A DNA stretch of 64,000 nucleotides from an uncultured archaeon (GTDB taxonomy: Archaea > Altiarchaeota > Altiarchaeia > JAFGQM01): the NCBI GenBank assembly GCA_964592405.1, contig CAZQBY010000005.1, positions 1 through 64,000 of the forward strand, in the 5' to 3' direction. The notes under the pieces were generated by a model. That model made no database searches. It worked only from the letters and a program-made list of their open reading frames with translations, and was not told where the DNA came from. Positions 1-64,000 of this stretch are shown one piece after another; within the stretch, counting starts at the first letter, position 1, and each line of letters opens with the position of its first letter. The position numbers and the translations under genes are program-made.

Positions 1-362
1 TGGAGCATGTATATGACTATCAAAACGTTATACGGGAGTCTTATAAGGTATTAAAAAAAGGGGGCGTGTTCGTCGCCACTATTCCATTCTTGGTTAGATA
101 TCATCCTGCTCCAGAGGACTACTGGAGATTCTCAAAGACCTCCCTTGAGCGTATTTTGAAAGAAGCGGGCTTTACAAAAATTGAGGTTACCGGGCTTGGT
201 TATGGTCCGTTCTCATGTGCCCAGTGGGTAGGTATAATCCCACGGCCGCTGAGAGTGTTATTCTACATACTCCACATTGTTTTGGACAGGATAGTTGTAA
301 ATATAAAGCCATATCACAGGGGGAAGTATCCTCTAGCATTTCTCATAATTGCAAAAAAGTGA
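1..362 (+). CDS. Class I SAM-dependent methyltransferase, C-terminal part (5'-truncated by window edge)
   Basis: Frame open from position 3: EHVYDYQNVIRESYKVLKKGGVFVATIPF...HPAPEDYWRF, the typical LEH..E..RVLKPGG..P.D.WRF pattern of glycan-cluster methyltransferases. Confidence 0.75.
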   Translation, partial: EHVYDYQNVIRESYKVLKKGGVFVATIPFLVRYHPAPEDYWRFSKTSLERILKEAGFTKIEVTGLGYGPFSCAQWVGIIPRPLRVLFYILHIVLDRIVVNIKPYHRGKYPLAFLIIAKK

Positions 363-371
363 ATATGTGAC

Positions 372-1538
372 ATGGGTGAAAATGCCAAGGAGGGTGGAAA
401 CTTCAGGGTTCTTTTCATAAGCTCATCTTCAAGGTTTCGATTGCCGGAGAGAAGGAGCGCCTACAGGAAGAAATTTAGGGGTCTCTCGAAGATAGGCGAT
501 ATGAATTATATAGCTGTCTCGGATGATGGGGGCAGAAGACACGCCTGTGTGGGGGCCATGGAGCTCCATTTGGCTCCCAAAACAGGATTTAAGCCCCTTG
601 ATGTGATGCTGTTCCTGATATTTGCCCTTTTGGAGGGGTTGAAAATCATCAGGAAACGCAGAATAAACATTATATATGCCCAATCCCCGTTGCTTGACGG
701 GTGCATAGGATGCCTTTTAAGAACCCTTACCGGTTGCAAACTGATAGTGGGTATCCATGGCGACTGGGCTGGTGAGATACAGTATTCCAAACCGGGGTTG
801 GCCAGGTTTCTGCCTCTGATAAATCTTATCGCCAAGATGGTTCTCAGGAATGCCGATGTCGTGAGAGTCATCTCAGAGGCCACTAAAAGGCGGGCTCTTG
901 AGTTTATCCAAAAGGACAAGATTTTTCCTGTCATGTTTCCTGCGTTTTTTGATGCGGAGTTCTTTCTGGAGAGGGAGATTAAACATCCCAAGGAGGACAG
1001 TGTGGTGTTCGTCGGATCCCTTATAGGAAGGAAGGGGGTCAAATATTTGCTGGGGGGGATTCGAACAGTAATCGCCGAGTATCCAAAATTTAGGTTATAT
1101 ATTTTAGGGAGGGGGAACAAAGAGGGTGAACTGAAAGATTTGTGCAGAAGACTTGGCATAGAGGATAATGTCCAGTTCCTTGGACACCAGCCAGCCGAAG
1201 TGGTGATGGAATATATTGACAGGAGTCTGGCACTGGTGCTGCCATCACTCTCAGAAGGGCTGGGGAGAGCTGCACTGGAGGCTATGGCTAGGGGAAGACC
1301 TGTAATAGGTTCGCGGGTAGAGGGTATACTGGAGACTGTGAATAATGACCGGGGGTATCTGATACCTCCAAAAGATTCAAACGCTATTTCCTCTGCTATT
1401 TTGAGTATTCTGAGAAACAAAGCGGAAGCTATGGATAAGGGCATGAAGGGGCGGGAGTATGTTGCGGGGGAATATTCGCTGGAGAAGTATCTGAACAACT
1501 ATAAGGAATTATTTCACTTCACCCTGAGGGATGCATGA
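372..1538 (+). CDS. Glycosyltransferase family 4 (GT-B)
   Basis: FVGSLIGRKG and LPSLSEGLGRAALEAMARGRPVI (EX7E) motifs. Confidence 0.9.
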   Translation: MGENAKEGGNFRVLFISSSSRFRLPERRSAYRKKFRGLSKIGDMNYIAVSDDGGRRHACVGAMELHLAPKTGFKPLDVMLFLIFALLEGLKIIRKRRINIIYAQSPLLDGCIGCLLRTLTGCKLIVGIHGDWAGEIQYSKPGLARFLPLINLIAKMVLRNADVVRVISEATKRRALEFIQKDKIFPVMFPAFFDAEFFLEREIKHPKEDSVVFVGSLIGRKGVKYLLGGIRTVIAEYPKFRLYILGRGNKEGELKDLCRRLGIEDNVQFLGHQPAEVVMEYIDRSLALVLPSLSEGLGRAALEAMARGRPVIGSRVEGILETVNNDRGYLIPPKDSNAISSAILSILRNKAEAMDKGMKGREYVAGEYSLEKYLNNYKELFHFTLRDA

Positions 1539-2641
1539 GATAACACATCCAGTGTCCGCTCCATAACTGTATCCCATGAGTGAGCCCTTACCTTTGTTTT
1601 GGCGGCTTTGATAAGCTTGTTTGAATTCCCTTCAACTGCCCTGATTATGGTGTTTCTTAGTTCCTCCTGATTTAGGGGCTCTATCAGGAATCCGGTTTTC
1701 TTGTTTTCTACCAGTTCGGGGTTACCGCACACATTTGTTGCCACTATGGGTGTCTGGAGGGCCATCGCCTCAAGGAGGACATGAGACATTCCCTCATAGA
1801 GGGAGTTTAGGACTAATACCCTAGCAGATGCTATTTTTTGTATGGTATCTTCATGAGAGAGATTACCAAAAAAATGGATTGTATGTGGGCACAGTTCTCC
1901 TGCCAAAGCTTCCAGCTCCGATCTGTATGGACCATCACCAACTATCCACAACTCCGCACCCGTCTTTTCCCATATCTGGGGCATTACTCTTATGAGTTCT
2001 TTGATGCCCTTCCACGGAACCAGCCGGGCTACAGTTATTATGGCGTTCTGTTTTGTTGGGTGTATTGCCTTTAGAGCAGCAAGGTCCACTGCATTCGGAA
2101 TGATAACTATCTTTTCTTTGGGAACATTGTGGTATTTCGTCAACATGCGGCTGAGGAAGTTACTGGGTGTTATTATCCGATCCGCATGCCTGAAGACAAA
2201 CCTCTCCACTCGGAGTATATTTCTGTTGGCATCAGGATTTTTCAGGAAGTCTTCAAGAAATTTTTTGGTCTTTCCCTCCCTGAAGGCCTTCTCCCAAGCC
2301 GTATCACCAACATATTTGACAATCACCGGTCTGCCGCAGAGTCTGCCAGCCAAGACGGACGGGAGACCTATTGCCGCAGGATTTTGGGCATATATAATGT
2401 CGCAGTGCCGGGCAGCTTTCAGTATGTTAATGAAGAGTGATAACTGCCGTAAAAGCTTGTTCCTAGAGCGCTTGATTTTTCTTATATCAATACCATTGGG
2501 TCTTTCAACTTCAGAATCTGCAAGTGTAATTACTGTGATTTTGTGGCCAAGAGCGGTGGCCCTCTTGGAGAACTCATAAGCATAGGTCGCCGGGCCAGCT
2601 GCCTCAGGTGGAAAGACAGAAGAGGTTATCAGTATTTTCAT
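1514..2641 (-). CDS. Glycosyltransferase family 4
   Basis: MKILIT..FPP..GPA N-terminus; VARLVPWKG; SLYEGMSHVLLEAMA; 3' end overlaps the convergent GT4 by 25 nt. Confidence 0.9.
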   Translation of the reverse strand: MKILITSSVFPPEAAGPATYAYEFSKRATALGHKITVITLADSEVERPNGIDIRKIKRSRNKLLRQLSLFINILKAARHCDIIYAQNPAAIGLPSVLAGRLCGRPVIVKYVGDTAWEKAFREGKTKKFLEDFLKNPDANRNILRVERFVFRHADRIITPSNFLSRMLTKYHNVPKEKIVIIPNAVDLAALKAIHPTKQNAIITVARLVPWKGIKELIRVMPQIWEKTGAELWIVGDGPYRSELEALAGELCPHTIHFFGNLSHEDTIQKIASARVLVLNSLYEGMSHVLLEAMALQTPIVATNVCGNPELVENKKTGFLIEPLNQEELRNTIIRAVEGNSNKLIKAAKTKVRAHSWDTVMERTLDVLSHASLRVK

Positions 2642-2652
2642 TTATTGATTGG

Positions 2653-3663
2653 TTATCCCCAGAGGGATTTGTTATCCAGTATCCAGTCATAGAGTATTTT
2701 GATGCCCTTTTCCTTGTCGACCTTTGGTTCCCAGCCAAAGGCTTTCTTGGCTTTTCTTATGTCGCTGTAGTAGACCTTCTGGTCGCCGGGCCTCCAGTCG
2801 GCAAATGGGACCTCTTTCTTCCTCCCGGTCAGCGTCTCCAGATATTCCAAGAGCTCCAGCAGGGAGATTGTATTCTCGGGCCCACCACCTATGTTGAATA
2901 TGTCGCCCTTGGTCTTGGATATCTTCTTGGTGGCCAGGTCAAAAGCGTTCACGAGGTCGGAGACGAAGAGTATGTCCCTTATCTGCCTGCCGTCGCCGTA
3001 TATCCTAAGAGGCCAGCCGAAGACGGATGCCAGTGTGAAATACGCCACCCAGCCCTGGTCCTCGGTCCCGAACTGGCGGGTTCCGTAGATGCAGGACATC
3101 CTGAATACCACACTCTTCAGCCCATATATGCGCGCATAGTCCCGCACGTATTGGTCAGCTGCACCCTTGGAGCATCCATAGGGAGAGTGGAAATCCAGTG
3201 GTTGCGATTCTGAAACTCCATGCGGGAGGCTTTCATAGTCGTAGCGCGACTCCTTCTCGACGACCTTTACGCCCTCCATGCCACCATAGACCTTGTTGGT
3301 GGAGGTGAAGATGATTATGGGGTCTGTCCTTGCAGCGCGCGCAGCCTCCAAGACGTTAAATGTCCCAAGAGCGTTTATCTCAAAATCCTCGCGCGGGTTC
3401 GCAACTGATGTTGTCACGGCGACCTGGCCCGCGGTGTGGTAGATAACATCGGCATTCTCCGCTGCTTTCCTTAAGGACTCGAAATCACGAGTATCTGCGC
3501 GCAATATATTGATTTCAGGGTGCCTCTCCTTAAGCCAGTTGGCGTTCTTTTCAACACCCCTTCGGGAAAAGTTATCATATACGGCCACCTCCTCGCCCCT
3601 GGAGAGGAAATGATCCGCCAGATTTGATCCTATGAAACCTGCACCACCGGTAATCAGAATCAT
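2653..3663 (-). CDS. NAD-dependent nucleotide-sugar epimerase/dehydratase (CDP-paratose 2-epimerase-like)
   Basis: ILITGGAGFIGS; STNKVYG; SPYGCSKG (YxxxK); QFGTEDQGWV. Start moved to the Met of MILITGG. Confidence 0.88.
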   Translation of the reverse strand: MILITGGAGFIGSNLADHFLSRGEEVAVYDNFSRRGVEKNANWLKERHPEINILRADTRDFESLRKAAENADVIYHTAGQVAVTTSVANPREDFEINALGTFNVLEAARAARTDPIIIFTSTNKVYGGMEGVKVVEKESRYDYESLPHGVSESQPLDFHSPYGCSKGAADQYVRDYARIYGLKSVVFRMSCIYGTRQFGTEDQGWVAYFTLASVFGWPLRIYGDGRQIRDILFVSDLVNAFDLATKKISKTKGDIFNIGGGPENTISLLELLEYLETLTGRKKEVPFADWRPGDQKVYYSDIRKAKKAFGWEPKVDKEKGIKILYDWILDNKSLWG

Positions 3664-3670
3664 GGTTGTT

Positions 3671-5707
3671 TTATATCTTATACAAATAAAAGGAGTCTCT
3701 TCCACTGTTGTCCTTGACTACTGAAAACAAAGACTCGTTTGATATGTTGACTCGATTTGTAGCGGATTTGAAATAAGCAAGGCGTTCATTTGCTAGTACT
3801 ACGGCCCAATCCCCATTTGGATAATCTGACAGGTTGCCCAAATGAACTCCCATTGACGCAAACCTTCCCGAGCGAGGCTTGCCATAATTGAGCTGCCAGT
3901 GTTTTCCTGTGAAATACCACTCCTTGGCAAGTGGGTTTATGCTCTCGTCAAGAAGTACGCGATCTCCTGGAGAGGCCACTTCCATGAGAAGGTTGGCCAT
4001 TTCAGAATAGCCATATTCTTCAGTGGCCTTCCTCGCAGATTTGGAGAACATCAGGCTAGGTTCTGGCAGAGTGGAACCACTTGTTCCCAATTCTCCAGAT
4101 GAGGATGGTATGAAGGTATAGGCTTCGGAGATGTGGGTATTGTAAGTAAAAAATGTAGAATATATTATTAGGGCAAGTAACAAAGCTGTTGATATTTTTG
4201 TTTTTATGGTAGATAGCGTCCAGATCGTCAACAAGACGAATGGGATAGTGAGGTGGGGGAGATAATAGGATCTGAATCCCTGCCTCCAGACCAGCAATAT
4301 ATTGAGCAAGAGGAATATTAACATCAGAAATGCGATGTCCCTGCCGCTTTCTTCTCCAAGCATTTCTTCCGTATATCCATTCCCACAGCAAAAACGCTTA
4401 TTGAAGAGCTTGGCGAAGGAGAGGAAAGCCCCACCTACAAAGAGTAGGAAGAGGGGGAGCGAATATTGGTCTGCTAGGAGATATATCAGGCCGGAGAGGT
4501 TTTCAAGGGAATAGGCACGACCGGGATAGTTTTGCAAGTCCTGGAGGTAAGCGTGCTCCAAGCCCAGTATCTTGGAGAAGGCTATGTCCATATATCCCGT
4601 CTTGATGTATGCGCCGATATTGAAAACTATCACCGGAGAGAAGACTACCAAGGCTATTATGCAGATAAATATGAAACGTCTTAAAAGGTCCCTCCTCTTG
4701 AAAATTATGAATACAAAGATTGTTGGGACTAAGACTATTGCAGGAAATTTTACTAGCATTGCCGCCCCCAGTGCTATGCCGGTAAGCAAGGCTCCGGAGT
4801 GGGGTGCGTTTTTGGCTTTACTGGAGGAGAATACAAATTTGTAGAATAGATAAAGGGTCAAAAGCATGAAAAAAACCAAGAATATCTCCCTGAGGAGTGT
4901 GCGGCTCATCCAGACTATGTAATTGGACGATGCGAAAATGCCGGCGGCTATCGAGGAGTTCAACTCGGATAGGAACTCCCTTGCAAAGATATAAAACAGC
5001 AAGACTGCCATAAACCCCGTCAGTGCGCTGGCGAATCTGAACATCCAAGGCTGCAGTTTGTAGAAACCTCCGGGCTCTAGTATTTGCATAGCTGCAAAGG
5101 TGTTATAAAGAGCAAGGGGGCTGTGATCCTTCTGGGAGATGAAGTATGCATCTCTCCCGGGCGTGTTGCCATCTACGAGATCATAGGCTTTGAACCCTAT
5201 GCTGTATTCATTTCCATAGATCTCTGCCCTTCCCAAGTTGTAGAAATTCAAAAACAGACTCAGAACCAGAATCGAGATTATGAACTTCTTGAGGCGGGCT
5301 TTTCGTTTTAGAGAAGGCAATACGTTTTTCAGGGTGAAAGAATCCTCCCGTCTCCATGCTGCAAGGAAACAAAACAGGATTGTCAAAAGTGTTAGAATCG
5401 ACAAAAAGCCTGTTAGGTGGGGGGAAAATGCGGCCTCTTTGCCCTCTAGGGCCACATTTAGGAAGCCCGCTGGATAATGGAGTATTAAGCTAAAGGCGAA
5501 AGAGAGGGTCAGCCTTTTAAAAATGCCTATGGGTTTTGATATGAAAACCAGAGTTAGGGGATACCCGGAGAGGAAGAAGGCGAAGAGAATGCCAAACACC
5601 CATAGGAGAGTCGTTATTCCTCCCAGTGCCGACAATATAGACAGCAGACCTATGCAAAATACCGAAAGCAGGTCTTTGTTCCTGATTAGTAAAAACATCA
5701 GTTCCAT
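3671..5707 (-). CDS. Polytopic membrane glycosyltransferase, GT-C fold (ArnT/PMT-like)
   Basis: More than 12 hydrophobic segments; HSPL, FRFASAL, LGAAMLVKF pattern of GT39/GT83-like proteins; beside GtrA and GT2 genes. Confidence 0.65.
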   Translation of the reverse strand: MELMFLLIRNKDLLSVFCIGLLSILSALGGITTLLWVFGILFAFFLSGYPLTLVFISKPIGIFKRLTLSFAFSLILHYPAGFLNVALEGKEAAFSPHLTGFLSILTLLTILFCFLAAWRREDSFTLKNVLPSLKRKARLKKFIISILVLSLFLNFYNLGRAEIYGNEYSIGFKAYDLVDGNTPGRDAYFISQKDHSPLALYNTFAAMQILEPGGFYKLQPWMFRFASALTGFMAVLLFYIFAREFLSELNSSIAAGIFASSNYIVWMSRTLLREIFLVFFMLLTLYLFYKFVFSSSKAKNAPHSGALLTGIALGAAMLVKFPAIVLVPTIFVFIIFKRRDLLRRFIFICIIALVVFSPVIVFNIGAYIKTGYMDIAFSKILGLEHAYLQDLQNYPGRAYSLENLSGLIYLLADQYSLPLFLLFVGGAFLSFAKLFNKRFCCGNGYTEEMLGEESGRDIAFLMLIFLLLNILLVWRQGFRSYYLPHLTIPFVLLTIWTLSTIKTKISTALLLALIIYSTFFTYNTHISEAYTFIPSSSGELGTSGSTLPEPSLMFSKSARKATEEYGYSEMANLLMEVASPGDRVLLDESINPLAKEWYFTGKHWQLNYGKPRSGRFASMGVHLGNLSDYPNGDWAVVLANERLAYFKSATNRVNISNESLFSVVKDNSGRDSFYLYKI

Positions 5708-5710
5708 CCC

Positions 5711-6172
5711 CTATCTGAAAGCCCAATATTTGCTACCCAGAAAATTTCCGAACAGCGCGACTAGTATTGCTATGATTTCCGCAAGGATATACCAGATTCC
5801 AAAGGTCTCTACAAGGAAGCCGAGCACGGAAAGGTTCAGAACATAAGTGGAAGCGCTCAGAAGAAGATATTTTGGGAGGGCATGATGATGCCTTCTAATT
5901 CCTAGAGTCTTAAAAGTCCACAGATGGTTTAGGGTATATCCGTTGATGGTCGATACAAAAAGCGCTATTGCGGCCGAATAGAGGTAATAGAGTCCCACGT
6001 ACTCTGTCAGGGAGTAGAGAAGGGTAAGGTTTATCATGGAGCTGACAGCCCCGACCATAATGAATTTGGTGAGTTGTATAAATCCAGGCCTGTGATATGG
6101 GAATGGCTTGCCCAGAGGTCCCAAAGCTTCAAAGAGTCTTACAATAAAGTCGGTCATCGCAAAATTCCGCAT
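5711..6172 (-). CDS. GtrA-family small membrane protein (putative lipid-linked sugar flippase)
   Basis: KFIMVG..., NGYTLNHLWTF, NFLGSKYWAFR; 4 TM segments. Confidence 0.85.
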   Translation of the reverse strand: MRNFAMTDFIVRLFEALGPLGKPFPYHRPGFIQLTKFIMVGAVSSMINLTLLYSLTEYVGLYYLYSAAIALFVSTINGYTLNHLWTFKTLGIRRHHHALPKYLLLSASTYVLNLSVLGFLVETFGIWYILAEIIAILVALFGNFLGSKYWAFR

Positions 6173-6196
6173 ATGTTGTTATTACCTGTTAAAAAG

Positions 6197-6862
6197 CTAA
6201 AGTCCTAATCGTATCTTGATCAGGGACAGCAACATCTTGGGGCCATGCATCAAGCTGAATTTTGAGCCCTCCTTGTGGCTCCAAGAGATGGGACTTTGCT
6301 CGATTCTGCAGCCGATTTCCCTAAGCCTCCATAAAAGCTCCACGTCGAACTCGAAGCCTGTGGACTTCATATGTGGGATTACCTTATTGATGCACTCTTT
6401 TTTGAATATTTTTGCTCCACATTGAGTATCTGGCAATTTTAGAGAGAACAGCAAGTTTACGCAAAGGTTGAAAATATGACTCATTATCCGGCGCTCTCTT
6501 GGCTGATGTCTGGTTATTCTCGATCCCTCCACTCGCCTAGAGCCTATGACAACGTCAGCTTCCTTTGTTTCCATGGTCTTTATGAGGTTCTTGAAATCAG
6601 TGGGTGACACGCTGCCATCCGAATCTACAAAACCCAAGATATCAAATCTAGCTACTTTGAATCCCTCAATCACTGCGCCGCCTTTACCCAGCCTTTTGTC
6701 GAAGTCTAAGACTCTTGCCCCTGCTTTTCGAGCAATCTCGGCCGTTCGGTCATCTCCATCGGCCACGATTATCAGCTCATCGGAAAGAGTCTTGTAATCC
6801 CTAATTACGCTGGATATCCTCTCCTCCTCATTGTATGCAGGGATAATCAATGATAGTTTCAT
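6197..6862 (-). CDS. GT2 dolichyl-phosphate hexosyltransferase (Alg5/AglJ-like)
   Basis: LIIPAYNEE, GKGGAV, DSD, DTQCGAK, FEFDVELL. Confidence 0.85.
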   Translation of the reverse strand: MKLSLIIPAYNEEERISSVIRDYKTLSDELIIVADGDDRTAEIARKAGARVLDFDKRLGKGGAVIEGFKVARFDILGFVDSDGSVSPTDFKNLIKTMETKEADVVIGSRRVEGSRITRHQPRERRIMSHIFNLCVNLLFSLKLPDTQCGAKIFKKECINKVIPHMKSTGFEFDVELLWRLREIGCRIEQSPISWSHKEGSKFSLMHGPKMLLSLIKIRLGL

Positions 6863-8040
6863 TTCAAGGCTGATTTGAATGTTTTAAGGTATCTTATAGC
6901 AGCCTTCTCCCATGTGTATTCTGATCTCACAAGCCTCTCACCGTTCTTTGCAATCCTCCCCCTGAGCTTCCTGTCCCTTATGAGCCTTGCAAGTGCCCCA
7001 GAAAGATGTTCTACATCCCTTGGCTTCACCAGCAGGCCGGTCTTACCCTCCATTATGAAATCGGTCATCCCCCCTACATTGGTCGTGACCACCGGCAGCC
7101 CGCATGCCATGGCCTCAAGGAACACTATACCCATTCCCTCATGGAGGGAAGGAAGGACAAATATGTCTGCAAGGTTGTAGTAGCGCATAAGGTTCTCGTT
7201 CGGGATTCTGCCCACGAAGACTACTCGTTCCGCTATGCCCAGCTTCCTGGAAAGCCTCACTAGGTTGTCCTTTTCAACACCGTCCCCTACCAGGAGCAGT
7301 TTCACATCGCTATTTAGTCCTGCCACCGCGCGCAGCAGGTAATCCAGCCCTTTCCTCCGGGATAGCCGGGAAACTGAAATCAAAACCGTCTTGTCCTCTA
7401 GGCCCAATTCCCTGATTAGTCTTTTATCTGGAGGGCTCCGGGAGAATTTGCTGACGCTGATTCCATAGGGGGTTAGAGTTACATTGTTCTTGCAACCTAG
7501 CGACTGCGCGCGCTTTATGGTGTCCGTGCTTATCGCGGTGAGTGTCGAATGGGAGAATATGTACCGATATGCAGGGCTTATGATTTTCCTGAAAAGGGAC
7601 ATGAAAAAGGGCTCCTGTGGGGTGTATAGGTCGCCCCCGACCAGTGTCGTCACGAGGGGCGTGGAGGTCAGCCTCGCCACTTTCATCGCAGGCAGACCGG
7701 CAGGTATTATGAACTGGGCGTTGATTACGTCAAATTTCTCCTGCTTAACGAGCTTGAGAAGTGGTAGCTGCGATGCAAGCATGAAATAGGTCATGGCCAT
7801 GGAGGATAGAAGCTTGCTCTTCCTTTGGGGGCTCCTGTAGGGCCCTAGGAAGGGGTTCCCCACAATGCGATGGACCTTGACGCCATCCATCACCTCATGG
7901 CGCTTCAGCCCCTCAAAACATGTCGTCGCCACGTGGACCTCATGGCCCATAGAGGCGAGGGTTCTGGCCAGCTCGAACGCCCCCTGCTCCCCTCCGCCAG
8001 TCACAGGAGGGAACATGTATATCACCATCAGTATCTTCAT
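6859..8040 (-). CDS. Glycosyltransferase family 4
   Basis: FPPVTGGGE; SRLSRRKG; PSLHEGMGIVFLEAMACG. Confidence 0.9.
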   Translation of the reverse strand: MKILMVIYMFPPVTGGGEQGAFELARTLASMGHEVHVATTCFEGLKRHEVMDGVKVHRIVGNPFLGPYRSPQRKSKLLSSMAMTYFMLASQLPLLKLVKQEKFDVINAQFIIPAGLPAMKVARLTSTPLVTTLVGGDLYTPQEPFFMSLFRKIISPAYRYIFSHSTLTAISTDTIKRAQSLGCKNNVTLTPYGISVSKFSRSPPDKRLIRELGLEDKTVLISVSRLSRRKGLDYLLRAVAGLNSDVKLLLVGDGVEKDNLVRLSRKLGIAERVVFVGRIPNENLMRYYNLADIFVLPSLHEGMGIVFLEAMACGLPVVTTNVGGMTDFIMEGKTGLLVKPRDVEHLSGALARLIRDRKLRGRIAKNGERLVRSEYTWEKAAIRYLKTFKSALK

Positions 8041-9191
8041 TTTTCCAGCGTGCTCTCATACACTTTGATGAAGCTTTTGATGCGCTTTCCGACACTTAGA
8101 TTATCCTCAGCGAACTCTCTCGCTTTCCTGCCCATGCGCGCGCATGTGGCCGGGCTGTCCAGAAGTTTTTGGATGTTGTAGGCAAGGGCTTCCGGGCTTT
8201 TGGGCTCAACAAGTATGCCGGTGTCTCCCGACACCAGCTCCGGATTGCCGCCGACGTTGGTAGCTATAACAGGCTTGCCGCATGCCATAGCCTCCATTAT
8301 GGAGCGGCTCATACCTTCAGCCAGGGAAGGAAGAACAAAGATATCACATGCGTTGTAGGCTGCTGGCATCTTCGCATAGGGGAGGTAGGGTATCACGCTT
8401 ATCCGGCTCCTGAGGGCTTGGTTGCGCGCGAGCCAGTCTTTGACCAGGTGCTCGTCAAAGCCGCCGCCCAGCAGCAATAGGTGCGCGCCCTTTACAGCCC
8501 TGAATGCCTCCAGAAGATATGGAAGGCCCTTCTCCTCGACGAACCTGCCGGTGTAGAAGACAATTGGGCCTTTGATGTCTAGGCCTAGCTCGGCGCGCGC
8601 ATCCCTTTTTGGTATGTTGGGGCTGAATAATTTGGTGTCCACGGCATTGGGTATCGCAATCACTTTCTCTTTTGGGGGATTGTACCTCTCAAGCACCTCC
8701 CTCCGAAGGGCGTGGGAATCGCATGTTATGACATCCGCACCCTTCACGACCTTGCCCTCTATCAGCCTTGCCAGTGCACGCGTATAGAAGCGCTGGCGCA
8801 CGCTTGCCCACGGACCGTGGAGGGTCATGACATGTGGGATCGCAAATCTCTTTGAGAGCTTGCATCCTGTCAAACCGGCGACCGGGTTGTGGGTGTGGAG
8901 TATGTCAAATTCTTTCTCAGCCAAGAGGCGCTTGCACTCCTTGGTGGCTGGGAGGTAGTGGGTTATCTTGCTCTCGCGGAAGCCCAGGTTGTAGAATTTG
9001 GTGCGGTGAATGGGAAAATCATAGAGCTCGCCGGTTATCTCAGGTTCCAAACGAGTTACTACCTCAATATCAAACCCCTCCTTGCTGAGGCCCTCAGCCA
9101 GCTGAGCTATGCACGCGCCTCCGCCGCCCTGAGTAATGGCACCCTCTTTGGCCTGATAGGGAAAATCAGTAGAAACAAAGAGAACCCTCAT
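8037..9191 (-). CDS. Glycosyltransferase family 4
   Basis: GRFVEEKG; PSLAEGMSRSIMEAMACG. ATG at 9191 preferred over TTG at 9212, which overlaps the upstream gene. Confidence 0.88.
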   Translation of the reverse strand: MRVLFVSTDFPYQAKEGAITQGGGGACIAQLAEGLSKEGFDIEVVTRLEPEITGELYDFPIHRTKFYNLGFRESKITHYLPATKECKRLLAEKEFDILHTHNPVAGLTGCKLSKRFAIPHVMTLHGPWASVRQRFYTRALARLIEGKVVKGADVITCDSHALRREVLERYNPPKEKVIAIPNAVDTKLFSPNIPKRDARAELGLDIKGPIVFYTGRFVEEKGLPYLLEAFRAVKGAHLLLLGGGFDEHLVKDWLARNQALRSRISVIPYLPYAKMPAAYNACDIFVLPSLAEGMSRSIMEAMACGKPVIATNVGGNPELVSGDTGILVEPKSPEALAYNIQKLLDSPATCARMGRKAREFAEDNLSVGKRIKSFIKVYESTLEK

Positions 9192-9198
9192 GGGGATA

Positions 9199-10488
9199 TT
9201 AGATTCGCTCAAGTAAAAAACCCTTCTTGGAGGCCTTTTTCTGGTCTATCAAGCCCCGGGAGTCCACAATCGCTTTCGTTCTCATGTTTTCGGCGCAGAT
9301 GTCCAGGTCCAGATTTTTGAACTGGGTGTGGTCTGAATGTATTATAATGCAGTCGGAGTCTTTTATCGCCTCGTCAAATCCTTCTATGCGGACACCCCAA
9401 TCTTCGATCTCTCTTTCCTCGACCAAAGGGTCGTGAACAAAGACCTTCGCGCCCCGCTTTTTGAGCTCCTCGCAGATCCTCCCGGCAGGGCTCTCTCGCG
9501 CATCCCCGACATTCCCCTTGTATGAGGCGCCTAAGACGGTCACCTTCTTGCCCACGAGGTCTTTCAGCATCCTCTGGCAAAGATTCACCACATGAATAGC
9601 CATGTAATCGTTGACATCCCTGCCAGCTGTTATTATTTTGGGGTCATAACCCAGCTCTCTGGATTTGTAAACTAAATAATAGGGGTCCACCGGAAGACAG
9701 TGTCCTCCAACACCCGGTCCGGGCCAGTAGATGTGGAAGTTCCACTTGGTTGCTGCGGCCTTTATAACCTCTCGTGTATCAATACCCATCCTGTCAAATA
9801 TCAGTGCCAGCTCATTCATCAGACCTATATTCAGGTCGCGTTGCGTATTTTCGATGACCTTTGCGGCCTCTGCAGTTTTGATGCTGCTGACCTTTATGAC
9901 TTGTTCCCTGCTTATCTTGGAGTACATGCCTGCAGTTATTTCCAGCCATTTTTCGTTTATTGCGCCGACAATTCGCTTTATGTTTTTGATTGTATGTTTT
10001 TTGTCTCCCGGATTATATCTCTCCGGACAATAGGCCAGACCAAAATCACTGCCAGCCCTGAGGCCTGTCCTCTCTTCAATTATTGTTTGCACTATCTCTT
10101 CTGTAACTCCGGGATAGACTGTACTCTCAAGAACTACAAGTGTGTCTCTCTTTATTCCCTCTGCAACAGCTTCTGCTGCACCCCGCACTGCGCGCAGATC
10201 GGGTTTTTTGTCGCTGGTAAGTGGTGTGGGCACTGTAATCAATACTGCATCCGAATGCCTAACCGCCTGTGGAGTATCTGTTGTGAAGGCTATTTTGTTT
10301 GCATCCAGCAATTTCTGTATGCGCTCGTCCGTGATTATCTCTGGTATAGGGGAACGGCCATCATTTAATTTGCTCACCCGCTCACTATTTATATCCGAGC
10401 CAGTCACATCATAGCCGGCCTCTGCAAAAGCCATGGCTGTTGGCAGACCGACATACCCGATTCCGACAACACAGATTCTCTTTATCAT
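9199..10488 (-). CDS. UDP-N-acetylhexosamine 6-dehydrogenase (WecC/WbpA family)
   Basis: VGIGYVGLP; LESTVYPG; PER; KVIENTQRD; GVGGHCLPVDP with catalytic Cys; DARESP. Confidence 0.9.
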   Translation of the reverse strand: MIKRICVVGIGYVGLPTAMAFAEAGYDVTGSDINSERVSKLNDGRSPIPEIITDERIQKLLDANKIAFTTDTPQAVRHSDAVLITVPTPLTSDKKPDLRAVRGAAEAVAEGIKRDTLVVLESTVYPGVTEEIVQTIIEERTGLRAGSDFGLAYCPERYNPGDKKHTIKNIKRIVGAINEKWLEITAGMYSKISREQVIKVSSIKTAEAAKVIENTQRDLNIGLMNELALIFDRMGIDTREVIKAAATKWNFHIYWPGPGVGGHCLPVDPYYLVYKSRELGYDPKIITAGRDVNDYMAIHVVNLCQRMLKDLVGKKVTVLGASYKGNVGDARESPAGRICEELKKRGAKVFVHDPLVEEREIEDWGVRIEGFDEAIKDSDCIIIHSDHTQFKNLDLDICAENMRTKAIVDSRGLIDQKKASKKGFLLERI

Positions 10489-11399
10489 AGGGATAGTTTT
10501 GAGCAGTAGTCAATATATTCTTTAAGCCCCTCTTCCAGAGAATATTGAGGCTGCCATCCGAGTTTCTTTTTGGCTCTTGAGATGTCAGCCAGGGAGTGCT
10601 TCACATCGCCCTTCCTCTCCTCCGCGTGTATTATATCGGAGCTGGAGCCGGTTAGTTCTATTATCTTCTCTGCAAGCTCGTTTATCGTTATTCTCCTACC
10701 TCCCGCTATGTTGTATATGCCGGATTTGCCGGCGGCCTTTTTGTTGGCTTCGACGACATCCTTCACATATGTGAAATCCCTTGTCTGCTCTCCGTCGCCA
10801 TAGATGGTCAAAGGCTCGCCTTTCATTGCCGCCTTGACAAACTTGGGTATCACGGCCGAATACTCGGAATCGGGATTCTGCCGGGGGCCGAAGACGTTGA
10901 AATAACGAAGCGAGACGGCCTTCAGGCCATAGAGCTCGCTGAAGACCCTCGTGTAGTGCTCCCCAATGAGCTTGCTTACTGCGTATGGGCTCTTGGGGTT
11001 CGGCTCCATGGTTTCGACCTTTGGCAAGGTGGGGGTATCGCCGTAGACAGATGAGGAGGAAGCATAAACCACATTCCTGACTCCTGTGTCTCTGCAGGCT
11101 ATTAGGAGTGTGAGGGTCCCGCCTATATTTGCATGGTTGCTGCGTATTGGGTCCCTGATACTGCGTGGAACGCTGGGTATCGCAGCCTGATGGTAGACGG
11201 TCTCAACACCATCCAAAACCTTCTTCATCAGATGCAAATCATTGACACTTCCCTTTATAAATCTGATTCCGGAGTTTTTGATAAATTCAATACTGTATCT
11301 GTTCGCCGTGGACAGATCATCAACCACAATAACATCGTCAAGCGACTCCGCCAGATTTGATCCTATGAAACCGGCACCACCCGTTATTAGGACTACCAT
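10485..11399 (-). CDS. NAD-dependent epimerase (WbpP-like UDP-GlcNAc 4-epimerase)
   Basis: TGGAGFIGS; AAIPSVPRSI; ASSSSVYG; SPYAVSK; LRYFNVFGPRQ. Confidence 0.88.
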   Translation of the reverse strand: MVVLITGGAGFIGSNLAESLDDVIVVDDLSTANRYSIEFIKNSGIRFIKGSVNDLHLMKKVLDGVETVYHQAAIPSVPRSIRDPIRSNHANIGGTLTLLIACRDTGVRNVVYASSSSVYGDTPTLPKVETMEPNPKSPYAVSKLIGEHYTRVFSELYGLKAVSLRYFNVFGPRQNPDSEYSAVIPKFVKAAMKGEPLTIYGDGEQTRDFTYVKDVVEANKKAAGKSGIYNIAGGRRITINELAEKIIELTGSSSDIIHAEERKGDVKHSLADISRAKKKLGWQPQYSLEEGLKEYIDYCSKLSL

Positions 11400-12376
11400 A
11401 TCAAAACTGCTAAAACTGCCAGAAGAGCCTCGAGAGATACCAGAACGGATACGAGGGTTCTTTCAGTTATCCCCCCGGTCAGGCGCATTATCAGGCTCGG
11501 CAGGCCTACAACCCTTGGGGCAGTCAGCTTTCCGTTTTTGAGGCTGATTATATCAATCTCCCGCGGAAAGCCTTTCCTAGCCTTGAGGATAAAATCAATG
11601 AGATATGGGGTCATTAACAAAAGGCCGGCTGTCTCAAAGTTGCCTATTATTATTGAGGAGGATATGCAGGCTCCTATGCTCAGGGTGCCGACGTCGCCGG
11701 GGAGGATTCTGGCCGGATATTTATTAAATAAGAGAAATGCGAAAAGTGCACCTGACATGGAAAGTAGAAGGACTGCTGCATCAAAACATCCTCTGTTAAG
11801 GGCTATTATACCTAGTGACAAACATGCCATAAGCCCCATCCCTGACTCAAGGCCGTTGAAGCCTGCCAGCATGTTGGTCAGGTTGGAAACCACGGTTACG
11901 GCTATGGGTATGAGCAGAAGGGGATATATTACCGGAAGGTATAACTGACCCAGGACAGGGAGGCTTATGTATGGATAGCCGGCAGCTACTGCAACCAGTG
12001 GAAGTGAGGCAAAGATTGGCAGTGCTGCCTTTATTGTCTGCCTTATTCTTATAAGATCATCCAGAATTCCAATAACCGTTATTGTGAGTATTGTACTTAT
12101 GGCTGCAAATATCTCCGTCAGGTTTGAGAATTGGACAAATGATTTATCTGAAACCAGGCTGCTGTGCATAAGGGTGGTGATTGCTATTGCAGAGAGCGTT
12201 CCTGCGACAAAGCCGGCCACCACTGCCAGCCCGCCCATCTCAGGGAGTTTTGGTTTGTCAGGTTTGTTTATGTCCCTCCCCACTATACCGGCATCTGAGA
12301 ATTTCCTGATAAATTCTGGTATGGAAAGAAACGCCACAAGGAATGACACTACTGACACAACGAGAACAAACAGCAT
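11393..12376 (-). CDS. aglH: UDP-GlcNAc:dolichol-phosphate GlcNAc-1-phosphate transferase (MraY/GPT family)
   Basis: D.NK, PEMGG, GILDD, NMLAGFNGLE, NKYPARILPGDVG; directly downstream of aglB. Confidence 0.8.
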   Translation of the reverse strand: MLFVLVVSVVSFLVAFLSIPEFIRKFSDAGIVGRDINKPDKPKLPEMGGLAVVAGFVAGTLSAIAITTLMHSSLVSDKSFVQFSNLTEIFAAISTILTITVIGILDDLIRIRQTIKAALPIFASLPLVAVAAGYPYISLPVLGQLYLPVIYPLLLIPIAVTVVSNLTNMLAGFNGLESGMGLMACLSLGIIALNRGCFDAAVLLLSMSGALFAFLLFNKYPARILPGDVGTLSIGACISSSIIIGNFETAGLLLMTPYLIDFILKARKGFPREIDIISLKNGKLTAPRVVGLPSLIMRLTGGITERTLVSVLVSLEALLAVLAVLIW

Positions 12377-12404
12377 TTTGGTAGATTTGTAAAGAAGTGG
12401 AAGG

Positions 12405-15400
12405 TTAGATTGAGACTAGTGAATTTGCACTGCAATAGCTCTCATCTCCAACGCAGTAGTATGAAATGTTAACATAATCGCCGAACTCCTCAGCAAGCTG
12501 ATCCAGCAACGGCTTCTGTTCCTCACACACTGGACAGACCTTTGTATAAAAGACCTGCAGAAGGGATCTGTTCTCCCCGGGGGCGCATGGAGTTGTGTTG
12601 TCAAGCTTTTTAATGGTTCGGAGAACCCCGGTTATATTCAAATCAGCAGTGATGCTCCCGTCAGAGTATGTGATACCCAGAGGCTCACATATCTCCTTCG
12701 GCTCCGCCTTGTTGAGTATGCATGTTATCTTTCTGAGGACATCCATCTCAAGCTCTGGATCTGACATCTTGGCTATCTTCTTGTACTGGCAGTTCCAGAC
12801 TATGGAGGGGAAGTTGTTTAGATTGTAGGTTTCCGGAAGGGAGGGGTCATAGTAATCAAATGTTATGTTAATGGTTTTCTCATCCTCCTCTGGGACAGGC
12901 ATCTTCTCACCATTCAGGCTAACCAGTGTTATCTCGAATATCAGAGTCTTGCCAGCCAGAGGATTGTCTGTCCCGGTTCCATAGGCCTGCTCCGGTGGTA
13001 TTGTAACCAGTTTTGACTCGCCAAGTTTCATTCCCACAACCGCATCTTCAAAGCCCGGGATCACCTGGCCGGCTCCGATTGTGAATTGTAGTGGTTCACG
13101 CCCCAGTGAGCTGTCAAAGACTGTGCCGTTTTCAAACTTGCCGACATACTCAACTTCCACAATATCACCCATCTTGGCCACTGGTTCGGTTTCTGTTTCA
13201 CCCTGCCCCATTTCCTGCTCTTGGGATTCTGTTTCTTCTTCAGTCTTGGGAATCTCATCAGGATATGTAACTTTATATATCTTCACGCTGGGATAAAAGA
13301 GTTTTGTCTTGTCATCGGTGACCAGAGTGAAATATTTTAGATTCTTGGCATCAAAGAGATAGAGTTGGGTGAACATCGCGTTCATCCATCTCTCAGGCAC
13401 GTGGATGAATATCTGTGGGGCAATGACATCTTCGCTCAGGCGCTGGCCATACCGCATGTTTATCAAGGCATCCTTTCCTGATGCCATAACCTCATTGTAA
13501 TCCTTTAGTTCACAGTTACTGGATATGAATTTGAGATCCTGCGAGCCATCAGAATACATACGTACTATAAATGCGGGGTAGTCGCCGCCATCAGCATATC
13601 TGAGTCCGCTGAATCCTGTATATAAATAGGTTCGTATAGCCGTCTTGCGCTGACCATTCTCCGGGAAGATCACCGGCTTTAGCGAAGTTGAGTAGGCAGG
13701 CTTGCATGCATAGCCTTTGGTATTGAGCTGATACTGACCGTAGACAGCCTGCCCCGGCCTTCGCAATATCTTGGCAGATCCGCCCTTGTTTACTATGACA
13801 TGCCAGTCAAGGGAGCTGTTGCAGCATTTGGTTGGGTTTTCCTCACAACACATCTTTTTCTCAACCTGAGTCAGTAGGTCTCTGGTGCAGACCACACCCT
13901 GACTGCAGACATACTTACCCTTCTTTTTCTCTGCTACAAGACCGTTCTCAACATTCTGGCATATCTCACCAACCTCGCAAGTGCCATTGACAGCAGTATA
14001 ACCATTTGGGTATTGGTAGTAGTTCGTTCCCAAAAAGGAAAGTGCTCCCGACTTCCCTATGAGTGAGTAATCGAGTATTACATACTTTACCTTGTGCCCG
14101 CCGTCAGGATCTTTTGGATTCCACGGCTGTTCCATAAGCCATTGCATGGCCTCATCCTCAGATGTTGTGTTGTAGAAAAAGCGGGCTATGCGCATTATAT
14201 ACTCCTCCCCGGCCTGTAGCGGATCAGCTATTACTGTTGCTCTTGAAAGGGCGGTTATGAAGTGTCCATAGTCCCACCAGGTAAGGACATAATCGCCGTT
14301 TATGTATTTATCGCCAATATATGCTCCGGGCCTGATGTGCTCATCCAGCCACTTGACGCCCAAAAACCATGCAGGGTCAACGGGTGCGGGTATCTTTGTC
14401 CGTTTCCACGCATCAGAATTATTATATGGATAAAAGATTGTGAAGGGTATCACTACCATGACTACAAGGAGGGTTATGACCTTCCAGCTGCCCATCTCCT
14501 TCCAGTTGTTTGGAAGCATAAGTCCTATCATGGAGCCTAGAAGGAGGAAGCCCAGACTCTGTGAGAAGGTCAGTCTTGCCTCAACCCAGACAAACTGCAT
14601 GGCTACTAGGAAGAAGATCAGGCATATCAGATATGCGCGCAACAGTTCGAACATACGATCCCGATCTTTAAAGAAGTAGTATAACAGGAATACGGGTACT
14701 AGAACTGCCATTATAACTGTAAGAGGCTCTGCTATGTGGTATTTGGTGTATCCTGTGGTCAGCTTCTTTATAAGGTCCCCCCTTGCTAGAGCTGCCTGCT
14801 CGGAGATTGTCTTGTCCACAAGAAAGTTGTGGGCCGATGTGCCGGCAAATTCTTCAAATGCCTTTTGGGGAACACTCAAGATGCGGTCTATGCCAATGGC
14901 AAAAAGGGCGATAAGGGTCGCGATTATAACTATGGCTGCAAATTGAGTAAAATATCTTTTCTCAAGCCCATGCTTGGTATCCTCCTTTTTCCAGATGCGG
15001 ATACGGATAAGCTCGGCAAGCACCCCCATAAAGAGCATAAAGCCGTATGGCCCAATCTGGGTAACATCTATATGGAAATTTGTTAGGAAAACCAGATTGC
15101 CTGCTATTGGTATCGCACCCGCAATGATGGCTGCACGAATAGTCCGCCAGATGTCATACTTTAGGAGTATGCTGAAGATTGAGTAAATTCCTAGGGCTGT
15201 AAATGGTATTGCAAATAGGAAGACTACTCCCTTCCAGCTTACAATAGTAATAAAAAAGGCCACTCCAGAGAGGACGGCATATTTTGTGTTTTCCCTTCCA
15301 TCGGATTTCATCGCCTTGGCCAGTAGGTAAAGTGAGAATATGCCCAGAACCATCCCCATGAGATCCTCTTCTATCGCCCCTGCAACAGATTTTGTCAGCA

Positions 15401-16163
15401 GAGCCGGCATGGTGGCGAAGAAGAGGCCTCCAAACATGCCGCTCTTCCAGTCACCTGTCAGCTCCTTGATGAAGAAGAACATCATGACGGCGCCGAAAGC
15501 AGATATAAGGAGGGGGTAGAGGATTGTTATATCGCGTATTGGATTTCCTGTCATGAGGGCAAGGTAGGTATTGTAGTAATATGGAAATTTGTGGGGCGCT
15601 GCCCTACCATGTGGCGGGTATATGGTGAAATCTATACGGGGTATGGTCCCCATCTCATAGAGTTTCTCTGTCTGTTTGTAATGATAGTAGGGATCATCCA
15701 TGGATATTAAGTGGCCGGGCATCGGGCCCGAGCCCGGCAGGGCTGGATAAACCCGGAAGAGTATGGCAGTTACGGCCAGTACCATCACTACTGCTGTCTG
15801 CGGTTTTATTATCCTGCCTGCCACCAGTGCTGAAAGCGCCATATATGCTGTAAGCAATAGTATGAGGAGGGTGTCGCCGGGGATTTTGAAAATCACGGCG
15901 ATTAGGGCAACTCCCATGAGGGCCGGCAGGACATTCCACTTGTCTTTCTTGAATCCACTAAAACTTGAGATGGAGAGGTAAGCTAGAAAGCCTGTTGAGC
16001 CAATGACTATCAGGTTGAAAAGTAGTTTGGTTACATCATGTCTTATTAGGAGGCTTACCAGTAGGAAGATTGTGAGGGAGATGATGATGAGGAGGTGTGG
16101 TGAGTCTTCAAGTTTTTTTGATATCTCCTGCATTATGTCTTCCGCTTTCCTATTCTCTGCCAT
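12405..16163 (-). CDS. aglB: Oligosaccharyltransferase AglB (STT3) with C-terminal FKBP PPIase and thioredoxin-like CxxC domains
   Basis: DPYYH, TISE (TIXE) and WWDYG motifs after many TM helices; FKBP motif VEYVGKFENGTVFDSS..GQVIPGFEDAV..IPPEQAYG; C-terminal FYTKVCPVCEEQ. Start probably MAENRK (16163). Confidence 0.88.
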   Translation of the reverse strand: MAENRKAEDIMQEISKKLEDSPHLLIIISLTIFLLVSLLIRHDVTKLLFNLIVIGSTGFLAYLSISSFSGFKKDKWNVLPALMGVALIAVIFKIPGDTLLILLLTAYMALSALVAGRIIKPQTAVVMVLAVTAILFRVYPALPGSGPMPGHLISMDDPYYHYKQTEKLYEMGTIPRIDFTIYPPHGRAAPHKFPYYYNTYLALMTGNPIRDITILYPLLISAFGAVMMFFFIKELTGDWKSGMFGGLFFATMPALLTKSVAGAIEEDLMGMVLGIFSLYLLAKAMKSDGRENTKYAVLSGVAFFITIVSWKGVVFLFAIPFTALGIYSIFSILLKYDIWRTIRAAIIAGAIPIAGNLVFLTNFHIDVTQIGPYGFMLFMGVLAELIRIRIWKKEDTKHGLEKRYFTQFAAIVIIATLIALFAIGIDRILSVPQKAFEEFAGTSAHNFLVDKTISEQAALARGDLIKKLTTGYTKYHIAEPLTVIMAVLVPVFLLYYFFKDRDRMFELLRAYLICLIFFLVAMQFVWVEARLTFSQSLGFLLLGSMIGLMLPNNWKEMGSWKVITLLVVMVVIPFTIFYPYNNSDAWKRTKIPAPVDPAWFLGVKWLDEHIRPGAYIGDKYINGDYVLTWWDYGHFITALSRATVIADPLQAGEEYIMRIARFFYNTTSEDEAMQWLMEQPWNPKDPDGGHKVKYVILDYSLIGKSGALSFLGTNYYQYPNGYTAVNGTCEVGEICQNVENGLVAEKKKGKYVCSQGVVCTRDLLTQVEKKMCCEENPTKCCNSSLDWHVIVNKGGSAKILRRPGQAVYGQYQLNTKGYACKPAYSTSLKPVIFPENGQRKTAIRTYLYTGFSGLRYADGGDYPAFIVRMYSDGSQDLKFISSNCELKDYNEVMASGKDALINMRYGQRLSEDVIAPQIFIHVPERWMNAMFTQLYLFDAKNLKYFTLVTDDKTKLFYPSVKIYKVTYPDEIPKTEEETESQEQEMGQGETETEPVAKMGDIVEVEYVGKFENGTVFDSSLGREPLQFTIGAGQVIPGFEDAVVGMKLGESKLVTIPPEQAYGTGTDNPLAGKTLIFEITLVSLNGEKMPVPEEDEKTINITFDYYDPSLPETYNLNNFPSIVWNCQYKKIAKMSDPELEMDVLRKITCILNKAEPKEICEPLGITYSDGSITADLNITGVLRTIKKLDNTTPCAPGENRSLLQVFYTKVCPVCEEQKPLLDQLAEEFGDYVNISYYCVGDESYCSANSLVSI

Positions 16164-16794
16164 TCTCCAGTAGTTCAGAGATGTCTTGTATAACCCTCTC
16201 GGGTTTCTCAACCTTCAAGACATCACTGTTATATTTGTTGAGCATGAATACTGTGTGGCAACCTGCAGCCCTGCCGGCCATGATATCATATATAGTGTCC
16301 CCGACAAAGACCGCCTCGCTAGGTTCAGTCCTCAGGACATGCAAGGCATTGGTCACCGGCTCATGGTGAGGCTTCTTGTTTTTTGCATCTTCCTCACCTA
16401 TTAGAACATCAAAATAGTGATATATTCCGGTCTGTTGTAGTGTCTCATAAACAACATCGCGCGGTGAGGTACTGACCACCCCAAGCTTGCAACCCTTTCT
16501 CTTTAAGCGTTTTAAAGTTAGAGGAACATTCTTAAAAACCTTGACCTCCCGGAGGTTGCGCAGCCAGTATCTCTCGAAGTCCTTGAGAAGTTTCTTGTGT
16601 TCCTCTCCAGTAGCTACACCAAGTAAGCGGGATATTGTAGAATCAACAGGCTTGCCAAAAAGTTTCTTGTCAAATTCCTGTTTTGTCAGCATTCTTTTCC
16701 TGTTCTGCTTGAGGGCCGCATTGAATGATTTATAGATTAGATCAAAAGTATCTACTAATGTACCATCCATATCAAAGAGAAAGGCTTTATACAT
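16150..16794 (-). CDS. HAD-superfamily hydrolase (PpaX/phosphoglycolate phosphatase-like)
   Basis: FDMDGTLVDT, KP.HEP, VGDTIYDI..GRAAG. Confidence 0.88.
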   Translation of the reverse strand: MYKAFLFDMDGTLVDTFDLIYKSFNAALKQNRKRMLTKQEFDKKLFGKPVDSTISRLLGVATGEEHKKLLKDFERYWLRNLREVKVFKNVPLTLKRLKRKGCKLGVVSTSPRDVVYETLQQTGIYHYFDVLIGEEDAKNKKPHHEPVTNALHVLRTEPSEAVFVGDTIYDIMAGRAAGCHTVFMLNKYNSDVLKVEKPERVIQDISELLENGRE

Positions 16795-16874
16795 CCTGCC
16801 TCAAATTTACGGGATTTTAGCAGGACAAGATATAAATAGATGTAAACAGGTTGGAATGCAGGATATAGGATAAA

Positions 16875-18629
16875 ATGCGGATAGCGATTATAGACCGGGG
16901 TAAATGCAGACCCAAGATCTGCGGGCTGCTCTGTCAGAGAGTATGCCCAAGAGTGCGAAGCGGGGATGAAACCATCACCGTTGACGAAGCCAGCGGCAAG
17001 CCTATCATACAGGAGGATTTATGTGCTGGTTGTGGTATATGTGTCAACAAATGCCCATTTGGGGCAATAATTATCACAAACACTCCTGAAGGGGCGGGTG
17101 TCCTGACGCACCAATATGGCAAAAACGGCTTCCGCTTATATGGGCTACCAATCCCCAGAGCAGGCAGTGTTGTTGGCATAATTGGGGCCAATGGTATGGG
17201 TAAGAGCACTGCCATTAAGATACTCAGTGGTCAGCTGAAACCAAATCTTGGTCGGTTGGATAAGGAGTTAGGATGGGAGGAAATTATAGAGCAATATCGT
17301 GGAAATGAGGTTCAGGAACATTTGAGAAGGCTTTTGGCTGGAGAGGTCAAGGCCGTTTACAAGCCCCAGTATGTGGATTCTCTGGCCAAGATAAATGGTA
17401 AGGTCAAGGAGGTCCTTTCAGGGATTTCTGAAGGGTGGGAGGATTTGGTAAGAGAATTCGGGTTGGATAAAATATTGGAGAGGGATATGGCATCTTTGAG
17501 TGGGGGGGAACTGCAACGACTTGCCATAGCCATTGCCCTCCTAAAGGATGTTGACTTATACTTCTTTGACGAGCCAAGTTCTTATCTGGATGTGTCAGAG
17601 CGGTTCAAGGCTGCTAAGAGAATAAGGAGGCTGGCCGAGAAGGGTAAGTCCGTTATAGTTGTGGAACATGATCTGGTTGTATTGGATTATCTCTCGGATT
17701 ATGTACATATAGCCTTTGGCGAGAAAGCAGCATTTGGTGTGCTCTCCCATCTGAAGAACACACGGGTTGGAATAAACGAGTATCTGGCCGGATGGATGCG
17801 GAGTGAGAATGTTCGCCTGCGAATGGGTGAGATTAGGTTTGAGGAGCAGGCACCTGACAGATTCAAAAGCCGTGATATATTGTTTGAATACCCAAAGATT
17901 AGGAAGAGATATGATGGGTTTAGGTTGAGTGTGGATGGTGGGGCGATCCACAGAGGAATTGTTGTCGGCATAGTAGGCCCAAATGCAACAGGAAAGACTA
18001 CCATGATGAAGATTCTTGTGGGTGAGGTAGATAATGATGGGGATAAGATAGACTTGGGTATAAAACTATCCTACAAGGCACAATACCTCAGACCGATAGA
18101 CAAGACTGTTAGGGAGATTCTGATGGGGGTTACAAAGGATCTGTATAAATCGCATTATAAGACCGGTGTTCTTGAACCATTGGAACTGGAGGGGTTGCTG
18201 GATCATAATACTGAAGAGCTCAGTGGTGGGGAGTTGCAGAGGGTTGCCATTGCTGAATGCCTTTCCCGTGAGACAGATGTCTATTTCCTAGATGAGCCGT
18301 CAGCTTACCTTGATGTTGAACAAAGGCTGGTAGTTGCCAAGATGATACGCCGCAAGATGGAAAATGAGAAAAAAAGCGCTATGATAATAGACCATGATAT
18401 TACATTTATAGATTATGTTTCCGATAAACTGATGGTTTTTTCTGGAGAACCGGGAATATGCGGGCAGGCAGGTGCTCCTCTAGACCTGAGAGAGGGTATG
18501 AACACTTTTTTGGAGGAGATGGATATTACCTTCAGACGGGATGAGGAAAGTAAACGGCCGAGGGCCAACAAACCAGGTTCCCAGAAGGATAGGGAACAGC
18601 GAGAAAGGGGCGAATATTACTACAGCTAG
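16875..18629 (+). CDS. rli1: Ribosome recycling ATPase ABCE1
   Basis: N-terminal Fe-S Cys motifs, two ABC domains (GANGMGKST, LSGGELQR twice, GPNATGKTT), C-terminal GEYYY. Confidence 0.96.
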   Translation: MRIAIIDRGKCRPKICGLLCQRVCPRVRSGDETITVDEASGKPIIQEDLCAGCGICVNKCPFGAIIITNTPEGAGVLTHQYGKNGFRLYGLPIPRAGSVVGIIGANGMGKSTAIKILSGQLKPNLGRLDKELGWEEIIEQYRGNEVQEHLRRLLAGEVKAVYKPQYVDSLAKINGKVKEVLSGISEGWEDLVREFGLDKILERDMASLSGGELQRLAIAIALLKDVDLYFFDEPSSYLDVSERFKAAKRIRRLAEKGKSVIVVEHDLVVLDYLSDYVHIAFGEKAAFGVLSHLKNTRVGINEYLAGWMRSENVRLRMGEIRFEEQAPDRFKSRDILFEYPKIRKRYDGFRLSVDGGAIHRGIVVGIVGPNATGKTTMMKILVGEVDNDGDKIDLGIKLSYKAQYLRPIDKTVREILMGVTKDLYKSHYKTGVLEPLELEGLLDHNTEELSGGELQRVAIAECLSRETDVYFLDEPSAYLDVEQRLVVAKMIRRKMENEKKSAMIIDHDITFIDYVSDKLMVFSGEPGICGQAGAPLDLREGMNTFLEEMDITFRRDEESKRPRANKPGSQKDREQRERGEYYYS

Positions 18630-18650
18630 TATGTGCCTTTGGTCCTGTGC

Positions 18651-18863
18651 TTAACCCTGTGGTTGGGCCGATTCTGTCTCTTTGATCTTCTCCATGTATC
18701 CACATTTACCACAGCTGTACCGATCCTTATGCTTAGCTAGGAAAACACCGGGCCCACATTTTGGGCAGGTCTTGTTCTTCCTGCTGATATTGTCTCCTTC
18801 TGTGATATACAGCCTGTATTTTTTCTGGAGTCTCTTCTCTCCTTCCTGTTTCTTTTTGGTCAT
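18651..18863 (-). CDS. rps27ae: 30S ribosomal protein S27ae (eS31)
   Basis: [24 protein letters not shown]. Confidence 0.95.
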
Positions 18864-18865
18864 CT

Positions 18866-19357
18866 TTATTCAGGATTAGCCTTGGTGGTTGTTTTGGGCT
18901 GGTCTGTTGGCTGGTCTGTGGGGTGGTTTGCGGGGTTAGTTTGTGGGGTTGTGGCTGTATTTTCCTTATCCTGTTCAGATACTTTGGCTACTTCCTCTGT
19001 AGTCTGGGATGAGGCCGGGGCTTCTTCAGAGGTGGATGGTTTAGAAGTGGTGGAATCACCAGAGGCAGATTTGCCTTCATCGCCTACCACACGATCTCTT
19101 CTGGTGAGATACTCCGGTTCGATCTTCCTCATAATCTCCTCCTTATCATAAACCTTGGCCTTTCCGGTAATGAGATTATATCCGGTCTTCTGGTCTATGA
19201 TATCTATTACTATGAGATTCTCACCAGTTTTTAGCTTCTTTGACAGTTCTGTTTTTATTTTGACCCGTGTGGGGGTTGGTTTGTCTTCTAGTTGAAACTC
19301 CACTTCCCTGCGGCCCAATAGGGGATTGTATTCCTCCTTTATTATCTCCACATTCAT
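18866..19357 (-). CDS. rps24e: 30S ribosomal protein S24e with long low-complexity C-terminal extension
   Basis: [18 protein letters not shown]; canonical operon position. Confidence 0.9.
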
Positions 19358-19878
19358 TTTGTAAAACGTGAAAGGATGTCCTCAAAGATGGCCCTTATTT
19401 TTCGGTCAATGAGTATTAAAATGGCTCCGTTCTTTTGTGGGAGTCCGTAGATCACGCGTGAACCTATTGGGGCATTTAGGATTACTGGAATTGCCAGCAG
19501 GTCCTCCTCACCCTCAACAAGTATGGATGCCTGCTCTTGATTTAGGCATCTTACAACTGCGTTCCAGGCCTCTTTTGTTATGGTGGCGGGCGGATTCCTT
19601 ACTACCAGAGGGGGAGCGTAAGCATTTAGAAGTTTGGAGGATTCTCTGTCTGACGGCCGGCGCCTGATCCTTTTATCCCAGATTATTAATGATGGGGAGA
19701 GACCACCCCGTATAAGGTGTGTGGATACTGTATCGCCAATAGATATTAAGGGTTTCTCACTAGGTTGCTCTTTGAGTATTTGGATGATGCGCGAACACTG
19801 CATTACTTCCCCGAAAGGCTTCCTCAGTTCACTCCGGAGGGATTGTGGGAGGTGGAGGTCGTTTTCAATAACAATCAT
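19354..19878 (-). CDS. GTP-dependent dephospho-CoA kinase (DUF359)
   Basis: LRKPFG, IGD, NPPATIT, VEGEEDLLAIP, YGLP; canonical position between spt4 and rps24e. Confidence 0.9.
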   Translation of the reverse strand: MIVIENDLHLPQSLRSELRKPFGEVMQCSRIIQILKEQPSEKPLISIGDTVSTHLIRGGLSPSLIIWDKRIRRRPSDRESSKLLNAYAPPLVVRNPPATITKEAWNAVVRCLNQEQASILVEGEEDLLAIPVILNAPIGSRVIYGLPQKNGAILILIDRKIRAIFEDILSRFTK

Positions 19879-20054
19879 ATCTTGAGTGCGTAAATCCCTT
19901 TGATCCGGACATCCATCTCCTTGGCCATTTCACTTTTCTCAGGGTGTATTACTGCAACCTTGCCGCTCCAATCTCGTGTCAAATCCACTCCACACGCCGG
20001 ACATTTGGTAGCCTCATGATATACCTTCCCACATCTTGGACATGCTAGATCCAT
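19875..20054 (-). CDS. spt4: Transcription elongation factor Spt4 (RpoE''), 59 aa, missing from the ORF track
   Basis: Manual translation MDLACPRCGKVYHEATKCPACGVDLTRDWSGKVAVIHPEKSEMAKEMDVRIKGIYALKI; overlaps the rpoE' stop and DUF359 start. Confidence 0.93.
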   Translation of the reverse strand: MDLACPRCGKVYHEATKCPACGVDLTRDWSGKVAVIHPEKSEMAKEMDVRIKGIYALKI

Positions 20055-20668
20055 TATTTCTTGACAGCCTCCTTATTCTCTCCCTTCTTTTTGTCTTTTG
20101 TTGTTGATTTTGTTTTTTTCTCGGCCTTTTTGGCCTCTGCCTCCAGCCAGTCGAGTGCACCCAATCCGGGTTGCCTCATTGTCAGGCCGATTTTTGTGTC
20201 CAGTAAAGTTGATTTTCGGCTTATGGTAACCACCCGTGCACGCACCCTGTCGCCAAGTTTGAGAGTCCTTTTAGTCTGTTTGCCATTAAACTGCTGCTCC
20301 TTCTCGTTGTAGTTGACAAAATCCTCCATTATCTGTGATACATGCACCAGCCCGTCTATCGGACCTATCGATATGAAGGCTCCAAATTCGGCTATCTCAT
20401 TAAATTCCCCTTCTACAATCTCCTGCAACTTGGGTTTGTAGGTCAGCATTGTGAATGTGGTATCATAATACGCTCCCCCATCCCCGGGGATTATATAGCT
20501 ATCACCTATATCCTTCACATTTATGGCCGCAACTATTATTCCCATATCAGGATCAATGCGCCCGACATATTCCTTGTCGAGTATCTCCTTCATACTTTTT
20601 ACAGGGTCCAGCCCGAACATATTGGGTGGAACCCTCACCGAATCACGCAATTCTATTTTGTAGTACAT
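20054..20668 (-). CDS. rpoE1: DNA-directed RNA polymerase subunit E' (Rpo7)
   Basis: VRVPP, GDGGAYY, FGAFISIGPIDGLVHVSQI, KIGLTMRQPGLG. Confidence 0.96.
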   Translation of the reverse strand: MYYKIELRDSVRVPPNMFGLDPVKSMKEILDKEYVGRIDPDMGIIVAAINVKDIGDSYIIPGDGGAYYDTTFTMLTYKPKLQEIVEGEFNEIAEFGAFISIGPIDGLVHVSQIMEDFVNYNEKEQQFNGKQTKRTLKLGDRVRARVVTISRKSTLLDTKIGLTMRQPGLGALDWLEAEAKKAEKKTKSTTKDKKKGENKEAVKK

Positions 20669-20759
20669 TTTATGGATTATTCTAAGAGAGAATAAGCGGT
20701 TTTAATTAGAAGTGGGACGTTTAAAAATAATGAAATAGGTTGGTTTGTAAATCAGGCCT

Positions 20760-22859
20760 TCAGACTCCATGGACTAGAATAAATATGCCTGCAAAAACTA
20801 TCGACACCATGGACATCAGCTTGATGAGTATGTTCAGGCTCGGCCCCGAGGTGTCCTTGAACGGGTCACCGACCGTGTCGCCAACGACCGCAGCCTTGTG
20901 GTTAGCGCTGCCCTTGCCCCCCAAGGCGCCCGCTTCGATGTATTTCTTGGCATTGTCCCATGCACCACCTGCATTGGCCATGAAGATTGCCATTACAAAA
21001 CCCGTTACAAGAGCTCCTGTAAGAAGGGCCACAACTGCGGCTGGGCCCAAGATTATGCCAACTGCAATTGGGGAGACAATCGCTAGCAGGGAGGGTAATA
21101 TCATCTCACGCTGTGCTGATTTTGTGGCAATGCCAACACATGCCCTATAGTCCGGCTTTGCCTTGCCCTCCATCAGACCTTTAATCTCCCTGAACTGCCG
21201 TCTGACTTCTTCCACTATACTGCCGGCTGCGCGTCCGACCGCACTCATCGTCATAGATGAGAATAGGAAGGGCAGCATACCTCCTATGAATAGTCCAATT
21301 ATCACAAACGGGTTTGTTAGTGAGAGATTCAGTATGAGGCTCTTACCCATCTGGCTGGCAACCCGGCTTACCTCGTTCTGGAAAGCCACCAGCAATGCAA
21401 GTGCTGTCAGGGCGGCCGAACCTATTGCAAACCCCTTGCCGGTGGCGGCTGTGGTATTACCCAGAGCATCCAAAGCGTCTGTTTTTTTCCTTATGTCTTC
21501 ACCCAATCCCGCCATCTCAGCTATCCCGCCGGCATTATCAGCCACCGGTCCGTAGGCATCTGATGCTAGGGTAATACCCAAGGTTGAGAGCATGCCAACT
21601 GCGGCTATACCTATACCATAAAGGCCAAGTGCCGGGTTGCTGACGCCCCCAGCTGTGAGGAAGGCTGCAGCAATTCCCGCACATATTGCTATGATTGGGA
21701 CCCATGTAGACCTCATACCTGTAGCCAGGCCACCGATTATTATGGTTGCCGGTCCGGTCTTGGACTCGCCTGCGAGGGCCCTTGTTGGCGTGTATTGCGC
21801 AGAGGTATAATATTCTGTTGAGAAGCCTATCACTATCCCGGCCACCAACCCTGATATTATTGAGAAGAACAGACCCAATCCGGCATCGCCCATGGTTTGT
21901 TGTACGACAAAAAAGGAGATTACTGCGGTTAGTATTGCTGCACCCCAGATGCCCCTTCTCAGGGCCCAAAGAAGATTTTTCTGAGTAGCCTTTTCTCCTG
22001 TTTTAATAAAAAACATTCCGATTATGGAGCATATTATGCCAACTGATGCAATCACAAGTGGAAGGGTCACGGCATTGAACAGCAGGTCTGAATGCATGAA
22101 AGCCACAGCCCCAAGGGACATCGCCGCTATAAGGGAACCAAGATAGGATTCGTATAAATCTGCTCCCATACCAGCCACGTCGCCTACATTGTCCCCGACA
22201 TTATCTGCTATAACCCCGGGGTTTCGTGGATCATCCTCCGGTATGCCTGCCTCAATCTTCCCGACCAGATCTGCACCGACATCAGCTGCCTTGGTGTAAA
22301 TACCACCGCCAACCCGGGCAAAGAGGGCCATGGATGATGCTCCCATCCCAAAGGAGAGCATGACTGATGCTATTTCCTGCAGGGCCATTCCCTGTGAAGA
22401 GAGTATGAAATACCAGAGCAGAATCTGGATCAGCGCCAACCCCACCACAGACAGGCCCATCACCCCACCTGCCGAAAAGGCTACTTTCAGTCCTGCATTC
22501 AGAGACCTTTGGACCGCGTTGGCGGTTCTTGAATTTGATTTTGTTGCTATTGTCATACCTACATACCCTGCAAGTGCAGACAGCAGTCCGCCTGTAAGAA
22601 AAGCAAACGGCACATAGATGTTCATAATTTTGTTGTTTAGGAGGGCCAGACACAGCAATATCAGAAATACTGCAATAAAGAACACAGCCAATGATTTGTA
22701 TTGTTGGGAAAGGTAGGCCTTTGCACCAGCATGTATGGCCGCCGATATCTCGCGCATCTTCTCCGTTCCCTCATCTTCCCGAAACACACGTATTGTCAGA
22801 TAGGCTGCTGAGCCCAAAGCAAGAACTGCCGCCACCGGCACTAACCAAAAGAAGTCCAT
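20760..22859 (-). CDS. hppA: Membrane-bound ion-translocating pyrophosphatase, K+-dependent type (probably Na+-pumping)
   Basis: [39 protein letters not shown] (Ala signature of K+-dependent enzymes), [14 protein letters not shown]. Confidence 0.95.
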
Positions 22860-22993
22860 TTTTGGTCTGATTATGGTTCCCAGATTGCCCCCTAGTTTGT
22901 GTTGGTTCTGAAGTGGAGTTTAAAGAAATGTATATAAAAATAAAAAAGGTTAAAAGCGGGTTTTTGGGGCTGCCTATTTTGTAGGTAGTCTAT

Positions 22994-23371
22994 CTAGCCT
23001 ATCTCAAGCTTGCTGCGGTTGCGTACAAAGATTGTAGGGACTTTGAGGCTTTTGAGGCGCTTGCGCAGGGTGGAGTCATTGGTAGCGACCATAACATCTT
23101 TATGGTTCTTGGCATAGCTTACTATGACATCGTCTGCCTTACCTTCAGCTTCCACAACCTCTATGTTGCGCGCCAGGTGTATACCCAGTCTGGCTGCACT
23201 GCGCTCCCCACCCTTTCCATTGCGCGCCAGCCGCTCTAACTCTTCCTTCACTGGTTTGATTGTTATCATCTGGTAGGGCTCTTCTATTATCCGGTCGAAC
23301 TCTGACATTATATTGACCCCCAGCTGGAAAGGAACCAAGAAGAAGTTTGTATCTAGGAGAATGTGTTTCAT
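22994..23371 (-). CDS. PIN-domain protein (Fcf1/Utp24-like, DUF188)
   Basis: ILLDTNF, EEL, ADD, VATND..LRKRL; start at MKHILLD. Confidence 0.88.
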   Translation of the reverse strand: MKHILLDTNFFLVPFQLGVNIMSEFDRIIEEPYQMITIKPVKEELERLARNGKGGERSAARLGIHLARNIEVVEAEGKADDVIVSYAKNHKDVMVATNDSTLRKRLKSLKVPTIFVRNRSKLEIG

Positions 23372-24108
23372 TCTTGCAGTTTCCTTGCAATTGTTATGAA
23401 ACCCGTATGCCCTATCATGCGCGTCTTTGGCCTGCATCGTTGCCTGCCAACCTCCCAGTCGCGCACCAGAACCTCAATGGTTCTGACATCCTGAAACTGT
23501 CGGGGCAATTGGGTGACAAGCCGCTTGACCTGTTCGATGGAGGGTGAGTAAGAAGCCAGATATCCTCCAAATTTCAGCGCACGCAGGGCATGGGCCGATG
23601 CCCTCCATGGCTCTGGGAGATCCAAAATTACCGCATCTACTCCTTTCTCGTCTATACCCTCATAGACATCCCTATTTTTGAGCTCCACGACACCATCAAG
23701 CCCGGCTTCCTCCAGATGCCGGCGTGCTTCTTGCTGGTGTTCCTGTCGGATTTCATATGAATAAACCCTGCCCTCTGGTTGAACAGCATTGGCAAGCATT
23801 AGTGTCAGGCCGGCCACACCCGTCCCGGCCTCTACAACGCGGGCACCGCTGGAAAGGCCTGTGAAAGCTATTATTATAGCCGCATCTTTTGGGTAGATTA
23901 TCTGGGCCCTTTTTGGCATTTTTTCTATAAAGTCGGTTATTGATGGTTCGGTTATAAAGAAGGTTCTGCCCTTATGTGTCCTGATCATCCCACTATAGTT
24001 AATCTTCTCAAGGTCTGCCAGTTTGATGACCCCCCCATGGGTATGCAACTCCTTACCCTTTTCAACCAGCTGGCGTTTTCCCTTTTTGTCTATCAGAAGC
24101 CTTCTCAT
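23368..24108 (-). CDS. trmI: tRNA (adenine57/58-N1)-methyltransferase
   Basis: AQIIYPKD, EAGTG, LDLPEPW, YSPSIEQV, GHTGFIT. Confidence 0.93.
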   Translation of the reverse strand: MRRLLIDKKGKRQLVEKGKELHTHGGVIKLADLEKINYSGMIRTHKGRTFFITEPSITDFIEKMPKRAQIIYPKDAAIIIAFTGLSSGARVVEAGTGVAGLTLMLANAVQPEGRVYSYEIRQEHQQEARRHLEEAGLDGVVELKNRDVYEGIDEKGVDAVILDLPEPWRASAHALRALKFGGYLASYSPSIEQVKRLVTQLPRQFQDVRTIEVLVRDWEVGRQRCRPKTRMIGHTGFITIARKLQE

Positions 24109-24120
24109 TCTGCATGTCTG

Positions 24121-24540
24121 CTACCACCTCTTCTCAACTCCAAGTTCTTTGTCGATCTCGGCGGCTATCCTGCGCATTCTCTCGAATATCCTCTGTGAGT
24201 CGCGCATCATATCCTCAATGGTCTCTTCAAGACTTGGCTGCCGTAGGGCATACCTGCGCCCGGATATGCGCGCAATAAGGCCGGAACTGTGGAATTTTTT
24301 TAGGTGGAATAGAACCGTGCCGCGTGTAAGATTGAGCTTCCTTGCAATCTCTGTAGATGTTTTTGGCTCGCCGCTTATGGATGCCTCCACCAGTGTTTTG
24401 AAAACTTTATATGTGGACTTGTCTTCATCTTTCTTGGTAAATAGGTTGAGAGAACGGCATAACCATTCGATATCATCCTCTTCACGTGCCTTGGGTGGTG
24501 GTTGTAGATCTTGAAGATATATTCTTCTTTTACTCTCCAT
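24121..24540 (-). CDS. Winged-helix (ArsR-like) transcription regulator
   Basis: TSTEIARKLNLTRGTVLFHLKKFHSSGLI; divergent from hsp20. Confidence 0.8.
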   Translation of the reverse strand: MESKRRIYLQDLQPPPKAREEDDIEWLCRSLNLFTKKDEDKSTYKVFKTLVEASISGEPKTSTEIARKLNLTRGTVLFHLKKFHSSGLIARISGRRYALRQPSLEETIEDMMRDSQRIFERMRRIAAEIDKELGVEKRW

Positions 24541-24651
24541 TCTTTGGCCGAAATGTTTTTATAGATAGTACTTCAAAAGTTAATAGTTTATTGTTTTTGT
24601 ATTAATTAGTATTGTTTAATTATAGGGTTTAATTATAAAAATGTGATTAGA
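24541..24651. promoter_or_regulatory. AT-rich divergent promoter region with tandem GTTTAATTATA repeats
   Basis: GTTTAATTATA at 24614-24624 and 24627-24637; TATA-like TTATAAAA. Confidence 0.45.
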
Positions 24652-25209
24652 ATGGTTTTCAGAAGAAAGAAAGATGATAAGGAAGATCCGTTTGATGATG
24701 TATTTAGGCGACCCTTTGATGCGGATCCGTTTGAGGACTTCTTTGGTAATTTTCGCAGGATGAATGAGATGGTCAATGAGCTCATGCGCAATATGTTCCG
24801 CGGAGCTGATATAAGGTCCGGCAAGCCGTTTGTCTATGGATTTTCAATAAAGACCGGGCCGGATGGCAAGCCGGTTATACGGGAATTTGGTAATGTAAAA
24901 CCCGGTCAGATGCCAATGGTGAGTGATGCACGCGAACCGTTGGTGGATGTGATAGAGGGGGAGAAGGATATAACAGTTATAGTCGAGCTTCCGGGGGTAG
25001 AGAAGAAGGACATCAATCTTGAGGTTGTTGGTGGTGCTTTGGAGATTAAGGTGGACACCCCCCAGAAGAAGTATTATAAGTCCGTCCAGCTCCCGGACGA
25101 GGTGATTGAGGATACCGCAAATGCTACTTACAACAATGGGGTGTTGGAAGTCAAACTAAGGCGCAAGACAGTGAAAAAGGAAAGAGGAAAAAGAATTAAG
25201 ATAAAGTGA
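24652..25209 (+). CDS. hsp20: Small heat-shock protein Hsp20 (archaeal type)
   Basis: PFVYGFSIKTGPDGKPVIREFGN, EPLVDV, ELPGVEK, ATYNNGVLEV. Confidence 0.93.
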   Translation: MVFRRKKDDKEDPFDDVFRRPFDADPFEDFFGNFRRMNEMVNELMRNMFRGADIRSGKPFVYGFSIKTGPDGKPVIREFGNVKPGQMPMVSDAREPLVDVIEGEKDITVIVELPGVEKKDINLEVVGGALEIKVDTPQKKYYKSVQLPDEVIEDTANATYNNGVLEVKLRRKTVKKERGKRIKIK

Positions 25210-25219
25210 GGCGTGTGTG

Positions 25220-27394
25220 ATGAAACTCAAGTTAAGTGTTAGGGAAGCACCCAAGAGTGATGTGGGTAGAGGGATAGTTAGAATCAGCTCTAAAGCCATG
25301 CAGAAACTTGGGGCAACAAGTGGTAGTATAGTCAGTATCAAAGGTAAAAAGGAGGCCGTTGGTGTAGTATGGCGGGATATTGAGGAGGAAGGGGCTGAGG
25401 ATATAATCCGTATGGATGGTATATTGAGGAGTAACGCGGGGGTTGGCTTGGACGAGGATGTTGAGGTTCAGGTGATAGGGGCCAAATATGCCAAAAAATT
25501 GGTGCTTTCACCAACACAGGCCATCCAGTATGGTTCTGGATTTGTGGAATATGTTCATGAGCGGCTCCTGAATAAGCCTTTTGTTAAGGGAAACAAAGTT
25601 CTGGTGGATGTTATGGGGACTCCGCTCATGTTTGTTGTGACATCCACTGCGCCGGGAGGGGCTGTTGTCATTTCTGAGGATACCGACGTTACAATAGCCA
25701 AGAAGGTTGCTAGTGTGAAGGAAGGTGTCCCATCCGTCAGTTATGAAGATATTGGGGGTCTAAAGGAAGAAATTGAGATTATAAGGGAGATGATAGAGGT
25801 TCCGATGAAATACCCGCAGGTGTTTAAGAAGCTGGGGATTTCTCCGCCAAAGGGAGTCCTGTTGCACGGTCCTCCGGGAACCGGTAAGACGCTTCTGGCA
25901 AAGGCTGTGGCAAATGAAACAGATGCACATTTCATATATCTGGCAGGTCCGGAGATAATGAGCAAGTGGTATGGACAATCTGAGGAAAATCTAAGAAATG
26001 TGTTCAAGGAGGCTCAGGAGAATGCACCCAGTATAATATTCATTGATGAAATAGACGCTATAGCGCCTGCCAGAGAGGAGGTAAGTGGAGAGGTGGAAAA
26101 GCGGGTGGTATCCCAATTGCTGACATTGATGGATGGTCTGGAGGCTCGGGGTGAGGTAGTGGTCATTGCTGCAACCAACCGGCCTGATGCTGTTGATCCT
26201 GCCCTGCGCAGACCCGGACGTTTTGATAGAGAGCTGCAAATAGGTATACCAAACCGTGAAGCCAGAAAAGAAATACTCCAGATACATACCCGGGGTATGC
26301 CGCTGACCGAGAATGTAGATTTGGAACATCTGGCAGACATCACGCATGGATATTCTGGTGCAGATCTTGAGGCTTTGGCCAAGGAGGCTGCAATGCATGC
26401 ACTGAGAAAGGTGATGCCTGAGATAAAGAAGCTCAAGGAAAGTGAACTGACCAAGGACCTCCTAGATAGGCTACAGGTGACTGAAAAGGATTTTGAAGAA
26501 GCCATGAAAAGGGTCGAACCTTCTGCCATGAGAGAGGTGTTGGTGGATATACCCAAGGTTACTTGGAAGGATGTCGGTGGTTTAAAGGAAGTCAAGGAAG
26601 AGCTCATTGAGAGTGTTGAGTGGCCCCTGAAGTATAGCAGGGAGTTCGCAGAGGTGGGTATAAGCCCGCCAAAAGGGATTCTTTTATATGGCCCTCCGGG
26701 AACCGGTAAGACGCTTCTGGCAAAGGCTGTGGCAAATGAAAGTTCTGCTAATTTTATAGTAGTCAAGGGCCCGGAATTGTTGAATAAGTATGTTGGGGAG
26801 AGTGAGCGCAGTGTCCGGAAGGTGTTCAAGCGCGCACGGCAGGTGGCGCCGTCAATCATATTTTTTGATGAGATAGAGTCTTTGACCGGGACAAGGGGGG
26901 TACTAAGTGACAGTAGTGGAGTAAAGGAAAGTGTTGTTGCCCAATTGCTGAGTGAGATTGATGGTGTCTCTGAATTGAAGGATGTTGTTCTTATAGGGGC
27001 AACCAACCGGCCTGATTTGATAGATCCTGCCCTACTCAGGCCGGGCCGGTTTGAGAAAGTGATATATGTTCCCATGCCGGACAGAGAGGCGCGCATGGAG
27101 ATATTCAGAGTGCACACAAAGAATGTCAGGTTGCACAAGGATGTCAAACTAGATCGTTTGGTTGGCAAGACTGAAGGTTATTCGGGGGCAGATATTGAGG
27201 CAGTTGTCAGGAAGGCTGGCATGCTGGCCATACGGGATGCTATTGGTAGGAAGGGTAAAGGAAAGGGGACTAAAGTTTCCATGAAACATTTTGAGGAGGC
27301 TTTGGAGAAAGTCAAACCCAGTGTTAGTAAGGAGGAAAGTAGCAGGTATTGGAAAGGGCGAGGAGGTGCGCCTGCTGACATAAATGTGGCTTAG
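25220..27394 (+). CDS. cdc48: CDC48/VAT family AAA ATPase
   Basis: N-domain plus two AAA modules (GPPGTGKT twice, FIDEID/FFDEIE, RPGRF twice). Confidence 0.96.
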   Translation: MKLKLSVREAPKSDVGRGIVRISSKAMQKLGATSGSIVSIKGKKEAVGVVWRDIEEEGAEDIIRMDGILRSNAGVGLDEDVEVQVIGAKYAKKLVLSPTQAIQYGSGFVEYVHERLLNKPFVKGNKVLVDVMGTPLMFVVTSTAPGGAVVISEDTDVTIAKKVASVKEGVPSVSYEDIGGLKEEIEIIREMIEVPMKYPQVFKKLGISPPKGVLLHGPPGTGKTLLAKAVANETDAHFIYLAGPEIMSKWYGQSEENLRNVFKEAQENAPSIIFIDEIDAIAPAREEVSGEVEKRVVSQLLTLMDGLEARGEVVVIAATNRPDAVDPALRRPGRFDRELQIGIPNREARKEILQIHTRGMPLTENVDLEHLADITHGYSGADLEALAKEAAMHALRKVMPEIKKLKESELTKDLLDRLQVTEKDFEEAMKRVEPSAMREVLVDIPKVTWKDVGGLKEVKEELIESVEWPLKYSREFAEVGISPPKGILLYGPPGTGKTLLAKAVANESSANFIVVKGPELLNKYVGESERSVRKVFKRARQVAPSIIFFDEIESLTGTRGVLSDSSGVKESVVAQLLSEIDGVSELKDVVLIGATNRPDLIDPALLRPGRFEKVIYVPMPDREARMEIFRVHTKNVRLHKDVKLDRLVGKTEGYSGADIEAVVRKAGMLAIRDAIGRKGKGKGTKVSMKHFEEALEKVKPSVSKEESSRYWKGRGGAPADINVA

Positions 27395-28980
27395 TTCAAT
27401 TTCGCCTCCACGGTTGTAAAAATCGGGCCTTTGAGCATTAATTCCTTCTTTTTTGATTGCAGATAGCGCATTACATGGTCGTCTATTTTTATATTCAGGT
27501 CCGGCGCCGTCTTAGCTATTTTGAACTGGTGGGAATATGATCTACCGGCTTTTGCAGCCTCTTCAATACCCGCTGCGAAATAATCGGAAATGGCGCGCAG
27601 GTAGGATATTCCGGTGTTTATCCCGTTTTTCCGTATCTCCTTCACCTTTTCGTTTTCATTGAACCCTTCTTTTGGTATGCCATAAATCCCCCCTTTGTAG
27701 ACATATATCTCATTCATGGCGGCTGGTCCCAAAAGCCGGGTGTTGGCTTCATTTTCTAAGATCGCGACGGTCATATTCCGGCCAGCTATCTTCCCGGAAA
27801 AAACCTCAAAGCTGCAGGGAGACGGTGCATCTGCATTCTCGGCTGCAGTTTTCTGGATGGCTTCCGAGAGTTCTCTGCCTTTTGTTGTTGTGGGGGCGCG
27901 GTCCACATGTATTGCACGCAGTATATCCTCGTCGGACAGCTCCATGGCTTGGTAAAACTGTGGAAACATTACCTCACGAACATCTGTGATGTTTTCTTTT
28001 ATCATAATTATTCTCTCTATGCCAAAGCCTGCATTGAAGGTTGGGTATTTGATATCATAGTTTGCCAAGGCTATGGGTGAGTACATGCCGATATCGGCTA
28101 CCTCTATTCTCCCAGAGTTGCTTCTGGCAAAAACCTCCAATTCGCTTCCATTGGTGTAATAGGTGGAGGTTGTTTGTTTTTGTTCGTATTCAAGATCCTT
28201 GAAACCGAGAGGCCCAAGTATGCTGGCCGTTATTGCCTTCCCGGCTTCCAGCTCCATCTCTGGATCACATACGACACAGCTGGCTCCATAGTGCGCGCGC
28301 AGATGGGTAGCATCAACCCTCTGCTCCCTCCGGAATCTCAGACCTATGGAAAAGAGTTTTATGGGGAACTCCAGTCTGTCCTGTAATGCTCTGAGTGTTG
28401 GGAACCATGCTGCAGTCATGTGACTGCGGAGAGTTGTGGTTGTCGGCTCTGCCCGCAGGTTTTTCAGTTCATCAAATAATGAGAGTATCTTGGTGGCCTG
28501 TTCTGTTTCTATGTCAAGCCTCTGTCTTATTGTTTCAACTAAATCGTCCCCCTCTATGCGACCTAGTTTATAGTCGCGGAGAACCTCCTTTAGTTTTCTG
28601 GCATGTGTGTTGTTGAAGTTGGGGGCTACTTTTCTTATTTCCAGGATTTTTGCTTCACTTAACCCAATATCCGGGCGCGGTATGCCTGCCAGATAATAGC
28701 AACGGTCCAGTATTGCAGGTGCCTCCGGACCATACTGTCTGTAAACTTCTTGCTCATCAATAAAGAGCGTGTTCTCAACCTCTCTAAACCCAAGCCGCAG
28801 GAAGATGGAACGGATCTTATGGACGGTATTCTGGATCGGGTGTGGTTCTGGTTTGGTTGGTTTGAGTAGTTTGGTTATGAAGGCCTTGTTTGGTTTGGGT
28901 ATCCACTTCCCGGCCTTCTTCCAAGTGCCGAAGAAATCTTTTTTGGCTTCTTCCTGAATCTTTTTGGTATTATATATCAT
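27391..28980 (-). CDS. sepS: O-phosphoseryl-tRNA(Cys) synthetase (SepRS)
   Basis: QYGPEAPAILDRCYYLAGIPRPDIG, LRSHMTAAWF, FRREQ.VDATHL, YSPIALANYDI, LLGPAAMNEIYV; start at MIYNTK. Confidence 0.92.
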   Translation of the reverse strand: MIYNTKKIQEEAKKDFFGTWKKAGKWIPKPNKAFITKLLKPTKPEPHPIQNTVHKIRSIFLRLGFREVENTLFIDEQEVYRQYGPEAPAILDRCYYLAGIPRPDIGLSEAKILEIRKVAPNFNNTHARKLKEVLRDYKLGRIEGDDLVETIRQRLDIETEQATKILSLFDELKNLRAEPTTTTLRSHMTAAWFPTLRALQDRLEFPIKLFSIGLRFRREQRVDATHLRAHYGASCVVCDPEMELEAGKAITASILGPLGFKDLEYEQKQTTSTYYTNGSELEVFARSNSGRIEVADIGMYSPIALANYDIKYPTFNAGFGIERIIMIKENITDVREVMFPQFYQAMELSDEDILRAIHVDRAPTTTKGRELSEAIQKTAAENADAPSPCSFEVFSGKIAGRNMTVAILENEANTRLLGPAAMNEIYVYKGGIYGIPKEGFNENEKVKEIRKNGINTGISYLRAISDYFAAGIEEAAKAGRSYSHQFKIAKTAPDLNIKIDDHVMRYLQSKKKELMLKGPIFTTVEAKLN

Positions 28981-29000
28981 CGTGAGGGGGGTCACTTCCG

Positions 29001-30029
29001 CTATTTGGGTTGAGGCTCCTGTGGGGCGCCGGGATATGGGGGTGGGGGTAGGGGCACCAGCGGTCGTTCTCTTCTGGAATTCATATACCAAAAGAGTAGA
29101 ATGGCAGATATTATGGTTATGATTATCATGAGCAGGTTTCTTTCATTCAGCGCATACAGGAATGCCGCGGCTATCACAATAACAACCACCCCTTCAAAAA
29201 GCCCCCATTTGGAGCGCACCTTCTCATTTTTGGCTACTGCCCCCCTGTCCCTGCTGAATACTTCTTTGCCCTTCTTTGCAATAACATCTTTCCATTTTTT
29301 GGGGGTTTTTAGGAGTTCAATATCATCTAGTAAACGATCCATCCATGTCTTGGCCCTGAGAGGTATATCATCATAGTTGATTGGGTAACCACCACACCCA
29401 TCTATCCGGACGTTGTGGGTGCGCTTTTTGATGGTAAGCCAGAAGCGGTAGACTGGGGACCATATGAGTTCAAATCCGGCAACCGAGACATTGTCTTTGT
29501 CTGCCCGCAACGCTCCAGATATCTTCTGTTTGACAAAATGTTCCAATCTTGTTTCACTGATTTTTGGTTCCACTACCTTTGCATCGCCCCCTACCTGACC
29601 CATCTCGTCGCTTAGATCTACAAGCTCAATTGGCTCATGATCCCGAAGGTCTTGCAGGTAATCTGCCAGCGCACCGGTTACAGCATCAATAGCAACCCGC
29701 CCTCCAATTTCCTCAGAATCTATGACATTCCCATTCTCATCTCGCATAACCAGTTCACAGGTATATGTAAAGAACCAGTAGGGTTGGAACAACAGTTCCC
29801 AGCCAATAACCTCATATTTCCTCTGATTCTTCTCCTTCATGAAATCCTTTAGAATGGAATTGGCAGTATCCTGATCTACCAAGGTGGGGAGCGTCAGGCG
29901 CCTCTTGACCTTCTTTTCTTTCTTCCCCTCTCCCTGCTCTTCAGTTCCCTTCCCATCCAGTCCGAATATGCTGTCTTCCAGATCTCTCACAAGATCATCA
30001 AAGTCAGCATTTTCATCTCCCTCCGGCAT
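29001..30029 (-). CDS. Hypothetical protein with duplicated soluble domain, two C-terminal TM helices and Pro-rich tail
   Basis: Long ORF in operon orientation; internal repeats ELLFQPYW..IDAVTG and ELIWSPVY..IDGCGG. Confidence 0.7.
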   Translation of the reverse strand: MPEGDENADFDDLVRDLEDSIFGLDGKGTEEQGEGKKEKKVKRRLTLPTLVDQDTANSILKDFMKEKNQRKYEVIGWELLFQPYWFFTYTCELVMRDENGNVIDSEEIGGRVAIDAVTGALADYLQDLRDHEPIELVDLSDEMGQVGGDAKVVEPKISETRLEHFVKQKISGALRADKDNVSVAGFELIWSPVYRFWLTIKKRTHNVRIDGCGGYPINYDDIPLRAKTWMDRLLDDIELLKTPKKWKDVIAKKGKEVFSRDRGAVAKNEKVRSKWGLFEGVVVIVIAAAFLYALNERNLLMIIITIISAILLFWYMNSRRERPLVPLPPPPYPGAPQEPQPK

Positions 30030-30681
30030 AATCTAATTTAGGGGGGAGAAGTTAAAAAGCCGTTTGGGGTGTTTGGATTCGCGCTACACTACCCCCAAGC
30101 ACCACAGTAGATGTGCGCGCGCCGTTCCGGGCCTATTCAAACTTTCTTTTTAGTATCCTAAACCCGCCGGGAACTATAAGTATCTTTGTCTCAGAAATCC
30201 GGCCCATGTCGCCGTTTAGTTCGCTTTCGAGGTTTTTCAGGTTCCCAACGAGCTTTTTTAATGCCAGCCTGTTGGTCTGGGAAAGCGTTTCCGTGTCAAG
30301 AATTATTACGTTTCCTTTTCTCAGCTCCCGTTCAATGTCTGCCATGACCTCTGGGGAGTTTGCGCTCAGGCTCTTGACATAGGTGTATTTGTCCTCATCA
30401 AGGAGCTCGCCCTCATGGAGGCCAATACCCTCCAGGTACTCATCTAAATCCACAACTTCATCGCTATCAGAACCCCCTTCCTCAAAACCAAGCCAGCTTT
30501 TTATTCCCATTTTCGTCCCAGATTTAGTATTGTTGATTAGTCGGGGTTTGGAGAAAATCAACTTTCTCTTTTTTATCTTAGTCCACCCAAACTATACGAT
30601 TTGTATCATTTATCACTAAAACTATAAAAACGTTTTCTGGGTTCCACCATGGCAAGAGAAAATCTGTTCTCCAAATACCCC
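30030..30681. other. Candidate replication origin next to cdc6
   Basis: Apparent strand-skew inversion near 30 kb; GGGG(TG)TTTGGA at 30066 and 30543 and an inverted copy at 30667 flanking an AT-rich stretch. Confidence 0.4.
30133..30510 (-). CDS. sepF: Cell division protein SepF (archaeal)
   Basis: N-terminal amphipathic MGIKSWLGF; ELRKGNVIILD, GDMGRISETKILIVP. Confidence 0.85.
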   Translation of the reverse strand: MGIKSWLGFEEGGSDSDEVVDLDEYLEGIGLHEGELLDEDKYTYVKSLSANSPEVMADIERELRKGNVIILDTETLSQTNRLALKKLVGNLKNLESELNGDMGRISETKILIVPGGFRILKRKFE

Positions 30682-31884
30682 ACAAAATATAGGATATTCA
30701 GTAACAAGGAGGCGCTATCACCACACTTCACCCCACCAAAACTGCCCTATAGGGAAAATGAAATAAAAAGTGTCGTGAATCTGATGGCCCCAGCCCTCAG
30801 AATGGAAAAGCCTGCCAACATTTTCATCTATGGTAAGACTGGTGTCGGGAAGACCATCGTTACACGTTTCGTCTCCTCGGAGCTTCTGGAGATGTGTAAA
30901 AAACAGGGCGTCCCACTCTACATTAGTTATATAAACAACAAGATACACGACAGCAAATACAGGGTTTTGGTCAAATTGCTGAAGGACCTGTGGGGGGCGA
31001 ACAAAGAATACTTTGAGGAACATGGGATTCGGGTACACGATTCAGGGGCCCCGCCAACAACCATTTATGAGACTATCATAGGGTTTATTGATAATCTGGG
31101 AGCGGGGCTTATTGTGGTGCTTGATGAGGTGGATGCGGTCCGCGATCTGGACAGTCTGCTGTACACACTGACACGTGCAAACGATGATGTTAAACAAGGG
31201 TTTATAACAATAATTGGGATATCCAACAACCTCTTCTTCAAAAAGAATATTGACCCGCGGAGCAAGTCCACACTGTGCGAGGAGGAACTGGTCTTCCCAC
31301 CCTACAACGCCAAACAACTGACAACAATTCTGAGAGACAGGGTAAAAATGGGGTTTAAAGAAGGTAAGGTTGATCCTTCGGCCATGCGCCTGATAGCCGC
31401 AATAGCATCCAAAGAGGGTGGGGACGCGCGCTATGCCCTTCGCCTCCTGCGTAAGGCAGGAGAGATCGCTGAGGCCACCAATGCCCGTCTTGTGAAGGTC
31501 AGTGATGTTGAAGAGGCCCAAAAAGGAGTGGAGGAGGATATTGTTCTGGAAAGCCTAAGCACGCTCCCCGACCACCAACAGATTGTCCTCATGGCTCTGG
31601 CCAATCTGGTAGAAAACGCCCAGAAAGACCTCCGTGGTGAGAAAAGAAAACAGTTTATATCAGGAGAAGTATATGATGAGTATAAAAAGACCTGCAAACA
31701 GGTGGGTGAGAAGCCAAGAAGTATGAGGTGGGTGAGAGAGTATCTGAACGATCTGGAAATGTTGGGCTTTATCTCTATGCAGTTTACCGGGAAGGGAAGT
31801 AGGGGGCAGACAAGACTTATTGAACTGGGCGAGGACCCCACAAAGATCAAACAATATATCATCAAATCCCTGAAGCTGGGCTAA
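30649..31884 (+). CDS. cdc6: Orc1/Cdc6 replication initiator
   Basis: YGKTGVGKT, VLDEVD, FPPYNA.QL..IL.DR, GDARYAL, C-terminal winged helix GKGSRGQTR. Confidence 0.95.
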   Translation: MARENLFSKYPTKYRIFSNKEALSPHFTPPKLPYRENEIKSVVNLMAPALRMEKPANIFIYGKTGVGKTIVTRFVSSELLEMCKKQGVPLYISYINNKIHDSKYRVLVKLLKDLWGANKEYFEEHGIRVHDSGAPPTTIYETIIGFIDNLGAGLIVVLDEVDAVRDLDSLLYTLTRANDDVKQGFITIIGISNNLFFKKNIDPRSKSTLCEEELVFPPYNAKQLTTILRDRVKMGFKEGKVDPSAMRLIAAIASKEGGDARYALRLLRKAGEIAEATNARLVKVSDVEEAQKGVEEDIVLESLSTLPDHQQIVLMALANLVENAQKDLRGEKRKQFISGEVYDEYKKTCKQVGEKPRSMRWVREYLNDLEMLGFISMQFTGKGSRGQTRLIELGEDPTKIKQYIIKSLKLG

Positions 31885-32723
31885 CATATTCTAACATCCA
31901 CCCCATACGCGCGCAATATGTTGGCCATACCGGCAACATGTCCAATACCAACAACCACAACCAACCTGCTTTTCTTTTTGAGGAGAGATAGTATATTACT
32001 ACACATGTGAACATTCCGCTCTTCAACCAAGACTTTATAAGTAGCTGGAAAGCGCCGTTTGAGTGCCTGCATTAACTGGCTGACCGCCGTTCCTTCTTCC
32101 AGTTCTTTAACCTGCGCCCCACAACCAAATAAGGGGCCCGGCCCGGCCCCAAACCTGACTAGAACCGGCCGCAACAGCAGAAATACGAGAGCAGCAACAA
32201 CATTAACCCCCAACCACATTCTCTCCCACAGGGACATGTTTTTTAACAGGCGGTTGAGGCTGATTCGAATCGGCCGGTCTATAAGCGCAACAGACACCCC
32301 CGCCTGCTGTGCAGCCTGAATGGCTGAGAGCATTTCAATACCGGGAACAACTCCAAACATCCTACCAATTTCCCACTGTAGCCACCCCATTAAACCAACC
32401 AAACTTACCAACCCTCCTGCGCGTGGTGAATAGCGGAAGTGACCCCCCTCTTCCATTTCCTGCAGGGCAAGGAACCTTTGCCGGTCCAGCTCAACACAAA
32501 CAACATCTGGTGATACCATGTCAATAATATCCATCACCCTTCTTGCACTCTTCTGCGAGATGTGGACCGTGCCTACAAGGTATACATATTTGGCCTCATA
32601 CCTTTCTCTCTTGCCCTTGTGAACCCTCCTTTTATTTGTTCCTTTAACCATTCCTGTTCCCTGCATCCCAAACCCATTACTATCACAAACAAGAAAAACT
32701 AAACCCTCGGACACCCGAGCCAT
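31881..32723 (-). CDS. TraB/PrgY-domain protein (true start may be downstream, e.g. 32651)
   Basis: LVGTVHIS, VCVELD..R, PGIEM, LIDRPI, LVEERN..M, VVVGIGHV. Confidence 0.85.
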   Translation of the reverse strand: MARVSEGLVFLVCDSNGFGMQGTGMVKGTNKRRVHKGKRERYEAKYVYLVGTVHISQKSARRVMDIIDMVSPDVVCVELDRQRFLALQEMEEGGHFRYSPRAGGLVSLVGLMGWLQWEIGRMFGVVPGIEMLSAIQAAQQAGVSVALIDRPIRISLNRLLKNMSLWERMWLGVNVVAALVFLLLRPVLVRFGAGPGPLFGCGAQVKELEEGTAVSQLMQALKRRFPATYKVLVEERNVHMCSNILSLLKKKSRLVVVVGIGHVAGMANILRAYGVDVRIC

Positions 32724-32825
32724 GTCTCAAAAAACATGCGTCAGACAACACTAAAGAGGCCGAATTGACAAAGCTTTTTATACCTTTCTTCATAAACATT
32801 AAGGAACTTAAACCTTGGGTGAAAA

Positions 32826-33113
32826 ATGAGCATCAAAATATCGGAGCTGTATGGGACCGAAATATACACAAGCAAAGCCAAACACATCGGCAAGGTCGAA
32901 GACATAATCCTCAACCTGCAGAAGGGCGAGATAATGAGAATCACGCTCGCTCCACTAAAAAGTGGCTTCCTTTCCAAAAGCAAGGTAGAAGAGATACTCA
33001 AGGAAAACAGCATTAGCTATCAGGATGTTGAGGAGGTTGGAGACATTGTCTTGGTGAAGCCCACCGTGCGCGCCGCAACTGCAGCAGCCAAGGGCGGGGC
33101 ACACAGACACTAA
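32826..33113 (+). CDS. PRC-barrel protein (CdpB-like)
   Basis: ISELYGTEIYT..IGKVEDIIL..VGDIVLV. Confidence 0.85.
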   Translation: MSIKISELYGTEIYTSKAKHIGKVEDIILNLQKGEIMRITLAPLKSGFLSKSKVEEILKENSISYQDVEEVGDIVLVKPTVRAATAAAKGGAHRH

Positions 33114-33159
33114 CTTCCCACCCCAATTTTATAACACTCTACTGCTAAGTCTAGCCTAA

Positions 33160-34509
33160 ATGGTTCTTGACAAGCTCTCCTCAGGCCTGCAGAGGGTCCT
33201 AGAGCGTATTAGGGGGTCTGGTGTAGTCGACAGGACCACAGTCAGGGAGATAGTCAAGGAAATACAGAAGACGCTCATCTCAGCAGACGTCAAGATAGAG
33301 CAAGTCTTTGAAATATCAAGAATCATTGAGGAAAAAGCTCTAAAAGAGCGCCTGCCCGCCGGCATCCCACGAAAGGAACACCTTATAAAAGTGGTTTATG
33401 AGGAGATATCCAGACTAATGGGGGGCGAGGAAGCAAGATTCGAGCTGGACCCCAAAAAGCAAAACAGGATAATACTTGTGGGGGTTCAGGGTTCCGGAAA
33501 GACAACACAGGCTGCCAAACTAGCAAAATATCTAATGAAAAAGGGATTTAAACCAGCCCTGATATGCGCAGACAAATTCCGTCCCGGTGCATTGGAGCAA
33601 CTACAGCAGCTCGGCAGGGAGATTAATGTTCCAGTTTACGGGGAGCAGGATGAGAAGAAGCCTTGGAACATTGCCAAGAGAGGGCTGGAGTACTTCAAAG
33701 ATAAAAACGTTGTTATAATAGATTCAGAGGGGCGACATTCGCTGGATAGAGATCTTATGGATGAGATAGAACACCTGCATAAGGAGGTCAAACCTGATTA
33801 CACATTACTGGTCCTGGATTCCACAATAGGCCAGCAGGCAGAGGTCCAAGCGCGCGCATTTAAGGAGCGCGCAGGCGTAAATGGCATCATACTCACAAAA
33901 TTGGATGGTTCGGCCAAGGGTGGTGGCGGCATATCGGCATGTGCTGCAACAGGAGCTCCTGTTTTTTTCATAGGAGTTGGTGAGCGCATAGATGATTTGG
34001 AGCGGTTTGACCCAAAGGCATTTGTTGGCCGTCTGATGGGGTTTGGCGACATTAAGGGGTTGCTGCAGAAGTTTGAAGAGCACGTAGAAGAAGAGGAGCT
34101 CGAAGATATAGCAAAGCGGATGATGGCCGGCAAGTTCACCCTCCTAGATGTTTATCACCAACTGGAGCACGTCAAGAAACTTGGGCCTCTGAACAAGGTG
34201 GCCGAGATGCTCCCCGGGTTTGGTAAAATAAGTGGCACCAAACTCCTCCCAAAGGAGGTACTCAATGTGCAGGAGGAAAAACTCAAAAGATTCAGACCAA
34301 TCCTACAGTCAATGACCTACCATGAACTCGAAAACCCAAAACTAAACCGTTCACGCGTTGAGAGAATAGCTGCCGGCTCTGGGACAGAACCCGAAGATGT
34401 GCGCGCACTTATACAACAATACAACCAAATGCGTGCGGGCTTCAAAAGACTCCGCAAGGACAGACGGTTTGCCAAAATGTTTAAATCAATGGCAGGCGAG
34501 GCGGCGTGA
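33160..34509 (+). CDS. srp54: Signal recognition particle protein SRP54
   Basis: GVQGSGKTT, TKLDGSAKGGG, GVGERIDDLE, M-domain QSMT..E, RIAAGSG. Confidence 0.95.
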   Translation: MVLDKLSSGLQRVLERIRGSGVVDRTTVREIVKEIQKTLISADVKIEQVFEISRIIEEKALKERLPAGIPRKEHLIKVVYEEISRLMGGEEARFELDPKKQNRIILVGVQGSGKTTQAAKLAKYLMKKGFKPALICADKFRPGALEQLQQLGREINVPVYGEQDEKKPWNIAKRGLEYFKDKNVVIIDSEGRHSLDRDLMDEIEHLHKEVKPDYTLLVLDSTIGQQAEVQARAFKERAGVNGIILTKLDGSAKGGGGISACAATGAPVFFIGVGERIDDLERFDPKAFVGRLMGFGDIKGLLQKFEEHVEEEELEDIAKRMMAGKFTLLDVYHQLEHVKKLGPLNKVAEMLPGFGKISGTKLLPKEVLNVQEEKLKRFRPILQSMTYHELENPKLNRSRVERIAAGSGTEPEDVRALIQQYNQMRAGFKRLRKDRRFAKMFKSMAGEAA

Positions 34510-34602
34510 ACTCCCCAAACAACCCCACTTTTTTCTTTTTAAGCCTTTTTCTTCTAATTATCCAGGTGGTAAAACCAACTAGCAGACCTGAATTTTGGTC
34601 TT

Positions 34603-34619
34603 GAAAAGCGGCGCTTTTC
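34603..34619. promoter_or_regulatory. Perfect palindrome GAAAAGCG-G-CGCTTTTC upstream of gyrB
   Basis: 8-bp inverted repeat with 1-nt centre, about 35 bp before the gyrB ATG. Confidence 0.35.
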
Positions 34620-34641
34620 CATGTTCAAAATTTAGGCTTGA

Positions 34642-36561
<1,920 letters not shown>

Positions 36562-36568
36562 GGAAGAC

Positions 36569-39436
36569 ATGATGGATGATGCTGATGGGAAAGACCAACA
36601 ACAGAAAGACCAGCAACAGGAGGCCGGCACTCCAAACGACCCAACAGTCGGCAGTATCGGAAGGCAGATAATCCCTCAAAATATTGAGGATGAGATGAAG
36701 GAGTCATATATAGATTACTCCATGTCAGTCATAATAGGGCGCGCCCTGCCGGATGTCCGCGACGGACTAAAACCAGTTCACCGTAGGATACTCTATGCCA
36801 TGAATGAACTTGGTCTACAGCACAATAAACCATATACCAAATCCGCCACTGTTGTTGGTGAGGTTCTTGGAAAATACCATCCCCACGGAGATACTGCAGT
36901 CTATGATACTCTAGTCCGCATGGCGCAGGACTTCTCACTGCGCTACCCACTCGTTGATGGTCAGGGTAACTTTGGTTCAATAGACGGGGATCCCGCAGCT
37001 GCTTACAGATATACTGAAGTGAGGATGTCCAAGATAGCCGGCGAGATGCTTGCCGACATTGAGAAGAACACCGTCGATATGGTATCAAACTACAACGAGA
37101 CACGGCAGGAGCCCACAGTACTCCCCTCCAGATTTCCAAACCTCCTAGTCAACGGATCATCCGGCATAGCCGTCGGCATGGCTACGAACATGCCCCCCCA
37201 CAACCTATCCGAAGTCATTGACGGAATAACCGCTACCATAGATAATCCCCAAATAACGATTCAGGAGCTCATGCAGTATATCAAGGGCCCGGATTTCCCA
37301 ACAGGAGCCACCATTTGTGGTCAGGGCGGCATAGTCCAGGCCTATACAACTGGCAGGGGTAGTATCAGGATAAGGGCAAAGGCAGAAATAATAAAAAACA
37401 AAAACAGGGAGTCGATAATCGTCACGGAAATACCCTACCAGATAAACAAGGCCAACCTGATAGGCTCCATAGCCGAGCTGGTTAAGGATAAGAAGATAGA
37501 TGGCATCTCGGATATAAGGGACGAATCTGATAGAGAAGGTATGCGCATAGTCATTGAGATAAAACAAGGGGCGCAGGCCGATATTGTCCTGAATCAGCTC
37601 TACAAACATACGGCCATGGAGGCCACTTTTGGTGTCATAAATCTTGCTCTTGTAGACAACAAACCCGTAGTTCTCACTCTCAAGGGGCTCATAACCAATT
37701 TCATAAAACATCGCAAAAACGTCATAACACGAAGATGCCAGTTCGAACTCAAAAAATCTGAGGACCGCATCCATATTCTTGAGGGCTTCAGAATAGCTCT
37801 CAACAACATAGATGGTGTGGTCAAGCTCATCAGGGGTTCAGAGAACATAGAATCGGCCCGCACAAGTCTTGTCAGCAGTTTTGGGCTTTCGGATAAACAG
37901 GCCAAAGCCATACTGGAAATGCGCCTCCAGAAGCTGACCGGTCTGGAGCGTGAGAAAATAGAGCAGGAATATGGGGAACTTCTCAAATACATAAAGTGGT
38001 TAAAGGAGGTCTTGGCTGATGAGGGGCGGATTCTCCAGATAATCAAAGATGAACTTGCTGAAATAAAGAATACCTATGGAGATGAGAGAAGAACTGAAAT
38101 AGGTGAGGCAGTTGATGATATTGATATTGAAGATCTGATACCTGAGGAGCGCATGGTTGTTTCCATAACCAACCAAGGATATATCAAGAGACTGCCCCTG
38201 ACCACATACCGTGCACAGAGAAGAGGGGGCAGGGGAGTCATAGGGATGGATACAAAGGAAGGAGATTTTGTCGAACAGCTTTTTATAGCCTCAACCCATG
38301 ACTACATGCTTTTTTTCACCAACAGGGGACGGGTTTACTGGCTCAAGGTCTATCAGCTTCCAATTGCAGGGCGGTATTCCCGCGGCTCAGCGATAGTAAA
38401 CCTCCTCCAACTGGAAAAGGATGAAAAGGTGGAGGCCGCTATCAGAATAAATGAGTTCAAAAAAGGTTATTATCTGGTAATGATAACCAAGGAAGGCCTG
38501 ATAAAAAAGACAGAGCTGGAGGCTTACAGCCGTCCGAGGAAGGGGGGAATAATAGGGATAAGACTCAGGGAGAATGATGAGCTGGTAAGTGTTCTCCTGA
38601 CTAAAGGAGATGACGAGATACTGGTCTCAACCAGAAACGGAAAGGTAATAAGGTTTAGTGAAACTGATGTGCGCGCAGTGGGGAGAAACTCTATGGGAGT
38701 CAGAGCCATAAAACTGAAGAACGAAGACAAGGTGGTCAGTGCGGTGGTCATAGATGTGGAATCGTCCCTTCTCACAATCACAGAGAACGGATATGGCAAG
38801 CGGACGCCGTTCAACAAATACTCCCTTCAAAAACGCGCCGGCCAAGGAGTTATAGATATCAAAACAACTGAGAGAAACGGGGGCGTGGTTGGATCCATAA
38901 CAGTCCGAGAGGATGATGAAATAATGTCCATAACGTCAAAAGGGATTATAATAAGAACCCCAGTCTCTGACATATCCCAAATCGGCAGGAATACCCAGGG
39001 GGTCCGGATAATGAAGCTTGAAGAAGGCAACAAGGTAGTATCCATTGCGCGCATAGTAGGTGAAAAAGAGGAGGAAGAGATAGAGGGCGAAGTGGAAACC
39101 ATGGCAAAAGGTGCAGAAGCAGAAGAAGAGCCTCTAGCCGAAATCGAGAGGATCTCAGAAGAAAGACCTGCGCCCAAAGCCGAAGAGACAGACGAAGAAA
39201 CAAATAAAACAACTATAGAGAGGGCCCTAGAGGAGATCGAGCCGGAGAGAAAGGAGCATACAGAAAAACCTGAAGAGCCTGTGCCAAAGGCGGATAAAAC
39301 CATCTTCCCGAGAGAAGAGATTGATGAACCAAAATCAGGCAGGGAGGTCCCGGATTATCTACTACGCTATATCAAAGCAAATCCAAAATCACCAAAAGCA
39401 ATCAAGGTTGCGCGCGAATATGGTATAGAACTGTAA
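36569..39436 (+). CDS. gyrA: DNA gyrase subunit A with long acidic C-terminal tail
   Basis: [29 protein letters not shown], GyrA-box QRRGGRG, pinwheel repeats. Confidence 0.97.
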
Positions 39437-39511
39437 TGGGCCTGGCCAGATTTGAACTGGCGACCTCTCGATTATCAGTCGAGCGCTATAACCAGGCTAA
39501 GCCACAGGCCC
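39437..39511 (-). tRNA. tRNA-Ile (GAT)
   Basis: Cloverleaf GGGCCTG...CTCGA-CT GAT AA-TCGAG...GTTCAAATC...CAGGCCCA; no encoded CCA; 3' end abuts the gyrA stop. Confidence 0.95.
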
Positions 39512-39618
39512 GTGCCTCTATTTTGAAGATAAGTACTCAAAAAGTTTTCGGCCCCCGGGCTACATCAGCCACCCCAATACATAAATGAGCTGATAATATC
39601 AATAATTAACACATAAAT

Positions 39619-40365
39619 TCAGAGCGAAAGCAGATTTCGGAGCCTCAAGAACCTCGGCGGCCTATAGTCCGCCCCAACCAGGTTGGCTGCCAGCTGCTTG
39701 TAGCTAACGGCCGCTTTGGAGTAGGGGGAGTGAAATACTAGGGGTGTCCGTTCGAATATCGACCTCTTTATTCCTTTGTCCTCTGGTATCCGGGCAAGCA
39801 CAGGCGCCTCACAGAGAGCCTCAATTTCGTGCACAAGAATCTCTGCCGCATCATTCTCTACCCTGTTTACTATAACCCCAAGATTGTCCTTTCCCATGTT
39901 CCTGGAGATCTCAAGTATCTTGATGGCATCCGTTACCGAGGGGACATCCGGATTTGTTATAACCAAGATGTCATCGCACGCCTCCATAATATGGTATATA
40001 TCCTTACTAAATCCAGGGGGCGCATCTACTATCACCAATCCCTCCAGACCATCCCTGATAACATCCTTGAAACCAGACATATCCACTATACTCTGCTCTA
40101 GAGAAAGGGATGCAGGGATTATCTTCATGCCGCGCAGCACCACCTTAACTGCTTTGTATATATGTGTCCTCTTTTTTAGGACATCCTGAAGAGATGAGCT
40201 TGCATCCGGGAGACCGAGATGTACTGTCAGATTGGCGGAACTAATATCTGCATCTACCAGTATGGACTCATGACCAAATTCATGGAGGGCTGCAGATAGG
40301 TTAATGGCCGTGACAGTCTTTCCGACCCCCCCTTTGCCGGAGAGAACACCAATTACTCGTTGCAT
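39619..40365 (-). CDS. minD: MinD/ParA-family ATPase
   Basis: SGKGGVGKT deviant Walker A, DAPPG, IPED, C-terminal amphipathic FLRLRNLL. Confidence 0.85.
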   Translation of the reverse strand: MQRVIGVLSGKGGVGKTVTAINLSAALHEFGHESILVDADISSANLTVHLGLPDASSSLQDVLKKRTHIYKAVKVVLRGMKIIPASLSLEQSIVDMSGFKDVIRDGLEGLVIVDAPPGFSKDIYHIMEACDDILVITNPDVPSVTDAIKILEISRNMGKDNLGVIVNRVENDAAEILVHEIEALCEAPVLARIPEDKGIKRSIFERTPLVFHSPYSKAAVSYKQLAANLVGADYRPPRFLRLRNLLSL

Positions 40366-40488
40366 TATAGTGATTTACACCAAAGAACTCCACTATACTA
40401 TCAGGAAGCCCAATAAAAATCAGGAGCATCCATTTTAATATCTGCAACAACAATATATCGCTACAGGTTATTTAATAGGGGTGCAGAT

Positions 40489-40911
40489 ATGGACAAAATT
40501 GTTGCGGTTGCCTCTATACTCGCTATAGTCGCCATACTCTCAGTGACCTTGATTCTAAATCCTTTTGCCCCCCCTTCACCCCTTCAGGAGGGGGCTGTCG
40601 AGGAGAGTGATGGCACTGGCGGAGTTGTGGGGACGGCTCCTGAACCAGAATCGGAAGGTGATGAAGCGACCCACCCAGAGATAAATATCAATCAGGCAAC
40701 AATAGAGTCCATAATAACCCCCAAAGTAAGTGGAAACTGCACCCTCTACAAACACGTAGTGAAGAACAAATGGGAGTGTTTTGGAACTGCTGGCAACTTC
40801 AGCAAAATAGCCACAAACGAATACCGGCCAGCAGAATCAGACACCTACTTTTGCAGGCCTACCGAGTATGGGTGCAAGCTTTACCAGAGGGTGGACTTCC
40901 AACTGGGATAA
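40489..40911 (+). CDS. Hypothetical membrane-anchored/secreted protein with 4-Cys domain
   Basis: N-terminal hydrophobic helix, acidic linker, four Cys. Confidence 0.65.
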   Translation: MDKIVAVASILAIVAILSVTLILNPFAPPSPLQEGAVEESDGTGGVVGTAPEPESEGDEATHPEININQATIESIITPKVSGNCTLYKHVVKNKWECFGTAGNFSKIATNEYRPAESDTYFCRPTEYGCKLYQRVDFQLG

Positions 40912-41032
40912 TGTGCGCGCACACAATAATCCAGGCAACTCGGATGTGAGGGCTCTGGGAGATATTGTTTTGCTGACGTGCTGTATGATTATCCTTTGGT
41001 GAGGCCGGCCGCCAGAGGCGATCCTCATAAAA

Positions 41033-41106
41033 AGCCCCCGGAGGGATTTGAACCCTCGACTTGCTGATTACAAGTCAGCCGCTCTGCCAGACTGAGCTAC
41101 GGAGGC
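41033..41106 (-). tRNA. tRNA-Thr (TGT)
   Basis: GCCTCCG...GCTGA-CT TGT AA-TCAGC...GGTTCAAATCC...CGGGGGCT. Confidence 0.95.
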
Positions 41107-41162
41107 AAGCACCCCCACATATGATTTCTCCCACAAGCGCTGCATCTGCCCAAGGATAGGAA

Positions 41163-41238
41163 TAGCGGGGGTGGGATTTGAACCACACGACCTTCGGGTT
41201 ATGAGCCCGACGAGCACTCCTGGCTGCTCAACCCCGCT
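41163..41238 (-). tRNA. Initiator tRNA-Met (CAT)
   Basis: A1-U72 acceptor AGCGGGG/CCCCGCT; anticodon stem with three G-C pairs TCGGG-CTCATAA-CCCGA. Confidence 0.93.
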
Positions 41239-41335
41239 ATTAGAATAGTTAGGGGGGTATATTCGAAGTATGGACCATAAAAAATCAAGATGGTTGCGAT
41301 TCCAAACCTTTTTTTCTAAAAACCTCAATATTATC

Positions 41336-41600
41336 AGCGGGCTAGGCCGGGGAGCTAGGGGTTCCCTCTTTCCCAAAATCCCCTTCAGGGAGCCGAATCC
41401 GAGGGGCGATTCGGTCTGGGTGGAGATGGATGGTTTTCCTCTGTGTCGATCCCTCGTCCCTTGGGGGCACATGTGATCCGAATCTGGTCAGGCCCTGACG
41501 GGAGCAGCCATAAGGATTATGTGTGTCGTCTAAGGAATCGCGAGGGGGAGCATGTAAACCACTCCTATCCATTTGGACCGTCTCCACCCGAGGGCCCGCT
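41336..41600 (+). ncRNA. ffs: Archaeal SRP RNA (7S), atypical: no helix 6, UGAC helix-8 loop
   Basis: Terminal helix AGCGGGC/GCCCGCT; Alu-like 5' GCTAGGCCGGGG; long helix 5; helix 8 GGTCAGGCCC-TGAC-GGGAGCAGCC with the SRP54-binding CAGG/AGCAG loop. Confidence 0.9.
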
Positions 41601-41681
41601 ACCCAATCTTTCAATATGGCTTTTCTTACCCCTTCTTCTAATTTGACACTTGGATCTAAGTGTGTTCTAGGGTCGATCTGA

Positions 41682-42213
41682 GCCGAGGTCGGCGCAAACC
41701 CTCGCGGTTTGCTCACCTCAGCGCTCATAAGCAGAAAGGAAACCTACGCCGAGGTTGGGCGAACCTTCGGTTCGCAACCCTCGGCTAATATTCAGGGAGG
41801 ACGTTCACGCCGAGGTCGGGCTCGCTTCGCTCGCGACCCTCGGCACATTTGTAGAAGAGCTACCTTTGCCGAGGTGGGTGTAAACCTCTGCGGTTTGCTC
41901 ACCTCAGCGCTCATAAGCAGAAAGGAAACCTACGCCGAGGTGGCGGAATCTGGCTAACGCGCCAGATTGGAGATCTGTGGACCTCCTGTCTACCAAGAAC
42001 GGGGGCCATTTCCAGACATCTGGTGCCCTTCGGGGCGTCTGGGTTCAAATCCCAGCCTCGGCGCTTCATTGTCTAAGCGACGCCTCGCGCCGAGGCGTCT
42101 GTTCACCTGCGCAACTTAGCGGCGAACAGGTGAACATCCCAGCCTCGGCGCTTCCTTCTCTAGGCAAATTAGCTGAGGGTCCCTGCAGCTTCGCTGCAGG
42201 TCTGACCTCGGCG
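41682..42213 (+). repeat. Array of six tRNA-Ser acceptor-stem-closed hairpins flanking tRNA-Ser
   Basis: Units GC(C/T)GAGG...CCTC(G/A)GC at 41682-41722, 41748-41785, 41809-41844, 41868-41908, 42089-42149, 42172-42212; spacers 22-26 nt. Confidence 0.85.
41934..42063 (+). tRNA. tRNA-Ser (GGA) with a 45-nt intron at 37/38 (41973-42017)
   Basis: Acceptor GCCGAGG/CCTCGGC-G73; anticodon arm CCAGA-TT GGA G|A-TCTGG; long variable arm GCCC-TTCG-GGGC; T arm CTGGG-TTCAAAT-CCCAG. Confidence 0.93.
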
Positions 42214-42278
42214 CTTCTACTCTACTTAGCTTAAGCTTGGCGCTAAATCTATTTATCCCACAACGCGCTAACCTAACC

Positions 42279-42530
42279 ATGGAAACTGTATGGCTTGGCT
42301 ATTTTGCCGGCATCCTTACAATGGCAGCATTCGTCCCACAAGTTCTGAAGAGTGTTACAACCCGGAGTACAAAAGACCTATCGCTCCCCATGCTTGTGAT
42401 AATGGCAGCCGGTCTGTGGATGTGGCTCACATACGGACTGGCAACTGGCGATCCGGCATTGATATTCACAAATATCATTCAGGGGAGCCTTGCGACAAGT
42501 CTTGTGATACTCAAGCTTAGGTATGGATAG
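42279..42530 (+). CDS. SemiSWEET / PQ-loop family transporter
   Basis: AGILTMAAFVPQVLKS..TRSTKDLS..LWMWLTYG..N; 3 TM. Confidence 0.88.
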   Translation: METVWLGYFAGILTMAAFVPQVLKSVTTRSTKDLSLPMLVIMAAGLWMWLTYGLATGDPALIFTNIIQGSLATSLVILKLRYG

Positions 42531-42578
42531 TCTGTTTTTCTTACCTTTTCCATATAATCCCCGTTCAACAAGTCCAAC

Positions 42579-44510
42579 ATGCTTGAATCCACTTGGACCA
42601 ACCACACTGGGAAAAGCCGTATTGGAGTCCGACTACCCGGAAAGAGGGGGTTTTATGTCTCAGCCCCTCTCCTCGGAGCTACACTATTCCTTGTAGCAGC
42701 GGTCTTGGCCGCCACAGTTGCAATAGAGAACGAGGCCCGTATACAGGTGGCAAGGAGCGCAGATATTCTGGGCAAGCTGCAATTCATGTCGCAGGCCATA
42801 CTGGCTGACAGTTATAATGTCCTGTTGCAGACCAAACTTGAGGTCATGACAAAAGATTTCCTAGAGAGGGGATATTTTGATATAGACACACAGGAGAATG
42901 ACTGGAAGCAGTCAGTCAAGAGCAATCTGCAGAGCTATTACATAGACAACTTGGGCGAAACACTTGGACTGGATATAGCCGCCTATGCTAAGGCATATAG
43001 CAATGTCCCAGGAATAGACAAGTGCTGGGTAGGGCATGCAGGAGACTACCAGTCAACACCCACTACTTATGACTCCAGCACGAATGATGGCAGTATTATG
43101 GTTATGGCAGCATCCTATGGTGAACGTATAGAGTGTGATGTCAGAGAACCCGAAGGACATCTTTCAGTGGACATACTGGGGAGGGCCTACAGAGTCAACA
43201 TACGTGTTGCAAAGCTCTATGATACTGCCAGATGGGTGATACTCACAACAAAAGGAGCACTGAACAGTGGCATAACCGGCGTGCCGGAGCCAGTAGCCTC
43301 TTGGAGCAGTTCCAGATGGATCAGAATCAAAAAGACGGATAATATCCCCGTGAATCCACAGGACTCACAGAATCTTCAGGCCATAATAGAGGACTGGAGC
43401 AGGATAATGAAATGGCTGGGCGATAGGATAATAAGCATATCCAACAACTATCTGAGTAGCAGCGGGCTGGTGGGTATCAGCCTTAGGGAGTTAGACATTG
43501 AAAAGGAAGAAAACGGGAAAGAACGGGGGCTGATGGACTTTGATATTTCATGCGCGGGGGAGAAGCAATACAGAAACTGTATGCCGTTTAGACTCAAGAT
43601 AACACTGGGAGATGCCGACTGCAGTAAGGGCGGGGAGCCCGTCATGTATGGATCAGAAAGTTTCTATCATCTGGCAGAGGAAAACCGATGGTGGATCAAA
43701 TGCGGGGCGTCTGCCTGCCCACAGGAATTTAATGAGATCATGTACCAGATACTCAAGCCGATAGAAAGCGTCTGCGTGGACTACTTTGCCTATGTGGACT
43801 CAGTTTATCCGGTCTGCAGGAAGTGGATAGCAAAGGAAAAATCACTTACGATAAAAGGGGTTGTGGAGGACGACCACGAGGACTACTTGGCCACAGGATC
43901 CGAACATACACAGTTTAGGTTTAAGGACCAGCAGCCGAATGTTGATGTGACTACTACAAAGAAAAACCGCCTCAGATGTGATAAAGAGGGAATTGGTGAG
44001 CTGAAGGAGAATGACATCAATGTATACAAAAACAATGTGATCATCCTGCTGGAAAACATCATCATGAAATTTGGGGTGGCACGGGTTCCGGGCAGTTCTC
44101 TAAAAAGATGGGTAGACAAGGGAAGTGTTATAAGAGACCTAGATGATCCAACCCTGAAGCAGATATACAAGAACATCTATGGTCAGGGAGTCTTCCCCAA
44201 AATCTGTTTTATGGGAGGTATTGCATCCAGCGACGAGTGTAAGAAACCCGAAATGTCGGAAAAACCCCAGATTGAGATATGGGTGGATTGGGACGAGACC
44301 AGAGAAAACTGCATAAATATGGTGGATAAGCTCTGCCAGACCTTCTACAATGACCCATCCCTAACAGCAGTTCCTGAATATACTGAGACATTCTGCAGGA
44401 ACCTCTTCCCAAGGAAGGAGGATGCAGTAGGAGGATATGGAAGATTGAGATGCGCCGGCAAGGGGGACGGGATATACATAGAGATAGGTCCTGGAGACAC
44501 TACCCCCTAA
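42579..44510 (+). CDS. Large Cys-rich surface protein with a class III (pilin-like) signal peptide
   Basis: GKRG|FYVSAPLLGATLFLVAAVLAA; many Cys in the mature part. Confidence 0.6.
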   Translation: MLESTWTNHTGKSRIGVRLPGKRGFYVSAPLLGATLFLVAAVLAATVAIENEARIQVARSADILGKLQFMSQAILADSYNVLLQTKLEVMTKDFLERGYFDIDTQENDWKQSVKSNLQSYYIDNLGETLGLDIAAYAKAYSNVPGIDKCWVGHAGDYQSTPTTYDSSTNDGSIMVMAASYGERIECDVREPEGHLSVDILGRAYRVNIRVAKLYDTARWVILTTKGALNSGITGVPEPVASWSSSRWIRIKKTDNIPVNPQDSQNLQAIIEDWSRIMKWLGDRIISISNNYLSSSGLVGISLRELDIEKEENGKERGLMDFDISCAGEKQYRNCMPFRLKITLGDADCSKGGEPVMYGSESFYHLAEENRWWIKCGASACPQEFNEIMYQILKPIESVCVDYFAYVDSVYPVCRKWIAKEKSLTIKGVVEDDHEDYLATGSEHTQFRFKDQQPNVDVTTTKKNRLRCDKEGIGELKENDINVYKNNVIILLENIIMKFGVARVPGSSLKRWVDKGSVIRDLDDPTLKQIYKNIYGQGVFPKICFMGGIASSDECKKPEMSEKPQIEIWVDWDETRENCINMVDKLCQTFYNDPSLTAVPEYTETFCRNLFPRKEDAVGGYGRLRCAGKGDGIYIEIGPGDTTP

Positions 44511-44576
44511 ATCCGCTGGATATATCCGCCACATATCCTAATTGTGACTTTTCTAACTTGATGTTCAAAACCTATT

Positions 44577-45227
44577 ATGCTTTTTGACCACCACATCCAT
44601 TCCAAATATTCTGCTCTCGACTCCGCTTCGGAGATAGGGGACATAATAACATCAGCCAGAGAGCGGGGACTTGGAGGGATAGCAGTGAGCGATCATGATG
44701 AGATAACCGGGTCGCTTATTGCTGCAAAACGGTCTTCAGACGACCTGATTATAATTCCTTCGGTAGAAATAAGTTCAGCAGATGGGCATATTATCGGATT
44801 TGGCATCAAAAAAAAGATTGAGGCTGCCCTTTCGGCAGAGGAAACCATAAGGAGGATACACCACCTCGGAGGCATAGCTATAGCGGCCCACCCCTACGAT
44901 GTCTTCAGGCACGGTGTAAAGGATCTGTGCTGGAAGCTGGACTTTGATGCCATAGAGGTGAACGGCCACTGTCTTTATGGAAACAGGGAGGCTGAGAGGG
45001 CTGCAAGGGAGCATAAAAAACCACTGGTTGGAGGGAGCGATGCTCACGCATTGGGTGGCATAGGTGTAATAGCAACCGAAGTCAATGGCAACGGAGCAGA
45101 TGAGATTATGCAAAACATCATGGAAGGTAAGTGCAGACCAGTTTACTGCAGGAACAGAATTTCACTCAAAACCTCAATAATTACAGACAAAATCTTTAGA
45201 AAATACCACCTAGCAAGGAGGCTATAG
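44577..45227 (+). CDS. PHP-domain metal-dependent phosphoesterase
   Basis: DHHIHS..S.D, SDHD, GH, AHP, GGSDAH. Confidence 0.9.
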   Translation: MLFDHHIHSKYSALDSASEIGDIITSARERGLGGIAVSDHDEITGSLIAAKRSSDDLIIIPSVEISSADGHIIGFGIKKKIEAALSAEETIRRIHHLGGIAIAAHPYDVFRHGVKDLCWKLDFDAIEVNGHCLYGNREAERAAREHKKPLVGGSDAHALGGIGVIATEVNGNGADEIMQNIMEGKCRPVYCRNRISLKTSIITDKIFRKYHLARRL

Positions 45228-45530
45228 CTTTGACATTATATTACGGAGAATGGTCTTTCCCCTCTCAAACTCCTCAATTCCTGCCTCTGTAATGTGATAA
45301 TACTTGCGATTGCGGCCATCCACATGTTTGTCTATTTTCCGGACAAGACCCCTATGCCTCAGGGAATACAGAACACGATAAGCCGTCACGTTGCCTGGCT
45401 TGAAACCAAAACGCTTGGCTATGGCCCCTCGCAGTTCATAACCATACATGTCCCCCTCTCTGAGCAGAGAGAGTATGTAAAGCCAGAGATTCTCCTTCGT
45501 AAGCTTATGCATAAGACGTTTGGAAGACAT
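45222..45530 (-). CDS. PadR-family transcription regulator
   Basis: ILSLL..MYGYEL..YRVLYSL..GLV..RKYYHITEAG. Confidence 0.9.
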   Translation of the reverse strand: MSSKRLMHKLTKENLWLYILSLLREGDMYGYELRGAIAKRFGFKPGNVTAYRVLYSLRHRGLVRKIDKHVDGRNRKYYHITEAGIEEFERGKTILRNIMSKL

Positions 45531-45572
45531 GGTTTATTATGATTTATAGACATAAAACTATGTGAAATCCTG

Positions 45573-46265
45573 ATGGCGAAACTAGGGCAGCATGTCATGG
45601 TTGATAAGCGGGTTTTGGAGAGGATTGCGGACAGCGCACAAATCAGAAAGGGCGACAGGGTGCTGGAGATTGGAGCAGGAGATGGCATTTTGACAGAAGA
45701 ACTTGTAAACAGGGGCGCCCATGTAATTGCAATAGAGATAGACGGGAGACTGTTTGAAAGTCTTAGGGCGAGGTTCCCCAGTCAGCAACTTATCAATGCT
45801 GATGCCCTGCGGGTCAGGTGGCCGCCATTTGACAAGTGTGTTTCCAACCCGCCTTATTCTATTTCCAAGAAGCTTATACTCAAGCTACTCCAACACAATT
45901 TTAAACTTGGAGTTCTTACTCTCCAGAAAGAGTTTGCAGAGAAGCTGGCAGCAAAGCCGGGAGAGAAAAAATATGGAGTTGTATCTGTCTGCACACAGCT
46001 CTGCTGTGATATTGAATTACTTGGCAGGATTCCAAGAAATGCGTTCAGACCACAGCCGAAAGTGGATTCAAGACTCGTTCGCCTCACAACAAGGCTGAGG
46101 CTGGATACCGGCTTCCTCTCATTTGTAAGAGAAATGTTTCAAAAGCGCAACAAAAAAGTTGGTGCTAGAAGGGTCAGAGAGCTCAGGCCAGAGGATTTTT
46201 TAACCCTTTACCAACATAATAAAACCCGGAGCAGACCGGCTCATTGCCAGTTCCCCAGCCTGTGA
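45573..46265 (+). CDS. rsmA: 16S rRNA adenine dimethyltransferase KsgA/Dim1
   Basis: LGQH, LEIGAGDG, EID, SNPPY, QKEFA, FRPQPKVDS. Confidence 0.92.
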   Translation: MAKLGQHVMVDKRVLERIADSAQIRKGDRVLEIGAGDGILTEELVNRGAHVIAIEIDGRLFESLRARFPSQQLINADALRVRWPPFDKCVSNPPYSISKKLILKLLQHNFKLGVLTLQKEFAEKLAAKPGEKKYGVVSVCTQLCCDIELLGRIPRNAFRPQPKVDSRLVRLTTRLRLDTGFLSFVREMFQKRNKKVGARRVRELRPEDFLTLYQHNKTRSRPAHCQFPSL

Positions 46266-46514
46266 TTCAAAAGAAACAGTAAAAAATCCTCTAGATACCC
46301 CTCCACTCCGTATGCTCATCAATATCCTTTGTGTATGTGGGTCCCCCATCTGTGATTGGAGGCAGTCTGACCAAAACAAATTTTTGAAAGTGATTAAAAA
46401 TTACCAACAGCGAAGGGCAGAAGCTGAGCATTGGTTAAATATCTATAACATCAAGATATAGTTGGTATAGTTTGTGATGCCTATCAAATTTTTCATCTCT
46501 ATAATCTCTATATA

Positions 46515-47078
46515 ATGGTTGAGATAATCCAGATCGAAGAGACCCGCCCTTCTTCCATTGCGGAGCGCATAAGGGGGGGTGAGGTGTTCATATACCCGAC
46601 GGATACAGTCTATGGCATAGGCTGCGATGCATTCAACAAAGATTCAGTGAGACGCATATTCAGGATAAAGCAAAGACCCAGGAACAAACCGCTATCGGTG
46701 GCCTTTTGCGACATTGACCAGCTCCTCCGTTGCGTCTCCCTAAGTAGTGGGCAGGAAGCGCTTCTCAGGAAACGGTTGCCCGGACCATATACATTTATAG
46801 TCATGAACAGGACAATACCAAAGATTGTAACCGGTGGGCTGGATACAATCGGTGTCAGAATTCCTGACTACGGGCTGGTGAGAAGGATAATCCGGGAGGC
46901 AGACACGCCAATAGTAACAACCTCGGCTAACATCTCTGGGGAGAGGGCACCCGACTCCCTCCATGAGATATCATGCGATCTTCTCAACAGAGTTGATTTT
47001 GTAATTGACGCCGGGAAATGTGAACTTGGCAGACCCTCGGAAGTCATAGACCTGACAACCGGCAGGAGGCTGCGCTGA
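46515..47078 (+). CDS. tsaC: Threonylcarbamoyl-AMP synthase (TsaC/YrdC, short single-domain form)
   Basis: YPTDTVYG, IKQRP.NKPL, PGPYT, GVRIP, TTSANISG. Confidence 0.9.
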   Translation: MVEIIQIEETRPSSIAERIRGGEVFIYPTDTVYGIGCDAFNKDSVRRIFRIKQRPRNKPLSVAFCDIDQLLRCVSLSSGQEALLRKRLPGPYTFIVMNRTIPKIVTGGLDTIGVRIPDYGLVRRIIREADTPIVTTSANISGERAPDSLHEISCDLLNRVDFVIDAGKCELGRPSEVIDLTTGRRLR

Positions 47079-47135
47079 AGATTCCTATAGTATCCGCGAT
47101 CCGGACTTTTTACTCCTGCCGGATAAACTAATGAA

Positions 47136-48551
47136 ATGGCTCTGAGCTCGGTATTGAGGAAGGTTGATGAAAAAAAGGGCAGTATAATAAAACTGAAGGA
47201 AAAGGCATCCATCTCACATTTCAGGAGAGAGAGATCCAAGACCGGATTTGAGGTCGAATTTTTGCTAGTCGACGGCAAAGGGCGCGTGTCCAACAGGGCA
47301 GACTCTGTCATCAGGCATATAAAAGACAACAGCATAGCCAATGAAGTCATAAGGGAATGTTGTCATTCCTATATTGAGATGGGGGTATATCCGAGGATAT
47401 ACGTGCGTAATGTGGCAACAAAGTTCCTTGGAGATATGCTTAGTGTCCTGGATGTTGTCGAGGGACTGGGCCTGCAGATATTCCCTTTGGCCATGTATCC
47501 TTACAATTACAGGCCAAAGATGAGATGTGATGGGTGGTATGGGCTCAAGAAAAAAATCTTCGGCAAAAAGTGGGAATATGCCGGCAGATGTGCTGGCTTC
47601 CATCTTCATTATTCATTACCCAAGGGGATATTCAGTTATGAGGACCGCCATCTGGTCAAAGATGCACTGCAATCTGAGAAGGAGAAGACTCTGAATTCCT
47701 ATAATTTTGCAATTGCAATCGACCCGGCCCTGACAGCATTCACACAATCCTCACCACTTTTCAACGGAAGATTTCTGGGCAAGGATTCAAGATTGCTCCT
47801 ATACAGAGGAGGTAAGACTCTGGGATACGATGGCCTCTATACTGACTATCCGCTGTTTGGTGCACTGTCGGGTTACATATACAGCTACGAGGATCTCATA
47901 GATCTGGTTTCAATGCGCCATCGGGAGTGGCTCAGGATTGTCAAAAGCGCTGGAGGGGATGTAACCATCCTGGAAAACAAAAACAAACTGGATTTTGCTT
48001 GGAACCCTGTGAAGATAAACAAGGTTGGATCAATAGAATTGCGCAATATGGACATGAACATGCCCTCAATTTTGATGGCAGTGGCAGTCTTGGTGAAATA
48101 CGCTTTGAGGGATATCCAGAGGGAGGGACTGAGGGTTGTGCCGGACATCCTAGCTATAGACGAACCATTCAGATTTGAGGATGATACCATATATATCCCC
48201 CCATTCAGACATGTGAGTGATAGGTTACAGAAGGGAGTAGCACTGGAGGGATTTGAGAACGATCTGGTTTATGCCTACTGTAAGAGGTTTTTTGCATTAT
48301 GTCTGCATTTCGTTAACAGGAAGTATTATCCGGTCCTAAAACCTATTAAGGAGATGCTTAAGGGGAGAAAAACAGTCTCTGATGAGATTATAAACATGAT
48401 AAAAAAGAGGGGCCATGATTGCAGAGGGGAGGTGCCTGAGCAAATCCTGAGGGAAATTGTTCTTTATTACTCAGGGAGACTTAGGCGCGATATAAACAAA
48501 ACAAGAAGGCTTATGGAATCCCTGACTGAGGAGGAGCGCGTCTGGCTCTAG
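47136..48551 (+). CDS. Glutamate-cysteine ligase (GCS2)-like carboxylate-amine ligase
   Basis: GFEVEFLLVD, YIE, GFHLH, SSPLFNG, SIELRNMD. Confidence 0.7.
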   Translation: MALSSVLRKVDEKKGSIIKLKEKASISHFRRERSKTGFEVEFLLVDGKGRVSNRADSVIRHIKDNSIANEVIRECCHSYIEMGVYPRIYVRNVATKFLGDMLSVLDVVEGLGLQIFPLAMYPYNYRPKMRCDGWYGLKKKIFGKKWEYAGRCAGFHLHYSLPKGIFSYEDRHLVKDALQSEKEKTLNSYNFAIAIDPALTAFTQSSPLFNGRFLGKDSRLLLYRGGKTLGYDGLYTDYPLFGALSGYIYSYEDLIDLVSMRHREWLRIVKSAGGDVTILENKNKLDFAWNPVKINKVGSIELRNMDMNMPSILMAVAVLVKYALRDIQREGLRVVPDILAIDEPFRFEDDTIYIPPFRHVSDRLQKGVALEGFENDLVYAYCKRFFALCLHFVNRKYYPVLKPIKEMLKGRKTVSDEIINMIKKRGHDCRGEVPEQILREIVLYYSGRLRRDINKTRRLMESLTEEERVWL

Positions 48552-49660
48552 GATAGAAAGCTGCGAGTGAAACCAATTATTGCTTCTGTCGCCTTTACCA
48601 TCCCGGGTATTAATGCATATTCTCCTGGTTTGTGAGCCTGATTATTCTCACCGGGGCCAAATATTATAGCGGGGGTACCTCGTCTGTAGAAATACTCTGA
48701 GTCTGCCCTTCCCAGTGCTATCATCACCTCAACATTCTCTCCAAAACTTTTTTGGATGCTCTCCTGAAAGGCTTTGACAAATCTTGAGTCCTCATCAAGG
48801 AAATAGCCAGGAGAGAAATAGGGTATCTCCACATCTGCCCTCACACCAGACTGTTTAATGGCCCTCGTAATCTTGCTTTTGACATCCTCCCTCCCGGGAA
48901 GTGTCCTGTAGTCCACAGTGACCTTGCAGAGCGAGGGTATGATGTTGGTGGCGGGTGAGTTACTATTTATCCCGACTATGGAAAGCGTTTCTGGCAGTTC
49001 CCTGCCAAAGTAGTGGCCCCTGAGCAGGTCGTGCTCTTTCAGATGCTGCACAAGCTTCACTGCCTCTTCTATTGCATTCTTTCCAGTATGGGGCCTAGAT
49101 GAGTGTGTGCTCTTGCCTCTGACATCTATCTGCAGTATCATCCTCCCCCTGCATCCAGCTGATATCTTGGGAACCCCTTTATACATGGTTGGTTCGAGCA
49201 CTATACAACCATCTGCCGTATAACGCTCTGCCGCGTACATACTTCCCTTCGGCAGGCGCCTGTTCTTCAGGACCGATTCCTCAGCTACAGTAAAGGCTAG
49301 AATGAGCTTACCTTTCAGTTCTCTCTCGTCAATGCTCTTTGCAATCTCCATCATAGAGGCCACTCCGGCTTTGCAATCGGAGGCTCCCAGACCGATTATC
49401 CTGTTCCCTCTTATCTCACCAGAATATGGATCACTGTTATATCCCTGTGGTGGGACCGTGTCCAGATGCGCATTGAGCATAAGCGACTTTCTACCAGAGC
49501 CCAGCTCGGTGTAAACACTGCCAACTTCGTCAGTTATAGTCCGGATACCGAAACCCTCCAGGTCGTTCTGCACGAACCTTGCTATAGTCCCTTCACTGCC
49601 TGTGATGCTGGGAATGCGGATAAGCTCCTGCAGGGTCTTCACTAACCGCTTTCTGTCCAT
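48548..49660 (-). CDS. M20 metallopeptidase (ArgE/DapE family)
   Basis: NAHLDTVP, GLGASDCKAG, EE, GKSTHSS.P, FGPG..AH..E. Confidence 0.9.
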   Translation of the reverse strand: MDRKRLVKTLQELIRIPSITGSEGTIARFVQNDLEGFGIRTITDEVGSVYTELGSGRKSLMLNAHLDTVPPQGYNSDPYSGEIRGNRIIGLGASDCKAGVASMMEIAKSIDERELKGKLILAFTVAEESVLKNRRLPKGSMYAAERYTADGCIVLEPTMYKGVPKISAGCRGRMILQIDVRGKSTHSSRPHTGKNAIEEAVKLVQHLKEHDLLRGHYFGRELPETLSIVGINSNSPATNIIPSLCKVTVDYRTLPGREDVKSKITRAIKQSGVRADVEIPYFSPGYFLDEDSRFVKAFQESIQKSFGENVEVMIALGRADSEYFYRRGTPAIIFGPGENNQAHKPGEYALIPGMVKATEAIIGFTRSFLS

Positions 49661-49694
49661 CGGACTGGTATTTTATGCTTAGTGGATGAAAAAT

Positions 49695-49791
49695 AAGCGG
49701 TGATGAAGCGAACAACCACTGAGGCTTTCGCAAGAAAGCCGGTGATGAGCCTTATGAGCACTGAAAGTCATGCCTGTCGCAAGGTCCGCTT
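49695..49791 (+). ncRNA. Box C/D guide sRNA (predicted targets 23S Um2552 and tRNA-Met Cm34)
   Basis: C GTGATGA 49700-49706; 12-nt guide; D' CTGA 49719-49722; hairpin; C' GTGATGA 49742-49748; 12-nt guide; D CTGA 49761-49764; terminal stem AAGCGG/CCGCTT. Confidence 0.9.
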
Positions 49792-50544
49792 TCACATACC
49801 CTCTTCATAAAACCTTCTAAATGTAATTCCAAGCTCCCTGGAATCCTTTCCTTCTTTCCACTGCTTTTTGCGCTTCAGTTCTTCTATCCTCTCTCTTAGG
49901 GTCTGTCCAACCTGTATTAGGAATTTTTGTCTTACCCTGTATGGATAGTGCGGTTCCCTCTCCATCATCAATTCCATGAGGGCTGCTGGATAGGGATCTG
50001 CGAGATATTTTCGGCCACCCCATTCGAACATAACCAGAGAGTGCGGGGTATTGACATCCGATATGGTGCGCACATGCCTGACTCCTTTGGCTCCCTTGGC
50101 CTTTAGGGCGGCTATCAGGGCATCACACCCACTCTTACATCCCCATGCCGGATAAGGTTCTGTTCCCCTAGACCTTATGAATGGTGCAGGTATCCTCCCT
50201 GTTGTAAAGATATCATGTGCAGTTTGGTTATCATATACATGTTTTAGGACAGCCCTGTTTTTCTCCGGCGTGTAAAACCCACGAATCGATTCGATCATAC
50301 GATGGATTCCATCAATACTGTCTGGGAAGCTTCTTGCAAATTCCCTAACAGCACCGGTTACTCTTGTGGGATTCGTCATGCTCCTCAATAAACGTCTCCG
50401 CCCCTTTCCAGTTTTCTTAATAGCCCTCTCAGCTATATATTTTCGGCGGTATTGTGAGAAATAAGTGGAATACATCCTCTGGCGCTCATCTTTGCTCAGC
50501 GACAGTCTTCTCCTCCGCTTCTCCGGTTTCTTCTGAGGTGTCAT
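49792..50544 (-). CDS. Hypothetical basic protein with transglutaminase-like Cys-His-Asp pattern
   Basis: WGCKSGCDALIAAL..PHSLV..YLADP. Confidence 0.55.
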   Translation of the reverse strand: MTPQKKPEKRRRRLSLSKDERQRMYSTYFSQYRRKYIAERAIKKTGKGRRRLLRSMTNPTRVTGAVREFARSFPDSIDGIHRMIESIRGFYTPEKNRAVLKHVYDNQTAHDIFTTGRIPAPFIRSRGTEPYPAWGCKSGCDALIAALKAKGAKGVRHVRTISDVNTPHSLVMFEWGGRKYLADPYPAALMELMMEREPHYPYRVRQKFLIQVGQTLRERIEELKRKKQWKEGKDSRELGITFRRFYEEGM

Positions 50545-50559
50545 TTCCTCTCACTATTT

Positions 50560-52875
50560 TCACCAGTCTGACAAGGACATCTGTCTGCCCATCCCCTTCA
50601 GCTCCTCCTCCTGATAGCCAAGTGCCTCCAATATGCGCATGACTGCTGGCAGGACCTGATTGTTGATGTAGTACTCGGCGTCGTAGTCGTTCTCGTCAAC
50701 GAAGGCCAGCATCTCTGCCTTGTCGCTTATGGAAGAACCTTTTTTGGTTATGATGTACTGGATAACATCGCCCACCTGGACTTTTTTACCCCTTTTCTGG
50801 GCCTTTTTCGCTGCCATGACATGGGGGCCTATATTCTCATAGTCACCCAAAGAGCGTGTCAGTTGGGTGTGGATTATAAGATCCTTCAGGGGGACCCGGC
50901 CCTCCCGCAATTCCTGAACAACGCCCTTCACAATCTCCGCTGCCTTTTGCGGATTATTTTCCCACAGGATTGTGTTGAGGACGCGCTCCTGTGTCCTCTT
51001 GGCTATGGGGGCCCAGTCACGGCGCCTGGTTTCCAGCCCCCTCACCATCAGGCGCTTGTTGGAATCTATCAGTGCATACCTCTTTTTTGTTACAAAAACC
51101 CCCCTTGGATAATAACCCTCAAACTCCAGCTCCATGGCGGGCGGTAGTTTGCTGTTTATTTTTCTCAGGAAATCGTTTTTCATCTGTTCTAGTTTCTTTC
51201 TCACCGGAAGGCCTGGTATGGAAATCATCAGACTGTCGGTATCTCCATACACAACATTATAGCCTTCCTTTTCCGCTGTCTTTATTGTATCCTTTATGTA
51301 TTCTCTGCCCCATGCAGCAACCGAGCTGGCACACTCATTGTTATACCATCTTGCACGGGAGAAACCCATATATCCGTAAGCACTGTTGGCCAGAATCTTC
51401 AATGCCTGCTGCCGGGCGTCCAGACTCTTTATCCTTGTCTCGTCGCCCTTTGCTTCAATAAGCTTCTTCAGTTCAAGTTTGACCTTGGCCCGGCTTTTTA
51501 GTATCCCCTCCAAGAGCTCTGGTATGAGGCCCTTTCGTTTCTTGCAGAACCTTGCACCGTTTGGAGACACATGGGCATCGTCCTTGCAGCACTCGCAGTT
51601 TATTGTTGAGGGATCAACATTATGTGCGATTATTATAGAGGGGTATAGCGACCGGAAATCAAAGACAAGGATGTTATCATGAATTCCCTTCTTTGGCTCA
51701 ACAACATAGGCTCCCTCATAGGTGTCCTTCTTCCGGCGGGCGTATTCCCTCTCATCCGGCTTTGACGGAACCAAAATCCCCTTGTCGTGCGCAATCTTCA
51801 TCAGGAGCCACTCAATGGCATTGCCAGTCCCCATACGGGATACCTCAAATATCGGTTGACGTATAAGCTGGGCCAGCTCATATTGTGTCGGCAGGACCTC
51901 CACAGCTATCCTCAGGCACGAATCCGCATCGGAAATAGCGTAATCAAAAACCATGTCAGTGTTCTCTCCCTTATCCCACCATTCACTTATCCTCTCAACA
52001 TCTATGTCCGGCTTTTCTTCGTCAAAGAGTGCCCGGTGGACATCCTCAAGTGTGTAGCGTGGCAAATGGAACATCCTGCGACAGATTGGGTAGAGGTCTA
52101 CATGCGGTCTTCCAGTAACGCGCGCTCCCATCTCCATGCCCCTGCGCTCCAGCTTGACTACGTAATCTGCAGCCCCCATGTTCAGGGGAATACCAAGGGC
52201 CTCTGAACACTCCTTCAATACAGGAAAATCAAAGTTGTCACCATTATAGGTAACTAGCAGGTCTATACCCTGCTTCCTTACAGTGTCTATGAGAGCCTGT
52301 ATTATGGCCTTCTCATCAGAAAGGTTTTCAACAATACTATTCTTTGAATCATACTTGTAGTTCCAGACTTTCCGAAGACCTGTACTGTCCGAGTAACTTA
52401 TGACTATTGGCCGGGTTTTTCCTCCACTCTGGACGGTTTCAATATCAAAGGCAGCTATCCTGAGAAGATCATTACGCGCCCCCTTCATCGGAACCAGATC
52501 TGAATCTATGATATACCTCTGGACAAAACGTATGTCGTCCTCCCGCGTCTCAAGACAGTTTTTGAGTTCTGATATGCTGCCACGTATCTGTGGAACATTC
52601 CGCGGATGCCCAACGACTATTCTAATCACATCCACCTCATTTGTGATATCTGTCTTCCTGACTATCTCTGCCTTTTTGATCTGCGGAAAACCGGCAGATT
52701 CTATTTCCCTGAGAAGGTCCTGCACGCTGGTCTTGGGCAGAGCAAAAAAATAGGGCTCAAAGCCCTGCACCTCTTTTATCTCCTTATCTCCACCTCTTTT
52801 TGAAGAGGGGTAAAAGAGCTCAATGACTGCCTTATCATCTTCAGTCTTGTATGCCGCATCGAGAAGGATGTCCAT
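50560..52875 (-). CDS. polB: Family B DNA polymerase (archaeal B3-like)
   Basis: FDIET, YNGDNFDF, DFRSLYPSII, KILANSAYGY, YGDTDS; no intein. Confidence 0.96.
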   Translation of the reverse strand: MDILLDAAYKTEDDKAVIELFYPSSKRGGDKEIKEVQGFEPYFFALPKTSVQDLLREIESAGFPQIKKAEIVRKTDITNEVDVIRIVVGHPRNVPQIRGSISELKNCLETREDDIRFVQRYIIDSDLVPMKGARNDLLRIAAFDIETVQSGGKTRPIVISYSDSTGLRKVWNYKYDSKNSIVENLSDEKAIIQALIDTVRKQGIDLLVTYNGDNFDFPVLKECSEALGIPLNMGAADYVVKLERRGMEMGARVTGRPHVDLYPICRRMFHLPRYTLEDVHRALFDEEKPDIDVERISEWWDKGENTDMVFDYAISDADSCLRIAVEVLPTQYELAQLIRQPIFEVSRMGTGNAIEWLLMKIAHDKGILVPSKPDEREYARRKKDTYEGAYVVEPKKGIHDNILVFDFRSLYPSIIIAHNVDPSTINCECCKDDAHVSPNGARFCKKRKGLIPELLEGILKSRAKVKLELKKLIEAKGDETRIKSLDARQQALKILANSAYGYMGFSRARWYNNECASSVAAWGREYIKDTIKTAEKEGYNVVYGDTDSLMISIPGLPVRKKLEQMKNDFLRKINSKLPPAMELEFEGYYPRGVFVTKKRYALIDSNKRLMVRGLETRRRDWAPIAKRTQERVLNTILWENNPQKAAEIVKGVVQELREGRVPLKDLIIHTQLTRSLGDYENIGPHVMAAKKAQKRGKKVQVGDVIQYIITKKGSSISDKAEMLAFVDENDYDAEYYINNQVLPAVMRILEALGYQEEELKGMGRQMSLSDW

Positions 52876-52979
52876 TTAAGGCCTTAGGATAAAGATTTTT
52901 AATAACTTTACAACAGGATTAATATATACCACAACCACCGCTCTTGCCTTTTTATTTCACATAATATAAAAGAAGTGGA

Positions 52980-53297
52980 ATGAGCAGACGGGAGCATGGT
53001 GAGAAAAGAGAAGAGCGCAGACCTAAGGGGAAAAAGGGTGAACTGCAACGGCAGCTGGAGCTTGTTAGCAGTCTTGTCGAGCAGGTCAGGGCCATGGACT
53101 CGGAAATCGACCTTATAAAACAAAAAATCAACCTCATAATCAGAGAGATAAAAATCCTCAAACGGGCCGTCCTCGTGGAAAAAAAGGAGATCAAGGAGCT
53201 GAAAGTTGAAGAAGAGAAGGACAAGAGCCGGTTTGAGAGTATTCTTGGCATACTCAGGGGTTCAAAAGAGGGGGAAGAAGGGTCGGAAACCCCGTAA
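52980..53297 (+). CDS. Hypothetical coiled-coil protein
   Basis: Charged heptad-like 105-aa ORF filling the gap. Confidence 0.55.
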   Translation: MSRREHGEKREERRPKGKKGELQRQLELVSSLVEQVRAMDSEIDLIKQKINLIIREIKILKRAVLVEKKEIKELKVEEEKDKSRFESILGILRGSKEGEEGSETP

Positions 53298-53304
53298 CGG
53301 GCAA

Positions 53305-54468
53305 TCAAACTATCCTAATCTCTGCCGTTTCACCTATGAATTTTCTCTGTTTCCCATCGATCTCATAGGATATGGTAGCGCCCCTGACTTTTAATCTCCA
53401 TCCAGCGTCAAGTGGTGGAATTTTCAGCGAGTAGGTTATAAACACTCGTCCACCGACATCAAGATCAAACTCCCACGTCAGGTTGTTGTCGGAGATGCTG
53501 ACTGGTTTTGGGGAAAACTCTGATGGAGATAACGCCTTTGGAGGAGAATCAAATACCATGACAGAAATTGGCGACTTTTCTATATTTGATACTATGATTG
53601 TGCGCTCAAGCTCATTTGTCTTTCCATGAACGGCAGTATCGCTGGATAAAAAGGATTTTATGGCAGACCTGCCGAACTGTGACCGAAAATATATCAGCAG
53701 GCCTATTATCAGTACCAGGGGCCCAAGTATAAGGGCTAATTTTACCGGCTCGAGGAGGCTGCTCTTCAAATCTTTTGCCCGCGCGATTAACCGGAATGCT
53801 TCATCCGCAGTTTTATGGGCCTCTGCCAATGCGGGGCTGTTCTCATCAGGTTTTAAAGAGGGTATTTCTTCAGAGGCATCAACATAGAGGCTCCTTGCGA
53901 TTTTGAATTTCTCCCTTGCATTATCTAGCATAGACAACATACTCGGCGTTACCTGCGATGTCCGCTCTATTAGATCCTTCAGGTTTTCCACACCCGTAAC
54001 ACAAACTGAGGAGATGGATGCCGGAAGGAGAAGCACCTTATCATATACCTCTTCCAGCAGGGAATCTGCACTTTCGTAGTCCTGCCTTTCATAGGCTGCC
54101 TCTGAATCCGAGATTTTCTGGAGCAACGGCTCAATTTCAGCTTCTGCCTGCTCCACAGCGCGCGATTCCAGATTGGTTCTCATCTGCCCGATCAGATATT
54201 CCGACTCATCAAGAGATAAGCGAAGATCTGAGTATTTCCTTAGAAATCGCATCTGTGGAGTTGAGAGCTGATCCCTAAGGGCATCGAGCTCCTTGGTTAT
54301 CGAGATTATTGTCTCAATATCCTTATTGGCACGTGCCAAATCGAGCTCCGCCTCCTTCTGGGTCATCTGTGATACCAACAGGGAGTAGGAGGATGTATCT
54401 ATCGAGGAGGCAGAAGCCTGGAGTAGCATCACGAGCAGTAGGGCCGACAGGAATATTTTCCCAACCAT
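53305..54468 (-). CDS. Hypothetical type-I membrane protein (signal peptide, helical domain, TM, beta-rich C-domain)
   Basis: N-terminal hydrophobic signal; internal TM LALILGPLVLIIGLLIYF. Confidence 0.65.
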   Translation of the reverse strand: MVGKIFLSALLLVMLLQASASSIDTSSYSLLVSQMTQKEAELDLARANKDIETIISITKELDALRDQLSTPQMRFLRKYSDLRLSLDESEYLIGQMRTNLESRAVEQAEAEIEPLLQKISDSEAAYERQDYESADSLLEEVYDKVLLLPASISSVCVTGVENLKDLIERTSQVTPSMLSMLDNAREKFKIARSLYVDASEEIPSLKPDENSPALAEAHKTADEAFRLIARAKDLKSSLLEPVKLALILGPLVLIIGLLIYFRSQFGRSAIKSFLSSDTAVHGKTNELERTIIVSNIEKSPISVMVFDSPPKALSPSEFSPKPVSISDNNLTWEFDLDVGGRVFITYSLKIPPLDAGWRLKVRGATISYEIDGKQRKFIGETAEIRIV

Positions 54469-54523
54469 TTTATTTTTATAGGGTCGCCATTAATTTAAAC
54501 AGCCCTAAATTAAAACAAGTGAG

Positions 54524-55030
54524 ATGACCGGCCATGAGAGCGTCAGACATCTGGAGTGGTTTGACCATATGCTTGAGAGCACATTCACCATTGTTGCAGT
54601 AATACTCTTTATAATATCCATTAGCCTTCTGATTCTTGGTCTGATAGAGCTGGTAAGGGGTTGGAACATTATGTTCGGCAGTCCTGCACTGGATCTCCTT
54701 GAGGAGACTCCATCAAGTGTATTGATAACCGGACTTGGTATGATTGTCATAGGGATAGCAGTACTTGACCTCACAAAATCCATACTGGACGAGAAGAGGG
54801 CTCAAACAAGGCAGAAGAATGCACAGGAAAGAGCCCGGGATTTCCTTACCCGTTTTCTGCCAGTAATAATCTTCGCTATTTCAGCAGAAATCTTTGTAAG
54901 GATTGCTCAGGTAAGTTCAACAGTCCAGTCGGGCCTCTTCTTGGAGATGGCAATTGTGGGAATTGCCGTCGGGGTTATGCTGGGGGGGCTTGCGATATAT
55001 CTTAGGATGACTGCAGCAGAGGGAAAGTAG
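54524..55030 (+). CDS. Hypothetical 4-TM membrane protein
   Basis: Four hydrophobic segments. Confidence 0.65.
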   Translation: MTGHESVRHLEWFDHMLESTFTIVAVILFIISISLLILGLIELVRGWNIMFGSPALDLLEETPSSVLITGLGMIVIGIAVLDLTKSILDEKRAQTRQKNAQERARDFLTRFLPVIIFAISAEIFVRIAQVSSTVQSGLFLEMAIVGIAVGVMLGGLAIYLRMTAAEGK

Positions 55031-55087
55031 GCAGCAGGAGAGAAGCGGCTAGACTTCCCTTTCCAGCCGTATACCTCAGTTCTTAGA

Positions 55088-56254
55088 TTATGCGGCTCTG
55101 GCAGCCCCCCATCTCACAAGCAGGCTTGAGAACAGGGCCGGAATTATGAATTTGAAGACTATACTCGATGCCACAATTACCGAGTATAGTCCCACACCCA
55201 CCAAACCATTGTCAAAGAGTATCCTGATAATTATTATACTGGTGCTGAACCGCACGGATATCCCAATCCCCAGCAGAATGGAGTGCTTTGTTCCCAGTTC
55301 CTTTCTCCCAATAATCCAGCTTCCTAGGATCTTGGTTCCATTGGATACAAGGACAATCAGAAGTATGAGAAGCGGATAAGAAGCAAGATATCTTATATCC
55401 ATGGTCGCTCCGATCCAGAGGAAGAATATGGGGGCAAAAAAGCCATAGCACATGGTTTTGACTTCGCTTTCTATCATATTCAGCCTCTTGGGGGGTATGA
55501 AGGTTTTGAGGGCGATACCAGAGATGAGGGCAGCAACGGGGGTTGCATATGCGTATTCACCAACCGCCAGAAACAGAAACAGAATGAAGAGCACAAACAG
55601 AAATGTGCTTTCAATATCCGAGAAGGCAAATCTTCTGCCTTCCTTTTTTAGTTTGGTCAGGCCAAAGGCCAAAGCGAAGAGTGTGAGAAGGGAAGCCAGT
55701 ACTGCCACTATGCTTAAATGTGGTACCGAGGCACTGGACCCTATAACAACCATCAGACACACCAGCAGTATTATTTCAATCACATCATCCAGAATTCCAA
55801 TTCCAATTATGCTTTGTCCAAGTTTTGTGTTGATTATCCTGAATTCATCCAGAATAGGAATCAGGACTGCTTCACCAACCGTAGCAAAGGAGGTGGCCAC
55901 GATAATGGAAATAATCCAATCATAGCCAAAGACAAACCGGATCAGGAGACTTCCGAAAAAAGCCTCAAAAAGGATTACAAAAAAGGTTGCCCTGACTATA
56001 AACCATTCCCGCTTCTTTAACTCCTTCAGATCCAGTTCAAATCCTATGACGAACAGCAGGAAATACATTCCAAGCTGGGCTAGGAAGAGAAAAGTGGGGG
56101 AGGAGGTAACTTCTATAAACGGGTTATGGACAGCAAGCAGGGCACCAAAGATGAGCGCTGCGAATACCCACGGCATGCGTATACGCTCCATCAGCCTCCC
56201 AACTATGAAAGTAAACAGGAAGGCAATACTCAGGAACAGGAACAGATTAATCAT
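55088..56254 (-). CDS. Cation:proton antiporter (CPA2-like)
   Basis: About 12 TM; FLLFVIGFELD, GILDD, FFAPIFFLWIG. Confidence 0.85.
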   Translation of the reverse strand: MINLFLFLSIAFLFTFIVGRLMERIRMPWVFAALIFGALLAVHNPFIEVTSSPTFLFLAQLGMYFLLFVIGFELDLKELKKREWFIVRATFFVILFEAFFGSLLIRFVFGYDWIISIIVATSFATVGEAVLIPILDEFRIINTKLGQSIIGIGILDDVIEIILLVCLMVVIGSSASVPHLSIVAVLASLLTLFALAFGLTKLKKEGRRFAFSDIESTFLFVLFILFLFLAVGEYAYATPVAALISGIALKTFIPPKRLNMIESEVKTMCYGFFAPIFFLWIGATMDIRYLASYPLLILLIVLVSNGTKILGSWIIGRKELGTKHSILLGIGISVRFSTSIIIIRILFDNGLVGVGLYSVIVASSIVFKFIIPALFSSLLVRWGAARAA

Positions 56255-56328
56255 GGTATTTATATGCAGAATCTAACCTAAGTATCTATATCTACATCCG
56301 AGGTTATATAAAGTTTTACGGGTAGCTC

Positions 56329-57297
56329 CTATGTGGACTCCAAAAGCGCAACCCTGCTTTCCTCCTTTGTGTCCTTCAGCCTAAACCCCGTCAGTTCCCC
56401 GAGCCTCACGGCCGTCTCTGTTATCTCCTTCTGCGAGAGCATATTGTCCAAAGTTAGCCGTCTCCGGGAATAGCCAACACACATATAGGACTTCACTTCC
56501 ACATAATCCGGATCCGCCTTTTTTATTAGTTCTGCGAACTTTGGGAGGAATTTCGGATTGTCATTCCAGCCGCGGACCATGGTTACGCGTATCACGCGTC
56601 TGCACCTGAAAAGCGGGAATATGTCTATGCTCTCATTGAGGCGCTCCCAGCCATCGGGGATAAGGGGGCGGTTGAGCTGTTTGTAAAGGCTCTTGGTTGG
56701 GGCCTCAAGACTCAGGTATAGTTGTGTCGGCTCCTTGCTGAGCTCCTTTAGCCTGTCTGGAAATGTCCCATTTGTGACAAGGAAAGTGGAAGTAAAATCA
56801 TGTTTGTGAAAACTCTCGATAAGCTCTCCAATCTGCGGATATATGGTGGGCTCACCAGCTAGGCTGATGGCTGCGTGGTTTGGATATTGTGCCTCTTTCC
56901 ACTTCTTCTGATCCACACGGTCCTTCAGCCCGCCATAACCGCTCAGGAGAAGGCGCTGCGCCCTGACAGATTCCTCCACTATGAAATCCGGGTCATCCCA
57001 CTCCCTGAGCTCTGTTCCGATTGTCCACTCTACCGGGCGCCAGCAGAAGACGCACTTTTGCGTGCAGTATGCAACAGCCGGTGTCATCTGAAGACAGCGG
57101 TGGGACCTGATGCCATAGAACTTCTCCTTGTAGCAGTAGTCTCTATTCATAAGGCTCCTTCTGAGCCACTCACAGGTCTTCACAGCCGAATGCCTGCCCA
57201 CGAGGTGATAGTGTTGCTTCACCAGAAGCTTCCGCAATTCCTCCGGGAGTATCGGTTCTTTGGTTCCGGACTTCCCGCCCTCTTCCTCAGAAGCCAT
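56329..57297 (-). CDS. taw1: 4-demethylwyosine synthase (radical SAM, TYW1/Taw1)
   Basis: HSAVKTCEW, CYKEKFYGIRSHRCLQMTP, CTQKCVFCWR, ISLAGEPT. Confidence 0.95.
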   Translation of the reverse strand: MASEEEGGKSGTKEPILPEELRKLLVKQHYHLVGRHSAVKTCEWLRRSLMNRDYCYKEKFYGIRSHRCLQMTPAVAYCTQKCVFCWRPVEWTIGTELREWDDPDFIVEESVRAQRLLLSGYGGLKDRVDQKKWKEAQYPNHAAISLAGEPTIYPQIGELIESFHKHDFTSTFLVTNGTFPDRLKELSKEPTQLYLSLEAPTKSLYKQLNRPLIPDGWERLNESIDIFPLFRCRRVIRVTMVRGWNDNPKFLPKFAELIKKADPDYVEVKSYMCVGYSRRRLTLDNMLSQKEITETAVRLGELTGFRLKDTKEESRVALLEST

Positions 57298-57423
57298 AGG
57301 CTGTAATCTGAAACTGCTGACAGAAAAATGGCTTTTTTAGGGACATAAAATCTGTCCGAAAACCATCATGTTTTTATACTTTAAGGCGTTAACAATTCCG
57401 GTTTATTCTTTTAACTGACTAAA

Positions 57424-57735
57424 ATGGCAAGATTTGTTGTTGCGAGGCAGTTGGGCGGTAAACGGGCCATTACGACCACCGGGAAGGAGATAGGCAGAAT
57501 TGACGACATAATAGTTGATGAGGCCACCGGCGAGATGGAGAGTATTATTATAGAACCGGACTCAGAAACAGCAGAAGATGTCAGGTTCCCAAAGGACAGC
57601 AGGGGCGACTTTGTAATACCTTTCAAGGCCGTGAGGGCAATTAGCGATGTGGTTGTTGTTGAGGAGGCCCCAGCGCCTGTCGGGCCCGCGGCTGCTCCGG
57701 CAGCACCCAGACACCACCACCACAGCTCTGCTTAA
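57424..57735 (+). CDS. PRC-barrel protein (CdpB-like) with Pro/Ala linker and His tail
   Basis: LGGKRAIT..GKEIGRIDDIIVDEATG..IPFKAVRAISDVVVV. Confidence 0.85.
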   Translation: MARFVVARQLGGKRAITTTGKEIGRIDDIIVDEATGEMESIIIEPDSETAEDVRFPKDSRGDFVIPFKAVRAISDVVVVEEAPAPVGPAAAPAAPRHHHHSSA

Positions 57736-57792
57736 GCTCCACTTTCTCCAGACCCGTTAAACTTGTCAGATTCCAAGTCCCTGTAGGATGGG

Positions 57793-58572
57793 TTAGGACC
57801 TATCTAATCTTTTCTTACCTTCTTCTTTCACTGCCCTGACCAATCTGTGCACCTTTCCTTTGACATCCTTCGCATTTTCTATGGCAGTCCCCACTTGGAC
57901 AGCGTCTGCGCCCGCCCTGATGTCGGTGCGCACCTGCTCCTCGGTCCGAATACCACCAGCAACAATATAGAAGGTCTTTGGGCTTATGACCGTGCTGACA
58001 GCCTTTACCATCTCTGCGGGAATAGGCCTTGGTGGGTTGGAGCCAGCATCCGTTAAGACAAACCTGAAGCCCATCATCTCAGCTGCCAGTGCAGTGGCGG
58101 CTGCAATCTTCGGCTTGCTCAGGGGTATGGGTTTTGCGTCACCCACCCATGAAACTGTCCCCCCATCACCAACAACCAGATATGCGACCGGCAGCGGTTC
58201 GATGCCTATCTTCCTGATGACAGGTGCTGCAAGAGTCTGTGCCTCTGTTATCCAGTAGGGGTTACGGGAGTTGAGCATGGACATAAAATATATAGAGTCG
58301 GCTTTGGCGGTCAGTGTTGCTATATTGCCGGGGAAGAGATTTACCGGAATATCAACAACCTCTTTGATCTTGGAAACGGTTTCGTCGAGTGCCCGGCCCT
58401 GAACACCTGTCGATCCCCCCACAACTATAAGATCGGCACCTGCTTCATAGGCGCTTGCAGCCACACCTGCAGCATCCTTCAGAGACTTGTAATCAAGAGG
58501 ATCGATGACCGCAAAGAACAGGGCACCATCCTCTCTCTTCTTGTCATTCAGATAATCCTCTACCTTCCCCAT
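57793..58572 (-). CDS. Geranylgeranylglyceryl-phosphate synthase
   Basis: IDP, VGGSTG, LFPG, SMLNSRNPYWI, DAGS, VAGGIR, GAD..VGT. Confidence 0.92.
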   Translation of the reverse strand: MGKVEDYLNDKKREDGALFFAVIDPLDYKSLKDAAGVAASAYEAGADLIVVGGSTGVQGRALDETVSKIKEVVDIPVNLFPGNIATLTAKADSIYFMSMLNSRNPYWITEAQTLAAPVIRKIGIEPLPVAYLVVGDGGTVSWVGDAKPIPLSKPKIAAATALAAEMMGFRFVLTDAGSNPPRPIPAEMVKAVSTVISPKTFYIVAGGIRTEEQVRTDIRAGADAVQVGTAIENAKDVKGKVHRLVRAVKEEGKKRLDRS

Positions 58573-58611
58573 CGCTCCTATATTTTAATACAAACCCATA
58601 AAAACCTACTG

Positions 58612-59886
58612 ATGGCAGATTTGTTGGTGAGGGGTGGGAAGATCGTCGGACCAACAACAATACTCGAGGCCAATTTGGTTATAGACGATGGCAGGATATC
58701 AAACATCACCAAGCAGGACGTCCCAGCAGATGAGACAGTGGATGCGCGCGGACTTTATGTCATCCCCGGTCTGATAGATGCACACGTACACTTTCGTGAC
58801 TTTGGGCAATCCTACAAGGCCGACTGGAAGAGTGAGTCACGTGCAGCCGCCGCTGGCGGCGTCACGACGGTCCTTGACATGCCCAACAACAAGCCCAGTA
58901 TAAATAATAACAGGCGCCTGGAAGAGAAGCGGGAGATTGCCAGTAAGAAAAGCATTGTCGACTTCGGTCTGTATTTTGGAGCAGAGAACAACAATTTAGA
59001 GGAGATAAAAAATCTGGAGAATATTGCCGGAGTCAAGTTTTTCTTGGGAAAGAGCACAGGTGATCTGCTCTTCAATGAGGAAAATCTGCCTCAATTCTTC
59101 AGGGTGCTTAAGGAGAGGGGCATGCTCGCTGCCTGCCACTGTGAAAAGCTCGCTCTCCTTGAGAAATACAGGAGAGATAATTTCAGATATTTCTCTGATG
59201 TGCGCCCGACAATATGTGAGAGCATGTCCATAAGGGATGTTATCCACAGCATGCATAACAACAGGGTACATATCTGCCATGTTACAAGTGATATGGGAGT
59301 AAGGGAGATTATCAAGGCAAAAAAACTAAACAGAAAGTTCAGTTGCGAGGTTACCCCACAACACCTCCTTCTCAGCAAGCTCGATGAGGCTGATGCCGGC
59401 AGTTATCTGAAAATGTATCCCCCTCTGCGCCCAAAGCCTGACCAGACAGCTCTCCGGCGCGCATTAAAAGCCGGTATAATCGATATGGTTGTCACAGATC
59501 ATGCACCCCATACTATTGAGGAGAAAGGAGAGGACTTCGACAAAGCCCCCGGCGGCGTTCCGGGAATAGAGACACGCCTGCCGCTAGTACTTGGCATTCT
59601 CGAACTTAGGGGGCTGGTCGAAACGTGTGCGCGCAGACCAGCCGAAATATTCCATATAGAGAGAAAGGGTATCCTGAGTGAGGGATATGATGCAGATTTT
59701 GTACTGCTGGATTTGAATAAAGAATACAGGATAAGGAATGATGCCCTTTTCACAAAATGCGGCTGGAGTCCCTTCAACGGCTGGACCGTCAGGGGAAAAG
59801 TTGAAGCAACATATGTAAGGGGGTCTCAGGTATTCGATGGGGAGCAACCCATAGAAAACAAGGGCTCTGAAGTCCGGTTCACCTAA
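58612..59886 (+). CDS. pyrC: Dihydroorotase
   Basis: PGLIDAHVHFRD, MPN, HCE, HICHV, KMYPPLR, TDHAPH; upstream of carAB. Confidence 0.88.
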   Translation: MADLLVRGGKIVGPTTILEANLVIDDGRISNITKQDVPADETVDARGLYVIPGLIDAHVHFRDFGQSYKADWKSESRAAAAGGVTTVLDMPNNKPSINNNRRLEEKREIASKKSIVDFGLYFGAENNNLEEIKNLENIAGVKFFLGKSTGDLLFNEENLPQFFRVLKERGMLAACHCEKLALLEKYRRDNFRYFSDVRPTICESMSIRDVIHSMHNNRVHICHVTSDMGVREIIKAKKLNRKFSCEVTPQHLLLSKLDEADAGSYLKMYPPLRPKPDQTALRRALKAGIIDMVVTDHAPHTIEEKGEDFDKAPGGVPGIETRLPLVLGILELRGLVETCARRPAEIFHIERKGILSEGYDADFVLLDLNKEYRIRNDALFTKCGWSPFNGWTVRGKVEATYVRGSQVFDGEQPIENKGSEVRFT

Positions 59887-59964
59887 ACCTTTTATATGCC
59901 AAATCTCTAAAATAAATAAATTCTCACCTTGTAGCGGAGACGCTGCATGTTGAGTGGGGGTTTG

Positions 59965-61062
59965 ATGGTAAGGGGCGCGCTTATACTACAGGATGGCACA
60001 GTTGTTGAGGGGGAAGGTTTTGGAGCCATCAAGGATGCCGAGGGAGAGGTAGTTTTTAATACCTCAATGGCTGGCTATCAGGAATGTCTGACAGACCCTT
60101 CGTATAAATATCAGATACTCATGCCCACATACCCACTCATAGGCAACTATGGCATAACCCCGGAACGCTTTGAGTCAGACAGGATTCAGGTTGAGGGGTT
60201 CATTGTCAGGCAACTCTGTGAGAAGCCCAGTCATGGCCGCATGCTCAAGAAGCTGGATGAGTGGCTGGAGGAGGAGGACATACCGGGCCTGCAGGGAGTT
60301 GATACCCGTTTTCTGACGCGGAAAATAAGGAATATGGGAGTAATGAATGGTATTCTGAAACTTCCTTATGAGCCCAGGGAGCTCGATGGTCTGAAAGAGC
60401 GCGCACAGAAGTTGAAATCGATCTCGGAGCTGGATCTGGTGGACCTAGTCACAGTAAAAAAGCCTATGCTACATGAGCCAAAGAGCGGTGAGATTAGGAA
60501 GACTGTGGTCCTCATAGACTGTGGAACCAAGATGTCCATAGTCCGGAATCTGGTGGACAGAGGGTGCAGGGTTATACGTGTGCCGGCAGGGACAGCTGCA
60601 AAAAATCTTTTGGACTACAATCCGGATGGCGTGATGATATCAAACGGCCCAGGCGACCCGGAGCGCGCGGATTACGTAACCAAAAATATCAAAAAACTTA
60701 TTGATGAACAGTTGCCCATATTTGGTATATGCTTTGGCAACCAGCTTGTTGGGCGTGCACTGGGAGGAAAGACATACAAACTGAAGTTCGGCCACCGTGG
60801 TGCCAACCAACCGGTGAAGGATCTGCAAACCAACAAGGTCTATGTCACATCCCAGAACCATGGCTTTGCATTGGATGCGGATAGCCTTCCCAAGGACGAG
60901 GTAAAGGTTACTCACATCAACCTGAATGACAACAGCGTAGAGGGCATAGCCCACAAATCACTGCCTGTATACACTATCCAGTATCATCCAGAGGCACATG
61001 CCGGTCCATGGGACAGCGAATATCTTTTTGACGATTTTATAGCCATGATGCAGTCTCACTGA
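59965..61062 (+). CDS. carA: Carbamoyl-phosphate synthase small subunit
   Basis: GEVVFNTSM.GY, SNGPGDP, GICFG, FGHRGANQPV, QYHPE. Confidence 0.96.
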   Translation: MVRGALILQDGTVVEGEGFGAIKDAEGEVVFNTSMAGYQECLTDPSYKYQILMPTYPLIGNYGITPERFESDRIQVEGFIVRQLCEKPSHGRMLKKLDEWLEEEDIPGLQGVDTRFLTRKIRNMGVMNGILKLPYEPRELDGLKERAQKLKSISELDLVDLVTVKKPMLHEPKSGEIRKTVVLIDCGTKMSIVRNLVDRGCRVIRVPAGTAAKNLLDYNPDGVMISNGPGDPERADYVTKNIKKLIDEQLPIFGICFGNQLVGRALGGKTYKLKFGHRGANQPVKDLQTNKVYVTSQNHGFALDADSLPKDEVKVTHINLNDNSVEGIAHKSLPVYTIQYHPEAHAGPWDSEYLFDDFIAMMQSH

Positions 61063-61113
61063 TGGGAATTGCTAGAACCGCTGATAAGGACAGAAATATG
61101 GAAAAAGTGGGAA

Positions 61114-64000
61114 ATGAAGCGTGAAGACATAGGAAAGGTCCTGATAATAGGAAGCGGCCCGATACAGATAGGTCAGGCTGCCGAGTTCGATTACAGTGGC
61201 AGCCAGGCATGTCTTAGTCTGAGAGAGGAGGGTATCCGGACAGTCTTGGTAAACAACAATCCTGCCACCATACAGACTGATACTGATATTGCCGATGTGG
61301 TCTATCTGGAGCCGTTGATGCCAGAGAGTCTGGAAAAAATAATAAAAACAGAGCAACCTGACGGCATACTGCCAACTATGGGTGGACAGACCGGGCTGAA
61401 CTTGGCAGTTGAGCTAGACCGCCTTGGTATCCTGGACAGATATGGTGTTGAGGTTCTTGGAACCCCAATTGACACAATCAAGAAGGCCGAAGGACGAAAA
61501 GAATTTGCAGAGCTGATGAACAAAATTGGTGAGCCCATATGCAAGAGCAAATCCGTTTTTAGTCTGCACGAGGCACAGGAGGCAATATTTGACATAGGTT
61601 ATCCTGCAATAATAAGACCAGGATACACCCTTGGGGGAACTGGTGGGGGGGTGGTGTTTGATGAAAAGGACCTCCCTAGAATAGTCCAGCGCGCACTCAG
61701 CAGAAGCAAGAACGGCGAAGCACTGGTAGAGGAATATGTCGGAGGGTGGAAGGAGATAGAATATGAAGTCATGCGCGATTCAAATGACAACTGCATAACT
61801 GTCTGCAACATGGAGAATGTTGACCCAATGGGAATACACACGGGTGAGAGCATAGTCGTTGCTCCGACCCAGACGCTTAACGATATGGAATATCAGCTGC
61901 TCCGAACAGCATCGCTCAATATTATACGCGCGCTTGGTGTGGAGGGTGGATGTAATGTCCAACTGGCCCTGCACCCGAAGACCATGGACTATCGGGTAAT
62001 TGAGGTCAATCCAAGGGTTTCAAGGTCATCTGCCCTGGCCTCCAAGGCCACGGGCTATCCAATCGCACGTGTGGCGGCAAAGATAGCCGTTGGCATGACA
62101 TTGGATGAAATACCCAACGAAGTTACAAAAACTACCCCGGCTTCTTTTGAGCCAGCCTTGGACTATATAGTATGCAAGATACCACGCTGGCCATTTGACA
62201 AATTCAGGGGAATGTCACGCAGAATAGGGACTGAGATGAAGAGTACAGGAGAGGTAATGAGTATCGGCAGGACATTTGAAGAAGCCCTTCAGAAAGCCAT
62301 ACGCTCTCTGGACCAGAGAAGAATGGGCATATGTGCAGATGGGCGCCGGGAGGAAAAAAACGACGACATTATAAAAGAGCAACTGGAAAACCCAACCGAT
62401 ACACGCATATTCTATCTCTATGATGCGCTTAAGAAGGGCTGGAGTATAAATGAGCTTTATAAATACACCAAGATAGACCGATTCTTCTTGGAGAAACTCG
62501 GGAATATAGTCAGGATGGAGGAGCAGCTTAAGAGGGCAGGAAACAGGCTGACTCCAAAGCTGTTGCGGAAGGCCAAGAGGCTTGGCTTCTCCGATTTCCA
62601 GATAGCAAATTTGTCCGGAAGGTCTGAGAGGGATATCAGGGAGCTAAGGAAGGGACACAAAATCGAAACGACGTTCAAAATGGTTGACACCTGCGCGGCT
62701 GAGTTTGAGGCAAAAACACCATATTATTACTCAAGTTATGAGACTGAGAATGAGACCAAGACATCACACCGAAAGAAGGTTATTATCCTTGGAGGGGGTC
62801 CGATACGTATAGGGCAGGGCGTTGAATTCGATTACTGCACTGTTCATGCAGTTCTGGCCCTGAGGGAGATGGGATATGAAGCCATCATAATCAACAATAA
62901 TCCGGAGACTGTATCAACGGATTTTGACACCTCAGATAAGCTGTATTTTGAGCCCCTAACCGTGGAGGATGTCCTGAATGTAGTTGACCGGGAGAAGGAA
63001 AACCTAGTCGGCATTATGGTGCAGTTTGGTGGTCAGACTGCAATAAATATCTCCGAAGGGCTGGCGGATTCCGGAGTGAGGATACTTGGGACACCGGCCG
63101 AGGCAATAAATCTGGCAGAGGACCGGAAGAGCTTTGGGAGAATGCTAAAAAAACTGGGAATTCCCTCTCCGGAGTGGGGTACTGCAATGTCATTTGACGA
63201 GGCTCTGGAAACTGCACACAAAATCGGATATCCTGTCTTGGTAAGGCCCTCCTATGTTCTTGGTGGCAGGGCAATGGAGATAGTGTTCAATGATGAGGAT
63301 CTGGAGTCTTATATGAGGGAGGCAACCAGAGTCTCACCAAAACATCCCATACTAATAGATAAATTCTTGGATGGAGCAACGGAGATAGATGTGGACGCTG
63401 TCTGTGATGGAAAGGATGTTTATGTAGGTGGTATAATGGAGCATATAGAAGAAGCAGGCATACACTCCGGAGACTCCTGCTGTGTTGTCCCGCCGCAAAT
63501 ACTTGATGAGGAGACAATCAGCACGATAACTGAATACACCAAGAAACTGGCTTTGGGCCTTAAGACCCTCGGGCTGATAAACATACAGTATGCAGTAAAG
63601 GATAAGAGGGTCTATGTTCTGGAGGCAAACCCGCGTTCATCAAGGACCATACCCTTCATTTCCAAAGCCACGGGTGTCCCACTTGCCAAGATTGCAGTCA
63701 GGGTGATAATGGGCGAGAGACTGAGGGACATCCTGGACAGCTTTGATTATACAAGGAAGATTAACCACGTGGCTGTCAAGGAGGTTGTACTTCCATTTGA
63801 CAAGTTGAGAATAGACCCGATATTAACTCCCGAAATGCGCAGTACTGGGGAATCCATGGGAATAGACCACAACTTTGGTAATGCATACTACAAAGCGCAA
63901 TACGGGGCAGGGATACGCCTGCCGGATAGGGGCAACGTCTTCTTCTCAATAGGCGATGACAGGGAAAAAAAGGAGGCTGCCAAACTGGCAAAGCAGCTGG
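61114..64000 (+). CDS. carB: Carbamoyl-phosphate synthase large subunit (3'-truncated; absent from the ORF track because no stop in the window)
   Basis: MKREDIGKVLIIGSGPIQIGQAAEFDYSG; frame spot-checked at 62761 (KKVIILGGGPIRIGQG) and 63781 (EVVLPFDKL..PEMRSTGE). Confidence 0.96.
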   Translation, partial: MKREDIGKVLIIGSGPIQIGQAAEFDYSGSQACLSLREEGIRTVLVNNNPATIQTDTDIADVVYLEPLMPESLEKIIKTEQPDGILPTMGGQTGLNLAVELDRLGILDRYGVEVLGTPIDTIKKAEGRKEFAELMNKIGEPICKSKSVFSLHEAQEAIFDIGYPAIIRPGYTLGGTGGGVVFDEKDLPRIVQRALSRSKNGEALVEEYVGGWKEIEYEVMRDSNDNCITVCNMENVDPMGIHTGESIVVAPTQTLNDMEYQLLRTASLNIIRALGVEGGCNVQLALHPKTMDYRVIEVNPRVSRSSALASKATGYPIARVAAKIAVGMTLDEIPNEVTKTTPASFEPALDYIVCKIPRWPFDKFRGMSRRIGTEMKSTGEVMSIGRTFEEALQKAIRSLDQRRMGICADGRREEKNDDIIKEQLENPTDTRIFYLYDALKKGWSINELYKYTKIDRFFLEKLGNIVRMEEQLKRAGNRLTPKLLRKAKRLGFSDFQIANLSGRSERDIRELRKGHKIETTFKMVDTCAAEFEAKTPYYYSSYETENETKTSHRKKVIILGGGPIRIGQGVEFDYCTVHAVLALREMGYEAIIINNNPETVSTDFDTSDKLYFEPLTVEDVLNVVDREKENLVGIMVQFGGQTAINISEGLADSGVRILGTPAEAINLAEDRKSFGRMLKKLGIPSPEWGTAMSFDEALETAHKIGYPVLVRPSYVLGGRAMEIVFNDEDLESYMREATRVSPKHPILIDKFLDGATEIDVDAVCDGKDVYVGGIMEHIEEAGIHSGDSCCVVPPQILDEETISTITEYTKKLALGLKTLGLINIQYAVKDKRVYVLEANPRSSRTIPFISKATGVPLAKIAVRVIMGERLRDILDSFDYTRKINHVAVKEVVLPFDKLRIDPILTPEMRSTGESMGIDHNFGNAYYKAQYGAGIRLPDRGNVFFSIGDDREKKEAAKLAKQL

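Follow-up and report, generated by a model that had tools for sequence, protein, structure and literature searches.

The catalytic core of the eukaryotic oligosaccharyltransferase is usually modelled on AglB, which works as a single subunit, and the accessory oxidoreductase subunits of the eukaryotic enzyme are usually viewed as eukaryotic additions. These accessory proteins, Ost3/Ost6 and TUSC3/MagT1, present a thioredoxin domain of classical order followed by four membrane helices. Regarding their function, one report describes that cysteine-proximal sequons require the CVVC motif of MagT1 (PMC4137057).

The aglB gene analysed here belongs to an uncultured vent archaeon of the Altiarchaeota and lies in a window of 64,000 nucleotides, this being the whole stretch of DNA considered (Table 1). 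It was the only STT3 match found in a search of the genome. The open frame runs without interruption on the minus strand from 12405 to 16211 according to the open reading frame listing and its translation, giving 1268 aa if started at a TTG, from which all AglB residues are numbered. As the ATG at 16163 (residue 17, MAEN...) aligns with the starts of the orthologues, the coordinates 12405-16163 fit the gene, whose product is 1252 aa counted from this ATG, with the stop codon at 12405-12407. The original prediction had proposed that an AglB, an FKBP prolyl isomerase and a thioredoxin-like CxxC segment were fused in one continuous frame, and both this frame and the motifs named (DPYYH, TISE, WWDYG, the FKBP domain and FYTKVCPVC) were found intact and at the positions claimed. 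A stop or frameshift separating the domains was looked for and none was seen: the junctions are crossed by contigs from four runs of four studies, one of which may be the source sample, with no indels at the domain junctions, and the 13 substitutions that these contigs carry create no stop codon. In particular, one of these contigs covers positions 12300-14492 of the window. The explanation of the long frame as an assembly chimera, or as a read-through of separate genes, was thus rejected and is given practically no weight, since the identical architecture appears in independent assemblies from several sources and the linkers are in frame in nine orthologues, in addition to the junction-crossing contigs, while no evidence supporting it was found.

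Table 1. Features of the aglB gene and its neighbours in the window (residues numbered from the TTG)
Feature	Position	Strand	Basis
Whole aglB gene: AglB/STT3 with C-terminal FKBP and putatively permuted thioredoxin-like tail	12405..16163	-	ORF listing, translation, profile matches
N-terminal extension, about four hydrophobic segments (residues 17-139), before the canonical STT3 start	15795..16163	-	Hydropathy
STT3/AglB membrane core and catalytic central core (residues 140-730), with DDPYYH, TISE and WWDYG	14022..15794	-	Pfam STT3, AglB core models
Family-specific cysteine-rich insertion (residues 731-820, 9 Cys)	13752..14021	-	Comparison with other Altiarchaeota AglB
Ancestral AglB C-terminal peripheral domain (residues 821-985)	13257..13751	-	hhalign
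Linker 1, acidic, variable	13179..13256	-	13-34 aa in 9 orthologues
FKBP-type peptidyl-prolyl isomerase domain (residues 1012-1097)	12921..13178	-	Pfam FKBP_C
Linker 2, variable	12870..12920	-	4-25 aa in 9 orthologues
Tail domain (residues 1115-1262), putative circularly permuted thioredoxin fold	12426..12869	-	Profile comparisons
cis-Pro candidate P1135	12807-12809	-	
CPVC motif (C1226, C1229)	12525-12536	-	
Glycosylation cluster adjoining aglB: GT4 (AglH-like), two epimerase/dehydratases, UDP-glucose dehydrogenase, four GT1, GT2, GtrA, PMT_2	372..12376	mixed	Pfam
HAD-family hydrolase gene	16150..16794	-	Pfam

The core was matched by Pfam STT3 (PF02516) with 51.4 bits, above the cut-off of 24.5, and by the narrower NCBIfam subfamily model archaeo_STT3, which starts at residue 140, with an E-value of 1.7e-31 and 109 bits, under its cut-off of 450 bits. 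No Pfam family was matched by the N-terminal extension preceding it. Moreover, the core aligns to solved AglB and STT3A chains (3waj, 5gmy and 7e9s, A. fulgidus AglB-L; 3vu0 and 3vgp, AglB C-terminal domains; 6s7o, human STT3A), and the WWDYG motif (residues 645-649, 14265-14279), invariant in nine orthologues, aligns to WWDYG of 3vu0, 3vgp, 3waj and 6s7o. Residues D172, D173, T468, I469 and E471 were likewise invariant in the nine orthologues; they fall in or next to DPYYH (residues 173-177) and TISE (residues 468-471), which are candidates for the acidic DxD-type motif of the first external loop and the TIXE/SVSE-type motif of loop 5, respectively, as these are named in the structural literature on AglB and PglB. 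From the family match and the adjoining gene cluster, the protein is predicted to be an STT3 N-oligosaccharyltransferase transferring a lipid-linked glycan to Asn. The last hydrophobic segment found by hydropathy comprises residues 572-597, so everything from about residue 600 onward is on one side of the membrane; WWDYG falls beyond this segment, in the outward-facing domain, and the FKBP domain and the tail share this side with the catalytic domain, external to the cytoplasmic membrane.

Between the core and the peripheral domain, the cysteine-rich insertion had no counterpart in other Altiarchaeota AglB proteins and no sequence match in the PDB. The outer domain holds 10 cysteines within residues 745-900, and a total of 18 within residues 745-1260 are each retained in eight or nine of the nine orthologues. 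The peripheral domain that follows matched the C-terminal regions of 42 non-fused Altiarchaeota AglB proteins (hhalign probability of 97.6%, E-value of 3.8e-12), which stop at about residue 985 of the fused protein; the FKBP domain and the tail appear, from this comparison, to be two modules added after the ancestral C-terminus in one Altiarchaeota family. Residues 1012-1097 correspond by profile to a canonical FKBP prolyl isomerase, for which PPIase activity is predicted: the FKBP_C match was full-length (positions 5-94 of 94, E-value of 1.1e-25, 90.3 bits vs. a cut-off of 21.1), as was the colinear alignment to solved FKBPs (best E-value of 8.5e-37). The only other FKBP of the genome has neither a signal nor a membrane segment. 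Among the nine orthologues, the mean pairwise identity was 0.54 for the core, 0.58 for the FKBP domain and 0.41 for the tail, and fell to 0.29 and 0.22 in linkers 1 and 2, respectively. The higher identity of the tail than of the linkers, together with the retention of its proline and cysteines described below, points to selection on the tail.

The tail of about 150 residues has eight cysteines, namely the CPVC pair, within FYTKVCPVC (residues 1221-1229, 12525-12551), and C1141, C1164, C1175, C1209, C1253 and C1260. Its match to the Pfam thioredoxin family (PF00085) remained under the cut-off (15.2 vs. 23.5 bits) and covered positions 18-53 of 103 only, and any match to this family at E-values of 0.1 or less was found in 5 of 16 aligned tails. 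The best hit of the tail profile in the PDB was the thioredoxin 1fo5_A (E-value of 3.6e-7), aligned in two pieces: profile positions 165-202 to chain positions 3-40, and profile positions 73-98 to chain positions 46-71. Both halves are homologous to thioredoxins. When compared by hhalign with 30 classical thioredoxins of relatives, the CxxC half gave probabilities of 95-96% (E-values from 1e-9 to 4e-8, on thioredoxin positions 16-50) and the cis-Pro half probabilities of only 60-83% (E-values from 1e-5 to 9e-5, on positions 60-76), and neither score was reached in any of 100 column shuffles. P1135 aligns with the cis-Pro of thioredoxin, and the CxxC segment (residues 1213-1247) comes about 90 residues after the cis-Pro/beta3 segment (residues 1122-1138). 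The canonical order beta1-alpha1-beta2-alpha2-beta3 is therefore swapped, for which reason the tail was classed as a permuted variant rather than a standard member. The tail, predicted earlier to be thioredoxin-like, is thus related to thioredoxin in both of its halves, but it is not a standard domain, given the score under the Pfam cut-off, the swapped order and the six further conserved cysteines. The tail most likely adopts a circularly permuted thioredoxin fold, with the proposed order helix, cis-Pro, beta3, beta4, helix, insertion, beta1, CxxC helix and beta2, probably held together by three extra disulfides.

Relatives of the tail point in the same direction. In P0041 and P0050, which are standalone relatives, matches to the C-terminal part of the DSBA/Thioredoxin_3 profiles precede those to the N-terminal part of Thioredoxin_2, and weak DSBA, Thioredoxin_2 and Thioredoxin_4 matches were found in relatives of the tail. 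Furthermore, a relative of classical order from the same lineage and genome, the second domain of a DsbA-like protein (L012:1715-2986), matches both halves, the match taking in two extra cysteines and a (K/Q)Y(K/Y)(K/R)(I/V)G motif. Standalone relatives never adjoined aglB in the five metagenome loci found. Overall, these comparisons suggest that the AglB-fused, paralogous and standalone forms make up a small family of thioredoxin domains, so far undescribed and apparently circularly permuted.

The distribution of the fusion was narrow. A search of 61 genomes of the phylum confined full-length tail matches to eight genomes, all of one Altiarchaeota family (f1); in seven of them the tail was linked to AglB, and the eighth had no assembled AglB, so that the AglB-tail architecture was present in 7/7 genomes of the family with an AglB found. 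Considering AglB loci from species genomes, 6 of 79 carried the tail, four of these also with the FKBP domain, and four further proteins of 1257-1277 aa covered 88-100% of the FKBP and tail region with identities of 45-59%. The two species lacking the FKBP domain in frame (of six) lack nothing else, both retaining the tail and the cysteine-rich insertion, and they branch within the fused clade; the FKBP domain is therefore dispensable. Confined to this one family, the architecture is rare and not common in databases, as a refutation of the original prediction would have required, and the remark in that prediction that no description was known held for the literature searched.

The aglB gene belongs to a conserved glycosylation operon. 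All genes of the adjoining cluster are on the minus strand, with the exception of the GT1 gene at 372-1538, and the stretch comprising the GT4 gene, the epimerase gene, the UDP-glucose dehydrogenase gene and two GT1 genes recurs in the six related loci, within the reach of their contigs; within the same limits, the GT2, GtrA and PMT_2 genes had no match in these loci. On the other side, the HAD-family hydrolase gene shares 14 bases with the start of aglB and is also upstream of aglB in loci L013-L018, being probably part of the operon. Regarding the rest of the genome (87% complete), no recycler of a redox-active CxxC (DsbB, VKOR, DsbD/CcdA or MauE) was found. Exported proteins, picked out of crude ORF calls with a crude hydropathy rule, showed a higher cysteine content than proteins without a hydrophobic segment (2.50% vs. 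1.30%), more often an even number of cysteines (67/104 vs. 281/610, Fisher P-value of 6e-4) and a higher sequon density (1.38 vs. 0.36 per 100 aa). Moreover, 181 of 606 sequons (0.299) lay within six residues of a cysteine, a small excess over the shuffled mean of 0.241 (95th percentile of 0.278, maximum of 0.304). The fused enzyme further suggests that disulfide chemistry takes place in the envelope of a lineage in which neither DsbB nor VKOR was found.

The reading that we favour, and to which we give somewhat better than even chances, is that the fused AglB carries outside the membrane, tethered beside its catalytic site, a prolyl isomerase and a permuted CxxC module acting as an oxidoreductase like Ost3/Ost6/MagT1. 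The linkers joining the FKBP domain and the tail to AglB would be flexible as well as acidic, and exported cysteine-rich proteins, still unfolded, would encounter all three activities in one place, a coupling that the original prediction had also proposed. The CxxC domain might form transient mixed disulfides with substrate cysteines, or oxidize them, so that cysteine-proximal sequons would stay accessible until glycosylated by AglB, as with the separate human MagT1; the FKBP domain might then accelerate prolyl isomerization or hold the chain. More tentatively, and with chances clearly short of even, the archaea of this family may have reached the Ost3/Ost6/MagT1 solution independently, as a redox-active permutant fused in cis, thanks to which cysteine-proximal sequons would receive their glycan before disulfides can lock them away; this would take place in a vent-dwelling anaerobe with envelope disulfides and no recognizable DsbB or VKOR.

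An unlikely reading, but one with several observations on its side, is that the tail is a redox-inactive structural or binding module stapled by disulfides (e.g. an anchor to a cell-envelope partner or a substrate holder), its CxxC being a fourth structural disulfide. Among 37 distinct tails, P1135 and five cysteines were retained in all, and the six non-motif cysteines and P1135 in 34-37, more strictly than the CxxC, whose intervening dipeptide is variable. In addition, the tail diverges faster than either the core or the FKBP domain, the recyclers listed above were not found, and loss of one or both motif cysteines is seen in 6 of 17 paralogue tails, all of which retain the other six, the tail scaffold therefore having a use that needs no CxxC. 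These losses, nevertheless, belong to a single paralogue subgroup (SH-aLRT of 94), while the motif pair persists in 17/17 AglB-linked tails (15 as CxxC and two as CxxxC, the latter again favouring a structural role). The invariant proline aligned with the thioredoxin cis-Pro and the DsbA/glutaredoxin-like CPFC or CPAC of the standalone relatives also argue for redox chemistry. Less probable still is that the FKBP domain and the tail act in cis as foldases for the cysteine-rich outer domain of AglB itself and not on substrates. The insertion, the FKBP domain and the tail are indeed limited to the same family, and the cysteines of the insertion are retained in eight or nine of the nine orthologues; on the other hand, the two FKBP-less species keep this insertion, a permanent catalytic domain would be costly for one folding event, and the tail also appears on an unrelated membrane-anchored paralogue without the insertion.

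If the independent Ost3/Ost6/MagT1-like reading were true, eukaryotes could not be credited with inventing the coupling of N-glycosylation to oxidative folding, and the tails would make up a new class of extracytoplasmic oxidoreductases. Furthermore, how glycosylation competes with folding and with the formation of disulfides is a long-standing question that a one-chain enzyme would open to direct tests, as one polypeptide carries all modules and deletion or CxxC mutants of a single chain are therefore possible. Such a compact, self-contained glycosylation-plus-folding enzyme may also interest glyco-engineering.

Compared with known systems, the fused protein shares with the AglB, STT3 and PglB oligosaccharyltransferases the multi-span core, the outward WWDYG domain, the Pfam STT3 match above cut-off and the glycosylation cluster, and differs from them in the N-terminal extension of about four segments, the nine-cysteine insertion, the FKBP domain and the permuted thioredoxin-like tail. 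Protein P0009 (1020 aa) also has an STT3 core and a C-terminal, outward-facing FKBP domain, but is 24% identical overall and lacks both the tail and the cysteine-rich insertion. With the small archaeal thioredoxins 1fo5_A and 1nho_A, the tail has in common the beta1-CxxC-helix and cis-Pro-beta3 segments, and with the second domain of L012:1715-2986 an extra cysteine upstream of beta1 and another right after beta3; it differs from all three in the swapped segments, about 45 residues inserted between them and four more cysteines. DsbA and protein disulfide isomerase likewise present an extracytoplasmic CxxC domain of the thioredoxin superfamily, while the tail lacks the helical insertion of DsbA, and no DsbB or VKOR partner was found in the genome. 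As for Ost3/Ost6, Pfam OST3_OST6 (PF04756) gave no match at E-values up to 1 for the whole protein, nor up to 10 for the tail or the N-terminal extension, and the likeness is accordingly best taken as a functional analogy, not family membership. Finally, as in Ost3/Ost6 of yeast and TUSC3/MagT1 of humans, a CxxC thioredoxin-type module stands on the outer (lumenal-equivalent) side by the STT3 catalytic subunit; whereas those are separate subunits, the Altiarchaeota module is a C-terminal fusion, apparently permuted and with six extra cysteines.

The open frame, taken from the ORF listing and its translation, runs on the minus strand of the window from the TTG at 16211 (residue 1 in the numbering used here) to 12405, and the gene start was set at the ATG at 16163, because it aligns with the starts of the orthologues. 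The original prediction, which had read an AglB, an FKBP prolyl isomerase and a thioredoxin-like CxxC segment in this frame, was correct in all its motifs and coordinates according to the translation and Pfam. Pfam STT3 was matched with 51.4 bits (cut-off 24.5), AglB-core models gave weak matches around WWDYG, and FKBP_C was matched full-length on residues 1012-1097 (E 1.1e−25). The protein belongs to the AglB/STT3 family, and its FKBP, which also aligns full-length with solved FKBPs, belongs to the FKBP family. Moreover, hydropathy gave many membrane segments up to residues 572-597 and none after them, which places the catalytic domain, the Cys-rich region, the FKBP and the C-terminal tail (residues 1115-1262, with the CPVC motif) on the outer side. 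Of the 19 cysteines in the protein, residues 745-1260 contain 18. The NCBIfam archaeal STT3 match begins at residue 140, behind an N-terminal membrane extension that matched no Pfam family and for which the Pfam search gave no evidence of homology to the membrane part of Ost3/6; in other Altiarchaeota, too, the AglB frames start some 130-180 residues ahead of where the core is matched. Sequons in the outer domains were conserved at N681 (8/9 orthologues), N1028 (7/9), N1115 and N1214 (6/9 each), at which AglB may glycosylate itself.

Coordinates of the aglB gene, its surroundings and related loci
Feature	Location	Strand	Description
aglB	window 12405-16163	−	1252 aa
Extra N-terminal membrane segments, about four	window 15795-16163, residues 17-139	−	ahead of the canonical STT3 start
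Sequon N1115	window 12867-12869		tail start
Glycosylation cluster	window 372-16794		four GT1, GT2, GT4 (AglH-like), GtrA, PMT_2-type membrane glycosyltransferase, two epimerase/dehydratases, UDP-glucose dehydrogenase, HAD hydrolase
Paralogue	L012:3165-4697 (G000:C2)	−	single membrane anchor, ~200-aa domain, tail with SQAC replacing CxxC
DsbA-like protein	L012:1715-2986 (G000:C2)	−	membrane-anchored; CPFC DsbA domain and classical-order CPHC thioredoxin domain
Standalone FKBP frame L150	G005:C1:178372-178656		107 aa; about 5 kb from an FKBP-carrying aglB
Standalone FKBP frame L149	G007:C78:2067-2339		98 aa
Thioredoxin-domain homologue L127	G031:C22:29223-29582		homologous to the classical-order domain; one in-frame TAG within the match

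The continuity of the frame across the domain junctions, for which the original prediction had called for read support, was borne out by Logan contigs of four runs, which come from four studies of vent and marine metagenomes; one of the runs is possibly the source sample. The contigs lie on 12300-16300 with no indel, and none of their 13 substitutions makes a stop; one contig spans 12300-14492, comprising the tail, the FKBP, both linkers and WWDYG. Furthermore, four more database proteins of 1257-1277 aa were 45-59% identical over the FKBP and tail region, and nine full-length proteins of different clusters could be aligned over their entire length. Among nine runs listed for the stretch, none was an RNA run. 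An assembly artefact is ruled out by these related proteins and loci together with the indel-free contigs, and we give it practically no credence.

The tail itself gave a Pfam thioredoxin match below threshold and limited to the CxxC segment. When 1.84 billion representatives were searched exhaustively, 45 proteins were matched at E ≤ 1e−3 (25 of them at E ≤ 1e−10), which fall into four groups: AglB fusions, membrane-anchored proteins of roughly 300-510 aa with the tail at the C-terminus, fragments and three standalone forms. In two of the latter (P0041 and P0050), Pfam matches to the C-terminal part of DSBA/Thioredoxin_3 precede matches to the N-terminal part of Thioredoxin_2. Run against PDB sequences, a 16-tail profile had an 85-residue thioredoxin (1fo5_A) as its best match (E 3.6e−7), in two pieces with the order swapped. 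In hhalign comparisons against a profile built on classical thioredoxins of relatives (30 sequences), residues 1213-1247, which make up the CxxC half, were placed on thioredoxin positions 16-50 with 95-96% probability and residues 1122-1138 on positions 60-76 with 60-83%, P1135 falling on the thioredoxin proline, and neither half score was reached by any of 100 column shuffles. As a single sequence, the classical-order second thioredoxin domain of the DsbA-like protein, which a profile search of the PDB showed to be a genuine thioredoxin relative, aligned with no more than the CxxC half of the tail profile (probability 21%), while a 17-sequence profile of it matched both halves in swapped order, taking in a Cys upstream of beta1, a Cys right after beta3 and then (K/Q)Y(K/Y)(K/R)(I/V)G. 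Most likely, these profile matches suggest, the tail is a circular permutant of the lineage's extracytoplasmic thioredoxin domain, which would perhaps have arisen through duplication and trimming. The tail falls short of the thioredoxin family cut-off and departs from the canonical order, for which reasons it was placed in the thioredoxin superfamily as a permuted variant with a putative thioredoxin fold. Both orders were also seen in one chain, a standalone metagenomic protein of 410 aa (P0040) that has a lipoprotein-like signal and in which a classical thioredoxin domain with CPHC is followed by a permuted domain of the tail type with CPFC.

The source genome (1.13 Mb, 87% complete) had one STT3 match. 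Our own HMMs of the core, middle region, FKBP and tail, scanned over 79 AglB loci, found the middle region plus tail in only six species loci, the FKBP being present in four of them and missing from the frame in L014 and L016; the middle region, FKBP and tail were all absent from the remaining Altiarchaeota AglB proteins of this set. Full-length tail matches in a profile search of 61 genomes of the phylum were confined to the eight genomes of one family, outside which just the generic CxxC half was matched, and a genome-contig scan with a single tail sequence returned 96 pattern matches with no relative among them. In seven of those eight genomes the tail terminates the AglB frame, the eighth (G007) having no assembled AglB. 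On the AglB-core tree, the two FKBP-less proteins were nested within the fused clade with moderate fork support (86/82), so the tree favours an FKBP loss in these species. Moreover, residues 821-985 were homologous (hhalign probability 97.6%) to the region at the C-terminus in which 42 non-fused AglB proteins of Altiarchaeota end; what is specific to the family is therefore a 9-Cys insertion (731-820) together with a C-terminal appendage of linker, FKBP, linker and tail. Region 731-985 had no sequence match in the PDB (best E 0.31). The linkers vary in sequence and in length (13-34 and 4-25 aa), which fits flexible tethers. The sole other FKBP of the genome has neither a signal nor a membrane segment at its start and carries an insert, presumably one typical of cytoplasmic archaeal FKBPs. 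Two small standalone FKBP frames (L149 and L150) shared 65-70% identity with the FKBP domain of AglB.

Regarding the role of these additions, we lean towards an AglB to which two extracytoplasmic foldase modules are tethered that act on substrates at the glycosylation site. A redox-inactive tail with a structural or binding role appears rather unlikely. P1135 and five cysteines were present in all 37 distinct tails compared (C1164 in 34), and the three standalone forms carry CPFC or CPAC. Among 17 paralogue tails, 11 had CxxC, two SxxC and four SxxS, the six degenerate ones forming one subgroup on the tail tree, in contrast to the AglB-linked tails, all 17 of which had two motif cysteines (15 CxxC, two CxxxC); by this comparison the scaffold is evidently usable without CxxC, and the AglB-linked copy has retained a CxxC-type motif. 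No DsbB, VKOR, DsbD/CcdA or MauE was found in the 87%-complete genome, which counts against a redox cycle. A single DsbA-like gene was found there, on another contig than aglB and immediately downstream of the paralogue gene, and this pair is adjacent in four genomes (G000, G002, G004 and G005); the N-terminal domain of the paralogue matched no Pfam family. That the FKBP and tail would fold the Cys-rich domain of AglB itself is the less probable alternative, and an improbable one in our judgement.

The preferred reading, of foldase modules acting on substrates, was also viewed against the genomic surroundings. The gene lies among at least 13 glycosylation-related genes in a ~16-kb cluster, and the order ABCE1 / HAD-AglB-GT4-epimerase-UGDH-GT1 was kept in six related loci, to the contig ends. 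In a crude proteome of greedy ORF calls, proteins with a single N-terminal hydrophobic segment (exported class) exceeded those with none in Cys content (2.50% vs. 1.30%), even Cys counts (67/104 vs. 281/610; Fisher P = 6e−4) and sequons per 100 aa (1.38 vs. 0.36, about four times), and sequons ≤6 residues from a Cys numbered 181/606 (shuffled mean 0.241) vs. 135/767 (0.161), which fits disulfide bonding in the envelope and a large number of sequons close to cysteines, the setting in which human cells need the CVVC motif of MagT1 (PMC4137057).

Circular permutations are reportedly discussed in a classification of thioredoxin-like folds. The original prediction knew of no description of this architecture, and neither a fusion of AglB/STT3 to FKBP or thioredoxin nor a natural permuted thioredoxin was found described in the literature searched, outside which subscription journals and supplements lay; in a 2009 thioredoxin-fold atlas, 'permut' occurs 0 times (PMC2757866). 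Database protein P0009 differs in being an FKBP-only AglB fusion, 24% identical to this AglB. The tail is not a member of OST3/OST6 (PF04756), since the tail, the whole protein and the N-terminal extension gave no match, and the standalone tail relatives in metagenomes (five loci) never adjoined an AglB core, their Pfam-annotated neighbours being housekeeping genes and nothing further, so that neighbourhoods lend no support to a separate-subunit form. By functional analogy, the tail of this AglB may work like the OST3/OST6 subunits.

Follow-up and report, generated by a model that had tools for sequence, protein, structure and literature searches.

In archaea, mobile elements enter the genome mainly at tRNA genes, and several described systems resemble parts of the locus reported here. 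In the tyrT operon of E. coli, 178-bp repeats with the rtT RNA stand in tandem downstream of the tRNA, each ending in a copy of the last nucleotides of that tRNA, and they are co-transcribed and processed. This, however, is a single bacterial locus with longer units, without an acceptor-strand hairpin and not genome-wide. An acceptor-stem-like hairpin which could attract RNase P and tRNase Z is also found in the mascRNA transcript. Moreover, the attC sites of integrons and the attP site of the CTX phage are folded single-strand sites, namely, imperfect palindromes with conserved unpaired bases that mimic a duplex target. Short intergenic palindromes, sometimes arrayed, are familiar from the REP/BIME, REPIN and MITE families, and CRISPR arrays share with the present units the regular alternation of structured repeats and intervals, here of 21–26 nt. 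Partial tRNA genes at the integration sites of archaeal genomes are already known (PMC9897764), and the att repeats of tyrosine-integrase elements are, like the units described below, direct repeats of the tRNA 3' end that start in the T loop and can be tandem. Plant mitochondrial t-elements (PMC1920247) are likewise acceptor-stem-like hairpins and possible attractors of RNase P and tRNase Z. In the literature searched, no description was found of a conserved hairpin family that is tied to tRNA genes and matched to the own tRNA of each copy.

The locus was analyzed in the window, that is, the whole 64,000-nt stretch of DNA that was studied. The genome holding the array, hereafter G000, has an assembly of 1.13 Mb in 22 contigs and is 87% complete. 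Its SRP and RNase P RNAs mark it as archaeal; for a 955-aa synthetase-like ORF, the search gave bacterial relatives only, and a protein-atlas search gave a mixture of archaeal phyla. Six hairpin units surround tRNA-Ser(GGA), four upstream and two downstream, and the features of the region are as follows, with z denoting the folding score of a unit.

41335–41601, + strand: archaeal SRP RNA gene (Rfam RF01857, 103 bits), 80 nt upstream of the array
41636–41644, + strand: T/A-rich box read from the sequence, a candidate promoter for the array and the tRNA
41682–41723, + strand: upstream unit 1, with a copy of tRNA positions 1–10, an interior stem and a 3' acceptor-like strand with one C-A mismatch (z −3.46)
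41724–41747, + strand: spacer after unit 1, a copy of the own 5' leader of tRNA-Ser (repeat family D1, 92% identical to 41909–41946)
41748–41785, + strand: upstream unit 2 (z −4.58), of a type also present at tRNA-Ser(TGA) and tRNA-Ser(GCT) of G000
41786–41808, + strand: spacer after unit 2, leader-like and diverged (repeat family D1, 71%)
41809–41844, + strand: upstream unit 3, with weak interior pairing (z −1.58)
41845–41867, + strand: spacer after unit 3, leader-like and diverged (repeat family D1, 66%)
41868–41909, + strand: upstream unit 4, a duplicate of the unit 1 type (z −4.19)
41910–41933, + strand: 5' leader of tRNA-Ser(GGA), likewise read from the sequence
41934–42063, + strand: tRNA-Ser(GGA), with a 45-nt intron after the anticodon at about 41973–42017 (Rfam tRNA, 47.9 bits; 41934–42064 by ARAGORN with introns)
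42064–42086, + strand: 3' trailer of tRNA-Ser(GGA); trailer-like sequence stands again after units 5 and 6 (repeat families D5 and D6)
42087–42151, + strand: downstream unit 5, a member of the family-wide downstream hairpin (covariance model R1, 30.2 bits, E 1.1e-4; z −6.47)
42152–42171, + strand: trailer copy between units 5 and 6 (repeat families D4 and D5)
42172–42213, + strand: downstream unit 6, a shorter hairpin with the acceptor part of the tail only (z −4.21)

All six units listed in the earlier note were present at the positions it gave, with the end strands, spacers and interior stems that it described. Each opens with the strand GC(C/T)GAGG and closes with CCTC(G/A)GC, and a G follows four of the six (41682–41722, 41868–41908, 42089–42149 and 42172–42212). 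The intervals between units are 25, 23, 23 and 25 nt upstream of the tRNA and 25–26 and 21–22 nt downstream, depending on whether this G is counted. When the folding of the units was compared with that of 200 shuffles, five were clear hairpins (z from −3.5 to −6.5), and unit 3 was weak (−1.58). Direct-repeat families, among them D1, D2 and D4–D6, were recovered by a repeat search of the array, and Tandem Repeats Finder returned no rows for it because the units have diverged. Unit 1 together with its spacer is 92% identical to unit 4 with its spacer (repeat family D2). In unit 5, an acceptor-like arm on the 5' side is combined with a vestigial T arm, into which a stem of 10 bp is inserted, and with a tail that repeats tRNA positions 59–73 exactly; this tail matches that of tRNA-Ser(GGA) at 15 of 15 positions and ends 87 nt after the tRNA. 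Unit 6 has a 98% copy at positions 3–44 of contig C14 of G000 and, by inspection, resembles a unit in locus L132 of genome G007. The tRNA-Ser(GGA) gene itself was missed by the default ARAGORN run and was recovered once introns were allowed.

The Ser-type pair of end motifs, with a gap of 15–55 nt, was then counted in the whole 1.13-Mb genome, and 15 distinct hairpins were obtained against approximately two expected. Six of them lie at tRNA-Ser(GGA), five at tRNA-Ser(TGA), three at tRNA-Ser(GCT) and one at the first bases of contig C14, and none was found in the genome away from the tRNA-Ser loci and this contig end. The scan of other tRNA loci and of related genomes proposed in the earlier note yielded further arrays that match their own acceptor stems. 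Among the 32 tRNA genes of G000 with a recognisable T loop, 14 were flanked within 600 nt by sequences identical to their own acceptor strands, which upholds the match between units and their own tRNA; of the 44 such copies, 16 repeat the 5' strand and 28 the 3' strand, compared with approximately 0.08 non-cognate acceptor 7-mers per tRNA flank. A copy of the last 15 nt of the tRNA, ending 87–94 nt downstream, was found at 10 of the 32. The Ser(GGA) array is one case of a wider tRNA-linked phenomenon. Moreover, the downstream units of different tRNAs are homologous, and the covariance model R1 was built from 17 of them. In G000 this model gave 17 matches, eight of which were absent from the training set, and all 17 lie immediately downstream of a tRNA in the same orientation, at 14 tRNA genes. 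The downstream units are strictly linked to tRNA genes. Unlike the dispersed REP and MITE families, which the earlier note had considered in the form of a family scattered independently of tRNAs, all copies found stand at the end of a tRNA and match this tRNA.

Among the genomes searched with R1, the units lie within one family. R1 matches were found in all eight genomes of this family, which represent four genera, at 4–17 per genome, and in none of 53 genomes from eight other families of the class, where diverged forms could escape a model trained on one family. Over 69 loci of the family genomes, 77 of the 87 R1 matches had a tRNA upstream on the same strand. Counted from the end of the tRNA, 54 units start at 17–39 nt, 48 of them within 21–26 nt and with a mode of 24–25 nt, and 14 second units start at 100–123 nt. 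No tRNA was called upstream of the other 10 matches: two were reverse-strand echoes and one was cut by a contig end. For the remaining seven, Rfam reports no tRNA; on inspection, a partial tRNA 3' end stands before five of them and a probable multi-intron tRNA before one. Orphan arrays of units start with such a partial 3' end. Units are also found at orthologous tRNAs across the four genera.

In a downstream unit, a pyrimidine-rich trailer of approximately 24 nt precedes a hairpin of approximately 65 nt, which ends in a copy of tRNA positions 59–73, so that the copied tail begins inside the T loop at position 59. In the outer stem, the acceptor positions are Watson–Crick paired in 42–60 of 61 units, the discriminator in 43, the next base in 45 when wobble is counted, and two T-stem bases in 52 and 45, respectively. 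T-stem positions 61–63 are unpaired opposite two T residues, being paired in only 4–9 of the 61 units, and beyond them come two helices, a short ATG/CAT one and one of 5 bp. The asymmetric internal loop is conserved; its interpretation as a K-turn or a bulge-helix-bulge was dropped on examination by eye. The downstream unit can be viewed as the acceptor/T-arm half of its tRNA, in which the T loop would have been replaced by an inserted hairpin. The upstream unit is the mirror image, with the leader and tRNA positions 1–8 or 1–10, an interior stem and a complementary strand, and several upstream units carry TTCG or TTC loops in sense orientation. Such head copies were found at 17 of 68 tRNAs in five genomes, namely, 13 Ser, both of two His and two Arg(GCG), and at none of the Ala (n = 8), Val (n = 7) and Gly (n = 4) tRNAs of the same genomes. 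Each unit thus described consists of one true copy of a tRNA terminus and a short arm complementary to it; since acceptor stems are self-complementary, the outcome resembles a hairpin-shaped mini-tRNA. In a minihelix in the strict sense, the acceptor stem is stacked on a T stem-loop that is intact, and the discriminator is free; the downstream units do not have this form. In contrast to t-elements and mascRNA, the T loop of the unit is replaced, positions 61–63 are unpaired, the discriminator is mostly paired, and the units flank the tRNA itself. The earlier idea of minihelix substrates therefore fared poorly, as a paired discriminator (43 of 61) and a replaced T loop make the downstream units poor mimics for RNase P and tRNase Z.

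The hairpins could be functional RNA modules of the pre-tRNA leader and trailer, which would guide processing, block exonucleases or aid termination. Their orientation on the same strand as the tRNA and the fixed distance from it (mode 24–25 nt) speak for such a role, as do their presence in all eight family genomes and at orthologous tRNAs, the compensatory changes in their helices, and the sense orientation of the TTCG and TTC loops of several upstream units. In the alignment of the 87 R1 matches, which was fitted to the model and leans towards structure, 79% of cells pair compared with 60% in shuffles. The inner helix has 89% of cells paired, with many compensatory types and a covariation score of 0.445 compared with 0.163 in shuffles. 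An independent MAFFT alignment gave 72% paired compared with 60%. The covariation in both alignments bears out the claim that structure is kept while sequence varies. Transcript signals point the same way. By inspection, a T/A-rich box similar to that of the array stands before the first unit at Ser loci of relatives (in G005, before the tRNA itself), and no TATA-like box was found in the inter-unit spacers of the array. Since the promoter-like box lies before whole arrays and not inside them, the arrays are predicted to be co-transcribed with the tRNA; an archaeal RNase P RNA is present elsewhere in G000. Among the sequencing runs found to contain the locus, none is recorded as RNA.

The strand signal and the uneven occurrence of units weigh against RNA modules. 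On the sense strand, the inner helices contain 13 G-U pairs and 23 A-C mismatches and the outer stem 5 G-U pairs and 14 A-C mismatches, so that there is no wobble excess, and in 67 of 85 units it is the antisense strand that folds better. This signal does not fit selection on a sense RNA, which also counts against the RNA system envisaged in the earlier note; it would be compatible with maintenance at the DNA level or with a bottom-strand structure. In addition, only about half of the tRNAs have a unit, copy number and order are variable, the discriminator is paired in 43 of 61 units, and T-stem positions 61–63 are unpaired. Pairing between leader and trailer stayed at background, the cognate mean being −7.9 kcal/mol compared with −8.5 kcal/mol for non-cognate combinations, and leader–trailer pairing was accordingly rejected as a role of the units. 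An RNA-module function is considered possible but unlikely.

The units change in concert with their tRNAs. Substitutions by which a tRNA differs in one lineage are also found in the tails of its units, and the opposite arm lags behind, for example at Gly-GCC of G005 and Val-TAC of G002. Interior types differ between genomes at one and the same tRNA, unit and spacer types are common to the three Ser arrays of G000, and the order of the array differs between G000 and its sister species G002.

Integrase-bearing elements were found at the same tRNA termini. The element of G001 spans 9.2 kb, includes a tyrosine-integrase ORF and is bounded by the tail of tRNA-Ser(TGA) and an exact copy of this tail; the identical block begins in the T loop and extends four bases beyond the discriminator. 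That of G003 spans 11 kb, likewise with an integrase, and is bounded by the tail of tRNA-Thr(GGT) and a copy with one mismatch; a unit of the tRNA-Thr tail type follows approximately 0.8 kb beyond the element. The att core used by these integrase elements of sister genomes overlaps with the tails of the units. Compared with the att repeats of such elements, the insert of a unit is short (approximately 75 nt), homologous at more than 20 tRNA species, conserved across genera and provided with a complementary arm, and the units also have a mirror-image form at the tRNA 5' end. Only non-coding DNA, with no integrase, was found in the approximately 75 nt between the unit repeats.

We tentatively favour the view that the units are DNA-level partial duplications of tRNA termini, either miniature non-autonomous elements or att scars, although this view falls just short of being probable. 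The units would arise and turn over through recombination at the termini of tRNA genes, and they would behave as miniature elements or att scars because the copied 3' segment overlaps the integrase attachment core, whereby each unit would offer an extra landing site. Unequal crossing-over would expand and shuffle the arrays, gene conversion would hold the copied terminus identical to the tRNA, and the pairing of the arms may be kept either by template switching within the near-palindrome or by selection on the hairpin. The units would probably travel in the pre-tRNA leader and trailer; RNase P and tRNase Z would then remove them, and no separate product would be left. Both the recombination mechanism and the absence of an RNA role are what we infer. 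Copies of the own tRNA, strict linkage, concerted change and reshuffled arrays all argue for a DNA-level origin, as do integrase elements bounded by tRNA tails, orphan arrays with partial tRNA 3' ends and the excess of A-C over G-U on the sense strand. The suggestion in the earlier note that the units are scars of a tiny tRNA-targeting element agrees with the data.

Several observations weigh against DNA-level duplication. The eight family genomes searched for enzymes (63–87% complete) contain no consistent recombinase. The tyrosine recombinase family PF00589 had no match in G000, G002, G005 and G007 and was above the cut-off in only two of the eight, and a Y1 transposase occurred sporadically in four of the eight, without a conserved single-copy one. 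No hairpin was present at the ends of the integrase elements examined (G001 and G003). In viral contigs, 51 stretches with the core pattern were found, about the number expected by chance on a rough estimate, and none of the 51 was scored by R1. Moreover, a mobile duplex of 90 bp has no established mechanism, and the units have been retained at matching tRNAs across four genera with compact genomes. The fixed trailer length (48 of 54 at 21–26 nt), the conserved asymmetric loop and the strong covariation of the helices suggest selection on the hairpin, whether as DNA or as RNA. Fixed spacing, the asymmetric loop, retention across genera and the inconsistent recombinase thus keep functional readings alive.

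One such function would be that of selected decoys or landing pads, that is, att sites that divert integrating elements from the essential tRNA gene. The earlier note had proposed decoys for nucleases as well as for integrases; the integrase part fits the data. The overlap of the unit tail with the att core agrees with it. At three Ser-GGA loci (G001, G002 and G003), one kind of element end abuts the tail of the last unit and not the tRNA, by inspection. The published idea that disruption of tRNA genes impedes integration also lends itself to such a role (Randau and Soll 2008, as cited in PMC4033280). However, elements also enter the tRNA itself and displace the units: the same kind of end directly abuts the tRNA at two Ser-TGA loci (G001 and G006, by inspection), and similar cases are the Thr locus of G003 and an orphan array of G007. 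Decoys would leave the complementary arm, the conserved interior and the upstream units unexplained, and the selection involved would be weak and of second order. A decoy role is accordingly regarded as rather improbable.

Tail copies were also sought without a model, and they were found at 5 of 10 tRNAs in G008 and 2 of 22 in G029, compared with 13 of 30 in G000. These two genomes belong to two other families, and their tail copies flank hairpin-rich inserts of 130–310 nt without a complementary arm, which is in line with DNA-level duplication of tRNA termini. The inserts open with a T-rich hairpin that, by eye, resembles a 5' module common to the tRNA introns of G000. The units might therefore be stranded non-canonical introns, in which an intron of the T loop or D region and the neighbouring exon were left outside after a complete tRNA had been restored beside them. 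Tail copies that start in the T loop at position 59 would suit this origin; a T-rich hairpin that by eye is similar to the intron module also opens the insert after position 19 of tRNA-Arg(GCG) in G003, and a tRNA of G002 has a probable T-loop intron. On the other hand, a bulge-helix-bulge motif, in which a 4-bp helix parts two 3-nt bulges on opposite strands, was not seen by eye at the unit borders, where the loops face each other and are not staggered, and the 65-nt hairpins of the family lack the intron-like module. To our knowledge, neither a reverse transcriptase nor any other mechanism is known for such a process. A stranded-intron origin is considered quite improbable.

The earlier note had also proposed a Cas-free repeat-spacer system, in which tRNA-processing enzymes would cut the array into minihelix RNAs and guide-like RNAs of approximately 23 nt. 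The regular spacing of 21–26 nt and the acceptor-stem-like hairpins had made it attractive. However, the spacers are copies of leader and trailer that recur in other Ser arrays and are conserved between loci and genera, so they are not unique acquisitions. Unlike CRISPR repeats, the units are non-identical (36–61 nt, with differing interiors), and the intervals are 66–92% alike and correspond to the tRNA leader. No match of Cas1 (PF01867) was found in G000. When phage records were compared with the array, only the tRNA part was matched, by a phage tRNA, and no spacer was. With the paired discriminators of the downstream units added, such a system is most improbable.

A lineage-specific functional system, in which each tRNA carries mimics of its own acceptor/T-arm half as attC-like folded-DNA landing pads or as RNA modules of pre-tRNA ends, is held to be a minor possibility. 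The arrayed imperfect palindromes, the preservation of structure over sequence and the conserved asymmetric loop are attC-like, and the slight wobble bias of the bottom strand would fit. Compared with integron attC sites, no integron integrase and no gene cassettes are present, the arms are tRNA-specific, and a tyrosine recombinase was not found in four of the eight genomes. If the functional system were true, the units would constitute a new class of tRNA-anchored structured element, none having been found described in the literature searched.

The results bear on how hosts and elements shape tRNA sites and on how introns, split tRNA genes and tRNA fragments arise. The family offers a natural system in which about half of the tRNA genes carry conserved own-tRNA hairpins that share the att core. 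It can be tested there whether att sites can be multiplied to act as decoys or landing pads, whether integrases can move tiny non-coding elements in trans, and whether mimics of the tRNA top half have a role in RNA processing.

In practical terms, the arrays break assemblies and can confuse tRNA annotation. Runs of N stand inside several arrays of G000, at which copy numbers are provisional. For the Ser(GGA) array, four DNA metagenome runs were compared; their contigs are short, none spanning the whole array, and contigs of three independent runs reproduced pieces of it without differences (for example, 41756–41911 and 41912–42063 in one run). Some metagenome contigs show other joints, for which the paralogous Ser arrays may be the source. 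The sequence of the locus is present in runs labelled as hydrothermal vent or marine metagenomes.

Two integrated elements bounded by direct repeats of a tRNA 3' end were found in relatives of the same family as G000, the genome to which the window belongs (L-numbers denote loci cut from such relatives and C-numbers contigs of the named genome):

L153 (G001, C6), 1033-10243: element of approximately 9.2 kb with a tyrosine-integrase ORF, bounded by direct repeats of the tRNA-Ser(TGA) 3' end
L154 (G003, C38), 8282-19303: element of approximately 11 kb with a tyrosine-integrase ORF, bounded by direct repeats of the tRNA-Thr(GGT) 3' end

At their tRNA-proximal ends, both elements carried the same small hairpin together with short motifs that recur, and in G001 the distal repeat was followed by a second, similar element end. 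The whole G000 genome, in an assembly rated 87% complete, contained no match to any tyrosine recombinase, Xer-like genes included. A conserved stretch of approximately 40 nt recurred 3' of tRNA-Ser arrays in five genomes (loci L011, L013, L015, L016, L017, and L024). This stretch was located inside what look like element ends, where an arm site for the integrase and a small RNA gene are two possible identities for it.

At tRNA-Arg(GCG), the duplication lay on the 5' side and is of another kind than the units at tRNA-Ser and tRNA-His. Direct repeats comprising about 36 nt of leader and tRNA positions 1-19 were detected in G000 (C3:108147-108556) and in G003 (L122), and they were parted by a hairpin-rich insert, which was approximately 77 nt in G000 and longer in G003.

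Several unit arrays of G000 were interrupted by runs of 100 N, and the same unit flanked each gap on both sides:

C14:19842-20300: unit array with a 100-N run
C17, downstream of 6425: unit array with a 100-N run
C18:8247-8650: unit array with a 100-N run
C3:108250-108430: unit array with a 100-N run

The repeats were probably collapsed or left unjoined by the assembly; thus, the assembled copy numbers of these arrays may not be the true ones.

Introns were present in 17 of the 33 tRNA genes called by ARAGORN in G000, the longest being 204 nt. On inspection, many of these introns shared a homologous 5' module, in which a T-rich hairpin came first and another small hairpin came next, as in the following examples:

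C1:69498-69774: tRNA gene with the intron 5' module
C3:32207-32352: tRNA gene with the intron 5' module
C4:59159-59333: tRNA gene with the intron 5' module
C17:6425-6577: tRNA gene with the intron 5' module

Also by inspection, a similar module opened the tail-flanked inserts 3' of tRNAs in G008 and G029, which represent two other families of the class, and stood at the start of the insert that interrupts tRNA-Arg(GCG) of G003 behind position 19. In addition, a probable multi-intron tRNA with one intron in the T loop was observed in G002 (L002, C39, approximately 1340-1700, minus strand), with a unit and the SRP RNA gene downstream of it; it was called by neither ARAGORN nor Rfam.

As counted by eye, the base preceding position 1 was complementary to the discriminator in most G000 tRNA genes, often as T with A73. 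Such complementarity would allow an acceptor helix of 8 bp in the precursor. The approximately 55 nt 5' of two differing tRNAs were clearly similar, constituting a shared leader element:

C2:8560-8629 of G000: region 5' of tRNA-Pro(GGG) with the leader element
C3:32137-32206 of G000: region 5' of tRNA-Arg(TCG) with the leader element

A further feature adjoins tRNA-Ile in the window:

36569-39436: ORF of 955 aa

In the genome collection searched, the closest relatives of this ORF were in bacterial genomes, with 38-67% identity, and one match was labelled Methanosarcinales. The product looks like a putative bacterial-type enzyme in an archaeon.
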